Shown piece after piece: positions 1 through 64,000 of a stretch of 64,000 nt of DNA (position 1 is its first letter; each line of letters begins with the position of its first letter). Location: positions 744,001 to 808,000 of the forward strand of contig JAMWBK010000006.1 of assembly GCA_029953675.1 (NCBI GenBank). Reading direction: 5' to 3'. A program made the position numbers and the translations under genes. The notes beneath the pieces are model-generated. The model made no database searches. It saw only the letters and a program-made list of their open reading frames with translations, and was not told the origin of the DNA. The DNA comes from Rhodosorus marinus CCMP1338. Its lineage: Eukaryota > Plantae > Rhodophyta.

Positions 1-837
1 CAGCAAATCGACCGCCTTCAGTACATAAAAAGGCGAACAGGCCCGGCCAATACGACCGAGCTATCGAGAGGGATTCAAAGCACCTTGTCCGCTCGCAAGT
101 CCATCAGGTCCTGTAGACTGCACCCATTCGCCAGCTCCATCACAACGTATATTCTGGGTTCCTCGGGGTAATCAATTACCTCAATCAGCTCAATTACGTT
201 CGGATGTTTCTTCATTGATTTCATTATTCCTGGAAAGCGGGCACAGCGAATGAAGCTCTGTGTTCAGACATAGCTCACGTTATCCATAATCCACAAAATT
301 TTCTGCCGGATCTCTCCGTTCCGAACAAAGCATGAACCAAAGCATGAACCAAAGCATGGCCACGGCCAACTAACCGATCTCCCTCTTGATGCCATTTAGA
401 CCATCTGGAAGCTGTCACCGCGAAAACACGAAAATCTGGGTGAGAAACGCTCAACAGCAAAAGCACCCAGAAACAATGTGTCGCACCTTCATGATATGTT
501 TTCTCTCAATGATTTTGACGGCAACGACTCGTAAAGTGTTTACGTCTATCCCCTCCTTGACCTTGGCGTTTGCACCCTCCCCTAACTTGGCTCCAAGAAG
601 ATAATTGTGTATGGCCTTTGGCTTTGACTTTTCATCCGCCTTATTGTAATGTACTCGAAACTGCCCAACGTCCTCAAATCCATCGGAACCATCGTCGCTC
701 AGGTCCTTCTCGAATTGAGCCACTGGAGGAATATCCCCCTCGTACTCATACTTGAACCCCGAGCCGCTCTCCCCAAAAAAAACTTTTGACCCGGTTCTCG
801 TTTTGCGCTCCGGTCTAACCGGCGTTGCGGAGTTCAT
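1..837 (-). CDS. STK11/LKB1-like Ser/Thr protein kinase, 5' part (runs off the left edge; multi-exon)
   Basis: Exon 837-487 has YLLGAKLGEGANAKVKEGIDVNTLRVVAVKII (Gly loop and VAVK lysine). Manual splicing at GT-AG sites continues LPDGLNGIKREI / GIMKSMKKHPNVIELIEVIDYPEEPRIYVVMELANG, paralleling LKB1 subdomains III-V. The start ATG at 837 is inferred. Confidence 0.8.
326..358. repeat. 12-bp tandem repeat (CAAAGCATGAAC x~2.7) in a kinase intron
   Basis: Read directly from the sequence. Confidence 0.85.
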
Positions 838-1625
838 CAGTCCCAAGAAGGGCGAGCAGAGAAGACCTTCTTCTCTCCTTGTTTCTGAGGAGAAACGGAG
901 CAGCCAAAAATTTGTCCCCGATTTGCCCGTCACTGTACTCGCCTATTAACCCTAAGAAGCAACCCTCAATCGAACTACGCTGATCGCCCTTTCTCAAGCG
1001 CGACCGACCACTCACCGAGGACTCAAAACCCAGATGAACGGACACGACCCCCAAAGAAAGCTACCTCACTTTCATTACCAACACGACCTACCCTTCCCAA
1101 TCCATCTAAAACCCGCCCACCCACCAACCCCCAACCAAAACAAAGGGCAAGACCGCACCACCCTCCCCACCCAACCCCACCAAAAAATCCCCTCACGAAC
1201 GTAAGAGCCTTTCCGCTGACCACCGAGAAATACCTTGTACCCCTCACTCCCTCCCCCCTTCCATCTCATACCCATCCAAAACCTCACCTCCTGCTCCTCT
1301 CCTAACCACTCACCCCAACCCCTCCGATTTCGTTCTATATATGCTACTGGAACAGGACTCCCATGTCTAAAACTAACATAGTCTCCTGTCTGAAAGAAAA
1401 AGCAGTCCCCCCCTGCTCACTCCTTCCTAAGGAGAGTTGTAACGCGTCAACAGGACCCACTTTTTACGCGGCCCTGCTTTTTTCTCTAAAACGGAGTCGT
1501 TCACATCAACCCCCCAAAACCGAAGAAAAAACTCAGATCCATGGCGTTTTTACTAAGAAGAACTGTTCTTTTAGAATTCCAAAGAATTTTCAAGTAGTAC
1601 ATTCCATGGGAGTCTCGCATTACCG

Positions 1626-1774
1626 ACGAGTCTCACATCACTGAACGAGTCTCAAATCACTAAACAAGTCTCACATCACTGAACGAGTCTCAAATCACTA
1701 AACAAGTCTCACATCACTGATCGAGCTCATATCACAGTAAGAGTTTCACGTCACTGAACGACTTTCAAATCACT
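1626..1774. repeat. 19-bp minisatellite (~8 units, ACGAGTCTCACATCACTGA-like)
   Basis: Contiguous units without spacers; the first five alternate between two variants and the later ones decay. Confidence 0.9.
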
Positions 1775-1779
1775 CTCGC

Positions 1780-1970
1780 GTTTTGGTCGGAGGCTAAGGT
1801 CCCCGAATGAGTTATTCTAGGAAGGGCTGGGAGAGCGCGCCTCCAAGAACTAGTGCAGCATTAGTGCGCGAGAGAGTCAGACTCAAAGAAACATGCAGTC
1901 GGGAAAGAGAATCAGGGCGGTCGCAGTAACCACTCCCACAACCATCACACACCCCCAGCGCTATCTACGA
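1780..1970 (-). mobile_element. Fragment of dispersed LTR-like repeat family C
   Basis: Reverse complement matches 24289-24350, 35365-35455 and 15675-15760 (e.g. GACTGCATGTTTCTTTGAGTCT and TTGGAGGCGCGC). Confidence 0.65.
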
Positions 1971-3055
1971 TCACCAGACGAGTCGTCGATCGTTAAAAAA
2001 GAATATCGACAACATTTCACGTCAACTATGAAGAAATCCACTAAAAATCAACGGAGCCCCCAAGTCACCTATCCAATCAAAAAAAATTCCTCTCAGTTTT
2101 CGATAATCAAAAAATAAAAAAATAAACAGAATCCATCCACGTTTCTCATTCTGTGCTAAAATCTGCCAAACTCCGCGCGGAGTTTCCCATCACGATGTCG
2201 GAATCACAGGCAAGCGCGTCCCATCTAAAATCCAGAGTTTCCCATCACCAGAAAGAACGAGTTGGACTTCTCTACCTTTCAAACTTGAACACTCAAAAAA
2301 AAAAGCCGGATATTGTCTATGTTTCTAAAAAGAGGATGAAATCTAGAATATCTTGTTCAACCTACGATACGTTGCACAATAACATTAGGGGGTGTCTATT
2401 TTCGCAGCATCAGTGATAGCTTACTTTTGAGCACAAAATTTGAAATAGATATGTTTTTGGCCATTGTCTTTAAGGGGTTATGTGTTCATAGAGTTGGGGG
2501 ATGGTAGAGCTAGTTTTAGGAGTATATCTATCTTTTTATACGATTGTTGACATGATGTGAGGGTGACTAGGTTGGATTGGTGTTCGGAAAGGTCGTTGCC
2601 TTTTGTGGAAAGTCTACGCAATTGGAGTAGTGATGACAGAAGCATTGGCTTTGGCTTAGCTTCATCAGTTGAAGAGAAGGAACTTCATCGCGTGAGCTTT
2701 GCGTCTTTTCTCAATCCCAGGATGCCTGCGAGGTTGTTGATTGATCGAACCGACTCCCAACCTCTATTGAAAGATGATTGAGCCGTTCCGAACCTCGTGA
2801 AGGCTCTTGGCCCGGTGACGAACCGGTCATAGACTTCTCGAACAATATTGATCCACTGTACAAGCGGAGCTCCTCGCACAAGGCATGTAGATTGGCATCG
2901 GGACAACACCAATGTCGAGTACATTCTGACACAACGCGGTTGACGCACAGCGAAACGCCGGATATTGAACAACAAGAGCTTTCGCGATACAGAAATCAGC
3001 TCTTCCAATTTGTATATGAACACTAATCGATCACCCCGAGCAAATTGACAACACT

Positions 3056-3949
3056 TTACTCGTTGATTTGATCGAGCAACTTGAGCATCGAGCTTTTTTC
3101 TGTGAAGGCACCACCTTCTTCCAGGTTGAGGATCTTCACAATACCATCTTCGACATACATGGCGAATCGGCGAGATCGAGTGCCTCCAAACCCGCCAGTG
3201 TCCATCGAGATACCTAGTTGGGACGCGAAGTCTCCATTTCCATCGGATAACATGATCAGCTTTCGAAAATTCGAGGAAAAGAGCGATGAGGTCCCAGTTC
3301 AGTATCAAATCGAGCTATGGTATTTGCAAAAATTCATACCTCTTCTGGGGCAGCCAAGGACTTTTTCCATGCCTTCATTACAAAGGCATCGTTCACCGAG
3401 AAACATGTTGTTTCTATTCCCTTCGCATGACGAAACGTTGCAATTGACCAGTTAGTTAAAGCTGCCTCGTTCTGTTTCATCTCATGCTTATTACCTTGCT
3501 CTTGTACGTTGCAATGCACTTGATGTACTCTGGTACGTGCTTGTCACTACAAGTAGGTGTGAAAGCCCCTGGAACTCCACAGACCGCAACATTTTTTCCT
3601 TTGAATATCTCACCAACCGATCGTTCCTGTGCAGGACAGAAGTAGAAAACAAAACCCCACAGAGTAGACTAAGGAGACAGCAGAGCAACCCTTCACTGAA
3701 CTGTACAAGTTACAAGTTCATTCATTCCTCACCGTCTTCTGGCCGTCAACGAAAGTTTCGAGCTTCATCTCCAACGGAAGCAATGATCCTACTCCAATCA
3801 TGTTAGAAAGGAACCTGGATTGACACGCGAGTTCTGTTCAGCTCTTCAAAATGCGATATAAGCCGCGAGCCCTGTCATCGGTACACAAACCTCCGCCCCC
3901 CTGCACGATCCAGCTTCGTCGAAATCCTGAGCATTGAGCTGAGCACCAT
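3056..3949 (-). CDS. Type II peroxiredoxin (PRX5/PrxII family), multi-exon, possible N-terminal targeting peptide
   Basis: Spliced reading gives KGKNVAVCGVPGAFTPTCSDKHVPEY...GIETTCFSVNDAFVMKAW...MLSDGNGDF...GTRSRRFAMYVEDGIVKILNLEEGG, with the peroxidatic Cys motif PGAFTPTC. The 5' exon is uncertain. Confidence 0.9.
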
Positions 3950-4657
3950 GTTCGCTTTAAGAAGAGATCAGTAAACAGGAGCAGTCCGGAAGAGCAAATT
4001 ACGAAAGATTTACTCCTTCAAGTTGACGAAGTTTCCTCGAAACGTCCTAATGCCAGACTGCATTGTTAACAATATGGAAGCTGGCTGGATGTTCACTGAA
4101 CACGGGATGCAACTTTTAAGCAACGGATGACGTGTGTAGTCCCTACCGGATGGTAAGGGAAGGGTGGTGTCCCGAAGTGAAATGGTTGGACCGACTCTAA
4201 GATGTGGGGAGGAAGATGGCAATAGAAACAAGCGGGAGTTCCGCTGAAAGGGATCAGCGGACAGAGAACGTGAAGTGGTTCCCCCAGTGATGCTGGCGGA
4301 GAAGAGTCAAGAACCGTGTTCGGACCTTGTAAGTATCAACTGCAAACGTTCTTCAAACACCGACAAGGAAGATACGATGCTACGACCGCAGAGAGCGCAG
4401 ACACCATCTCGGCTAGGGTGTACCGAAGAAAGGTGAAGGCGGAAGAGAGTATCCGTTAGCTCATCGACAACCCACCCGCACGGTTTCCATCGATTTTGCT
4501 TCTGTGCCAAAGAAAAGCAGGTGCCGCGCCTGGGCCCCCTTGGTGGGTGGCACTCCCACCTGGAGGGGTACCACATAAAAAAATGCAAGTAGAAAAAGGT
4601 ATAAAAGGTGTAAGACGCTATTACCTGCGAAAAAGGTTTAAAGAATAGCTCAAACGT

Positions 4658-4845
4658 GAACTGGGCTCATACCCTGTTAACAACCCAGGTGTATGAGCGT
4701 CGTTGATCCTCTGCTTATCTCCGTGTTGATGCGTGCACGCCTCTCTGGAGTCCATCATCCGCTTGGCAGCTCGTCAAGACAAAGACAAGCAGAGGATCAA
4801 TGACACTCATACACCTGGTTTGTTACCAGGTTATTAGCCCAGTTC
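4658..4845. repeat. Long inverted repeat (63-bp arms, 62-bp spacer); MITE-like element or hairpin
   Basis: 4658-4720 is the reverse complement of 4783-4845 with 7 mismatches in 63 bp. Confidence 0.9.
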
Positions 4846-6132
4846 GACCTGTGGTTAGAAAGTGTTGGGGAGAGAAGTAAGCACGGAGGGAGATGCTGCG
4901 GACCATTTGATCCTGCACGAATTCATGAAATCTCCACACTAGAGTCTAACGAGGGTTACCGGAAGTGGGCAACACAAGCAAAGTCACGTAAATATGACTT
5001 GTACCTGTGCTCGGGAATATGCTGACAACCCAAATATGGGTTCAAGAGTTCATCGAACAAAAACTGGCAGAGCGATCGACATGCCGATGGCCGCGTTCAC
5101 TGCGAAACTACTCATGTCTCTGGTGGGCGACTACTAGACAGTCGGATGTCGCGGCACGTAGCCGTGCAGTTACAGTACGCGCGCGAGGAATACACTTCGG
5201 GTGAGGTGCAACTTAGACATCTCGGCACGGATGAGATGATTGCTGATGTTCTCAAAAAGGCGCTCAACAACGATCGTACAGAGAAACTGAGATGCGGTGT
5301 TAGTCCGGTGGAGCGACTTTCCTCGATGCACAAGGCCGGAGGGGAGTATTGGCCGTTATTGACTTTGCGTCCTTAGCATGGTTGCAAGGTCAGACCAGAT
5401 AGCGTCGCTGGGACAGTGCATTCGGTGCATAGATAGAATACTGTACATCTGAAGTAGAATGAACGAGGACCTCCAAAGTGGTTGTCAATCATTGCAGGAA
5501 TAGACTACTTAAGCCCAAAGCGGGGCGTGCGGGACAGGGAAGCAGTAAAGAAGGCACGGAAGCTTGGCGAAATACAACGGAGGTCACATTTTTCGCGTTT
5601 CACAATTTTGGCGATTCTGGTGAATGATACTTTTAGGGTTGTGGTCGTGGTGCCATCGGCAGGGAATTGGAAGTTATTTCTGGTATTTACCAGTAAACGC
5701 GAAAACAACCCCAATTTCGAGGGGTTTTGTGTTCATTAACCGCGTAATATCGGAAATTGACGGTACTTGTTTTCAAAATCAGTTCTCACGAACTCAAAAA
5801 CGGGGAAAATAGGAAAGTATAACATTGAGAATTAATTCTCAATTGCAGGCCCCTCAAATGGTAACAAAAATCAACTTTCTGTACCAAGCGAAAGTCGCCC
5901 TTTTTTTTTCTTAGAAGCTTGGAACTTTTTTGGCGGGTGTGCCTGATCCGAGTCAATCTAAACTGAAACCGTACTGATTGAGTGGAGGTTTGTCTGCGTC
6001 AAGGGGACTCCAATTTTGTGTGGTACCCTTTTGAGAATTTCACGCTTTTTTACACTTTTTACAGTTTTTTTGCTTTTTTACACTTTTTATCACTGCATCT
6101 AAGGTCGACTGATCCTAGAATTATCCATTTAT

Positions 6133-6385
6133 TAGGGTTGTCTCCTCCGTCCGATAAAAATACGTCCGATTGCGTCCGATAAATATCGGATTGTCTGATA
6201 ACAGTTTATCGGACCTATATTACGTAATAATAGGGCATATATTCTGTTACCCCCTGTCTGATACAAGCTTATCGGACCTGAATATAAAAGAAAAACTAGG
6301 CTTCGTCCGATAAATGGCCCGACAACCACCGATTGCGTCCGATATTTTTCAATGCATCTTTTTCGGTGCAGGGTCGTTCGGCGGG
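6133..6385 (+). mobile_element. hAT-like transposon end with subterminal TCCGAT/ATCGGA repeats
   Basis: Begins TAGGGTTGTC exactly where it diverges from the homologous flank at 10722-10757; carries about 10 TCCGAT/ATCGGA motifs; an inverted second copy lies at 23765-23995. Confidence 0.6.
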
Positions 6386-6664
6386 GGGGGCGGTATCTTC
6401 CTTCTGAGAGCATAGAGGGCACGGCGAACCCATCTCGGAAGGCCAGGGCGGCTGATGCAAGCCGAAGTATAAGCGCAGAGATGTGCGCACTTCGAAACCT
6501 GTGAGTGTGAGTGGCGGAAAAGCGGGGACGGTCATGAGCCACTGAGAGCTAATACACCTTCCAGGACCACGCAGCCGGGCACGATCTCGGGAAGATGAGA
6601 CCATCTTCGCGAGAGGTCGGCCGTAGGCAGCGTGGTTCAAGTCCCAAGAAAGCGTGTTTTGCAG
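6385..6664 (-). mobile_element. Internal fragment of the CRE-like element (endonuclease N-terminal region)
   Basis: LQNTLSWDLNHAAYGR...SSQWLMTVPAFPPLTLTGFEVRTSLRLYFGLHQPPWPSEMGSPCPLC matches 22825-23100. Confidence 0.9.
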
Positions 6665-6971
6665 TATCGATACTTATGCCGACTCATCGCGATCTAAACA
6701 AGGTAGATATCTTGCCGTTGTTCTGAACACGTGCCATAATGAAGCATGCTGCAAATGTAGACAAAGAGAGGTTTTCTATTGGTTTTGAGGATAAATCAAA
6801 GGAAATCATAACATGTACATATATGTGCTTTAATTTTGACATTTAGATAAGACTTAGAAATACATGGTCAAGAACAAAAGTCCGTAGGCTGTGCACACAA
6901 TAGATAAGCGGGAGGACTGGAAAGGAACATCTATGGCGAATTTTTCGCCTCCTATGCGGTTGCTACCTTTT

Positions 6972-7867
6972 CTAAAACCGATGAGGGAACGCTTCCATGT
7001 ACGACTCAACAGGATCTTCTCCGAAGTACACCTTCCTCAACCGCGTCTGGGAAGGACTGTTTACGCATAGTAAGCGCCTCTTCCGAATGACTTGAACACC
7101 GCGTCCTTGCACATACCACACACCAAGAGAGACTAGCGGGATCAGGAACACTGCAAACACGAGGTTGAACGCAATGTGCTCCCAGATCTTCATGCTTTGC
7201 TGGAACTGGAAGGTAGAACCAAAGAGCATTATATACAGTGAGCGAGGTGTTAAGGATGAAAGTGAGAAAGTCTGTCATCTTACCCCGTAAGGCCACCATC
7301 CATCGTTGATTTTCGCACAGAGAAGGGACCAGGATGCGAAGAATACCATGTAGCCTTCGGTGGCTAGGATATCGGATACTGGTCTTCGTTCAGCCTTCTC
7401 TCTGAATAGAACTTCGTACACTGCGAATACGAGCGGAGGCCCATGAAGAAAATGCATGTAAAAGTCGAAGTCCTCAACCTGCAGCGCAGGTTGAGGACTT
7501 CGGGGTTACGTTAGTCTGGGACTAACGGGTCCCGTGTCATTGGATCGAAATGCACAACCGCGTAATACATCCCTCCCATAAGTATACCCAAAGTGCAAAC
7601 AAGTCCGCTGAGCCTTTCCACCATCCCAGCGAAGACTCTGACCTGCTTGCCGAACATGTAGTCTACCACACACAAGCACAAGTACAGGAGGATGATGAAA
7701 TTGGTCTGCACAGTCAGGAACACAAAGTTTCCGCCAAAGTTGTTGGCAGGTCTATCATCTCTATCCGGAGACCACAGCATCTGCGTAGACGTTATCCCAA
7801 TAAACAAAAACAGCACCAACATGTACAGCGTCGGCTGCACCTTGTGCACAGCAAGATCCATCCCCAT
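6972..7867 (-). pseudogene. FAR-17a/AIG1-like membrane protein, copy 1, disrupted by a 45-nt fold-back insertion
   Basis: Nearly identical to copies 2 and 3. 7483-7527 replaces 7 nt, giving a frameshift and a premature TAA at 7511-7513. Intron at 7206-7283. Confidence 0.85.
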
Positions 7868-8139
7868 TCCAATGAAAAACGAAATACAAACTAGAAAGGC
7901 GCCCTTCCCTAAACAAACTAGTTCTCACCCATGCGTATCACTCTCACGAACAGAACCATACTCTACCTCTGCTCTACATCTCTACGAGCCGGAGCGGGGA
8001 AAGCTTAATACTGATCGATCTACTTATAAGCCGTTGGTGCTTGCCAGTTCAAGAACCAGCGAACGAATCTGCGGGACCTCGACCTCTGACGCTCACCCAG
8101 TTTTCCCCACTGCTCGACCTGTAAGCCCCAACCCGTCCT

Positions 8140-9290
8140 CAACTAACCACTAAATACATCTAAATAGCTATCTAATAGTTAAAGTTCTCCGTAATTATAC
8201 TTGTATTATACATATGTACAAAGTATATACTTTACGGTGTAAACCGTTCAGTAGTCGAAGGAGTCTGGTATATGAATGAATGGGTTTAGTTGGACGAAAG
8301 CGGCTGAGTCTATAACTTGCAAGCTTTCTACTTTGAAAAGGAGTTTCATTTATTCTAAGATTTCAGGTGCGAGTTTACCCCCCCCCCAAAATGAAGCAAA
8401 CGAGGATCATGATTTATGAATATTTAAGTGAAATTACAAACAACCTGGCCCCGAATCCTACCCCTGCGAACAGATGCTTTTTTCTATCGCAGTATTTCTT
8501 TGTGGTCAATACCCAGCCGTTAGGCGTGTTAGTATCCTACTATTGTTTTTGTATATTTTTACCTAGAAGTATTCGGAACTCGAAATCCTAAAAACTTGAG
8601 AGGGAACTAAGCGGGGCCCTTGAGATTTCCTTGAAAACGTTAAAACCGCTTGGACAGAGGAAAAGAGGGCTAAATATGTTCAGACGCGCCTCTTTTCATC
8701 TCGGAGGGTAAAAATAGATCAAAGAGGGGACGGGCAAGTTCGCGGATCGCAGCGGGAAGTCCGTTTCGCCATGGAAACTTACGAATTATGAACTCAGGAC
8801 TCTCTTACGACTAAACCCTTTCATTCTTACAAAACTTCAGCTCTGTACGCATCCAAAAAGTGTTGAAAAGGGTGCCGTCCAAAACACGTTGAAGGCGCCG
8901 TCGCAAAAAAGGTAGAGCGCACAGAGGAATAGATCACGCGCGGTTCCTGCCATTCGTATTTTGAGCTGTTTGTCTTTTGCGCTAAAAACAATCGCTACTG
9001 CCAGGGGGCCTCCGCTATAAGAAAACTGGAGCCGGTCAGGCTCCCATCAATATGCATAAACTGGACACGGTCGGACACCCACCGATATTAGAAAATTGGA
9101 AGACAATTTCATTTTACGTCTGGCGTAGCGCATCAGGCTATTTTAGTAAAAGCATCACCCTATCAAGAGAAAGGTTGAAAGTCAAGCGCGATCCCAAACA
9201 GTTGAAAGCACGAATAGCCTCAAAAAGGTGACTTTCCAGACCAGAAACCACTAACAAACTCACTTCACCCACCTCAACCAACTTCTCTGG
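8140..9290. repeat. Dispersed ~1-kb repeat 'unit B', copy 1 (upstream flank of the AIG1-like gene)
   Basis: Shared blocks (AATGAAGCAAACGAGGATCATGATTTATGAATATTT; CTTACGACTAAACC; CGCCATCAAYATRC) recur at 13100-14830, 27590-28503 and 29358-30970. Confidence 0.75.
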
Positions 9291-10529
9291 GTCACACGAA
9301 GCAACACCATCGATGTGGCTCAGTACTCAGGACCAACAATGGAACCTGTATGGAGTTTGCACTTCTTACTCAGGTGGGTCGAGGTTTAACCGTTCTTTAC
9401 AGGAAGGCCCTTCGTGTCTTTGCGGTCTTCCTGGGCCCCGGCGTCGGATGGCTACGCCGACTCAGCGTCACGCGTTCCAGCTCCCCGGGGTAGATAGGCT
9501 CTGAATCAAGTGACCGGATATTCGGATGCAAGTTGGGCGTGTGAAGAGGGAACCAGTACGAGTAGGGCAGGATCGTTGGTGATGAACGATAGATCACAGG
9601 TGACCTATCGTTCATGGACGCAAAGATCGATTGCTCAGTCAACCGCGAAGGCCGAATATCAAGCTCGTGAATATGTTGACACCCCAACTATTGGTTCAAG
9701 AGTTCATTGAACAAACTGGCAGCGCGATCACGTGCCGATGGCCACGTTCACTGCGCAATAACTCATGTCTACGGGGGGCGACTAGTGGAAACAGTCCGAC
9801 GTCGCGGCACTTATCTGTGAAGTTATAGTACACACGCGAGAAATGCACTTCGGAGGTGCTACTTAAATATCTCGGCACGGATGAGAAGATTGAAGATTGC
9901 TGATGTTCTCAAGAAGGCGCTCAACAAGGATCGTACAGAGAAACTGAGATGCGGTGCTGTGCTCCACCGCACTACAGTTTCTCTGAACGATCCTTGTTGA
10001 GCGCCTCGATGCTTAAGGCCGAGGGGGAGTGTTGGCCGGTATTGACTTTGCGTCCTTAGCAAAATTGAAAGGTCAGACCAGATAGCGTAGCTGGTACAGT
10101 GCATTCGGTGTATAGATGGAATGCTATAGACCTAAAGTAGAATCAACGGGACCTCGAAAGTGGACGTCATCATTGCAGGAATAGACTACTTTTAGGCCCA
10201 AAGCGTGGCGTGCGGGACAGGGAAGCAGTAAAGAAGGCACGGAAGTTTGGCGAAATACAGCGGAGGTCGCTTGTTTCGATCAAAACGATATTGGCGATTC
10301 TGGTGAACGATACTCTCACATCGATACTTATGCGATGTGAGCGCAATCTAAACAAGACAGATGTTGGGGTCCAATGCAATGTTTCAGTACAAGATGGGAA
10401 GGTGGCCGCTGGTGGTTTACCCCGCGCTTGCCGCTGTTCCGAACATGTGCTACAGGGGCAAGGGGGGGCAAGTACAGTTTTATATGACACCCTCTTGAGA
10501 ATTTTATAGCTTTTTCCCTTTAGTTTTTA

Positions 10530-10704
10530 GGAGGCTGAAAGAAAATAACCCCGAGGGAAAAAAAAGAGTAAGCCCGGCGAAGATTGCGCGCCTCCAACAT
10601 CAAACCGGCGTTCATACGCCACAGCAAGAAACTTAAACGGGTAAACAACGAGGACAGACGGTCAGGGTGTTCGCGGAACAATTCCCGAAGCAACGAGAAC
10701 CAAC
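10530..10704 (-). mobile_element. Short 3' fragment of the CRE-like element
   Basis: Matches 23535-23705 (RWLRELFRE...3' UTR). Confidence 0.9.
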
Positions 10705-10914
10705 GTCTTTATCTGGACTTTACTAGGGTCGACTGACCCTAGAACTATCCATTTATGTACAGACGTTATCCAGAACACTCCGAAAGCCTGTTCAGAGCGG
10801 AAAAGCTATTCAGGGGCTTTCAAAAGCGTGGGAACTTAGTGTAGTAGGTCGTTGTCATCACAAACCAGCTCTCAAAGCTCGATATACAGTGGTTTCCGAG
10901 CTTTTCTTAAAGCA

Positions 10915-11751
10915 TTGAATGAATTTATTTAATCGGAGGCTGAAAGAAAAAAACAAACTCCGAGGGGATAAAAAAGGCTAAGCGCGGCGAAGATCGCGTG
11001 CCCCCAACATCAAAGCAGCGCTCATACGCCACAGCAAGAAACTTGAACTGGTAAACAACGAGGACAGACGGTCAGGGCGTTCGCGGAACAATTCCCGAAG
11101 CCAACGAGGACCAATGGAATCTATAAACCCCAAGCACTCAAACACCAGAGGTATCAGGCGATGAGCCAGAGCCGAAGCATGAAGGCCTGGGGAAGACAAG
11201 GCCCCCGCATATTTCAACTCTTTGCGACGTCTCATAGTGGCAGCGGCAAATCCCCGGCGCTCTCCCGCAGCCGGCAAATAGCGACTAGCTTGAGGATGAG
11301 GAAGAGCAAGATCAACTTACGTCGTACGGCAGCTATCGTCACAGGTGACCACGAGGTCAGCCACGCGGCGTTCATCATTCTGGTATTCTGCAACAGGCAG
11401 GGGCTGCATGTTCAATTTTAAGACCGGCTTGCCGTACGACAGGTCGAAGTTCGCGGTATAATAGGTTCAAGATCCACGTATGTCGTCGGGTTCGGGCGCC
11501 TTTCACCGCGGGGCAGCTGGCGAGCTGGTGAGCGCCAAAATCCGCGGTATCTTCGTTCTGAGAGCATAGATTGCATGGCGATCCCACCTCGGAAGACCAG
11601 GGCGGCCGATGCAAGCCGAGGTATGAACGCAGAGAAGTGCGCAGTTCGAAATCTGTGAGTGCGAGTGGCGGAAAAGCCGGGACGGTCATGAGCCACTGAG
11701 AGCTGAGAAACCTTCCAAGGCTACGCAGCTGGGCGCGATCTCGGGAAGATG
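10915..11751 (-). mobile_element. 5'-truncated CRE-like copy (~840 bp: endonuclease and 3' end)
   Basis: SSSRDRAQLRSLG...CNLC...HQLASCPAVKGARTRRH...RRRKELKY...LIPLVFECLG; ends AATTCATTCAA. Confidence 0.9.
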
Positions 11752-11981
11752 TGTAAGGCATGCTGCAAATGGGCCGAGGAAAGAGAGGTTTTCGGTGTGA
11801 GGATACATTAAGGACATCATAACACGTCCATATATGTGCTTTAATTTTGACATTTAGACAAGAATTAGAAATACATTGTCAAGAGCACAAGTCCGGCAGC
11901 TGTGCACACAATAAATAACCGGAAGACTGGAAAGGAACGTCTATGGCGAATTTTTCGCCTCCTATGCCGTTGATGCCTATT

Positions 11982-12839
11982 CTAAAACCAATGAGGGAAA
12001 ACTTCTATGGACGACTCAACAGGATCTTCTCCGAAGTACACCTTCCTCAACTGTGTCTGGGAAGGACTGTTTACGCCTAGTGAGCGCCTCTTACGAATGA
12101 CTTGAACACCGCGTCCTTGCACATACCACACACCAAGAGAGACTAGCGGGATCAGGAACACTGCAAACACGAGGTTGAACGCAATGTGCTCCCAGATCTT
12201 CATGCTTTGCTGGAACTGGAAGGTAGAACCAAAGAGCATTATATACTGTGAGCGAGGTGTTAAGGGTGAAAGTGAGAAAGTCTGTCATCTTACCCCGTAA
12301 GGCCACCATCCATCGTTGATTTTCGCACAGAGAAGGGACCAGGATGCGAAGAATACCATGTAGCCTTCGGTGGCTAGGATATCGGATACTGGTCCTCGTT
12401 CAGCCTTCTCTCTGAATAGAACTTCGTACACTGCAAATACGAGCGCAGGCCCATGAAGAAAATGCATGTAAAAGTCGAAGTCCTCAACCTGCGCTGCACG
12501 GTCCCGTGTCATTGGATCGAAATGCACAACCGCGTAATACATCCCTCCCATAAGTATACCCAAAGTGCAAACAAGTCCGCTGAGCCTTTCAACCATCCCA
12601 GCGAAGACTCTGACCTGCTTGCCGAGCATGTAGTCTACCACACACAAGCACAAGTACAGGAGGATGATGAAATTGGTCTGCACAGTCAGGAACACAAAGT
12701 TTCCGCCAAAGTTGTTGGCAGGTCTATCATCTCTATCCGGAGACCACAGCATCTGCGTAGACGTTATCCCAATAAACAAAAACAGCACCAACATGTACAG
12801 CGTCGGCTGCACCTTGTGCACAGCAAGATCCATCCCCAT
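11982..12839 (-). CDS. FAR-17a/AIG1-like (ADTRP/AIG1 family) multi-pass membrane protein, copy 2, 259 aa
   Basis: Exons 12839-12294 and 12215-11982 (78-nt GTAAGA...TTCCAG intron) join in frame. Hydrophobic helices with GGNFVFLTVQTN (Thr), MHFLHGP (His) and WWPYGF, as expected for FAR-17a/AIG1 proteins. Confidence 0.8.
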
Positions 12840-13234
12840 TCCAATGAAAAACGAAATACAAACTAGAAAGGCGCCCTTCCCTAAACAAACTAGTTCTCAC
12901 CCATGCGTATCACTCTCACGAACAGAACCATACTCTACCTCTGCTCTACATCTCTACGAGCCGGAGCGGGGAAAGCCTAATACTGATCGATCCATTTATA
13001 AGCCGTTGGTGCTTGCCAGTTCAGGAACCAGCATGCGGGTCCACGACTTCGGCTATTTGCGTTACGGCCAAACTGTCTCTGATCGAAGGAGCCTGGTGCG
13101 AATGAATGGGTCTAGTTGCAAGAAACCTGTGAGTTCATAGCTTGAAAGTTATCACTTTCATCTATTTTTAGATTTAAGGGGCCTAGTTTACTTCAACCCA
13201 CCCCCCCTGCCCCCCGCTCCCTTCACCCCCAGAG

Positions 13235-13427
13235 TTGAATGAATTGGTTTAATCGGAGGCTGAAAGAAAAAAAAACCGAGTGGAAACAAAAGACTAAAGG
13301 CGACGAAGATCGCGCGCCTCCACCATCAAGCAGGGTTCGCCACAGCAAGGAACTTAAACGGGTAAACAACGAGGATAGACTGTCAAGGCGTTCCGAAACC
13401 AAAAAGAACCACCGGAATCCATAAACC
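13235..13427 (-). mobile_element. Short 3' fragment of the CRE-like element
   Basis: Carries the intact terminus CAGCCTCCGATTAAACCAATTCATTCAA. Confidence 0.9.
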
Positions 13428-14140
13428 GAGAGAACTCAGTTAAAGCCCTCTCAATTGAGGCGAGCGATGATAATGATTTATGAATATTTCAAGAAGATGA
13501 CTAACAACCTGACTCCGGATTCTACCCGTCCGAACAGTGAATGATTTTGTTTTTGGGGGGGGTGGTCAGCCGTTAAATCCTGCAATTATTGTCTTTGTAT
13601 ATTTTTGTGAAGGGGCCGGGGAACTCGAAATCCCTGAGAACCTGTCATAATGTGTAGCCCCGGAAAAAGAGTGTTGAGATTTTCTTTAAAAACGTAGTAC
13701 AGTCGGAGGAGGAAAAAAAAAAGCTGAATACGTTCCACATTTCGCAATGGAGGAAAACAGGCTTGAATTGGGGAGCGGTGCATAACGAGGAGCGGTGCAT
13801 AACGATGATCGTTGCGTGAAGTCCGTTCCAAGCGGGAAACTTTCGATTTGTGATACTCAGCGCTCTCTTATGAATGAACCCTTTCATTCTTCCAAGACTC
13901 CAGTTCCGTACGTATCTAAAAAGCGTTTTGAGAGCGGACGGGCCCAAAACACGTGGGAGCATTGTGAGAAACGGTGAAGCGTGCGGATCGTCATATTTTC
14001 ATCTATTCGCTTTTTGCGCTGCTCGTCTTTTGAACTAAAATAAATCTCTGCCTCGCAGGGCGCCAGCGCCATCAACATACATGACCTGGACACGGTCAGG
14101 GCAAACCGACCAATATAAGAAAATTGCACTACGTTTTCAT

Positions 14141-14637
14141 TGGGTCTCCGGCTCAACTATTGGCTGCGAAGTCTTCCACCGCAATGGGGAGCGTGGATTG
14201 GTGATAAGGCGGACGAGGCGACGCTAACACATTGGGGCACATTCCTAGACGAACCAGTTTCTTCGGCACCTGAAGGGACCTGGTACGGGCTCCCTTCTGC
14301 CGCTCTCCGCAGGGGGGCAGCAGCTTCTGTACTTCGCCGCGTGAAAGAACGACGGGGCGCTGAGAGCGTGGCCAGTCTTCCCCGGGAAGAGGGCCGGTCT
14401 CACAGGTTCCACCCTTTCATTGTGGAAACCTTTGGGCATCTGGAAAAGTCATGCTTGGAGTGGCTACGTAAGTGTTCAACCGAACATCCTGAAGAATTTC
14501 TGGTGCTTATCCGCCGTTTAAGTATCACATTGTGGGGGTATCCTAGCAACATGCTCGCCGAGGCGCACCAATGTCGCCTGGGCTTACATGCTCTTCTTCC
14601 TAGCCCCTAGTTTCCTGCTAATAGAGCCAGTAAAACC
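14141..14637 (+). mobile_element. Second CRE-like subfamily, internally deleted 3' fragment
   Basis: LRLNYWLRSLPPQWGAWI...GTFLDE parallels RLTYWLRSLPTHWGRWL...GYFLDE of the full-length RT. It is then fused to HRFHPFIVETFGHL...WLR...RLSITLW (endonuclease C-terminus) and has a distinct 3' UTR. Confidence 0.75.
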
Positions 14638-14879
14638 GCCACTTTTTCATTGATCCGTGTCACACGAAAGGTTTTAGGTCAATTCCGGCAGCATGGAGCG
14701 TGATCCCAAAGGCTTGGAGGCATGAGAACGTCTGAAAGTCAATCCGCATTGAATCCGACACCCTAGAGTTGAACGGTTGTCTGTCCTGGAAATCCACCAA
14801 AATATTGAGAATCCACTCAAGACGAAAGTAAAAGCCACCCCTCTGCAGAATCCTCGCTCAAACCCTTGCAACTCTCTCC

Positions 14880-15200
14880 GTCATGCCCGGATATTCCTTA
14901 CCCTACCCTAGCCTCCTGCTCGCAGTCCGTGTTGCTTGGAGTTGCTGCCTTGTGAGGGTTAACGCTGCCTCGGTCGATGCGCCTCTGTCGCCGTGGACCT
15001 CGCACCCCCACCGCCGATGATAGTTCATCGGGAGCGAACGGGGGTTTTGGTAGCGAAAGCAAGACGACAACTGAAGGAGTCTTAATACGCTGAGGTGATG
15101 ACTCATCCAACTTTCGGAATTCGGCGCTGTCACCTCGGTTTGTATCGCTGAGTCCCGAGATGTAGTATCTGTATTCTATCAACTGCAGCTACGTGATGCA
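14880..15200 (-). mobile_element. Family C (LTR-like) fragment
   Basis: Reverse complement contains CCCTCACAAGGCAGCAACTCCAAGCAAC...GGCTAGGGTAGG, as at 35645-35710. Confidence 0.65.
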
Positions 15201-15399
15201 TCTAAACTTTAGATGCTTTTGGCATATAGATTTTTCTGGAGGGGTTTGTCTCTGGTTATTGGCTTGCAACTCCCAGTCAAAGCACTTTGCTCAGGTTTTG
15301 CACTGCTTTCTGTTGCATAGCACCTCTTCCACCCGCGTCTCCCTTTCCGGTCCTCAGGGTAGATAGCCTCTGAGTAAGTTGTTGTGTGTTCAAGGAAAC

Positions 15400-16230
15400 A
15401 GTCTTCCGATTTTCATATATCGTTGGTTGCCTGACTATGTCCACGTTTATCATATTGATGGGTGCCGGACTGTGTCCGCGTTTCGCATATCAGTGATCAT
15501 TGCCTACCATGAACGGGGATGCTTGACAGTAACGGGCTCGATCACGTCAAGACTTTTTTTAATCTTCTCAAGGAGGCATCGGAGCTGGTGTGCGGAGGCG
15601 CTAACCAACGCTGAGGCCTTGCAGTCTACGATCGCTTATCGGTCTGTTCCACGTTGTTATAGAGGTCTTCGGATACGTAGATAGCGCTAGGGATGCTTGG
15701 TTGGGTGGAGTGGTATCGCGACCGCCCTGGTGCTCCTTCCCGACTGTGTGTAGGCTGACACTCTGGCGCTTAGGGCTGCCCTAGTCTTTCGAAGCACGCT
15801 CTCTACTATTCTGGGGCGTCCGGCTCAATGCGGATTAACTTTCTGACTTGCCCATGCTTGCAAATCTGTGCCATCGGCGCTGGGGTTGCATGCTTCCCTC
15901 CCTAGTTATTAGTTCATCTTCACGCCTGGCGTAGCGCTTCAGGCTATGCTAGTAAAGTCCAGTAAAAAAACAACTCTTCCAATTTTGGAAGACTTTTTCA
16001 AAGTGCCTGACTGTGTCCCCGTTTCGTATATCAACGGTGATCGCCTACCATTAAGTGGGATGCCTGACAGGAGAGCTCGATCAAGTCAAGACCTCTAAAC
16101 TTGTCAAGGGGGCAAAAGGAGTTAGTGTGTACATGGAGGCGCTAACCAACGGAGGCTTTGCGGTCTGCGCTCGCTTATCGGTTTGGTCCACTTGTTATAG
16201 AGACTTCGGATTCGTAGATAGTGCTTCGGG
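15400..16230 (+). mobile_element. Two diverged direct copies (15400-15690, 15965-16230) of an LTR-element 3' internal region, with a family C LTR start (~15710-15830) and a subfamily-2 CRE tail (15830-15960) between them
   Basis: Direct repeat visible (e.g. GGAGGCGCTAACCAACG, CGCTTATCGGT, CGTAGATAG). A purine-rich GGGTGGAG precedes TGGTATCGCGACC. Confidence 0.5.
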
Positions 16231-16324
16231 CATTTTTTAAAATGGGTTACGTAAATGCAGCTGTGGTATTGTGCAAGGGGCGGCACTCTCACGTGAGGGG
16301 TACTAAATAAAGCAATCCTAGCAC

Positions 16325-16570
16325 AAGAGAAAATAAAAAAAGTGTAAAAAAAGGTGCTAAGAGGTCAGAAAGTATTAAAAGCATAATAAGTATAACACGT
16401 ATGGTAAAAAGTATAAATAGTAAAATAGGTAAATATAGAAAAAATAAGTAACCACAATAAAAGTATAAATAGAAAAATGGGTAAAAAAGAAAAAATATGT
16501 AACCAATGTAAAAAGTATAAATAGTAGAAACATTAAGTAAAAATAAGTTATAGTATTACATGGTAAGTAT
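16325..16570. repeat. A-rich low-complexity tract with recurring AAAAGTATAAATAG
   Basis: The motif occurs three times in nearly C-free sequence. Confidence 0.6.
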
Positions 16571-16577
16571 AATAATA

Positions 16578-16963
16578 TTGAATGAATTTTGTTTAAGCGG
16601 AGGCTCAGGGACAAAACCTAAAAAAAGAGCTAAGCGCAGCGAAGATCGCGCTGCTCCAACATCAAAGCAGCGTTCATACGCCACAGCAAGAAAACTTAAA
16701 CGGGTAAACAACGAGGACAGACGGTCAGGGCTGTCGCGGAACAATTCCCGAAGCCAACGAGAACCAACGGAATCCGTAACAAACCCAAAGCACTCAGGGA
16801 CCAGAGGTATCAGGCGATGAGATAGAGCCGAAGCACGAAGGGCTGGGGAAGACAGAAGCCCCGCAAATTTATACTCTTTGCGACGTCTCATATTGGCAGC
16901 GGCAAGTCCACGGCGCTTACCCGCAGCCGGCAAATAGCGACTATAGCCTGAGGATTAGGAACA
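16578..16963 (-). mobile_element. 3' fragment of the CRE-like element
   Basis: YLPAAGKRRG..RRRKEYKF...LIPLVPECFG; ends AATTCATTCAA. Confidence 0.9.
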
Positions 16964-17143
16964 ATAATAATATGAGGTTTGTGCAGGAGACGAATTCGCC
17001 CATCCCCGAAACGGGGGAACATAAGTGTGCAATATTTCGATTTTGCCTATGCTCTGTTGGATAAAAAAAGTTGCCATGAACCAGGAGGTGGAATTTCCCG
17101 TTTACTGCGGCCATACCCTCAAAAGCAACCCCAGCCTTGTTCA

Positions 17144-17287
17144 TTGTTTACCCGTTCAAGTTTCTTGCTGTGGCGTATGAACGCTGCTTTGATGTTGGAG
17201 GCGCGCGATCTTCGCCCCGCTTAGTCTGTATTTTTCCCCTCGGCTTTTTTTTCTTTCAGCCTCCGATAAACCAATTCACGCGTTCAT
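17144..17287 (+). mobile_element. Short 3' fragment of the CRE-like element
   Basis: LFTR..FLLWRMNAALMLEAR plus the 3' UTR. Confidence 0.85.
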
Positions 17288-17739
17288 TGCACGGAATCGA
17301 CCAGCTTGGCTTAGGACCAGTTTTGAATTGAGGCGTAATTCAATGATTGGCTAATTTACAAGACTACGGCAATGTATTGGATACACTGAAAATGATTAAA
17401 TTGTATAAATTAGTATTTTAATGGATAGCCTATTTGTATTCTTTAATTAGAATAATGGCTACCAATGATAAAGAATAATAATTTCTCAAGCGATTATGAA
17501 TGGTGACCGTGAACCGGAAGCCTCTTCTATTGGTCATACAACTTGCATATATATATTTTTCTTGCGTTTTGCAATATACTTAATTGGCAGCAGTCAGATA
17601 GAAGCTAGCCTACAATTGGGAACGCGGACGGATGGCTATGGGTTGACATATTCTGCTGCTAGCATGCACGAGGTCAAAGAGTAAACTGCATGTTCCGTTC
17701 ACACAGTCTAGTAGAGCTACTACGATACAGGTGGCGAGG

Positions 17740-18130
17740 GGAAAGGACTGCGCCCTGGGTTGCAACTTCCGGATGTCAACGCGGGCAGCGTCCGCAGTAT
17801 GACGGGGTCAAGGCTAAGTTTATCTGCAAGCATTGCGACGACCTGCCGGTAAGCAACAGAGTTGAACGCCTCAAGAGGCGCTCGTGCAGAAGTGCGATCG
17901 GTACATGATCGCAGGTGACGCCCCCTCAGCCAGTGGGGTATCCACTTCAACGCCAGAGCCCGGCCGTTCAAGCATCGCTTGGAAAGCAGAAAGCTCGAGG
18001 GAGTGGACATAACTGAGTTTTGTCCGCCCATGAAGAAACGAAAGCAAGCAGAAGAGCTCGGCCATAAGCTTGCAAGGATTATGGCCCTACGGAACCCACC
18101 GTTTCGGCTGGTTGAAGACCCGGGGGTGGG
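17740..18130 (+). pseudogene. hAT-type transposase N-terminal remnant (BED zinc finger), frameshifted
   Basis: KFICKHC...RLKR.LVQKC followed, after frameshifts, by KLARIMALRNPPFRLVEDPG, resembling the hAT 'LPF..VE.PGF' motif. Confidence 0.65.
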
Positions 18131-18519
18131 AAAGTAGGTTTGAAAACTCGTGCTCCTGCTTGTCGTGTCCATTCTTTCCAATAAGGGCTGAGTTTCAAAG
18201 TTTTTTTTCCCAGTTCCTTTAAGATATTAGGATATCAACTACCCAAAGGGAGGGATATCCCGGCGCTGACAAACGCTTTCAAAAGAGACGGGAGAGCGGA
18301 AGAAACGTTTATCAAGCTTCACAAATCTTAACCCTCATCACGTACGTAAATTTGGGACTCATTGCCTCCGCTTCTACTTTATGACTCTCCCTCGGCCTTT
18401 CAATGCTCTTGTGAGAAGAATGATGATCCCATTTCCTCAAGAAATTTAATGATCTGCAAACTGGGACATCCTCCCATTCGAGCTCAAGCAACTCTTCTAT
18501 TCATACCCTATGCATGTTT

Positions 18520-18951
18520 TGGTCACTTTGACGACGTCGTACGGCGGAGATAGCCGCCGTACGACGTGTGTTGATCTTGCCGTTGGTAACACTCAGGCTA
18601 GCTATTTGCTGGCTGCGGGAGAGCGTCGTGGATTTCCGCTGCCAGTATGAGACGTCGCAAAGAGTTGAAATATGCGGGGCCTTTCTCTTCCCCAGGCATT
18701 CGTGCTTCGGCTCAGCTCATCGCCTGGTACAACTGGTCATTGAGTGCTTTGGGTTTATGGATTCCATTGGTTCTCGGTGGCTTCGGGAATTGTTCCGCGA
18801 ACGTCCTGACCGTCTGTGCTCGCTTACTCGTTTCAGTTTCTTGCTTTGGTATGAACGCTGCTTTGATGTCGGAGGCGCGCGATCTTCGCCGGGCTTAGTC
18901 TTTTTTTCTCCCTCGGGGTTTTTTTTTCAGTCTCCGATTAAACAACTTACC
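18520..18951 (+). mobile_element. Older 3' fragment of the CRE-like element, directly upstream of the full-length copy
   Basis: VDLAV..ASYL.AAGERRG..RRRKELKY..ECFG...; degenerate tail. Confidence 0.9.
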
Positions 18952-19120
18952 TCATTTCATTCTATGTTGAAGTGGCGTCGGCGCGTCGACCCTTGGTTTC
19001 GTGAGGGTGTATGGTGCTGGCTTTTGGTGGTTTTGAGTCGCAATTGTGTTCTTCGGTGGGAGGCGCTTCTTTCTGCAGCCTTTCCCCCGCATCTTCTAGT
19101 GGTGTGGTGCGTGCTGGGGG

Positions 19121-20533
19121 TTGCTAGCGCCCCTTGGAGGTCGTGGTGGTTTTTCTTTGGTTGCAAACGTTGGGAACAAGTTCTCTTTTTGGGGGTTTCG
19201 TGGGGGAATCGGTTTTTCACACCTTCCAATCGTTATGGTTGGGGTTTCCCCACCCATTCCGGCGGACGGAGCCGTTCTCTCAGCGCGCGTGGAGCTCTGC
19301 GTGGGCGGGTTTAGTACCGCGGCCACCCTCACGGACTGCGCTGACGAGTTAGCCCATGGGATCTGCTCGAAACTGACGAGTCTTCTTGTGACTGCTTCCC
19401 AGGAACACCGCCTGCCCCTGCTGATCGCCTATTTGGAGCGCTTCTCCGCCTCCGCGCCTGCCCCATACCCCCCGGTGCCCGTCCCCGCGGATCCGCACGG
19501 TACAGCGGGGCCTGCCTCCACCCGACCCGAGCGCTCCGCTCCGGTCATTCCTGATTCCGACTGGCCTACCCCTATTCAAGGACAGACGCCTCCTGGGCCC
19601 GCGTCGGGCCCGAATCCTGCTCCCTCCAGTGCCCCACGTGCGACCTATTCGCAGGTCCTACGCAGGGGCTCTTCTGAACAACGCACGACGGCAATGGTGC
19701 GTATGATGCCACAACACATCCCTATTGACTCTTCTCGTCAACTATCTCCGTTACACTTTGTTTGGATGACGAACGTGCGTCCCCAGACCCCCTCTCCTGG
19801 TCGGGGCCGCGCGCCCGTCCACTACCGCGATTTTCGCGACACCATGGCTTCCTCCCTTGGGGTCGCCCCGTCTGAATTCCTATATGTGGACTTCACGGGC
19901 CCTCATGCCTGTTTTCTTGTTACTGACTCGGCTTACCAGTTCCTTCAATCGCTTGTAACCACCCCCGCGCCCCAGCGCTCTGCTCTGGCCAACATGATAC
20001 TGACTCGTCCTCATGTCTCTTTGTTTGTCGAGTTCGATCGTTTTGACGCCGGCTGGGTTCCACCGTCGGCCTTGCAAAACCTGGATGCCTCTCAGGCTTC
20101 GGTTGTCGCGCTACACACTCATGCGGCGCGGCTCTCGCGCATACAGGCGAGCCTCTTCGCGCGTTTTCCTCCTCGCGGGGTCCTCCGCACCGCGCTAGAG
20201 GCCTTCCTCTCCACTGAGGCCACCCTGCTGGAAGCCCACCCTGCGTTTGACCTTCTGCCGCCGACTCTTGAGCACCCTTCCTCCCCTCGCCCTGTCTCCG
20301 AGGCTCGTGACACCGACATGGCAGAAGCACCATCGGCCTCTCCGAATCCGCTGGCTCTGGACACCCTCAGTCAAGACTCCGCTGCTGAAAACCCTGTGTC
20401 TACTTTCTTCAGGTCTTTTAGTTCCTTCGTGCGCCCTCCACGTAAGCGTCGTGCGGCTCCTGAGCCTCCCTCCGAGGCACCTCCTCCGGATATTCGATCT
20501 GCCTTCCCGACTGAGGGGAGGCCCGATGTCTGA
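19121..20533 (+). CDS. ORF1 of the retroelement (470 codons open; first ATG at 19235), Pro-rich linker and putative RRM-like nucleic-acid-binding domain
   Basis: Long uninterrupted ORF with an ATYSQVLRR motif and a beta/alpha pattern (LHFVWMTNV...FLYVDFTGPHACFLV). Its TGA overlaps the ORF2 ATG. Confidence 0.75.
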   Translation: MLAPLGGRGGFSLVANVGNKFSFWGFRGGIGFSHLPIVMVGVSPPIPADGAVLSARVELCVGGFSTAATLTDCADELAHGICSKLTSLLVTASQEHRLPLLIAYLERFSASAPAPYPPVPVPADPHGTAGPASTRPERSAPVIPDSDWPTPIQGQTPPGPASGPNPAPSSAPRATYSQVLRRGSSEQRTTAMVRMMPQHIPIDSSRQLSPLHFVWMTNVRPQTPSPGRGRAPVHYRDFRDTMASSLGVAPSEFLYVDFTGPHACFLVTDSAYQFLQSLVTTPAPQRSALANMILTRPHVSLFVEFDRFDAGWVPPSALQNLDASQASVVALHTHAARLSRIQASLFARFPPRGVLRTALEAFLSTEATLLEAHPAFDLLPPTLEHPSSPRPVSEARDTDMAEAPSASPNPLALDTLSQDSAAENPVSTFFRSFSSFVRPPRKRRAAPEPPSEAPPPDIRSAFPTEGRPDV

Positions 20534-23500
20534 GTCTTCCTCCTCCGCGTGCGTGTCGTCCCGGTTACCCCTGTTTACCAGTGACCGCTCAGCCTGGCAT
20601 GAGCGTGTTCTCTCGTGGTTTTCGCACCTTGTCGCCTCCTACCCGGACGGTTCCCTTCCCCTTTGTCGTCAGAGCACGGCCGTACGGCTCCCTCGTCGAC
20701 TTCATAAGCCCCTAGGATTGGTGTTGGATTTTCTCTGGCAGCAGGTCGCCGCGAACCCTCACTGCTCTCTTCGCTGGGAACTCTTGTTCTTTTTTCCCCG
20801 CCTCGTGCTCACATCCTCTACCGTCCCCCTCAACTCCACATCCTCGCCGGGTCCACCCTCGCCGAAAACTGCAAATGTTCCTTTCCGGCGACTTTGAGGA
20901 CCTCGAACGTCTTTATTTCGCTTCTCTCTCTTCCTTTTCTCCTAGTGCTTCCTCAGCTTTTAGGTCTTCTCGACAGAATCGGGCGCGTCACGCGGTGGCA
21001 GGCGGTGATCTGCGGCGGGCAGCCGGGATCCTCCAGCAGCGGCAACCTGTGGTTCCATACTCCGATGATCTTTCTTCACCGCTCCGTTTGCTCTTTCCCT
21101 CGGAAGGCTCCCCTTGGGACTCCTCGTTTGAATCAGTGTTGGAAGAGTACCACGCCGCGCCACATCCCAGTGCGCGGTTAGTGGTCAATCTGGAGGCGGT
21201 GCGTGAGTTGGTTCATGATGCTCCGAAGGGCCGTTCCCCAGGGCCCTCGGGGCTGCGGGTGGAATATCTCCGTTTCTTAAGTGATGAAGGTTTGAAGGCG
21301 TTGGCGTGGGTGGTCGAAGCGCTTGTGAATGGTGATCCCCTGTGTGAGTGTGCGTGGTTCTTTGTCGGGCGTTCGCAGTTGTGTCTGCTTTCGAAGCCCG
21401 GCCACACGGCCTCGAGCCCTGCTATTCGCCCTATTGGCCTGGTTGAGGTGGTCCGCAAATTGGCGGCGCGATGGTTAGTGAAAATCCTGGTTCCCGAATC
21501 CCGCCGTTTCTTTGGGCACGTGCAGTTAGGCGTGGGCTATCGTGGTGGCTGTGAGTTGTTGTCTGTTTTACTCCGTTCGGAAATGGCGTACTCCCCAGAT
21601 TCTGGGCTCCTCTCTGTAGATTTTACCAATGCGTTCAACCGCGTCTCTCGTCCGGCTCTCATGCACGTGGTGCGCGAAGTCTTCCCTGTAGGCTTTCCCT
21701 TTGTTAGTAGACTTTATTCTCCGCTTGGTCGTGGGGCTACCTATGACACCCTTGGCGCTTCCTCACACACGTTTGCGGCGCGCACAGGGGTACAACAGGG
21801 TGATCCCTTGTCCCCTTTCCTACATGCCTGTGGACTACAACTCGTCTTGCTTTGTCTTCGCTCCGAATTCCCGCAGGTTCGTACGGTTGCATACCACGAC
21901 GACGTGTGCCTCCTGGGGCCCCCTGATACTCTAGCACTCGCTTATGATCGTCTCCGCTCCTTGGCTGCGCGGGTTGACCTGGAGGTTAATCATCACAAAT
22001 CGTTCTACTGGGGAGGTGTAGCTGCACAAGAGCAGCAGGTACCTGCGTCGTTCCAGGATATTTGGAGACCGGATGGTTTTGTCCACTTAGGCATCCCCTA
22101 CGGGTCGCCGTCCTTCGTTGAAGGCGAGTTGCTGCAGCTCCTCGGTAAGCACAGACAGCTGGTTGCAGAGCTTCGACGGCTACCTCCGGGCTTTCTCCAG
22201 TGCTCGTTGTTGCTGTTTCGGTATTGTTGCAGTCAGCGGTTAACCTATTGGCTTCGCTCACTTCCAACTCATTGGGGCCGGTGGTTGGCCACTCGTGCGG
22301 ATGCTGAAAGTTTCCGTGACCTGGGGTATTTTCTCGATGAAGAGCTGAGCGCTCTGCCGCGACCCACCTGTGATGTTGTGCGCGCCCAGGTAGGCCTCCC
22401 ATTGCGATTGGGGGGACTGGGCCTCTGCAATCGTGTTGTGGTCCAACCTGCAGCCGCAGTAGGGGCCTGGGGAACCGCACTTCCCACTTTGAGCAGCTTG
22501 GGTATCTCGAAGTTCCGCAATTTGATGGCGAGCCTCTCGCGGGGTGTCTTGCTTCGCAGCGTACCGGAAAGCGCCCAAGACTTGTTTCTGGAGCTCCAAA
22601 CCGCCCTGAATTCCTGTACTAGTCTCCCCGAAACCGTTCAACCCCGTCTTCCGGACTGGCGAGCTGTATTTGACCGCTCTCGAGGCTCCGCCCCGGGGAT
22701 TCGTCCTGCGCCTGAACCTGTTCTAGGGAGATTGACCCAGTGGTTGCCGCAGAAGAAGAAGTTCCAGTTGATCCTCCTGATGATTCCCAGCGCGCTGGGA
22801 GCCGAGCTCAAGCACGCACGGATGCGCTGCAAAATATCCTTTCTTGGGACTTGCACCGTGCTGCATATGGCCGACTCCTCGCGCAGATGGTCTCATCTTC
22901 TCGCGCTCGCGCCCGCCTACGTAGTCTTGGAGGGGTTCTTAGCTCTCAGTGGCTCATGACCGTACCAGCCTTTCCGCCACTCACACTGTCGGATTTCGAA
23001 GTGCGTACTTCACTGCGCTTATACCTCGGCTTACATCAGCCCCCTTGGCCGTACGAGATGGGTTCGTCGTGCCCTCTCTGCTCTCAGACTGAAGACAACG
23101 CAGATTTTGGCGCCCACCTGCTCGCTAGTTACCCGGCGGTGAAAGGTGCTCGAACCCGCCGCCACACACGGATCTTGAACCTGTTATACCGGGAACTTCG
23201 GCCTATAGTCCGGCAAGCCGGTCTGGAAATCGAACGTGAGAAACCTTTACCCGTCGCGGACTTTCAAAATGATGAACGCCGTGTAGCCGACCTGGTGATC
23301 ACCTGTGACGACAGCCGCCGTACCACATACGTTGATCTTGCTGTTCCTAACCCTCAAGCTAGTCGTTATCTCCCGGCTGCGGGGGAGCGCCGTGGATCTG
23401 CCGCCGCCAGCATGAGACGCCGCAAAGAGATCAAATACGCGGGGGCTTTGTCTTCCCCTGGTGTTCGTGCTTCGGCACTAGCACATCGCTTGGTACCCCT

Positions 23501-23669
23501 GATCATTGAGTGCTTTGGGTTCATGGACTCTGTTGGTTCTCGCTGGCTTCGGGAGTTGTTCCGCGAACGCCCTGACCGTCTTCAATCGTTGTTTACCCGC
23601 TTAAGTTTCCTGCTGTGGCGCATGAATGCCGCTTTGATGTTGGAGGCGCGAGTACTTCGCCGCGCTTAG
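20526..23669 (+). CDS. ORF2: reverse transcriptase, CCHC knuckle and REL endonuclease (~1047 aa reconstructed; two frameshifts at ~20810 and ~22727)
   Basis: GRSPGPSGLR, IRPIGLVE, QLGVG, VDFTNAFN, GVQQGDPLSP, YHDD, HLGIPYGS, GLPLRLGGLG; CPLC..H; RRVADLV...VDLAV, RRKEIKY, PLIIECFG. Confidence 0.9.
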
Positions 23670-23764
23670 TCTTTTTTTCCCCTCGGGGTTTTTTTTTCAG
23701 CCTCCGATTACACCATTCATTCATTTCATGGATCGAGTGAATAGCCGAATAGCGAAGTCCAAAC

Positions 23765-23995
23765 AGCGAACGCCAATGCACCGAAAGAGACGAATTGAAA
23801 AATATCGGAGGAAATCGATCGTTATCGGACCGTGTATCGGACGAACCCTGTTTTGTCTTTTCCGTTCAGGTCCGATAAACTCATTTCGGTGGGAGTCCAC
23901 AGAACATGGGCTCTATTATTACGCAATACAGGGTTAATAAATGTTTATTGGACGCAATCGGACTTTTTTTTTATCGGACGGAGCTGACAACCATA
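23765..23995 (-). mobile_element. hAT-like end, second copy
   Basis: Reverse complement begins TATGGTTGTCAGCTCCGTCCGAT and is colinear with 6133-6385. Confidence 0.6.
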
Positions 23996-24288
23996 GTAAT
24001 GAGTGTACAAAGTATAACAAGCGGGTATGAAAAGCAAAATGTAAAAGTGGAAGTATAAAAAACTAATCGGAGTGGATTGCGAAAAGCCTACTAGTTCCCA
24101 GTCTCACACTACCACACCGGCATTTACGCAACCTTTCTAAAATTTCGAGGTCGCTAGAGTTTACCGCACGATGGTCAACGTTAGTGATGCACGTTGCACC
24201 ATAATGGACGGATTGTCCTCATTCTGAAGAGCGTACCACGTAAAATTGGAGTCCCCCCTCCTTGACTGAGGGTGCCTAGTTGCCGGAG

Positions 24289-24880
24289 TGTTACCGCAAC
24301 CTCCCTGGCGCTCTTTCCGGACTGCATGTTTCTTTGAGTCTAACTCTCTGGTTACTGGAAAACTAACAACCCCCGGTCGGTATCCTACCAGAGCGAAAGG
24401 GGAGTCCCAAGTGCCTGATTACTTACTCATCAGTAAGAATTAGCTGCTAAACTAATGGCGCTCTCATAGCTACGAAGTGCAACCCAAGAGTTGCCTCTCC
24501 ACAGCGTGCGGTTCATCGCCAGAGCTTTCTTCAGGGAGGTGGGGTCCGAGCCTAGATGCCTGGTGAGGCGGGGAAGGTCTGCCATTTTACGTGCTGAAAG
24601 TCGTCCGTATGCCTCGACTCCGGCGCTGTAATGCTACCCTAGTTTTGGAGGCGCGCACTCTACGCCCTTCCTAGAGTACCTCAATCCGGGACCTTTGCCA
24701 CCTACCAAAATGATGATAATGATGGTCGGGACAGTGCGAGGTCCAAGCAACAGAAGCGGAGCGAGCGAGGCATAAGTATCCCTCACAAGGTAGCAACTCC
24801 AAGCAGCAGGGACTAGGATCCCTACGGAAGGACCCAAACCGAAGATGGTCGGGAATGTCGAGGTCCAAGGCAACTAGGGC
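24289..24880 (+). mobile_element. Family C LTR-like repeat with an internal ~123-bp duplication
   Basis: Long match to 35105-35700 (GTCCGAGCCTAGATGCCTGGTGAGGCGG etc.); begins TGTTACC. Confidence 0.65.
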
Positions 24881-25284
24881 CACAACACGAGCCTCGACAG
24901 TCCAACGTCAGAGGACTTGGGAGCAGAAGGGCCAAACCGGGCTTTGAGGAGCGCCAGGGGCCACAGGGACAACGCCGCAGGCAGAAGACTCGCTAGTTCG
25001 TGTCAGCAGATAGGACAGCTGTCCTGATAGCAGCTGTCCCTTGGGACAAAGGGTTTCGGCAAAGGTAGCAAATGCGACAGTCAACGCCGGGATATGGCGA
25101 ACTTCGTCAGTAGCAGCAACAGTATAAGCCATACGGATGATCAGAGCCTCCGCAGTGGCCGGAGAGCAACGTGGTAGCTCAGCTGAGCGTGCGGAAACCA
25201 CCCGGCAGAATCTCCGCGGACGCGAAGGGAAGTCGGCGTAGCCCTTTCCGCTCCCATTGTAGACGGGCTCTGAATAAATTGTTC

Positions 25285-26304
25285 TTGTATCAAGTGACCG
25301 GTTATTCGGATGCAAGTTAAGCGAGTGATGAGGAAACCAGGAAGAGTACCTCAGGATCGTTGGTGATGATCGACAGATCACCAGTGACGTTCATGGAGGC
25401 AAAGATCGATTGCTCAGTCAACCGCGCAGGCCGAATATCAAGCGCTCGTGAATATGTTGACAACCAAACTAGGGGAGCAAGAGTTCATTGAACAAACTGC
25501 CAGAGCGATCGACGTGCCGATGGTCGCGTTCACTGCGCACCAACTCATGTTTCTGTTGGGAGACTACTGGAGACAGTCGAACATCGCAGCATGTATCTGC
25601 GAAGTTACAGTACGCACGCGAGAAATGCACTTCCAGTGAGGTGCTACTTAGTAAAACCACTTAAAATAGATATCTCGGCAACGGATGAGATGATAGCTGA
25701 TATTCTCAACCAGGCACTCACCAAGGATTGCACACAGAAACTGAGACGCGGTGTTTGTGTCGTGGGGCGACCTTCCTCGGTGGCATAAGGCCGAGGGGGA
25801 GTGTTAGCCGCTATTGACGTTGCGTCCATAGCATAGTTTTTAAGGTCAGACCAGATAGCGTGGTGTGATAGTACATTTCGTGGATAGATAGAATACTGTA
25901 GACCTAAAGTAGAATCAACGAGGACCTCAAAGGTGGTTATCATGCATTGCAGGAATAGATTACTTTGGCCCAAAGCGTGAGCTTGCCGGATAGAGAAACA
26001 GTGAGGAAGGCCACAAATGCTGGCGAAATACAACGGAGATCACTGATTTAGAACGCAGCCATATGGCGATCCTGGTGAATAATACTTTCGCATCGATATT
26101 TATGCCAAAGTCATCGCGATCTAAACAAGGTAGATGTTGAGGTCCAATTCATGCTTACAGTGTCAAGATGGCAGGGTGGTCGCTGGCGGTTTACCTCACG
26201 CTTGCCCTTGTTCTGAGTATGTGTCCATTGAAGCATGCTGCAAATGGAGGCGAGAAAAGAGTGATTTTCCGCTGGCGTGAGGATACATCAAGGATATCAT
26301 AACA
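25285..26304 (+). mobile_element. Ty1/copia 3' remnant, copy 3, with an uninterrupted 503-bp LTR (25802-26304)
   Basis: TGYSDAS...SIAQSTAQAEYQA...TDEMIADIL; PPT GAGGGGGAG; LTR termini TGTTA...TAACA. Confidence 0.85.
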
Positions 26305-26456
26305 CTTGCATCTACGGCTTTAAAATTGAAATTTAAGAATTAGAAATACATTGTCAAGAGCACAAGTCCGTCGGCTGGGCACACAATAGATAACCGGAGG
26401 ACTGGAGAGGAACATCTACGGCGAATTTTTCGCCTCCTATGCGGTTGCTACCTTTC

Positions 26457-27314
26457 CTAAAACCGATGAGGGAACACTTCCAAGTACGACTCAACAGGAT
26501 CTTCTCCGAAGTACACCTTCCTCAACTGTGTCTGGGAAGGACTGCTTACGCCTAGTGAGCGCCTCTTCCGAATGACTTGAACACCGCGTCCTTGCACATA
26601 CCACACACCAAGCGAGACTAGCGGGATCAGGAACACCGCAAACACGAGGTTGAACGCAATGTGCTCCCAGATCTTCATGCTTTGCTGGAACTGGAAGGTA
26701 GAACCAAAGAGCATTATATACTGTGAGCGAGGTGTTAAGGGTAAAAGTGAGAAAGTCTGTCATCTTACCCTGTAAGGCCACCATCCATCGTTGCTTTTTG
26801 CGCAGAGAAGGGACCAGGATGCGAAGAATACCATGTAGCCTTCGGTGGTTAGGATATCGGCTACTGGTCTTCGTTCAGCCTTCTCTCTGAATAGAACTTC
26901 GTACACTGCGAATACGAGCGGAGGCCCGTGAAGAAAATGCATGTAAAAGTCGAAGTCCTCAACCTGCGCTGCACGGTCCCGTGTCATTGGATCGAAATGC
27001 ACAACCGCGTAATACATCCCTCCCATAAGTATACCCAAAGCGCAAACAAGTCCGCTGAGCCTTTCAACCATCCCAGCGAAGACTCTGACCTGCTTGCCGA
27101 ACATGTAGTCTACCACACACAAGCACAAGTACAGGAGGATGATGAAATTGGTCTGCACCGTCAGGAAAACGAAGTTTCCGCCAAAGTTATTGGCAGGCCT
27201 ATCAGCTCTATCCGGAGACCACAGCATCTGCGTAGACGTTATCCCAATAAATAAAAACAATACCAACATGTACAGCGTTGGCTGCACCTTGTGCACAGCA
27301 TGATCCATCCCCAT
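26457..27314 (-). CDS. FAR-17a/AIG1-like membrane protein, copy 3, 259 aa
   Basis: Exons 27314-26769 and 26690-26457 are intact; about 13 aa differ from copy 2. Confidence 0.8.
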
Positions 27315-27589
27315 TCCAATGAAAAACAAAAATACGAACTAGAAATACGCCCTTCCCCAAGCAACAGAAATCTCCATCGCCTTCACGAAAAGGGCCATAG
27401 CTCTACCCCCGTATGCCTCCGCTCTACATCTCTGCGAGCCGGTGCGAGGAAATCTTAAAACTGATCGCTCTACTTATAGGTAGCCCGTTGCTACCTGCCA
27501 ATTCACGTACCGAGCATGCAGGTCCGCGACCTCTACGCTTGAAGCACTTCCCACTTCTCCAGACGTGTAAGTATTCCCTCATCAACTAA

Positions 27590-28503
27590 CCATTAACTAC
27601 ATTTTAAATAACTATCTAATAATAAATTGTTTTCGATATTTATACTCATATTATACGTATATACAAAGTATATACTTTACGACCCCAAATCGTGGTGGTC
27701 GATAGGAGTCTGACGACAATGATGAAGTGCAGGTGGAAAGAAGCTCCTGAGTTCATAATTCGAAAGTTTTCACCAAGAAGCGGAGTTTCTTGTATTCTAA
27801 GATTTAGTGGGCTCGTTTCTTCTCTCCCCACCGAGAAAATAAAGCTCCCTCAATTGAAGCAAAAAGAGGATCATGATTTATGAAATTTCAATAACAAAAC
27901 TAACAACCTGGCCTCGTTTTCTACCCCACCGAAAAATGAATGATTTTTGTGAAGGAAGGCGGTGATCGTTTTTTTCGGACAATAGTCGTTGGGATCAAAC
28001 TATTGTATTTTGTATTCTCGCAAAGGAGTCTTCGACGCCTGAAATTCGAATAATAATTGACCGGAGAGGCCCGTAGGAGAAAAGGGTTGAGATTTCTTTA
28101 AAAACGTTTAAAGACGTGAAAAACCGTTGGAAGTGAAAACGCCAATCATGTTTCAGAAGGGACGTAGTAAAAAAACGTTAAGGCACGTCCAAAAGTGTTG
28201 GGATGGCTACAAAAAAAAGCCAAGAGATAAAAAAGTCCGTTTTCCAGTGAGAGCGGTGAGCAAGATAACGATGATCCGTTCTCAAGCGAAACTTTGGATT
28301 AGTGAACAGAGAGTAGTGTACACAGAAATCTCTTACGACTAAACCATTTTCATTCTTGCAAGACTCCAGCTCCGTACGTATCACAAAAACGCCGATAGCG
28401 GCCTAAAGCACGTTTCCTGTTTTTTGAAAGGGTACGGGACAAAGCGAAGTGACGGATGAAGGAAAAGACCACATTTTCGTGCTATTGGCCTTTTCAGCTG
28501 TTC
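27590..28503. repeat. Unit B, copy 3
   Basis: Colinear with 8140-9000; fused at its end to a CRE-like fragment. Confidence 0.7.
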
Positions 28504-28504
28504 G

Positions 28505-29359
28505 AAAACGCGTTGCAAAACACCCTTTCTTGGGACTTGCACCGTGCTGCCTATGGCCGACTTCTTGCGCAGATGGTCTCATCTTCCCGAGATCTCGCCC
28601 GCCTGCTTAGTCTTGGCGGGTGTATCAGCTCACAGTGGCTCATGACCGTCCCCTCTTTTCCTCCACTCACACTGACAGATTTTGAAGTGCGCACTTCTCT
28701 ACGTTTATACCTCGGTTTGCATCAGCCGCCCTGGCCTTCCGAGATGGTTCGCCGGCCCTCTATGCTCGCCAGCTGCCCCGCTGTGAAAGGCGCCCGAACC
28801 CGTCAACATACGCGGAACTTGAACCTGTTATACGGCGAACTTCGACCTACCGGACGGCAAGCCGGTCTTGAAATTGAACGTGAGAAGCCCCCGCCTGGCG
28901 CTGATGCACGCCGGGTGGCTGACCTCGTGGTCACCTGTGACGATAGCCGCCGTTCGACGTACGTGATCTTGCTGTTCCTAATCCTCATGCTAGTCGCTAT
29001 TTTGTCGGCTGCGCGAGAGCGCCGTGGATTTGCCGCTGCCACTATCAGACGCGCAAAGAGTTGAAATATGCGGGGACTATGTCTTCCCCAGGCATTCGTG
29101 CTTCGGCTCTAGCTCATTGCCTGGCCTCTCTGGTCATTGAGTGCTTTGGGTTTATGGATTCCGTTGCTTCTCGTTGGCTTCGGGAATTGTTCCGCGAACG
29201 ACCTGACCGTCTATCCTCGTTGTTTACCCGTTTTAAGTTTCTTGCTCTGGCGTATGAACGCTGCTTTGATGTTGGAGGCGCGCGATCTTCGCCACCCGTA
29301 GTCTTTTTTTCCCCTCGGGGATTTTTTCTTTCAGCTTTCGATTAAGCCAATTCATCCAA
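28505..29359 (+). mobile_element. 5'-truncated CRE-like copy (~850 bp)
   Basis: ALQNTLSWDLHRAAYGR...RRVADLVVTCDDSRR...; ends AATTCATCCAA. Confidence 0.9.
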
Positions 29360-29576
29360 ATCGTGGTGGTCGATAGGAGTGGGATGAGTGGGATTAGGTT
29401 TAGGTGGAAAGAAGTGCCGAGTTCATAATTCGAAAGTTTCACGCTGAAACGGAGTTTCTTGTATTTTAAGATTTAGCAGCCTAGTTTCTCCTCTTCCCCC
29501 CCCCAAAAAAATTCTTTCAAATGAAGCAAACGAGGATCATGATTTATGAATATTTCAATAACATAGCTAACAACCT

Positions 29577-29711
29577 TCTATTGCGGTATTCTAGCAACAT
29601 GCTCAACGAGGCCCGCTACCGTCGGCTGGGCTCCTTACTCTTCTTCCTAGTCCCTAGTTTCCTTCTACGTTTGCGTAAGCGCATCAGGCTATGTCAGTAA
29701 AACCACCCCAC
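29577..29711 (+). mobile_element. Subfamily-2 CRE-like 3' end inserted in unit B
   Basis: Matches 14530-14637; the flanks rejoin to the AACAACCTGGCCTCG seen intact at 27903-27917. Confidence 0.75.
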
Positions 29712-30094
29712 CCTGGCCTCGGGTTCTTCCCCTCCGAAAAATGAATGATTTTTGCAGGGCAAGGCGGAGCTCGGTTTTTTTCGGGACAATAGTCGTCGGG
29801 ATCAAACTATTGTATTTTGTATTTTCGCAAATGATTCTTTGAACCTGAAATCCCCATAATAATTGACGGGATTCTACCCGTAAAAAAGGGTTGAGATTTC
29901 TAATAAAACGTTTAAAAATGGGAAAAACCGATGGAAGTGAAATCGCTAAATACGTTCTAGAAGGGACGCAGGAAAAAAACGTTAGGCACGTCCAAAGGTG
30001 AGGCGATGGCAAAAAAAGGATAAAAAAGTCCGTTTTCCAGTGCGAGCTGTGAGCAAGATAACGATGATCCGTTGTCAAGTAAAAACCTTGGATT

Positions 30095-30485
30095 GAACGA
30101 ATCGGTCTAATCGGAGGCTGAAAGAAAAAAACCCCGAAGGAAAAAAAGACTAGGCCCGGCGAAGATCGCGCGTCTCCAACATCAAAGCAGCGTTCACACG
30201 CTACAGCAAGAAACTCCTCTTAAACAACGAGGACAGACGGTCAGGGCGTTCGCGGAACAATTCCCGAAGCCAACGAGAACCAACGGAATCCATAAACCCA
30301 AAGCAGTTAATGACCAGAGGTACCGGGCGATGAGCTAGAGCCGAAGCAAGAATGCCCGGAGAAGACAAGGCCTCCGCATATTTCAACTCTTTGAGACGTC
30401 TCATATTCGCGGCGGCACATCCACGGCGCTCTCGCGCAGCCGGCAAATAGCGACCAGCGTGAGGATTAGGAACAGCAAGATCAAC
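30095..30485 (-). mobile_element. 5'-truncated CRE-like insertion with a 4-bp GATT target-site duplication
   Basis: GATT at 30091-30094 and 30486-30489; the empty site TTTGGATTAGTGA is present at ~28292-28304. Confidence 0.85.
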
Positions 30486-31162
30486 GATTAGTGACCTCAG
30501 AACTCTCTTACGACTAAAAACCTTTTCATTATTACGAGACTCCAGCTCCGCACGTATCAAAAGTGCGCCGATAGCGTACGGCCTAAAACACGTTTTCTTG
30601 TTGTTTGAAAGGGTACGGGGTAAATCTAGGTGACGGACGGAGGAAAAGATCACATTTTCGTGCTATTGGCCTTTTGAGCTGTTCGTCTTTTGAGCTGTTC
30701 GTCTTTTGCGCTGTTCGTCTTTTGCGCTGTAAACAACCTCTACTGGCGCCCCTCGGACAAACGAAAACTGGAGACAGTTAGCGCCATCAATATACGTAAC
30801 TGGACATGGACGGGCACCCATTCATATCAGAAAACTGGAAGAATTTTTCTTTGGTCCCTGTCAAAGGGAACTGGTTAAAAAGTCGCTGGACCACCCCCCT
30901 CTCCCCCCCCGGTCCAAAGAGCTGGAAGCATGAGCACGGAAAAAGTCAATCCGCATTGAACAGGTCAGTGCTAAGCAAGTCCAAGACAGGACAGATTTTA
31001 GAGTAGCTGATGATGCACACACCTCTACCCACAACCCACAAGCCTGTATCCCTGAAAAAACCTAGTGTGGGACTTCTGGTTTATATTTGGCCTGAGGAAG
31101 ACTATGTAACGTGGACTTGAGACCCATGACCGTTGATCTGGCTCAGCTGAACCTACTACGAC

Positions 31163-31503
31163 AACTAAGGCAAATAGCAAACCAAGGCACATGCTCTAAG
31201 ACTTGGTTCTCGTTGGCTTCGGGAATCCTTCCGCGAACTAAGGCAAATAGCAAACCACGGCGCAAGCTCTAAGACTTGGTTCGCGTTGGCTACGGGAATT
31301 GCTCCGCGAACTCCCCGACCGTATGTCCTCGTTTACCAGTGAAGTTTCTTGCTGTGGTTTTGAACGCTGCTTTGATGTTGGAGGGGCGCGATCTTCGCGT
31401 GCGCATAGTCTGTTTTTTTCCCTCGCGGTTTTTTCTTTCAGTCTCCGACGAAACAAATTCATTCAAGGCTTCAGCCTCCGACGAAACAAATTCATTCAAG
31501 GCT
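31163..31503 (+). mobile_element. Short CRE-like 3' fragment with tandemly duplicated 5' junction (73 bp) and 3' end (33 bp)
   Basis: AACTAAGGCAAATAGC at 31163 and 31236; CTCCGACGAAACAAATTCATTCAAGG at 31443 and 31476. Confidence 0.85.
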
Positions 31504-32253
31504 TGAAAAAATTATCTATAGTACTCCTATAGACCGCCTCTTCTTGGCTCCTCGCATGTTAGTCTGGTTCCGGTGCTTGCGTGCATGAAGGAAGTCTTCT
31601 TGTACCAGCGCAAAGGGCCGCTGAAGCTGCTTGAGGAGCTCAGGGTTTGTTATCTGGGGCTGCAGTGCTGCTCCTCTTTATGGAGATCCGCCCCTCCCGC
31701 CTACCTTTAGTTCGGGTCGTCTTGTTTCTCAGAGTATGCTGCCTCGACTAAGGTTTGATTTTCATCAATACGCGAGGAATGATTAACTTTTTCGGTGGGA
31801 TCACAAAGGCGGTTTTTGCTTGTTCATGTGACGTCTCAGCCTTCCAGCAATATCCGGCTTACCCAAATGATGCTCGGGCCGTGCCAGAAGCTCTGAAGGT
31901 GCAACACTTATTCGAGATTCGGCTGTAGTGCACGTCCCTATGGAATCCATGATTATTTCGAGGTTAGTTTTTGCAAGTAAACGCAAGGAGGAAAAAGGAA
32001 CCAGAGTTAGAAACGGAAAGCTAGGTTTGGGATATATTACCTAATTATGGAGTAATTAGGAGGGAAGGAAAACCTCGAATTCAGGAATAAATGAGTCAAC
32101 AGGTGTCCATCCAGATTGACACCTGGGCCGTGTCAGGCCGGTCTCATCGCATGGTTGCGATTGAGGACGACGAACCCGAACCTTAATAGCCCAAGAGCCT
32201 GATAACCTGACCCTGATAATCATAACCCGATAACCGGAGCCCGCAGTACTAAC

Positions 32254-35105
32254 ATGGCCAGTTTCCGATCCAGGCACCCCACCCGAAGGCCTACGACGGG
32301 AGCGTGACGGCCTCTAATCCATATGGCTCCGCAGCCTGAAGAATTTCTTCAAGCTGGCAGGCTTTGGCGAAGACGACGACGACTGTAAAATTCTCTTAGC
32401 AGAAGGATACCTTACGGGCGATGCCTCATACTGGTATTCCTTGTCGGAGGATAAACGACCATATGTATTCGATGAATTTGATACAGCTCTACACGCCAGT
32501 TTTATCCTGCAGACGCGAAGATCCGGGCTAAACCACAGTTAGCGAGAGCACAACAGCGGGCATCGGTCGCAGCTTACGCCTCATAGTTCAATAAGTGCCT
32601 GATACAGGTTGAAACCATCTCCGATTCTGAGAACTTTGATCACTTTGTTGATGGTCTAAAACGCGAGATCCGCAAATATATCTACATCCAGGAAACCGAG
32701 GCCTTGAGGAAGCTCAGGCTTTGGCCTTGAAAATTGAAGGTGCAGGTCTGGCGAGTGTCCGCCAGCCAGGGAACCACAAGAATTCTCCCACGACCTCTGC
32801 GCGTGCACCACCGGATCTGCCATTCAAGGGACAGACCAGGAGTGGAAGGAGCTACACCACGCCACAGACCCAGGAGACAAAAAATTTATGCCAACATCCG
32901 GTGCAATTTCTGCCACAAGTTGGGTCACACACACGCGGATCTGCTGGAACAACCCGGAGAAGGATCTTCGAGTGGCCAAACCTGGGCCCCCTCGATTGCA
33001 GGCGATGATTTTAAACCCGGAGCAGTAGAGAGCCCAGCCGACACTACTGCGAAACCAGGCGGTGGCAAACGCTACTGATTAATCATGATATGACGGTGAC
33101 CGCGTACATCAACGACCCTATCAAGCTACTGATTCATACGCGAAGCACTCACTCCGTCATTCGGTACGACCCCGACGCAACACACATTCCAGTTCTGAAG
33201 ACGAGACCCATCAGCCGGATCACTGCGGATCCTGCAAATGAGTTAGAGATTGTGGGCACCACCGACGACAGCTGAACTCTGGACCAGCTTCTTGAAGAAG
33301 TGTTCAAGAAACTGAGTGCACAACGGGACGACCGTCGCGTAGTAGAGTTGTGGAAGGTTTACGTTTCGACAGTTCACCAATGGGAGACTGAGTAAAAAAC
33401 CCTGAAACCTTTATTGAACCTGAAATCCTCAAAATCCTGAAATCCCGGAAGAACCTGAGTAATTTGTTACAAACAACCTGAAAAATACACCGAATAAGTT
33501 GAAACCTGGCGTTATCCGTAACTTGGAGGAACCCGCAACCAAAGATAGAGAGAAATTTACAGAAAAACAACTGGGAGAGGCCAAGGATCTGGAGAAGTTC
33601 ATCACGGCGAAATACACTGATGTTTTCGTGGAAGATATCAAGAGCCCACCCCCCTCGCGAAATGTCATCTTGAGAATCGATCTGAAACCGGGGAAAGAGC
33701 CAACATCGCAACGACTACACTGAATGAGTCTCAGGGACCAGATGGAGCTGAAAATTCAGCTCAATGATCTTTTGAGCAGAAACCTCGTTCGGCCCAGCTC
33801 GTCACCATTCGCTTCGCCCTTCCTGTTGGTGGACAAAAAGGATGGTGGGAAAGGATTATGTATTGACTATCGACGGTTGAACCAACACACTATCCTCAAC
33901 AAGACGAGCCTGCTTCGAATTGACGATTGCCTTGATTCCCTTAAATGTAATCCAGCTGAGGAGTGGTTACAGGCAACTACGGGTTGAAGAAGGCGACATA
34001 CAGAAGACGGCATTCACAATGATGATCCATTTATTCAGAGCCTAACTATGCTGTTTGCTATTCACAATACCGTTTGGCTTGTATGAATGGCTCATCATGC
34101 CTTTTGGCCTTACAAATGCGCCGGCTGTCTTCACCCGATTATTGAACCGCACGTTCTTCAACGAGTTAGGTATTTTCGTCACCATCTTCTTTGACGACAT
34201 CATCATCAACTCTTCAAGCTCGGACGACCACAAGAAACACCTGGAAGTAGTCTTTTTCGAAATTGAAATTGAGGGACGAGCTGTGCACGAAACGATCAAA
34301 GAGCGTTTTTGTCGTTCCAGAGGCCAAATATCTAGGTCATCTAGTTGGAAGCGGAAAACGGAGGCCGGATCCCAGTAAAATAGCCGCATTAGACAACTGG
34401 CGAAAAAACCCCGCAGAACGTGCATGACGGAAGATCCTTCCTGGCCTTCACGAGATATCTACGCCGCTATGTGGCGTCTCTGACGGATACAACCAAGGAC
34501 GTAAAATTTCGGCGGGGGGCCTGAGCAGCAGGAAGCTTATGACACTTTGCGGAAAAATTAACGGAGCAGCCAGTCCTTCGCAACCCAGACTTCACTCAAG
34601 TATTCACCGATGCAGCGGAGAATATGGCAGATCCTCTCAGCCGAGGAGCTATCAACCAATTGGCGATCTCTGGAATAATACCCTATCAGGATTGGCATGG
34701 AGCGTACTTGTAGGACCCTGACTTTGCCGGAGTATTTCCGGAGGCAGCGAATTATAGGTTACAAGGCTTCCACAGGAAGCGAGACATCTTATACAGACAT
34801 CATCGCATCTACGTTCCGTGGAAATTTGTACCTGACCTGCTGCGGAAGTATCATGAAGAACCTACCGGGGGTCATTTCGGAATCCAAAAAAACTGTCAAC
34901 ATGGTGAAAAGGCGTAGGAGATGATGTGCAATCACTCTTAAGAAACCTGTGAGCTCTGCCAGCGACAGAAACCCCTCAGAGCAGCCTAAGGGCTTCTACA
35001 ACCTACGCGGATCAAAGCTGCAGGAGATTTCAATAGACTTCATTATCAGCCTTCCAACGCAGAATCTGGACACGACTCAGTCTTGGTAATCGTGATGTTC
35101 TGCGA
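32254..35105 (+). mobile_element. Decayed Ty3/gypsy LTR retrotransposon (gag, protease, RT, RNase H and integrase remnants)
   Basis: Gag WLRSLKNFF...YLTGDASYWY and knuckle CNFCHKLGH; [54 protein letters not shown]; integrase-like CELCQRQKP / ISIDFI. Many stops and frameshifts. Confidence 0.9.
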
Positions 35106-35820
35106 GACGGAAAGGGGAGTCACAAATGTGTGACTACTAAATCATCAGTAAACACTAGCTAGTTAAACTACTGGCGCTCTAGTAAAGTCCAGTCCAGTCT
35201 CATAACTACGCGGTGCAACTCGAGAGTTGAAAACTATCCACAGCGTGCGGAACATCGCCGCGAGAGTTTTCTTCGCGGAAGTGGTGTCCGAGCCTAGATG
35301 CCTGGTGAGGCGGCGAAGGTCTGCAATTGTACATGGTGCAAGTCGTCCGTATGCTTCGACTCTGGCGCTGTAATGCTGCCCTAGTTTTGGAGGCGCGCTC
35401 CCTACGCCCGTCCTAGAGTACCTTATTCCGGACCCTAGCCTCCGACTAAAATGACGGTGGTGACGGTAGGTACAGTACAGGTCCAAGCAATCGAGGCGCA
35501 GCGAGCGAGGCAGAGTTGTCTCTCACCGGATGCAACTCCAAGGAACAGGGACTAGGATCCCTACGTAAGGACCCACACTGATGATGGTCGGCACAAAGCA
35601 AAGTCCATTACCAAGTCCAAGGCAACAGAGACGCAGCGAGCGAGGTAGAGTTATCCCTCACAAGGCAGCAACTCCAAGCAACAGGGGCTGGGAGCAGGAG
35701 GCTAGGGTAGGAGCTACCCGTGACCGAGCGAGAGAATTACAAGTATTTGACCATGCGAATTATCGAGCTGGGCGTGTGGCTTTTAGTTTCCTCTTGAGTC
35801 AATACTTGCGGGCTTGACAA
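35105..35820 (+). mobile_element. Family C LTR-like repeat directly after the gypsy integrase remnant
   Basis: Homologous to 24395-24880; may end ...GGGCTTGACA. No matching 5' LTR was recognised upstream of gag. Confidence 0.55.
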
Positions 35821-36664
35821 TCGCCCCCCCAAAACACCATATCAAAAGCCTATTGTGTACAGTTAAATATCGTACATGTTTCTCTATATTTTATCACAAA
35901 AGGATCTCATAAGGCACTATTTACATGTTCGTCTAGAGGACGATAAAAAAACTCGGGACGCGTGGGTAGTGGTAATTGGATATATCTTCCTATCTCAAGT
36001 CATCCTAAATACCGGAATACGAATTTACCCCTGGCGTATTCGTGTCGAAATAAACATGTGTAAATATTATAATTATTTGGACGGAAGTGGTTCTTTCCAT
36101 CGCACGGATCAACTGGGTAGGCATTAACGCTCGCAGATACTTGTTTCATTTGACATGGAATTCCGCTGGCATAGTTTCATAATGAAGTTCTGGCTGAGTT
36201 TAGTCCTTCGCACTAGCTGTGGGAGGCGTGCAGACGGAAGCAGCTTTTTGGGCGCCCAAGGGTTTCTCAATGATTTCGCTGAATTTTGGCCCCCTATATT
36301 CCTGGTCTGGTCTTGTTTGAAGAGGAGTATGTGGCACATTCTGGGCCTGAAATGCAAAAGGCTGGCAAGTTCTCATGAGGTGTTTTCCGTGCATTGCGTC
36401 AGTTTTCCACGGGCTGGGAAAGGCCATAGTCCGCCCAAGCCGGGCCGCTGCGGAAATATTTCGTATGAACTATTGGAATGGCTTGCCATGGTGCCTGCCA
36501 CAGCTCAAGGATATGGATCCTTAGCAGTATCTAAGGGGATTCGTCGTGTCGTGACCTCCTTCCTGGGGACAACTCTCAGCTTCTCTACATGCTCGAATTC
36601 TTTTGGACCTCGTTTATACTAGCTTTTCCTAGTTGTTCGAATGCCCAGACAACAGTTCCCTCGT

Positions 36665-36985
36665 TCAAGTCGAACCCTCTGTTCCAACACTGCCGCTGAC
36701 TAGAACAAAGTCGTCGCCATCGTCATAATTAATATCATATTCATCAAAAGCGGCTGGGCCGTCTTCTATCATTACACTACCCCATGTTCCTTTCCCTCCA
36801 GCGCCGTTCTTCTTGGGGAGTCCCCTAGTTCCGGTCCCTAATCAGCCGAGAAAAACACATATCATGTTAACAGCTGCGCAATCGCAGAATTCTAAGACGA
36901 GGCACTTACTACTGTGACGATCGTATGCCTTCTTTGCTGGTGACTTCGGTGCTGGACTCCTCGCTCCTTTTGGATCTGGTCTCAT
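36665..36985 (-). CDS. 82-aa microprotein consisting of a PDCD4 N-terminal-like motif, without MA3 domains
   Basis: Exons 36985-36910 and 36837-36665 (72-nt GTAAGT...TTAG intron) give MRPDPKGARSPAPKSPAKKAYDRHSRTGTRGLPKKNGAGGKGTWGSVMIEDGPAAFDEYDINYDDGDDFVLVSGSVGTEGST*. Not listed in the ORF track. Confidence 0.75.
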
Positions 36986-38983
36986 CCTTTAACAGACAAT
37001 GTTCCACAAACACTAAAACGCTCAAACACCCTAACACGACACAATTTCCCAAAGAACTTCTTAAACTCAACAATCTTAGCTTTTCCTCACTCCTCGCAAT
37101 TCGCCCATCGCCCGAGAGCTCTGACTGCCGAGACTCAATGATATTTATACGCACCGCACCAGCACTGCCAACTGGACTCACCCAGTCCAGCAAAAGCAAA
37201 TCTCATACGCCTAGCAAGAAAAGAGCAACAGACCCTACCCCTGCAGGACAGTATGAATTTCTGAGCCTGAAACTGATGGAGCCACCCCCCCCCCCCAAAC
37301 GCGGCACGGAATATGATCAAAAATATTTATAAATTGAAGTATGTGCGATTCTAACCCTAAGGATAAAATCTAGACGTTTAACTTCCTAGAGATGTATGAA
37401 AGCTAAACTCAAAGGGGGGTACAAGCGAGTTCGCTTCCAACGCCTTGACCCCTTTTTAGATCTGTCGTTTCTTAGATTCCACTTTAAATCAATTGCAAAC
37501 TAGGTTTTTCAAGGATATGGTCAAAACCCCAAAATGACTGGAATGAAATTGCTTGAATACAGCTCCATTGCATGAGAAATGGAACTGAAGGATCTAGAAT
37601 TGAAAGACAAGCCATTCAGATTTCGGACTGGGTTTTTGGGACCTGTAAAAACTAATATTTTTCAATTGAATCCTTCATGCCATCAGCTAAATCAGATAAA
37701 ATTCCATTCAGGAAATTTAGATTTGCTGAAGATAGTATTAAAAATAGTAGAAATTAGACCCTAGTAAAACAAATAGAATTGCCCCCTTGGATACATTGAA
37801 ATTTTTATAAAAATATGAGCTATCAGCAAACGGGTGGATAAAATGATCGATGAAATCCAATAGTACCAATCATAGTTTGACGCGTGGTCTGCTTTTACTA
37901 TATGATTGGAGTATCAGAAAAATTACATTTTATTCGGGGAAACTATTTTGTATTATAGCGACCATGCTCAAGAAACCATGCGGGTATTTTTTGGTCTTCT
38001 GGCTGAACAATCGAGAACTCGGGACGGCCAGAGACCTGTTGGCAAGGTGGATGTGCATTCGAAACACTCTGTGATGTGCAAACGATTATCTAGTTTCGGA
38101 ACAAAGTCCCATCGCCCGCAGTCTGGGATTCGCAGAAGGCTAAATCATTAGGATCCCCATCCCCCTTCCCCCCATCGATGGAATCCTACTATCACACCCA
38201 CTATGTACACACATCTGTTCAGACCGTTGGTAAACCGATCGGGAGCTAAAGACTACCGCTATTGTGGCTATTCAGAGAGACAGACTATGATTGCATATCG
38301 GATGGATCGAACCGATCGTGATCAGCTTGGGTCTCTGCTCCTCTACCTCAGCCCAGTCCGCAGCTCTCAGCTCATCATTCGTTTCTATTCTTCTCAGGGT
38401 TGAGTGAAACGGAACAAAGTTTTCTTCACGCGATTCACGCAACTGGCGACCTGTCGGCCTTGAAATGAAAGGAGCAGTCGGCATCGATCAAACGCGGGAA
38501 CGGCACGCCTCTGTTCGAGACCCCGAACTTCCTATCACATTGTGACGGATTTGTTTTACAAGAAAGAAAGATCGGTTCCTCTCTAGTCAATTTTAAGTTC
38601 CGTGCGACAAAGGCCTCCTCCAGAAGGGATGAAAAGATTCGTATCTAAAACGAGCAAACGCGTTTTTCTGCCTGGAGCTCTAGGTGAATGAGACAGGATA
38701 TCCTTCTGGAAGAACAATAGATAGACCCAAGACTGAGATAGCATCCAGACGACCAGGCTGCATTCGGACCGGGCGACTAGGAACCGGACGTGGGTCCCCA
38801 CTAATCAGTGGTTCGGTCAAGCCTCACGCGATCGTCACCACCACCACGGGAGGCCAAGACAATTAGCGAAGGTTCAAAGGTTCACGACCAATGGGCCAGC
38901 TTGAGATTCTACGATGCTCTCTTTACTATCCAGGACCGCGGAGTAACTGCTACGCTCGGTTGTTAGTAGTAAGTCCCTTTGAA

Positions 38984-41077
38984 TTAGGTTTCTGGTAAGT
39001 TAGTTGCGTTTGGTATTCGGTATTGCCCAAGCACCCTACGTTCGGATTTATCAGCTGCTTCCTTTGAAAACACCACAACAAGATCGTCCTGCATAAGAAA
39101 TCTGACGTACGTGCCTTCTGCTGGAACAGGCAACCACCACAAACGCCGTGTCAGAAGCATCGCTAGATTTTGGTTTCCAGGCATTTGCGGGGATACAATA
39201 CCTGTCTTCTGTATCAAATGGTACAAGTGCATTATTCCAGTAACTTTCACATTGTTCACCTTCTCTACTACGCGATGCTCGAGGTTGTCGTACCCCAGGT
39301 TCACCTTGTCCCTAAGTACTGCCGAGCAAACCACGATTTCCGCTTTGCGAAGCCTGAAAGCCTGTAGGATAGCCATCCAAATATCGTTCCGCTCAATCTA
39401 AGTAGTTCCCACAGTTGCAAACTGTCCTCTTTGCCCAAGACTTACCGCTTGTCGCTCGGCCCTTAGCAGATTTTCCGGCCACTTCTCATCCCACTGACGC
39501 AGATACGGGTAGGTTAAGATGGTAAACACGAGGCCTCCGTAAATAACGTACGGCGGCGAACGATCAACAGTAGCGAGGAGCGGCAAAGTTCTCTCTGAAC
39601 GACTGCACAATCAAACTATAGCGTCAATTTTTCTTGATCTACAAACCCGGTAGTCACGCATTGCGTACCTAGTAGTTACCGACACCTCCATCTCCCCACC
39701 ATCTCGCAGTATCCGGAGAGGTAGCTCGTACTCAGGAGGTCGAAGGGCAGCAAGATAGTCAAAGTAGACTCGTTCACCTTCATCTCGGAGGGAAATCGTT
39801 CCATCATTTGCAATCCTAACACCATCCACCTCGAGCAGGACATCACCACACTAAGATGGATATGTATCAGTTGCGTGGCAGTCGCTATTCATGTCTTCAA
39901 CAGACCGAAGGGCAGAACTTACCGCAATCCGCCGCATTGCCGCGCATTCGTACCTAAAACCAGTTATCAAGATACCCGTCTCAAGAGAGTTCATTCCCAT
40001 CGACCTCCGGAGAGATTCATTTTCCATCTTCTGATGGGTGATCGGCAGCGTGTAAAGCCCTGATTTGGACGTTCAGGACGCTTCAGCGACTCACGTGCGG
40101 GAACTGTTGTTATGAAAGCTCATACCTTTGTACTTCCCATGGGCCTCATAGTCCTCAAGAAACTTCTGTATTATCACTCCTGGGACTGCGTGTGCTAAGA
40201 ATTCATCCTCAGCACTACGTTGATGTATCATTCCCACAACTTGTGCTCCACGAACTACAGGCGCACCGGAGACTCCAGGCAGAAATCGAGGTCCAGCTAT
40301 TTCTAGAGTCAGTACTGACGATCCTCCGTGCAAGTATTCTCGAACATCAATGGCGTTCACAACAGCCTTGCTAACGTATCCTCCGCTCTCAATTCCTCCC
40401 GGGGCTGCTCTTACCACATTAATCTCTTCACTTGGTCTCGGAATCTTCTTCGACACCTGTAAACCTAGGCCTGTCGTCCCAAAAGAACCACCATTAGCTC
40501 TGCCCTGAGAGGATTGTCTGGGCGAGTTGTAGAACTTAGGCTTGCTGAGGGAACCCTACGAATGCTGACGTGCTGCCAGAAGTTTTCATCATCAACGGAA
40601 ATCAGCGCCAGGTCACATTCTTCTGCTACTGTGACGACTCGGGCCGGAAACATTCTTCGGGAATTGTGTTTCGACTGCGCAGGTAGCTCAACTGAGATCG
40701 TCGCACTGTGCGATAGGACATGTGCTGTGGTAAGTATCTCCTTCGCACCCACTAAAAAGCCTGTATTACGATCATGGCCGGTAAGAATGGCGGAGGGGTT
40801 CAGCGTCCTGTGGAATAGGAATGAGCAGCTTAGCAGAACACAGTAGGTTTTTTCACCAACCTGTACCAGTCTTTTCCTCCACCGGCTGGGTCAACCACGG
40901 AAGAGAGAGGTTCGGTGAGCATGACGCGCTGTGTACTTTGACCACCGTGGGGAGAACTCGATCAATCAGCTCTCGATCATCGTCGAGGCTGGTCTGCACG
41001 CGCGTCAACCGACAGCTCTGCAACTTCCTCAGAGCCGGAGACCCAGCCACAACATGCTGTACGCAGAACAGAAGCAT
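38984..41077 (-). CDS. Deg/HtrA-family serine protease with PDZ domains (Deg2/9/10-like), multi-exon
   Basis: TVVKVHS, ILTTAHV (His), ECDLAL (Asp), PGVSGAP (Ser); PDZ-like GDVLLEVDGVRIANDGTI; YVIYGGLVF; VNLGYD..VEKVNNVKV. Confidence 0.85.
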
Positions 41078-42773
41078 CCTTTCTCCGTGTCGTATTCTGT
41101 GACTCAGTCAGAATCGAACAAAATCCCCCTACCGCAAGCCCCAAACCCTCATACCTGGTGAGAAAACAAGCCGTTCTAAACTTGCGCACACACAGAAAAT
41201 GACCTCAAAAAGCCAAGTCACTAACTCCAACTACCAATGACTAGAACCATATCCCTTCTACAAAAACCTAATATCCCTGACATAGACCTACCCCTACCTC
41301 TCTTTCCATCTCCTTCTCTCTGGAATGGTTCCAATACCAATACCAATCCATCCTTTGTCCATGCGATATCACTGAGCTCCCCGCCATCCCCCACGGTGAA
41401 AATCAATATACTTTAAACAATATGTTGTACAGTGTTTTTGAATAGAAACCTTCCTATTGTAAATTCCACACGTATGTTTTCAGTGTACGTTTAGAGGCAA
41501 TAAATATTGGTCGGGTAGTTACTTTTCTTTTGTTCAGAGAATATCTCGAGGAAAACTGATAACTGACGAGGTTAGTACGTTTTGTACTATTTGTACGATA
41601 GGTGTTGGTGACGAGCGGGTTTTTGTGTATGAAGCTTGGCCAGTTAGCTGAGGATTTTGAGTGAGCTGCTAGAAGTATTCATCGGGATTTTGACCTGCTT
41701 CCGCTCCCTTCTTGCCCAGACCAATGAAGCGCTGACGTACAAATGGACAGCCCATGTTCACTGGACCGCACCATGTGCCGATGTATTGGTCGCTTTGCAT
41801 GCAGGTGCGCGGATCAGAAATAGTTCGTCTCCCCACCCACCCCTCCAACTCTCCCAAAGAGTTCTGATACTATTCAAAGGGCCTAGGTAAGATAGACTCG
41901 CTAATCACATACAGCGTTTAACTATTGCTATTGCTCAGCCACGAGAGGCAATCATGAACTGCGAACATTGAAGAAGCGCATCTGCACTAAACATAACGTT
42001 CAGATCGCATCGAGAAACTCACTATCGCGACGACTCAGCTCCAGACTGCTCAACCCACGCATCTATTCTACACCGAGCACACACAACGCTTCAACTCACC
42101 CTGAAAGAATACCGAGCTTCAGCAATACGCCGAAGTCTTACTATTTATACCGTAACAGTACAAAATACGAATATAAGCCTCTACCAAATAAACAGTTTAG
42201 ATATGAATTCAAGCGCAATTATATCCACTTCACCATAACTAACGATATAATAAATGATGTTTTAAGTATAATTATACTGTAACAGTATTCAAATTTTCGA
42301 TTACACATCGCTCCAAAAAACGAAGAACAAGTAATTGTTCGGAGCTACTCTAAAATATTGTTATCTGCAAAAAAAACTTTCACGGGCCAAGACCGACGAG
42401 GTTTTCATGGGAGGGCCATTAAGGGTGCACGAATCGAGGAACATTAGCCTTAAGAGGTTCTCGTAAAATAGATTGACATAAAATATTTGTTTTTCTATAT
42501 CCCCCGCCTCGAGGGGGTTTTGGACGTGAAACGCTTTCTTAAGCAAATTTTTTGTTTTGTTTTTTGGCTGGTTTTTGTTGGATGTTGGTTCTATTTGATG
42601 TTGAATAGAACTTTGAAGGGTTTGGGAAGGTGGGAGAGGGGTGGGGATGATCTCGACGCGTGCGTGTGTATGTATGTGTGTGAGTGTGTTTTTGTGAAAG
42701 TGAGGTTTCTCTGTACGGTTAGTATTATCCATAGATTGAACTGTTTTGAGTAGGTTTTTTTAGTTTTTAGAGA

Positions 42774-44854
42774 GTGATGGGAGCTGGGCATTTGGTCGAC
42801 CCCAATGGCCGGCTAGGGGCGTTGAGGCAAGATCCGGTTGTGATTGCGGCGATTGGGCCGAGGGGCTCTGCCAAGTCTTCCCTGTTGAATAGGATCTTCT
42901 CGTCCGGATTGAAGGAGTCGAGCTCGCGTTTAGAGCAAGCGACGCTTGGGGCGCAACTGGAGAGGTTTTATTTCGCGGACTCTGATGTGGCTCTGATCGA
43001 CGTCGAGGGGTTTGATTCGAGGTAGGAGGTGTCCGCGCTCGAACGCTTATTTGGGGAGCATTGAGTGCATTGGTTGCGTTACTTTCGTGATATCGAATCG
43101 TGATTCTGATTTCATCGTGCAATTTTTTTGAATATTAGTGACGAGAAGCGCTATAAGATTCAGGGAAGAGCAATGACCCTAACTCTGGCGGTCGCTGATG
43201 TCGTCATTTTGAACTGTCATCTGCATGACCTGTTCAGAGATGTAGCTGCCGTTTTCGCTCCCGTTGCAGCCGCAGTAACCGAGCTCAAGAAACTGGAGAA
43301 AGAGAAGTTAGTGCCACAACGGACTGCAAAGGCTCCGCTTCTTCTGTTGGCGAGAGATTTCGATGCTGGTATGCGGCCGTCGGCTGTGTTTTGCCTCAGC
43401 GGTCATGTTCGGAAACATCTAACCAACTCGTCTATCCGTTCTTCTAGATGAAGAATCTGCCGAAGAAGTGCTGAACGGTATCAAGAACGAAATGCCTGCT
43501 GAAGTATTGGAGGAGTTTGATGTGATGGTTAGTGCAGTAAGGAGCTTATTCGTCGAACCTGATCGGCACGACATGGACGCTTCAGAAATCCGAACAAAGT
43601 GTGTAAGCCTGGTGCAATCTGCGTCTGCGAATGTGAGAAGCAAGGATGTCATTCCACGAATCTGGAGTCGACTTTGTCAAGGTATGCTAACGCGCAGATT
43701 GTTTCGTAGCCTATGAGTTTGTCTTGTTCCATGTCCCCACAATATTCAAAATTGTTTCCGTATCGATCCCGTTGGTAGATGAAAACGATGTTCCGGACGA
43801 GGGAGAGCTTCAAGCAGCGTTCACCTGCGATGCCGCGTTTCAGAACTCCTGGAATAACCTGCAAGAGAGCATATCGAGTTGGACAGAGACAGTTGAGGGT
43901 GGAGCAATGTACAAGTTAGTATCCGAAACCATGACCTAGGACTCGAGTGACACCAGTGGAGACAATCGTATTTTCTTGATTTCCTAACCATACCCATTCT
44001 TGTTGCCGCAATCATTCTTGCAGTGACTTTGGCAAGATGTGTGACGAGTACGCAGCCGCGGCGCTGGAAAAATTTGACGAGGACAACAGCTCGCGTACCT
44101 CCTCGGCTGCCTTCAAACGAAAACGAGCGGAGCTCGTCGCTGCAATGAACAGATCTTTTGAGGATTTGGCGTCTAGGCAGTTCCGAATTCTTAGCGAGAC
44201 GGAGATGCAGAGCTTTGCGTCGAACCTCGAATCCATGTCTGTAAGCCTAAGTTTTCCAAACTTATTTTCTTGGATCGAGTTATGCAGGGTTCGCTGATTG
44301 TCTACTCTGCATCTGCAATGATTAGAGTGGACCAAACCCGAACATGGGGAAAGACATAAACGCGCTTTCAAAGGCTGCGAAGGCGAGCTTCGTCAAGAAG
44401 GCAGAGGCTCTGAAACCCAGGGGGTCAAGAGTTCGATATGACACTTATCAGAAGGAACTGTTTAACAACATCAAGACGCAAGCAAAGTCAAGGATGCAGT
44501 TTGCGCAGATGACGGGCTTGTACCATCCACCGAAGAGGTTGGTTGTCATGCAAAAGCAGCACTAGGAACTTTTTTTTAGCTTGCTGGTTCTTATGTACAC
44601 GGGTTGCGCTCTTCACTCTTTTGCGTTGTTTTAGGGAGCCCATTTCAATTGGATTCCACTACCTGCACCCCCATCCCTTTGGATTGGATTCGAAATCGGA
44701 GCACCTGAGCCTCAACGACAACGTGAAGTTCGACGTGGCAAGGGCTAGTGTTGCGGAAGACATAGGACAGCCGTTGCAGGGGCCGAAGGTCCGCCGCGAG
44801 AAGCAAGAATACGACGACGCTTTGAAAGCTTACGAAGTGGACTCAAAATTGTAA
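42774..44854 (+). CDS. RHD3/Sey1-like GTPase-fold protein, divergent, multi-exon
   Basis: IAAIGPRGSAKSSLLNRIF (P-loop), LIDVEGFDSR, LAVADVVILN, LLLARDF, then a helical region. Confidence 0.7.
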
Positions 44855-45110
44855 AACCAAATCTGCCGCCTCTCTGGAAGTTTGTGGCCAATTCGGGAAA
44901 CTCGGGCCCGGTCCCTGCAGCAGCCGGGAAAAAGGTTCTGTAAGGCGGGGGTGTTATTCCTTGGTCTTGGGTGAGTGCACCTTAGTGAAACTGTTCATGG
45001 CAAGCTTGGCTGCTATGCAGACGCGTTTTAAGAACTTTACGCGAAGAAACAAAACACTTTTTGCAAGTTGGAAGATGCGGGGGCGGCGAGCAGGTTACCA
45101 CTTCCGTCAG

Positions 45111-46579
45111 TTACGCCGTTGCTTCAAAAATTACACACCAGTTGGACTTGTCGAAAAAAGAATCCACAGCTCTCGCTCCAGGTACGGAGTTCACGAGGGT
45201 CTCCAATTCACCCTCCTGAAATAGGTGATAGTACCTCTTGTAAACCTGGAAACTATCATCTGGCGTCGTCTTGCTCACGGAGCATGGATCTTGTTCATGT
45301 TGCCTCTGGGTTCTGTGGCTGGGCAGGTGCCATGGAACGAAGAAATCATTGCCATCTATCTTTTCCCACTTTGCTATAGTTTTAGCAGGTTTTTCCTGTT
45401 CCATCGCCCACGCCGTGATCAGTGCACGACCACCGCGACGGAGCACACGAGCGATCTCGGCGATAAGGCGCTTCCGTCTTTCCACGGATGAGATATGATG
45501 CACGACAGCTATGCAGATGGCTGCATCACAACTGGAATCTCTGTACGGACAGTTCAATCCGTCGGCAGCCAGCGCATCGAAGCTTTTCTCCACGCAGACA
45601 TTCACAAGACCTACCGAGAGATCACTGGCGAGGAACATGCAGTCTTTACGTGTTGAAAGGTACTTTCCATTACCGCAGCCGACGTCGGCTATGACGCTGC
45701 CCTTGTCAATTCTGTGTCACATTTGCGAAACCGTAATAAAGAAAGAGAAGCAAGCTTGAGATTCTCGCCAAGCGGGCAGGGTGAAAACATGTGCGGGGCT
45801 GGTGGACGTCTTTCTTACGAGTTGAGAAAATCCACAACCTTTGGCCATCGAGAGAACCTTGTGGAGCTGAAATGCGGTGCGATAGCGTCGTACATTCTTC
45901 GCACATATTCATCCTCGACGCCTGGCAGAATTTTGAGCTGCTCGTTCTTTCGAGTGTCACATTCATCCGGCCAGTCACAAATGCAAGGGTTAACTTGGAT
46001 TCTTCGAAACGTGAAGCTCACTCGTCGTGTTGGTCTCGGCACCGCGCGTCCTTCTTCGAGCGGATCAGTCTTTCGGTGCGGAATGTAGTGTCTCCACGCA
46101 TACCGGGCTTCACTAGCGAGGATCAGGACGCTTCTTCTCGGAAGCAGCAGTGCCTGCTTTTCATGCCCTCTCCTAAACTCCATAACCGTATGTCCAGCCA
46201 GTGACACAGAAGCCAAAACGTTTGTAAACATTGAATGTGTGTCAACATGAGGACTCAGCCCCACGCCAGGAACGTATTCGTTCACAGTCAACTGATCAAA
46301 CTCCTGTCCCACATCGTCCAACGCCTTCAGCCTCGATACAATCGGCTCTACAAAACGAGGTAGAGGACCGATCTTCTCCCGAGGATTCACGCCACGCACC
46401 TTGTAGTCGAAGGCATATCCATGATGCTGTACTCTCCGCTTCGACAGATTCTCCCACCCCTTGCCATCAACAGCTCGAAGAAGGGTTTGCTCCTCCGCTT
46501 CAGTCAAAAATCCTTCTAGAAGAATCAGCCCACGGATTCCAGTCTCCACTCCCTTACGTTTGATCACCGACTCGCTCAT
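45111..46579 (-). CDS. ALKBH8: ALKBH8/TRM9-like tRNA wobble-uridine modifying enzyme (AlkB dioxygenase plus SAM methyltransferase); 5' end uncertain
   Basis: RRVQHHGYAFDY, QLTVNEY, SPHVDTH (HxD), WRHYI, RVSFTFR, CICDWPDECD, YDAIAPHFSSTR, DVGCGNGKY, IAVVHHISS..RR. Confidence 0.9.
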
Positions 46580-47019
46580 CTATACAAAGAAAAAATCTCC
46601 AAGAGCAGCCGGGTCATCCACCCTACCGCCTCCAACTCAGTGTCCCAACTGCCCCTTCCGTCCTTACGGCCATCTGAAGACGCCGCACACTCAAAATTAC
46701 TGAGACTGATGAGGAGGGTGAAGATCCCTGATACTCCTCGTAATGAATTCGATGGTTGGTACCCCTCTGCTCTCTTTGTCCCACACTTCGCCGCTGGACT
46801 GCCGACCAGGCGGCCCGAGCCGGCTTGATCATCGTCACAGATCTGGATGAAGACGATGGAGAAGTGTGGACGAGCATGACTGAGAACGGCATCACTGGTG
46901 CAAGCAAACGCAAGATGCAAAAACAAGGATAGAAGACAACCGTCTTGGATGGAGTTGTGAAGAAGCGTCCATTTCAAGATCCAGCCAGACTGCAAATGCG
47001 GTTAGCTAGACCGGTGCTC

Positions 47020-47465
47020 GAGGACGACCGTTTTGTTCCTAAAGTCACAGAAACGTATGTGGATGACGCGTCGCTGGAAACGAACGCGCCCAGCAGCGTC
47101 CCTCTTAGATAGCGGAATGGACGTATATCAGTAGAATCCGTTTCCGTTTCATTGGTTCCTGACAGACCATCTGAAGTCACGCATTCATGCGATCGGGGTA
47201 AGAACGGATGAAGATGGTCGAGCAGTATAAGGACTTGGACAGAACAAATAGGACTAATACCAGTCGCTTCAAAGAAGTGCACCCCGTGTTTCCATGGAGA
47301 GGCTTAAGACACCCTTGCCACATGTCACTCTCGCTGAATTGCTCCCATCGTAGAGAAGGACGCATCGAAGAAGATCGAGCTGTAGCTGAGGAGCAGGCAA
47401 AAAAGGTAAACAAAAACTGCGCAGCGCTAAAAGCCAATTTCGCTTCCATGGCTCTCGACGATTAG
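47020..47465 (+). CDS. Possible small spliced hypothetical protein
   Basis: Terminal segment RREGRIEEDRAVAEEQAKKVNKNCAALKANFASMALDD* looks coiled-coil-like, and GT-AG sites lie nearby. No family recognised. Confidence 0.3.
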
Positions 47466-47651
47466 GACGAACGAAAGGGGGGCCGTGATGATCTATCTCA
47501 AGCCCGACCGCCTTCGATCTTAACGTTTTTGTTTGATGTTGTTTCGCAGGTACTGATTTCAGTCTGCTGAAGCCTCAAGATCGGGTTTGGGCGGAGAGGA
47601 ATTGCAGAAGAACTAGCTTTGTTTTTCAGGGAGACGTAACCCGGTGAAAAC

Positions 47652-48230
47652 ATGTCTGGGAACAAGACAAAGCCGATGTATGGTGAAGACGTCGAGATGT
47701 TCATTGAAAACGTATCTGATAAAGTGCTTCGCGAAGACTGCCGAGAAATTCACAAACTGATGCAGAATGTGAGCAAGGAGGAGGCGATCTTGTGGGGTAG
47801 CAAGGAGGGTCAAGCGCTTTGGGGTAGCGCGATTGTCGGTTTCGGGATTTACGAATATACTTACCGTTCTGGTAGGAGCGGTGAATGGATGAGGCTTGGC
47901 TATTCACCTCGAAAGAATGGCCTATCGGTTTACCTCGGATGCGGGCTTCCGCCGGGCGTCGACGAGGAGGTGAAAGCGCTAGGCAAGTGCAAGTCCGGAC
48001 GCTCGTGTATTAGCATCAGAAGGCTTTCGGACATCGATTTGAACGTACTCGAGACAATACTACGCAAATCCTGGCATGCGAATGACCAGATTATAGAAAA
48101 TATGAACAAGCGCCCAAGCAAAGAGCAGAAGAACTCGAAGAAGCAGGCTGGGCCTGTGTCGCTGAAAGTTGGGAAGAGAGCGGCGAACAAACAGGACACC
48201 ACCTCCAAGAAGAAAAAGCGCAGGACTTGA
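47652..48230 (+). CDS. DUF1801 (YdhG-like) domain protein, intronless, with a Lys-rich C-terminal tail
   Basis: NKTKP..DVEMFI..REDC..LMQ..WGSAIVGFGIYEYTYRSGRSGEW..GYSPRK..LSVYL..LGKCKSGRSCISIRRLSDIDL closely follows the recalled bacterial DUF1801 consensus. Confidence 0.85.
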   Translation: MSGNKTKPMYGEDVEMFIENVSDKVLREDCREIHKLMQNVSKEEAILWGSKEGQALWGSAIVGFGIYEYTYRSGRSGEWMRLGYSPRKNGLSVYLGCGLPPGVDEEVKALGKCKSGRSCISIRRLSDIDLNVLETILRKSWHANDQIIENMNKRPSKEQKNSKKQAGPVSLKVGKRAANKQDTTSKKKKRRT

Positions 48231-48781
48231 AACGTCCGTCTACCACTCAAATGACCATCGCTCTTTACTGCATTTGCCCTTGGAATCAGTGGGTTTTTCC
48301 GAATCTGCAGCAAAGAACCCCAGAGTCGAGAAAAGCGCGAGACGAAAATGTACGGACAATGGTCCGTCCTCAGCGGTCTGATTCTCAGCACAAGTTTCGT
48401 ATGTGCAGTCTATATTTATGCCCATCGTTTGGAACACCGAAAACAATAGCCTGAAAGTGTGTGCTCTGCACGAAACCAGTTCTTTCCACCAAGGAAGCTT
48501 GACAAGAACCTAACGGGTGCTGAGACAACCATTGAACTGATTGCGAGTCCGGCATCTCGAAACCAAAGCCTTTCCGTGGCTGTTTCGTTTCGACAACAAG
48601 TCTCAAGTTCTCACCAGCTTTCGTTCACATATACACCTCTCCTGGCGATCCAACTTCCGAGCTCTTTCGGATACCCAGACCCAGAGCAGAGCGGTAATAG
48701 ATGGTTGCAGAGAGTTGACCTTGGGCGAGGCTCTTCCATCGAACCAAACACCCGAGCAAGCAAATCTTCGGAAGAAATTCC

Positions 48782-50634
48782 TCACCGCCTCGGTGTACCT
48801 CCTTCGTCGTCAGTATCGTACCGATGCGGGTTGTCCAGGAACAGAGTGCCCTTCTGGCGGATGACCTCCTTACTCAGTGAAGGTGGATTGGAGGACTGCG
48901 AAGAGATCGACCGGCCGGACTCGGCAAGCTTTGACATCTTGCTACGTTCGGTGGGCGGAATGCTCATTTTGCCTGGAAACGGGCGTGTGCGTTCGGATGG
49001 CAGTTCCTTCTGAAAGCGTCCAGATGTTGTGCGGCTGCCATTCGGAGCTATTTTGATCGGATCCTGTGCATGTATCGCGTCCGCCAGATCCTCTTTTGTG
49101 GGCATCGCCTCATTTTCATCACCAGCAGTGTAGGCGCTTGGCTCCTTTGCGTTGAACTTGCGCAACGCATAACTTGGTAGAATGCTGTTTGAACCGTACT
49201 TGGCACGAAGTCTTTGCAGACTCCCGGCGGCACCTCTTGACGAGAGGCTTGAGAAAGTCGATGGTACGTTGGGGATGTGCCAAAAGTAGGTGATAACCAC
49301 CAAAGCCGGGACCAATTCCCACACGGTCAACATCAAGGACGCCTGAAAAGGATGTGATCGAAACGCATCCACCAGTCCATCGCCTTCCAAAATTCCGTAC
49401 TCCATCATCCCGAAGGCAGCCTAAACCAAAACCCCGGTTTAGAACCAGTCATTTCAGAACCAAGCTGTGGAGACCGAATAGGGTTTCCCATTCTTGTGAG
49501 CGCGACATACCGCGAGATCTGAAAACGCTCTAAGAAGGAAGCAAAAGATTAAGAGCGTACAGATCATGACCATCTTGTTGGCCACGTCATATTTCTTCAC
49601 GTTCTCTCCACCAGGTTGCAGAAGTGCAGGACCTTGGAAGTGGTCGTGGTCGTACAGGTGATAGCTGTAGTAGAGCAGAATTGCTGAAAGCGCCAGGAAG
49701 ACAATTCCGGCATGCAGAATATGAATTCGCCGGATGACGCTGATATCGAAGACGCTAACTGTCATGGAGTAAACTACAAAGTGCACAAAACGAACAAGAC
49801 CATTAGACAAACTTCCGCTTCCGAAAAGGGTTGTACCGCCGGGACAAGCAACGGCGAAATGAGGATTGAACTATGATCCATTAGACCGTTATGACTGTGT
49901 GCGTCGTGCGCATGTTTTTGACTTCAACGTACAAAGCGTTAGGAGAGTGGAAAACAGCACTGCAGCGAGGATTCCACTTTGCCAGTATATCCTGTGGGGT
50001 TATAGAGGATTTCTTAGTTGTCAAGGTCAACTTCAGAATTTTCATTCCATCTCCGCAGAGCACCTTGTTTTTTCCCAATCGCCCCGTTCGACTAGGTAAG
50101 CGCAAAACATTGAGAGGAGGAGAAACGTAGCTAGTTCGAGGGATACCGGAAGCCACTGGAAAAAGTAGGAAGCACCTGTAGGCCTTAATTTCCAGAGGGT
50201 GACACAAGGAAGAGAAAGGGTGAGCTGGAGTGATTAAAATCTACACATTGACAAGGTCGATTTGGCAGGAGACTGCTTACTCGTAGTTGAACAGGAAAAC
50301 ACATGATCGAATCGCGGACCAGGAAAACGTGAGCACCAAAAACCCTTTTGCGGAAAACAAAAAGGCCAGTGAAAAAGGAAAACCCGCAAGAGGCAGGAAG
50401 AGACACCAGAAGGAAAGGAAAATAGAAGGTCAGAAGCCATAGCACAATTGCACGAACAAGAATCCTAGACTGCTATATTATTCGGTTGAATTATTCCTCA
50501 CCAGACTGGAATGATAACAGATTATGCCTGTACAAGCAGATCCGGATGATTTGGCTGAATACAGCGATCGCCAACGCAAAGTACAGAACACCCACCACCC
50601 TAGCCGCATGGCTAGCCTCCACAAGACCACTCAT
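48782..50634 (-). CDS. GPR137/TM7SF1-like (THH1/TOM1/TOM3 domain) multi-pass membrane protein
   Basis: N-terminal LYFALAIAVFSQIIRICLYRHNLLSFQ, several TM helices, FLLRAF, VWELVPALVV, and C-terminal FLDNPHRYDTDDE (cf. GPR137 FFDNPRRYDSDD). Confidence 0.8.
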
Positions 50635-52540
50635 CACTACCCCTGAAAACCACACAAACTTAACACAACACAACTGAACCTCCCACTATAAAACTCCTCA
50701 ATCACTGGCCGTTTTAGTCACTAGAAGACCACCATCGTTGTCCAGTCTTCCATTCAAACCTCTCTCAAATCCAACAATCCACTCCACGTTCCCATCCAAC
50801 CTATGAATCTCACTACACCAGAGAACCCTCCCCGCCCGCTCCTGGTCCACCGACTACCCAAAGCCTCGCCTGCCTTTAGCGAACAGGTCTACTAGACGTA
50901 CAACTTTTGTCGACGAGTCTCAGACAGGTCCAAATCTCCTTTCCCAAACTCTGCCTTCAACAGCTTCATACCCGTTCCTCACTTCCGCCTTCCCCAATTC
51001 TCCCTCACGCATCCGTTTCAGTAAACAAAATACTTCAGCGTCTTCCTCTTCCACGCCAAGTTCCGATTCTAGAAAAGCCGCCCTCCCTTTTAGGTACAAA
51101 TAGTCTCCAACGCGTTTCAGAGATTCAACAAACAGAGATTTCTCCCAACTCCAACCTTCTCTCCTCAATCAGGTTTTCCTGACTCAGGTCATTCCCCCCA
51201 CTCAAATCTGCTCACTTCCGTTTTCACTCAGATTATATCACAGCAGCCTCCTCTTAAACACCAAATCCCGACTCCCCCTTTCTAGCGAAGTGCCAAAGCC
51301 TCCACAGACTCTCTAACTAGCTCGACCAAGAGGAATCCTCTCGACTAGATAGTCGATCTCCACAACAGCATCAAGCATCGTTCGCTAAACAAGTGGTTCT
51401 AGTCTCTCTCTCATTCTCTGTCACCCTCTCTTTGAACCAAAGTTGTCGAACTACTTTCGAGCTAGCAATTCGATCAACGATGACGTGGACAGCCTCGACA
51501 ATGGCACATGTCCCCAAGGATTTTGTCTTATCACTTCCCCAAAGCGTGAATGGCTTCAGACCCCTTGCACATGCGCCTCTCGGAATGTTGCAAAGAAACT
51601 TGGGAGGTCAAAAGGGTCAGATCGATACCTCCTGGCTTCAGGACGTCTACACAAACCAAACCGTTGACTTTTACTGACAAAACCAAAACCATGCCCTGCG
51701 TTCGCTTGCTGATTAATCCAGTTGGCCACGGCGTTGACCACCAGCTATCCTCAAAACTATCGTTAGATCCACGTTTTATCGTGTACCCGACTCAAAACCT
51801 GCCTTACCGGCAAGATGTAGCACCTGGTCGTGATTAGTACAGCACGACTGTCTCTAGCAATCAAGTGGTTGGAGAATCTACCACTTGGTTGCCTAGTATA
51901 GCAGGTTTGAGTAGAGAGTGCACCGTAGCTGAACTAAGGATGCTCGATTTTGCAGAAAAGATTTTAATCTGAAGCTACTTAATCTTCACTCCGGGCTGAG
52001 TGTTTGCTTCCAAGCGTCTTGAAACACACAACTACCAGAGGTTGAACAGGCGCTAAGCTCTAGGTTCCTGCAATGCCATTCGTACTCAGTTCACAAAGCT
52101 TTGCCAATGGCCGCAGATATCCGAAGTCCTCTTAGTCATCCAAATATACACAGTGGACTTTGTTGAACCCTTCATAGTCGGTGGAATGGAGCAGGCGCCA
52201 AGTTTCATACACAATGGTATCAAGAGAATCCAACAGTCGCAAGCCTGCGCTACCTTTGAGCTCTATTCCACACCCAATACAATCGGTTCAATGGCCCAAG
52301 GGTGTGCGGGTCACATGAGAGCTCCGGTATCCTAGCTCGGTGCACTCGTCTGTACAAATAAACACTGTTTAAAACCCCACGATTCTCCTATCGTTCAATG
52401 TCAGATCTTTTCATGGGGGGGCCTATTCCCTTTAGCTGTTCTGAACTAGTTCGCAGCCAACCTGCAGACAAGGATCTCACGACGTCACGAGCATGAGAAC
52501 TGAGAGCGGGCACTTCGAGAACTTGCAAGGCTAGCCGATC

Positions 52541-54000
52541 CTATCTGCTAGGGCTGGTTGGCCGCCGTGGTGACGTTCTCCCGTCATCGTCCGATCTATT
52601 CTCGGTGTCTAAGAGCCTCTGCATTTCCAAACCAGAATGACTCAACTTGTTCTCAGTCCCTAGATCTCCTTCCGAGTCAGAGGCCTGTCCCTCTGATCCA
52701 GGCGATCCTGGACGAATCCTCCCACCCCTAGGTCCAGTCTCCTCTGCCGCTTGTTCAACCTTGACAGGGCCAAAGAAAGAGGGTGAGAAAAATGTTTTGC
52801 TGCGGCGAAGACTCTTGGTGATAATTTCCCCCAGGGAGGCGTACATCTGAGCCTTCTTGCCGGAGATCGTCGTCGTCAAAGTCATGCTCAAAATCGACCT
52901 CCTCGCTCGTCCGCGAGACCTTCCTTCTGCGCTTGACTCTAGGCTTTTCCTCGGCTTCCTGCAAAATTGCATTTTCAATAGTTGCTACAGGCGGTTTCTT
53001 CTCCACTTCAGCCGGCATGGATCCCATCATAAGCTCAGACTTCATCTAAATCGCGGGGAAGTATGGGAGCGGGTTCAGGTCCGAGTCGCAAAACGGGCGA
53101 AGATGGAGAGCGATAGGAGTAACCACTGTACCTGTGACTCTAGAAGCTTGTTTTCGATCGCGTTCAATCTGTTCTGCTGACGATCCACAATCTTCTTCTG
53201 TCTGGCCTCCACTTCCTCGAGCGTCTGCGTATAATTCTTTCTGTTCCTGAAACGGTAAAGTGACCGGTTTCCCAAGGGTACTAGGTCTACCGTATCGTCA
53301 TCGTTGAGGAGAAGAAACGCGTGCTGCAGGGTGTTTTGATCTCCCGCCCTTTCAAAACTCCCAGTAAGTACCCGCGTCTCCACGAGGGGTGTTGTATCTG
53401 GTCCCATTTTCTCGTCTACCATCTCCAGGTTCCAATCGCGCAAGTACCTCGGATACATCCTGCGAAAGTGGGAAGCGTTGAGAGCACTCGAGTTAGAATT
53501 CAGGTAACAGCCGAGTTCTGTCGAGTTCCCCTACATGGCATCCATACTTTCTTCTAAAGGTATCCTTCTTCGGTTTGTTGGGCCGAATCACTCTTTTCCC
53601 ACTGAAGTCTTTGAGAATACTATTCTGATTTACGTCCGCATCACGCTCCTCAGCTTTTCTGTTCTGAGTCCGTTTGTGGACGGTTCTTTCACCATCGCGA
53701 TAAATCCTGACCTCCTTCTAAAAACATTGTACAAAAGGGGAAGAAACGTAATCAGAAACACGCAAATCAAGGGAAGAAAGAAAAGTAACATCTATCCGTC
53801 AAAACCCATACCGGCTTCTTCAAATCCGGAGCTTCCGACTGAAATCTCGCCACGACGTAGTCTCGATTCGTCTCCAGATTACTCAACCTAAGCTTGTAAT
53901 CCCTAAAATCCGGAACTTCGGTTTCAATCAGGTCGTTCAGATCATCATCACCCAGGCTTATATCGTCATCCACATATCCCATCTCCTCATCGTCCCCCAT
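52541..54000 (-). CDS. Transcription initiation factor IIF subunit alpha (RAP74-like); 3' end uncertain
   Basis: DYKLRL..YVVARF, WNL..LTGSFE..LVPLG..YRF..QTLEEVEAR, and acidic VDFEHDFDDDD, consistent with the RAP74/Tfg1 layout. Confidence 0.65.
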
Positions 54001-54284
54001 CCTTGCTATTCGCCAAGAGTTCCTTCTACCCAATCGGAAACAAAAAAAGAAATTCCGGCTGTTTCTATCCCTCTTCTCGAAAATCAACACTAAAATTCCC
54101 GCTTCTTATCCTCACAAAACACCAAGTTAAATCCACACCACCACGCTTCGACAACGCCCACGAGTCAAAAGCACTGCCCCTCCCCTTCCCTTCCCTTCCC
54201 TTCACCTCACCCGCCCTCACAACCCGGACCCCTTCCCCTACCTAAATCATTGAACATCAAAACTATTCTATTCTCCTTCAAAAC

Positions 54285-55015
54285 TGAATCGAGGGTTTCT
54301 TCTCGAGTGTTTTTTTACATGAACGTCTTCGCCACCAACTCCCTCATACAAATCTGACGGAGCTCGATTAGCAACGAGATAGTCTTTCACGCTTTGTCTC
54401 TGTGTGTATCCTTCTCGAGCGCTTATCACACGAACGTCTTCGACGCCCACCCGCTCATGAAAATCTGTTGGACATCGATTAGCAACAAGATACCCTTTCG
54501 CACTTTGTCGCTATGTCTATCCTTCTCGATCGTTTTGCATATATAACGTCTTCGACTCCCACCCTTCAGACAAATCTGCTGGACCTCGATTAGCAAGAAG
54601 ATACTCTTCCACTCTTTGTCTCTGTGTCTATCCTTCTCGAGTGCTTTTCTCAGGAACGTCTGGTCACCCACCCCCCCATACAAATCTCATGGAGCTCGAT
54701 TAGCAATGAGATACTCTTTCACTCTTTATCCCTGATTTTCTATCCTTCTCGTGCGTTTTTGACACGAACGTGTTTCCACGCATGAAAATCTGTTGGAGCC
54801 TCGAATAGTAACAAGACACTCTTTCAATCTTGGTTTCTGTTTCTATCCTTCTCGAGCGTTTTTCACACGAACGTTTTTGACGCCCACCCCCTCATGCAAA
54901 TCTGCTGGTGGTCGATTAGCCCACAAGCTACCCGTTCGTTCTTTGTGTCTGTGTCTATGCTTCGCGGAAGAGCTTTTCACTCGAACGCCTTGTGCACCCA
55001 CCTAGTCCGAATCCC
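54285..55015. repeat. Degenerate ~111-bp tandem repeat, ~6.5 copies
   Basis: Anchor ATCCTTCTCG at 54408, 54519, 54630, 54742, 54845 and (degenerate) 54957. Confidence 0.9.
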
Positions 55016-56281
55016 CTGGAGCTCAGGACCGGAAACAAGGTAAGCTTTCAGCTCTGTCAACTACTGCATCAGAAAAAAAAAACCACCTCGCCCGGACGTT
55101 GGCGGTGACCTTCGAGGTGGAGACGTGGATTGTCATAGTGTCCACAGGGACCTATCCATGAACTCGTCTAAAACAACTTTTCTGAAGTCCGCAGACCACT
55201 TGACTCTAGCCTGCCTGCGAAGCACTGCTGTAGGGTAGATGCTCATGCTTCTCCTTGTGCCATGCTCGTCTGGTGGATACTACGTGACCATCAGATGCTC
55301 TAAAACGGAACTGAGCGCCACACTGTCCAGTTTGTACTGGTCTCGTGCTTGCTTGGCTCTATGAAACAGTTGCCTATAAACCGCTGCTCTTCTCCTTAGT
55401 CGACTGCTGTGTGAAGATTATTGGCGTTACTTTCAAATCTGTCGAAGAACGCTCCGTTGACATCTAGGGTTTTCTTTGCTTCAGATGCTTTTCTGAGTTG
55501 CCAGGGTTAACAGAAAGCTGATACAAGCGATCGAGGGTTGCGTGGGTCGTTTCGAGGCTAGGCGAAGAGGAAAAGCTTGCGCGCATGTCCTGGAAGCTGT
55601 TTCAAAAGGGAAGCGAAAAGTTGACGTTGTACTGTCGTCGGAAACAATTTAAGAAGCGCCCAGACGATGTTCCAGGGAGAACCGAGGAAACGCTTTCAGT
55701 CGAAGGGAGAGATCACTCTGTACACACCCAAAGAAAGAACAGGGACATGACCTATGTTAAGGCAGAGACGAAGACCGGTCCACTTCTCGACCTACGCTCG
55801 TGTGAAGCATGGGATGCGAATTTTTGCTTTCTTCTCATCTTATTCCGTCTCGGTGGTTTTATTGCTAAGATTTGTTCGAAGTCAGGAACTCGAGTGGGTT
55901 CCCCAATACCTCAAGCCACGAAGACACCCGCTCATCCGTACTAGCTCAAATGGACGAATGCAATTTCCAACTCAGCTCTTGTCGTAGGGGACTCAGTTTC
56001 TCACGGGTTCAGCAAGTGCCTGTTCACGTGCTGAGAGCTCCCTGTCGTTTTTGTACATATCAATAGCCAAGTTTCAGGCACTGCAACTCGTGTTCAAAAC
56101 CACCGCAGTCACGGATCCCACTCATGGTACAGTCCCATGGAACAGAGGCCATGTCGCTCTCTCGCGATCCGGAAAGAGTCCATCGTGCTTCGGCGCATGC
56201 TTCGTCATCAAAACTGGGGTTACCCCTCTGCAAATACATTCTGATCTGTTGCAGAGACGCCGACTGTTATCGGAGTAACCA

Positions 56282-57258
56282 CTACGTCCTTCTGAAAGCC
56301 TTGAACAAGATCATCATTAACAGGGCGGTCACAAAGAGGGCGAGTGTGGCGTAGATGATGAGTCGGTGCACCGTCACTCGTCTCGACATAGTCGACAGAA
56401 TGCCTCTGCTTCTGGTCATGTCCTCGTCCATATCTCCGAGCTAGTCGTTGTGCGGAAGAACGTATTGAGTCAGTATCAGCTGTTGGTACAACTTCTAGAG
56501 CATCTCTCCCTCCAATAGGATGGGGAAGCTGCCTCGCGGAAAGGCTTACATTGTCTCGTGCCCGTAGCATCGTCTGCCTTTGGCCACTCAACGTCTCTAG
56601 AATCCCTGCGCCGACGCTTTCTGTTTCATTGGCAACCCTAATACTCTCCTGAATTCGGTCCGTTCCGCGCTTCAACTTCTGCTCACTGCTCTCTACCATT
56701 CTCGCTCTATCAGCCAATCCACCTAACCCAGCTCGCAACCGTTAGAGGTATAGCACGAGACTGTATCCTCTGCGTTTCTGTATTGCCTGCAATTGCCGAG
56801 TGACAGAAGTAGGTGACGTACCTGCTTCCAAATCCTCGTCGCCGAACAGGTCGATTCTGTCTGAACGAGTTAGCATCTGTCGGATTCGCTTGATCTCCTG
56901 TACGACAAAAAATGCGGAGCTCAGTACGCTCAGCACGAGTTAGCAGGAAGTACGAAAAAGTATCTTGCCTGAGAGGGTGGCAACGTACGCCCTTGACTCG
57001 ATCAACCTCTGCCTGCACCGCGGCTGTTCTCGCCTCCATTCTCTGCCGTTTATCAGTTCCAGACGTCTTGGATTCCAACGCCATCGACTTCAAAACTCCG
57101 CTGGCATCGGAAAGGTCATCACCAGCAGATTCCAACGAGGCCCTGCAGCTCGTCTCATCGCCAATCGCTGCCATCGCTGCGGCGGTCTTCCGGCTTGCGG
57201 ACGCCAGAAACGATCGAAGTTCGTCTTCATAGTGATCAAATAACGCCTCCTCTGCCAT
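56282..57258 (-). CDS. VTI1: VTI1-like Qb-SNARE
   Basis: LFDHYEDEL N-terminal Habc region; SNARE motif RIQESIRVANETESVGAGILETLSGQRQTMLRARDN; C-terminal TM LIIYATLALFVTALLMMIL. Confidence 0.9.
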
Positions 57259-59061
57259 TGGTTCCACGCCCCAGTACACTTTGCGTCAGGCAAGTATTGC
57301 TGGACTGCCTCTGCACCCTCTAAATCTCCGCCACATTAACACTATCCGTCCTATCAATGAATCTCGTCTTCAGGGTGTTTCGCGTTGGCTCGTATCTTCA
57401 GCTTGGGCTCCCAAGAAGCTGCCATAGTACATAGTCCTGATGCGCTTAAGCCGTGGCGTGGAAGGAAGTAAGACTGCGGTGCGCTTCTGAAATGCTGCCA
57501 GGCGCTGATCACATAGCACAGACCGGGCGCCACGTTGGTTGAAAGAGTAAACCGTGACCGTCTCTCGGATTAGGTCTTCCGCGAGCAGCACACCCGCCTG
57601 AACTGGACTCGGTAAGGTGACTGAGCTCAAGCGCGGAGAGTTCGACACTGCTATACTAGCTTTGGACTGCCGGTACAGAATTCGTAAAGATCGGGTTGGC
57701 TGTCCTCAATAAACCTGCTGTTGGTTAGGAGCCAGTGGGGTGGGCACTGGTGGGGTGGGCATTGGCCCCCAACCAATAGGAGGTTTGTTAGACATACGAA
57801 ATTGCTTGGCCTCTCAGAAATGCGCCAGAAACCAAGTCTGCTACGTTGCTGACTCGGAATTTTAAGGAAGTAAAGTCTCTAAAGCATGGACGCCAAGAGC
57901 AAAAAGAGAGAGGAAACCTCAATGCCATCCACTTTGCAAACACCAAAGACAAGGAGTTGCGTTCTCAAGGATAACACTAGTACAGAATAGTACGTGTATA
58001 CTAATATGAATTCAAATCAATCAATTATTTCGATCGATTCAATCCACTCGTTCTATACAGTAGAGAATTAAACTCAAAAGGAAACTACCTAAGACCTTCA
58101 CGCAAACCCCCACCCCCCCAATCCTAGACAGAAACACGCCATTTCAGTGCTATCCATAAAAGGGTTCCTCGAAGTACTTTCTGCGCATATTCTCCAAAAT
58201 TGTAACTATATTCGTGAAAATCGTTTCTCCTTGAGTAATATCCTTATTGAAAAAATTCACCTAAAAAGGCTTCAGCCATTTTGTAATTCCCCTAAACCCC
58301 CCCCCTCCCCCAACATTCGCTACGAAGGACAGAACTGCGTAGATCATCTAAATCTTATACCCAATATTACAGTGTCCAAAAATATATTTTTATCAATTTA
58401 TACGATAGAATGGAGATGATATCCTTATGTTTAGTGTATAAATGATGTAGTTTATATAAAAACAAGGGAAAATGGAGTATATTTCCTAGTTTTGGAGAAT
58501 ATAACCAGATGTAAGATAGTGCAAAGTGAAGTCTTTGCGCTGTCTCTGTTTGGAAAACGATTTGTCGAATTGTAGATAATAAAAAAATTTATTTATTTTT
58601 GGAGGAAGGAGAAAACAAGGCGGATGGATCGAGGAGGGGGGGGGTGAAAACGGTGTTTTGGGGGGTTGGCAGACATATGAAAAAAACAAATATGGAGCTT
58701 CTGGAAGGCTTTTTGAGAGAGAAGGGCAGCTGCTAGTTTGGAAGTCTATTTATTAGAGAGAGAGAGATGTAGCTGTTGAAAGGCCTTGCTGAGGGGAATA
58801 GACCTTTGGAAAACATTTTTGAAGGAGGAACCGTAGGGAACTGTTGGGAACGGTGGGAAGGGAGTAGCTCTCTTATTGCTTGTTGATTTTTGTTATTGTT
58901 TGACGGAAAGGTTGAAAGGTTTTTGGGTTTGCTGTGGTGGTGGGAAGAGGCTGTAAGGCTAAGCGGATAGAGTGGTTGGGGAGGAAGGGTCCGGACTAGA
59001 TTGGGGAGCGTTCTGACTGGATATAGAGGATACTGGTTTTGGGGGAGGGATGGTGATGTAG

Positions 59062-60223
<1,162 letters not shown>

Positions 60224-60858
60224 TCTCACGCAATCTCCGGGAGCTGATAGAGTTCGGCTGTTTGGTCGAACAGCTCGTATAGTGCCTCAGAGCTTCCTTT
60301 CAGCGCTACCCCTTGAACTACGTGACAACCCAGTCGGATGAGAAGGGTTCGTTCGGGCTTCGTTCCTCAGCCCGAGGATGAACACTTGCAGATTCTAGTG
60401 TACTACTATCCAAAGGGACTCGTTGGAAAAAGAAGAGAGGGGAACGTTTTTTTTTGCTGCTTTGGGAAAATAGACTTACCATTTGAATGTTATCCCAGGC
60501 TAACAAGGTCCTCATGGACGCAGGAGCCGTAGAGATGTAAAGAGCAAGGAGAGAGTTTTTTTTCGGTGTGCATCCGTCCCCGTTCATGACATCTGTTCGC
60601 TGTAACTTTGCACGTAGGCTTTATTTTCCAATTAGTGGTCGTCGCAGTATTCTCCCATACATTGTTCCCGCATATTAACAGAACTACAAACGGAATCCAT
60701 TCTCTTCGGGTCTCCGAATGGGTCGTTTTTATCACATGTATTCACATTGTTCTATTTCTTGAAGCGTCTTGCCAACACTCGGGATGAAATGCGCGAGTTG
60801 CGACGCTTTCCCCATCTGCTAAAAACTACGGCTCAAGACTATAAGCGCGAAATAATTC

Positions 60859-63078
60859 CTACCCCGGTCCTAACCTCTTCCAACCTTGAGGACGGTAAGC
60901 GATTCTTACCTTCAATGTAATCGCGTTTCCCATGTCCTTTGTACAGTTGCATGGGGCGAGCGATTTTCTTTTCCGGATCCTCGAGGAACTCGTTCCAATG
61001 TGCCAACCACCCAGCAGTTCTTCCAATCGCGAAGAGACAGGGGAAAAATTCTGATCGGACAAAAAAAAGAGAGTTTTAGGTCGCGTACAGTGTCAACTTG
61101 ACTGGCAGTGCAGGAGACGTGTACCCGTTGGGAACCCGATCGCTTTGTAAATCAGTCCAGAGTAGAAGTCAACGTTCGGGTATAGTTTTCTCTTGGCAAA
61201 ATATTCGTCAGTAAGCGCGGCTCTTTCCAACTCCGTTGCTAAATCAATGAGCGGGTCTACCTGTCCGACCTCTTCAAAGACCTTTCGATCGATCCAGAAA
61301 AGTGCATTGAGCACTCGGTGAGAATGATAGTTCTAGCACTCCGCACCGAGACAATACACGGACAACTTTTACATACCTCGTATGCGATCTTCTTAATGAT
61401 CTTCGCTCTGGGATCGTAGTTTCTGCGGAAATATTGTCCAGACAAGCTAAGCCAAGCTGCACTCATTAGAGCTGGACAAGATACAAATAAGCCTTACCGG
61501 TAGACTCTATGCCCGAATCCCATGAGTTTCTCCTCCCGATTCTTTACGGCGTCAAGAAAGGCCGGGATGTTGTCAACGCTCTTGATTCTTTCCAACATTT
61601 TCAATACTGCTTCTGTCGCACCGCCATGTAGTGGTCCGTACAACGCACCTGTTTGGGAAAGGGTGGGACCTACTGCTTAGCATTTACAGTCGACAGTCGA
61701 CCTCCATAGAAACATTTGAGCAGGCATGGATCGTACGCATGCCTACCTATTGATGCCGCGACCGACGTGTAAACGTCCACTCCAGAGCTAGTCAGTTGCC
61801 TCATCGTAGCAGTTGAGCAGTTCAGCTCGTGATCTAGGAGAAGAAGCCTCATGTGAATGGTTTGCCCAGATTGACCAAATCCCGCCCTGATGCCACCATA
61901 CCTGCATGCAGAACAAACAGAACGTCCATCGCTCGAGCAAGCTTCTTGTTCGGTTTATACTGCTTTCCTTCAACCCTGCAACATTCGGTGCGCTCAAAAT
62001 CGATCAGAAGACAAGCCCACAAGACAAGCCCACAAGACAAGGCTGTAGTCATGACGTGTGAGTGGCCATTACCAGTTCAGTGCGCAAAGGAAACTTTCTG
62101 TGAAGTTCATGTCACCAGTGTCAAATCCGACCATTGGCGCTAGACCATTTTGGGACCGATAAATATTTGCCACCAACAGTGGCATTGTCCCTAGGATGCG
62201 AAACACCTACGTAGAAAAGGGGTGACAAGTCAAACTCTTTACGTCTGGGATCCTTAAGTCGAGGAATATCGAGCTTCCTCTCAACCCCACCTGCTTCTCC
62301 CTGACTTTGTGTGATTCATACACATGATTTCCTCGCAGGGCGGGGTTTGCTTCTGGGTACAACGTGCCTGGATCAAAGTCATGGGGAACAGGTTAATTGA
62401 GACGATGACGAGTCCGAAACGCCAAAGCAGTAAGTAGCCTACCCATCGCCATCATGGTACTAGCAAGAACTCCCATGGGATGCGCGTCGCTGCGAAACCC
62501 ATTGGAAATAATCTTTACGAGATCATTGTGGGGCGTTCGGTGCGCAGCCACGTTGGTCTCGTAAAGCCTCAGATCTTGCTCTGTAGGAAGTTCCCCGTAG
62601 TAGAGCGTGTACGCAACCTTCAAGGAGCACAGTTCAGGCGGTTATGGTCAGTCCCAATCCATAGGTCGCGTGCATTGTTCAATAAGGTGCGTGTCCTACC
62701 TCAAGGAAGCTCGACTTTCCAGCAAGCTGCTCGATAGGATACCCCCGATACCTGAGAATTCTATCACCACGAGAGAAAAGGTTCATGTGAGGTTCTGAAA
62801 ACCAGTGAATCCCTCCAAGTGACTGCTGCTCACCCTCGTTCTCCGTCCAGATACGTGATTCGCGACGTACAACAAGCTGTGTTCGTATATCCCGGATCAT
62901 AACTCAGCACCCCCTGTTTCCTCAGCCAGCCCGCTTCAACGACTCCTTTCTCCTTCTTCTCCTCGAATGCTCCACTCCTCCGCTCGCCTGTATCTCCCCG
63001 ATCATACTGGGAATCTCGTACCTCGTATACTTGAACGCTCATGACGCTCGATTTCCTTTTCCTCCCTGCTGCAGTCAT
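60859..63078 (-). CDS. Citrate synthase (peroxisomal/bacterial type II-like), multi-exon; ends uncertain
   Basis: [95 protein letters not shown]. Confidence 0.95.
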
Positions 63079-64000
63079 CCAGCCTTCACCTTCCAATCAC
63101 ATTCACCCACCCACCCCACCCACCTCCTCCCACCCAAACCCCAGCGTTCAACTTCCTGCCCCTTTATACAAATCGACCAGCCCTAAAAAAAAAAAAAGGG
63201 GGAAAGAAAGAAAACTGGTGTCCAACATCTCAACCCAATTGATGACACAGTGGGGTCAAACACAAAAAACGCCACCTGCCAGCCTCGTCCATAAGAAAAA
63301 AAAAACACACCCAAAAAATTAAAATTATAAAAAAGAAAGAAGAGGGCACAAAAGATACGAACAAACGAAGAAATTTTTTTTTTTTTGGGGGGGGGGGCCC
63401 AAAAATAGTGACAAATGTTTGACGCACTTCCACAAGAAAAAAAAACCGAAAAAAAAACCGCTCCAGATATATCTAAAACAAAACAAAAAAACAAGCATCG
63501 ATCTGTTGAACAAATAGCCAATGTGTTTTAAGTTTCCACACACGAAAAAGACACGGGCCATAATTTTATTGGTGTAAAAATACCGATCCGCCGCAAAAAG
63601 ACACGCGGACGCTTTTTATTGCAAGCATAATCGACGGTTGCGAGGGTTGAAAGACGCGTGTCGGATGATAAATCGTTGATTGATATATATCTGAAGTCTA
63701 GAGATTTTGATGGAATGTAAAATAATGGACCTTCCTTTCTTAAAAGGAAAATATCTGGTTTCTTAGGAATAACAATAAATTTAAAAAAATTGCTGAGGGG
63801 GTATATGTGGTTTTGGGGCCTTGTTTAGACGTGTTTCCTTTTTGGTTCCCCTCCTGTCAGCCGGATTAAACGGCCCATAAGCTCATGTAGATTAGATGTT
63901 TGGAGGAGAGCACGGAATGACAGAATGTGAAAAAGAAACCATTTGGGACGGAGAGATTGGGGGCCAGGGCCTGGAGGGGGGGGGGAAGGGGTTGGAAGAG

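Follow-up and report, generated by a model that had tools for sequence, protein, structure and literature searches.

We analysed a 64,000-nucleotide stretch of the red alga Rhodosorus marinus CCMP1338 (hereafter the window; contig JAMWBK010000006.1, positions 744,001 to 808,000), in which positions 18961-23723 of the plus strand are a full-length non-LTR retrotransposon with two ORFs and a C-terminal restriction-like endonuclease. The first-pass annotation had recognised the full-length element at 18961-23720; only its 3' end needed moving, as nine other copies place it at 23723. The features of the locus, by window position, are as follows.

18534-18567, no strand: 14-nt perfect inverted repeat at the 5' junction of an older truncated copy (repeat search)
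18549-18954, plus: the older 5'-truncated copy, the last ~406 bp of the same family, ~82% identical to 23310-23723
18955-18960, plus: 5' target-site duplication TTTCAT (TCATTTCAT at 18952-18960 with the shared TCA included)
18961-18991, plus: 5' junction nucleotides, 31 nt absent from the second full-length copy (L004), which has 15 different nt (pairwise alignment)
18992-19234, plus: 5' UTR; homology with L004 begins at 18992; single upstream ATG at 19011
19235-20533, plus: ORF1, 432 aa, intact in the window and L004 copies
20526-20533, plus: stop-start overlap ATGTCTGA, with the ORF2 ATG 5 nt upstream of the ORF1 TGA (20531-20533)
20526-23669, plus: ORF2, 1047 aa across two frameshifts (conserved N-terminal region, reverse transcriptase, linker, CCHC, restriction-like endonuclease)
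20835, plus: frameshift 1, an extra T (CAACTCCAC in the window, CAACCCAC in L004)
21421-22005, plus: reverse-transcriptase core, Pfam RVT_1 (E 4e-11)
22726-22728, plus: frameshift 2, one G lost (a G-run of 3 in the window, 4 in L004)
23070-23132, plus: CCHC motif C-x2-C-x11-H-x4-(C), fourth ligand Tyr in the window copy (23130-23132)
23160-23440, plus: restriction-like endonuclease (profile alignment to the R2 endonuclease; weak direct match to R2 9nl2)
23670-23723, plus: 3' UTR, 54 nt, T-rich, with CCCCTCGGGG and CAGCCTCCGATTA, ending ATTCATTCA; conserved in nine other copies
23724-23729, plus: 3' target-site duplication TTTCAT

ORF2 is recovered in three pieces: frame 0 at 20526-20897, frame 1 open over 20716-22959, and frame 0 again, open over 22716-23669 and closed by a TAG at 23667-23669. 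From residue 16 onwards, its N-terminus can be aligned with the relative P0001 (E 1e-6). As previously noted, no N-terminal zinc finger is recognisable; Pfam finds none, and the first 230 aa, with just 3 Cys, show no Cys-His arrangement. The catalytic YHDD aspartates lie at 21898-21903 (D342/D343, invariant in alignment A1), and the best PDB matches are L1 and R2. A family profile and R2 proteins can be aligned over the whole span of reverse transcriptase (RT), CCHC and endonuclease (E 8e-49); L1 is matched over the RT alone (1e-19). The C-terminus is that of a LINE bearing a restriction-like endonuclease (RLE), a Cys-His motif followed by a PD-(D/E)xK endonuclease with its E, D, D and K, in the motifs RHT, EREKP (E), RVADL (D, 23289-91), YVDLAV (D, 23334-36) and RRRKEIKY (K). 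The fourth CCHC ligand is Cys in the copies at 10916-11848 and 28502-29359, and Tyr in the window copy only. An earlier description of the element as a compact system for target-primed reverse transcription (TPRT) does not survive comparison, as a 1047-aa ORF2 plus a 432-aa ORF1 stand against R2 proteins of 1114-1390 aa in the PDB.

A second full-length copy, on another chromosome (L004, 8119-12856), is 97.8% identical to the window copy by pairwise alignment. Its ORF1 is intact and separate from ORF2 at an identical junction, and its lesions (two nonsense codons, a 22-nt deletion and a 28-nt insertion) fall at other sites. Because the two copies are broken at different places, their ancestor had two intact ORFs, and the extra T and missing G arose in the window copy alone, from a common ancestral ORF2 of 1047 aa. 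Neither of the two full-length copies seen is intact. The window copy is dead, with two ORF2 frameshifts and a Cys-to-Tyr change in the CCHC. The 31 nt at 18961-18991 are probably extra or untemplated 5' nucleotides, judging from the alignment of the two copies.

To place the element among RLE-bearing LINEs, we used clade HMMs and a neighbour-joining tree (corrected p-distances) on a published alignment (PMC5678591, supplement S5B), with references for trypanosomatid CRE, CRE-II, NeSL, R2, R4 and HERO. The HMMs scored 96.5 bits for CRE-II and 81.7 for trypanosomatid CRE, against 38 for NeSL and 34 for R2; those of R4 and HERO gave no match to the element. In the tree, it falls inside a CRE group with 100% bootstrap. 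These results support its membership of the CRE group, and not of R2, NeSL, R4 or HERO, and agree with its initial designation as REL-type and CRE-like. Within the group, resolution is lower: CRE-II scores best by just 15 bits over trypanosomatid CRE, and inner nodes have bootstraps of 10-50%, those around this choice being below 50%. The element and others from Pyropia and marine metagenomes form a two-ORF subclade (90% bootstrap). The earlier view of the element as a candidate for an undescribed lineage is overstated, in that the subclade lies within the known CRE group and not outside all clades.

ORF1 had been predicted as a separate frame of 430-470 aa, and both figures have a counterpart. 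Frame 2 is open over 19100-20533, giving 432 aa from the first ATG (19235) and 470 codons from a TTG at 19121; the probability of a 477-codon open frame by chance, calculated from base composition, is ~2e-6. In the protein, a conserved alpha/beta domain occupies the centre, linkers are rich in Pro and Ser, and the C-terminal part carries a basic patch (RKRR). Its homologues are the ORF1 proteins of the related loci L003, L009 and L011, which were reached only by locating ORF2 relatives first; no match came from a word-indexed homologue search with ORF1 or from scanning metagenomes with its alignment. ORF1 matched no Pfam family, Transposase_22 included, and its profile retrieved nothing significant from the PDB (best E 0.44); nor could the coiled-coil/RRM/CTD architecture of an L1-type ORF1p be demonstrated. 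The PTPRN2 ectodomain (E 0.44) and the DbpA RNA-binding domain (E 0.17) were set aside as too weak to count as evidence. Single-sequence AlphaFold models were unusable (pLDDT 39 for ORF1, 42 for its central domain). An upstream ORF in the Pyropia locus L005 was also left aside, having no BLASTP similarity to ORF1. We infer that ORF1p probably binds RNA.

The overlap of the ORF1 stop with the ORF2 start at 20526-20533, reported at the outset, is present in both the window and L004 copies. The ATG at 20526 is the first in the ORF2 frame, which is itself open from 20199. Fusion of the two ORFs is absent from L004, whose junction is unchanged, and from relatives at 30-41% protein identity, in which stop and start overlap. 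Altogether, a stop overlapping the first in-frame ORF2 AUG occurs in eight independent families (window/L004, L001/L003, L009, L011, L012, L014, L021 and L026) in AUGA, UAAUG or AUGNNUGA geometries, with exactly UAAUG in L001 and L003; in the families compared, the ORF2 frame has no further AUG for the following 93-660 nt. A further overlap, at L083, was discarded as chance, with seven in-frame ATGs upstream of it. Since such overlaps arise at a background rate of ~19% per long ORF in these loci, a lone case is commonplace and the argument rests on recurrence across families. That recurrence supports termination-reinitiation, as suggested in the first-pass annotation and as in SART1.

Two other routes to ORF2 translation have to be weighed. 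Both ORFs could be real and the overlap a product of tight packing, with ORF2 translated from an internal ribosome entry site, from a subgenomic or 5'-truncated transcript, or by leaky scanning. The ~19% background would accommodate this, as would the failure to detect, around the overlap, either significant RNA structure (folds no better than shuffles, z +0.17 and +0.32) or any known reinitiation motif. We nevertheless regard it as improbable, given that the overlapping AUG comes first in its frame in all eight families, across three geometries and at 30-41% identity, and that the following AUG does not come until 93-660 nt further 3'; leaky scanning is unlikely because 14 AUGs between the two start codons would have to be bypassed. 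Programmed ribosomal frameshifting at the junction, producing an ORF1-ORF2 fusion protein, is far more remote, even though the two frames overlap and retroelements commonly use frameshift fusions: ORF2 is in the +1 frame relative to ORF1 in the window and in the -1 frame in L001 and the ATGA families, the frames share just 1-8 nt and no slippery run, and the AUG lies exactly at the stop in every case. Reinitiation is our preferred reading of the junction.

The 3' end and target sites carry the footprints of the insertion process. The sequence ends in ...ATTCATTCA at 23723 with no poly(A), in line with the tail-less 3' UTR of ~50 nt described earlier (54 nt by our count). A candidate 3' helix, GUUGGAGGC/GCCUCCGAU, showed no compensatory changes (fold z -1.3). 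The reported 9-bp flanking repeat, TCATTTCAT, is present at 18952-18960 and 23721-23729, but the unambiguous target-site duplication is only the 6-bp TTTCAT; because nine other copies end at 23723, the first 3 bp of the repeat may be element sequence or microhomology. Those nine copies are 5'-truncated with a common 3' end base, and terminal repeats are absent, the pattern of non-LTR elements inserted by TPRT. Target-site duplications in the family measure 6-10 bp and differ in sequence (TTTCAT, ATATTGG, ATATTATTAT). No Rfam RNA gene family was found anywhere in the window, and flanks consist of older copies or AT-rich DNA.

The older truncated copy ends 6 bp upstream of the full-length window copy. 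Template jumping was rejected as the origin of this tandem, as a 6-bp duplication separates two copies of just ~82% identity. Active self-targeting, through recognition of the family's own 3' region by its endonuclease or RNA 3' end, would account for the arrangement, the alternative being that insertions merely survive in gene-poor transposon islands. Both full-length copies indeed sit at or in the 3' ends of older ones (6 bp after in the window; inside the last ~115 bp in L004), at least ten family fragments cluster within 25 kb, and at 31271-31466 a copy is followed by 6 bp and then a 27-nt 3' fragment, with the 6-bp repeat AGGCTT. We still find self-targeting doubtful. The insertion points of the two full-length copies differ, as do the sequences and lengths of the duplications, and the copy at 16579-16963, with its clean 10-bp duplication, entered AT-rich unique DNA. 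Segmental duplication multiplied some fragments, and replication slippage could explain the arrangement at 31271-31466. The R. marinus genome is compact, holding 8392 genes within 31 Mb (PMC10250338), so that selection by itself would leave the survivors crowded together.

Taken together, we read the window element as a dead copy of a recently active CRE-group family whose life cycle includes reinitiation and TPRT, and put the probability of this at roughly 0.8. A bicistronic RNA of ~4.7 kb would be produced and its ORF1 translated into the 432-aa protein, probably RNA-binding. A fraction of ribosomes would then reinitiate at the AUG overlapping the ORF1 stop (AUGUCUGA), making little ORF2p with its RT, CCHC and endonuclease. 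ORF2p, probably together with ORF1p, would bind its own RNA at the conserved 54-nt 3' end, which lacks poly(A), nick loosely defined chromosomal sites and copy the RNA by TPRT. Such a cycle would account for the duplications of 6-10 bp, for the many copies truncated at the 5' end and for the additional nucleotides at 5' junctions.

Reviews describe early-branching RLE LINEs as single-ORF and site-specific, with ORF1 acquired by the younger APE-type LINEs (PMC3894237). A broader and more tentative idea, to which we give somewhat less than even odds, is that an unrecognised CRE subclade of red algae and other marine eukaryotes gained ORF1 independently of APE-type LINEs and made stop-start coupling obligatory, and that in its Rhodosorus branch both site specificity and the N-terminal zinc fingers disappeared. 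If true, ORF1 with translational coupling would be either convergent or far more ancient among LINEs than textbooks have it. A CRE-like two-ORF clade with three overlap geometries at 30-41% identity offers a comparative series in which to study termination-reinitiation in eukaryotes and to approach the timing and number of ORF1 acquisitions among LINEs. Its red-algal RLE enzyme, zinc-finger-less and non-site-specific though not unusually small, adds to the R2-like proteins explored for gene insertion. For R. marinus itself, the family was active recently enough for copies to be ~2% apart.

Among known systems, EhLINE1 of Entamoeba histolytica also has two ORFs, in ~4.8 kb, but is assigned to the R4 side of the tree, whereas the R4 HMM gives no match to the algal element; we know of no stop-start overlap in EhLINE1. 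Its endonuclease is REL-type and its insertion untargeted (PMC1635306), as in the alga. The junction can be compared with that of SART1 of Bombyx mori, for which the account in PMC3894237, citing Kojima et al. 2005, gives experimentally demonstrated translational coupling at a UAAUG overlap. L001 and L003 have the same UAAUG, but the clade of SART1 is unrelated: that element targets telomeres, has poly(A) and uses an APE endonuclease, and its coupling needs a downstream RNA structure of a kind not detected at the algal junction (z +0.17, +0.32).

For ORF2 the comparison is with R2 (8gh6, 9dou, 9nl3), which aligns end to end with the same plan of RT N-terminal extension, RT, linker, CCHC and PD-(D/E)xK endonuclease, and whose TPRT is also the mechanism inferred for the alga. 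R2 differs in its single ORF, N-terminal zinc-finger and Myb domains, strict 28S rDNA specificity and low HMM score (34 bits). The trypanosomatid CREs (SLACS, CZAR, CRE1, CRE2) share the C-terminal Cys motif, the restriction-like endonuclease and the RT signature YxDDVxxxxPP, and their RTs group with the element (81.7 bits; CRE group at 100% bootstrap); two ORFs have been described in SLACS and CZAR, and Symbiodinium relatives bear the SLACS name "132 kDa protein". Classical CREs occupy one position in spliced-leader genes and have a poly(A) end, one or two zinc fingers and mostly a single ORF (PMC12278014). In the alga, by contrast, RNA genes are absent from the insertion sites and the element lacks both poly(A) and a zinc finger, which puts it outside the strict trypanosomatid definition (spliced-leader insertion; poly(A) with an N-terminal zinc finger); its ORF1, moreover, is a separate frame whose stop overlaps the ORF2 start. 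CRE-II (Cre-1_BM and Cre-1_HM of RepeatMasker/Repbase, with relatives in Symbiodinium, Diplonema, Octopus and Closterium) is the best-scoring clade at 96.5 bits and shares the motifs RPIAxGE, QLGVGxxGGCE, DxxNAFN, GVQQGDPLGP and YxDD. Those relatives nonetheless reach ~200 bits on the CRE-II HMM against 96 for the alga, each of those examined has one long ORF, several of them with zinc fingers or PHD domains at the N-terminus, and the two-ORF subclade splits from them with 90% bootstrap.

Frame 2 of the CRE-like retrotransposon at 18961-23723 (plus strand) is open from 19100 to 20533. Its first ATG, at 19235, gives an ORF1 of 432 aa; the first-pass annotation's 430-470 aa spans the ATG and TTG start readings. 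The ORF1 stop codon TGA (20531-20533) overlaps an ATG at 20526, as ATGTCTGA, and ORF2 continues from there through frames in the order 0, 1, 0 to a TAG at 23667-23669. ORF analysis of the window thus agrees with the annotated ORF positions and stop-start overlap. Pfam recognizes only RVT_1 in the element's proteins. The sense strand (18992-23723) is unusually A-poor (A 15%, C 31.5%, G 27%, T 27%), a strand bias opposite to that of mammalian L1.

A 96%-identical fragment from an exhaustive protein search led to contig JAMWBK010000013.1 (locus L004), where positions 8119-12856 match window 18992-23722 at 97.8% identity. Both copies keep an intact ORF1, and they share the junction GGCCCGATGTCTGAGTC exactly. 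Relative to L004, the window copy has an extra T at 20835 and one G fewer in the run 22726-22728, exactly its two frameshifts, and the L004 copy has defects of its own: two nonsense codons, a 22-nt deletion and a 28-nt insertion. Because these defects are private and differ, the common ancestor had an uninterrupted ORF2 of 1047 aa starting at the overlapping ATG. The ancestral N-terminus aligns with its best relative, P0001, from residue 16 on (E 1e-6), indicating that ORF2 coding begins at the overlap. The fourth position of the CCHC motif is Tyr in the window copy and Cys in two other copies. Homology between window and L004 begins at 18992; the preceding 31 nt (window) and 15 nt (L004) are not homologous, in keeping with the extra nucleotides that LINE 5' junctions are expected to carry. 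The L004 copy is nested within the last ~115 bp of another, older copy and is flanked by the duplication ATATTGG. This nested locus (L004:8000-12960) is accompanied by additional fragments at L004:13323-13538; more distant ones occur at about 2664, 4671, 5029 and 25219 of L004. The "near-intact" element of the first-pass annotation is real and was read correctly; the window copy is a dead member of a young family.

The overlapping stop-start arrangement recurs in relatives. P0001 (41% identity) has a 476-aa ORF1 ending in a TAA that overlaps the ORF2 ATG, as TAATG. A metagenome scan with a reverse transcriptase (RT) alignment of the subclade yielded 80 loci, and the closest of these have a long upstream ORF whose stop codon overlaps an ATG in the frame of ORF2, as ATGA (L009, L011, L014 and L021), ATGATTAG (L012), ATGAGTGA (L026, L033 and L038) or ATGGCTAG (L024). 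An overlapping ATG of some kind arises by chance in ~19% of the long ORFs at these loci, so one overlap would mean little; in eight of eight independent families, however, ORF2 has no in-frame ATG before the overlapping one, which chance does not explain. Together with the identical junction in the second copy, these overlaps argue for separate ORFs and against one fused frame. More distant relatives (25-28% identity) have single ORFs of 1000-1300 codons. In a tree with the added sequences, every two-ORF element and the element from Pyropia fall in one clade (90% bootstrap), within which the Rhodosorus element pairs with P0001 (86% bootstrap). Judged from these sequences, the two-ORF plan is a clade trait, and the element belongs to a two-ORF subclade, probably stop-start-coupled, within the CRE group.

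As to how ORF2 is translated, its frame relative to ORF1 is +1 or -1 depending on the family, which argues against a frameshift fusion. Leaky scanning would have to pass the 14 AUGs that lie between the ORF1 and ORF2 starts, which argues against it as well. Among tested systems, the nearest precedent is SART1 with its UAAUG coupling (PMC3894237).

Pfam gave no match to ORF1 and profile searches with it returned nothing significant. Its central region (REVxLGNxRP...ELLDVDFHGRxxFFLVH...AVxRF) is homologous to ORF1 of loci L003, L009 and L011. The Pyropia-like branch has a second, unrelated-looking ORF1 type. Predicted secondary structure of the central region, beta-alpha-beta-beta-alpha, is compatible with an RRM-like fold; structure models were too low in confidence to use. 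ORF1 would bind RNA if it works like its counterparts in other LINEs.

Searching the window by BLAST with the element found nine more fragments, which share a 3' end and vary in their 5' truncation points.

Family fragments in the window
6390-6681, minus strand: fragment
10530-10709, minus strand: fragment
10916-11848, minus strand: fragment
13235-13443, minus strand: fragment
16579-16963, minus strand: fragment, flanked by a clean 10-bp duplication, ATATTATTAT
17141-17278, plus strand: fragment
28502-29359, plus strand: fragment
30093-30497, minus strand: fragment
31271-31466, plus strand: fragment

Their alignment sets the 3' terminus at ...CAGCCTCCGATTAAACCAATTCATTCA (window 23723) and upholds the annotated lack of a poly(A) tail. 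The annotated 9-bp repeat, TCATTTCAT, is present at 18952-18960 and 23721-23729, but only TTTCAT is unambiguous duplication, because the repeat opens with the same TCA that closes the element. Directly upstream, 18549-18954 is an older truncated copy (~82% identical), so the new copy landed 6 bp past the old one's end. With at least nine 5'-truncated fragments in both orientations within 25 kb, 6390-31466 looks like a transposon island, although some of its fragments arose by segmental duplication and not by fresh insertion. At 31271-31500, AGGCTT follows a copy's 3' end; then come 27 nt that repeat the terminal bases of the element, and a second AGGCTT. This reflects either a minimal second insertion at one spot or replication slippage. 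On its 3' side the full-length copy is flanked by a sequence (23767-23999) that is rich in ATCGGA, the reverse complement of TCCGAT in the element's 3' UTR. This flank repeats at 6129-6380 (minus strand, 74% identical), where it also adjoins the fragment at 6390-6664. At 14149-14577 (plus strand) lies part of another, distinct family of this type, whose C-terminal region matches the ORF2 end at 37% protein identity. Among subclade relatives, a (TG)n run lies upstream of the L003 element (L003:1-75) and a (TG/CA)n run downstream of the Pyropia element at locus L005 (L005:~10700-10780); some members may target TG microsatellites.

The R. marinus nuclear genome comprises 31 Mb, 8392 genes and 15% repeats (PMC10250338), and no paper on Rhodosorus retrotransposons turned up in the literature searched. 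Typical eukaryotic genes in the window include FAR-17a/AIG1-like, 2OG-Fe(II) oxygenase and V-SNARE genes; no tRNA genes or Rfam families were found in it.

Other features of the window
6711-8470, 11758-13050 and 26201-27933: three copies of a FAR-17a/AIG1-like gene-bearing segment (82-92% identity), two of them adjoined by element fragments
12285-12839 and 26760-27329, both minus strand: FAR-17a/AIG1-like ORFs
24395-24852 and 35110-35591: dispersed repeat pair, 79% identical; 24630-24666 within it resembles the final ORF2 codons at 70%
47652-48230: DUF1801 gene, exact match to a GCA_029953675.1 protein (contig JAMWBK010000006.1)
54299-55002: tandem array, period ~111 bp, units roughly 75% identical (window self-comparison)

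Several comparisons place the element among known LINEs. The family profile aligns with R2 proteins (E 8e-49) across the RT N-terminal extension, RT, linker, CCHC motif and restriction-like endonuclease, whose E, D, D and K residues are all present, whereas with L1 ORF2p it aligns over the RT only (1e-19). Clade HMMs from the alignment of RLE-bearing LINEs published by Mahbub et al. 2017 (PMC5678591, supplement S5B) scored window ORF2 at 96.5 bits for CRE-II (Cre-1_BM, Cre-1_HM), 81.7 for SLACS/CZAR/CRE1/CRE2, 38 for NeSL/Utopia and 34 for R2; those for R4 and HERO gave no match. A neighbor-joining tree of 493 columns grouped the CRE elements with all relatives (100% bootstrap; inner nodes poorly resolved). 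The CRE-like, REL-type assignment is supported. Representative proteins matched in 6638 cases at E<=1e-3 and in only 49 at 1e-30; relatives occur in Pyropia vietnamensis, Closterium, Symbiodinium, Diplonema and Octopus, those of Symbiodinium bearing the Swiss-Prot-derived name "132 kDa protein", that of SLACS ORF2. The annotated "compact" system is not supported, as the 1047-aa ORF2 is about as long as R2 proteins in the PDB (1114-1390 aa) and comes with an extra ORF1. Classical CRE elements are spliced-leader-specific, polyadenylated and zinc-finger-bearing, and mostly single-ORF according to a 2025 re-analysis (PMC12278014). The alga's element shares their RT lineage and endonuclease but none of these four features, and we file it in the CRE group rather than in the strict CRE clade.
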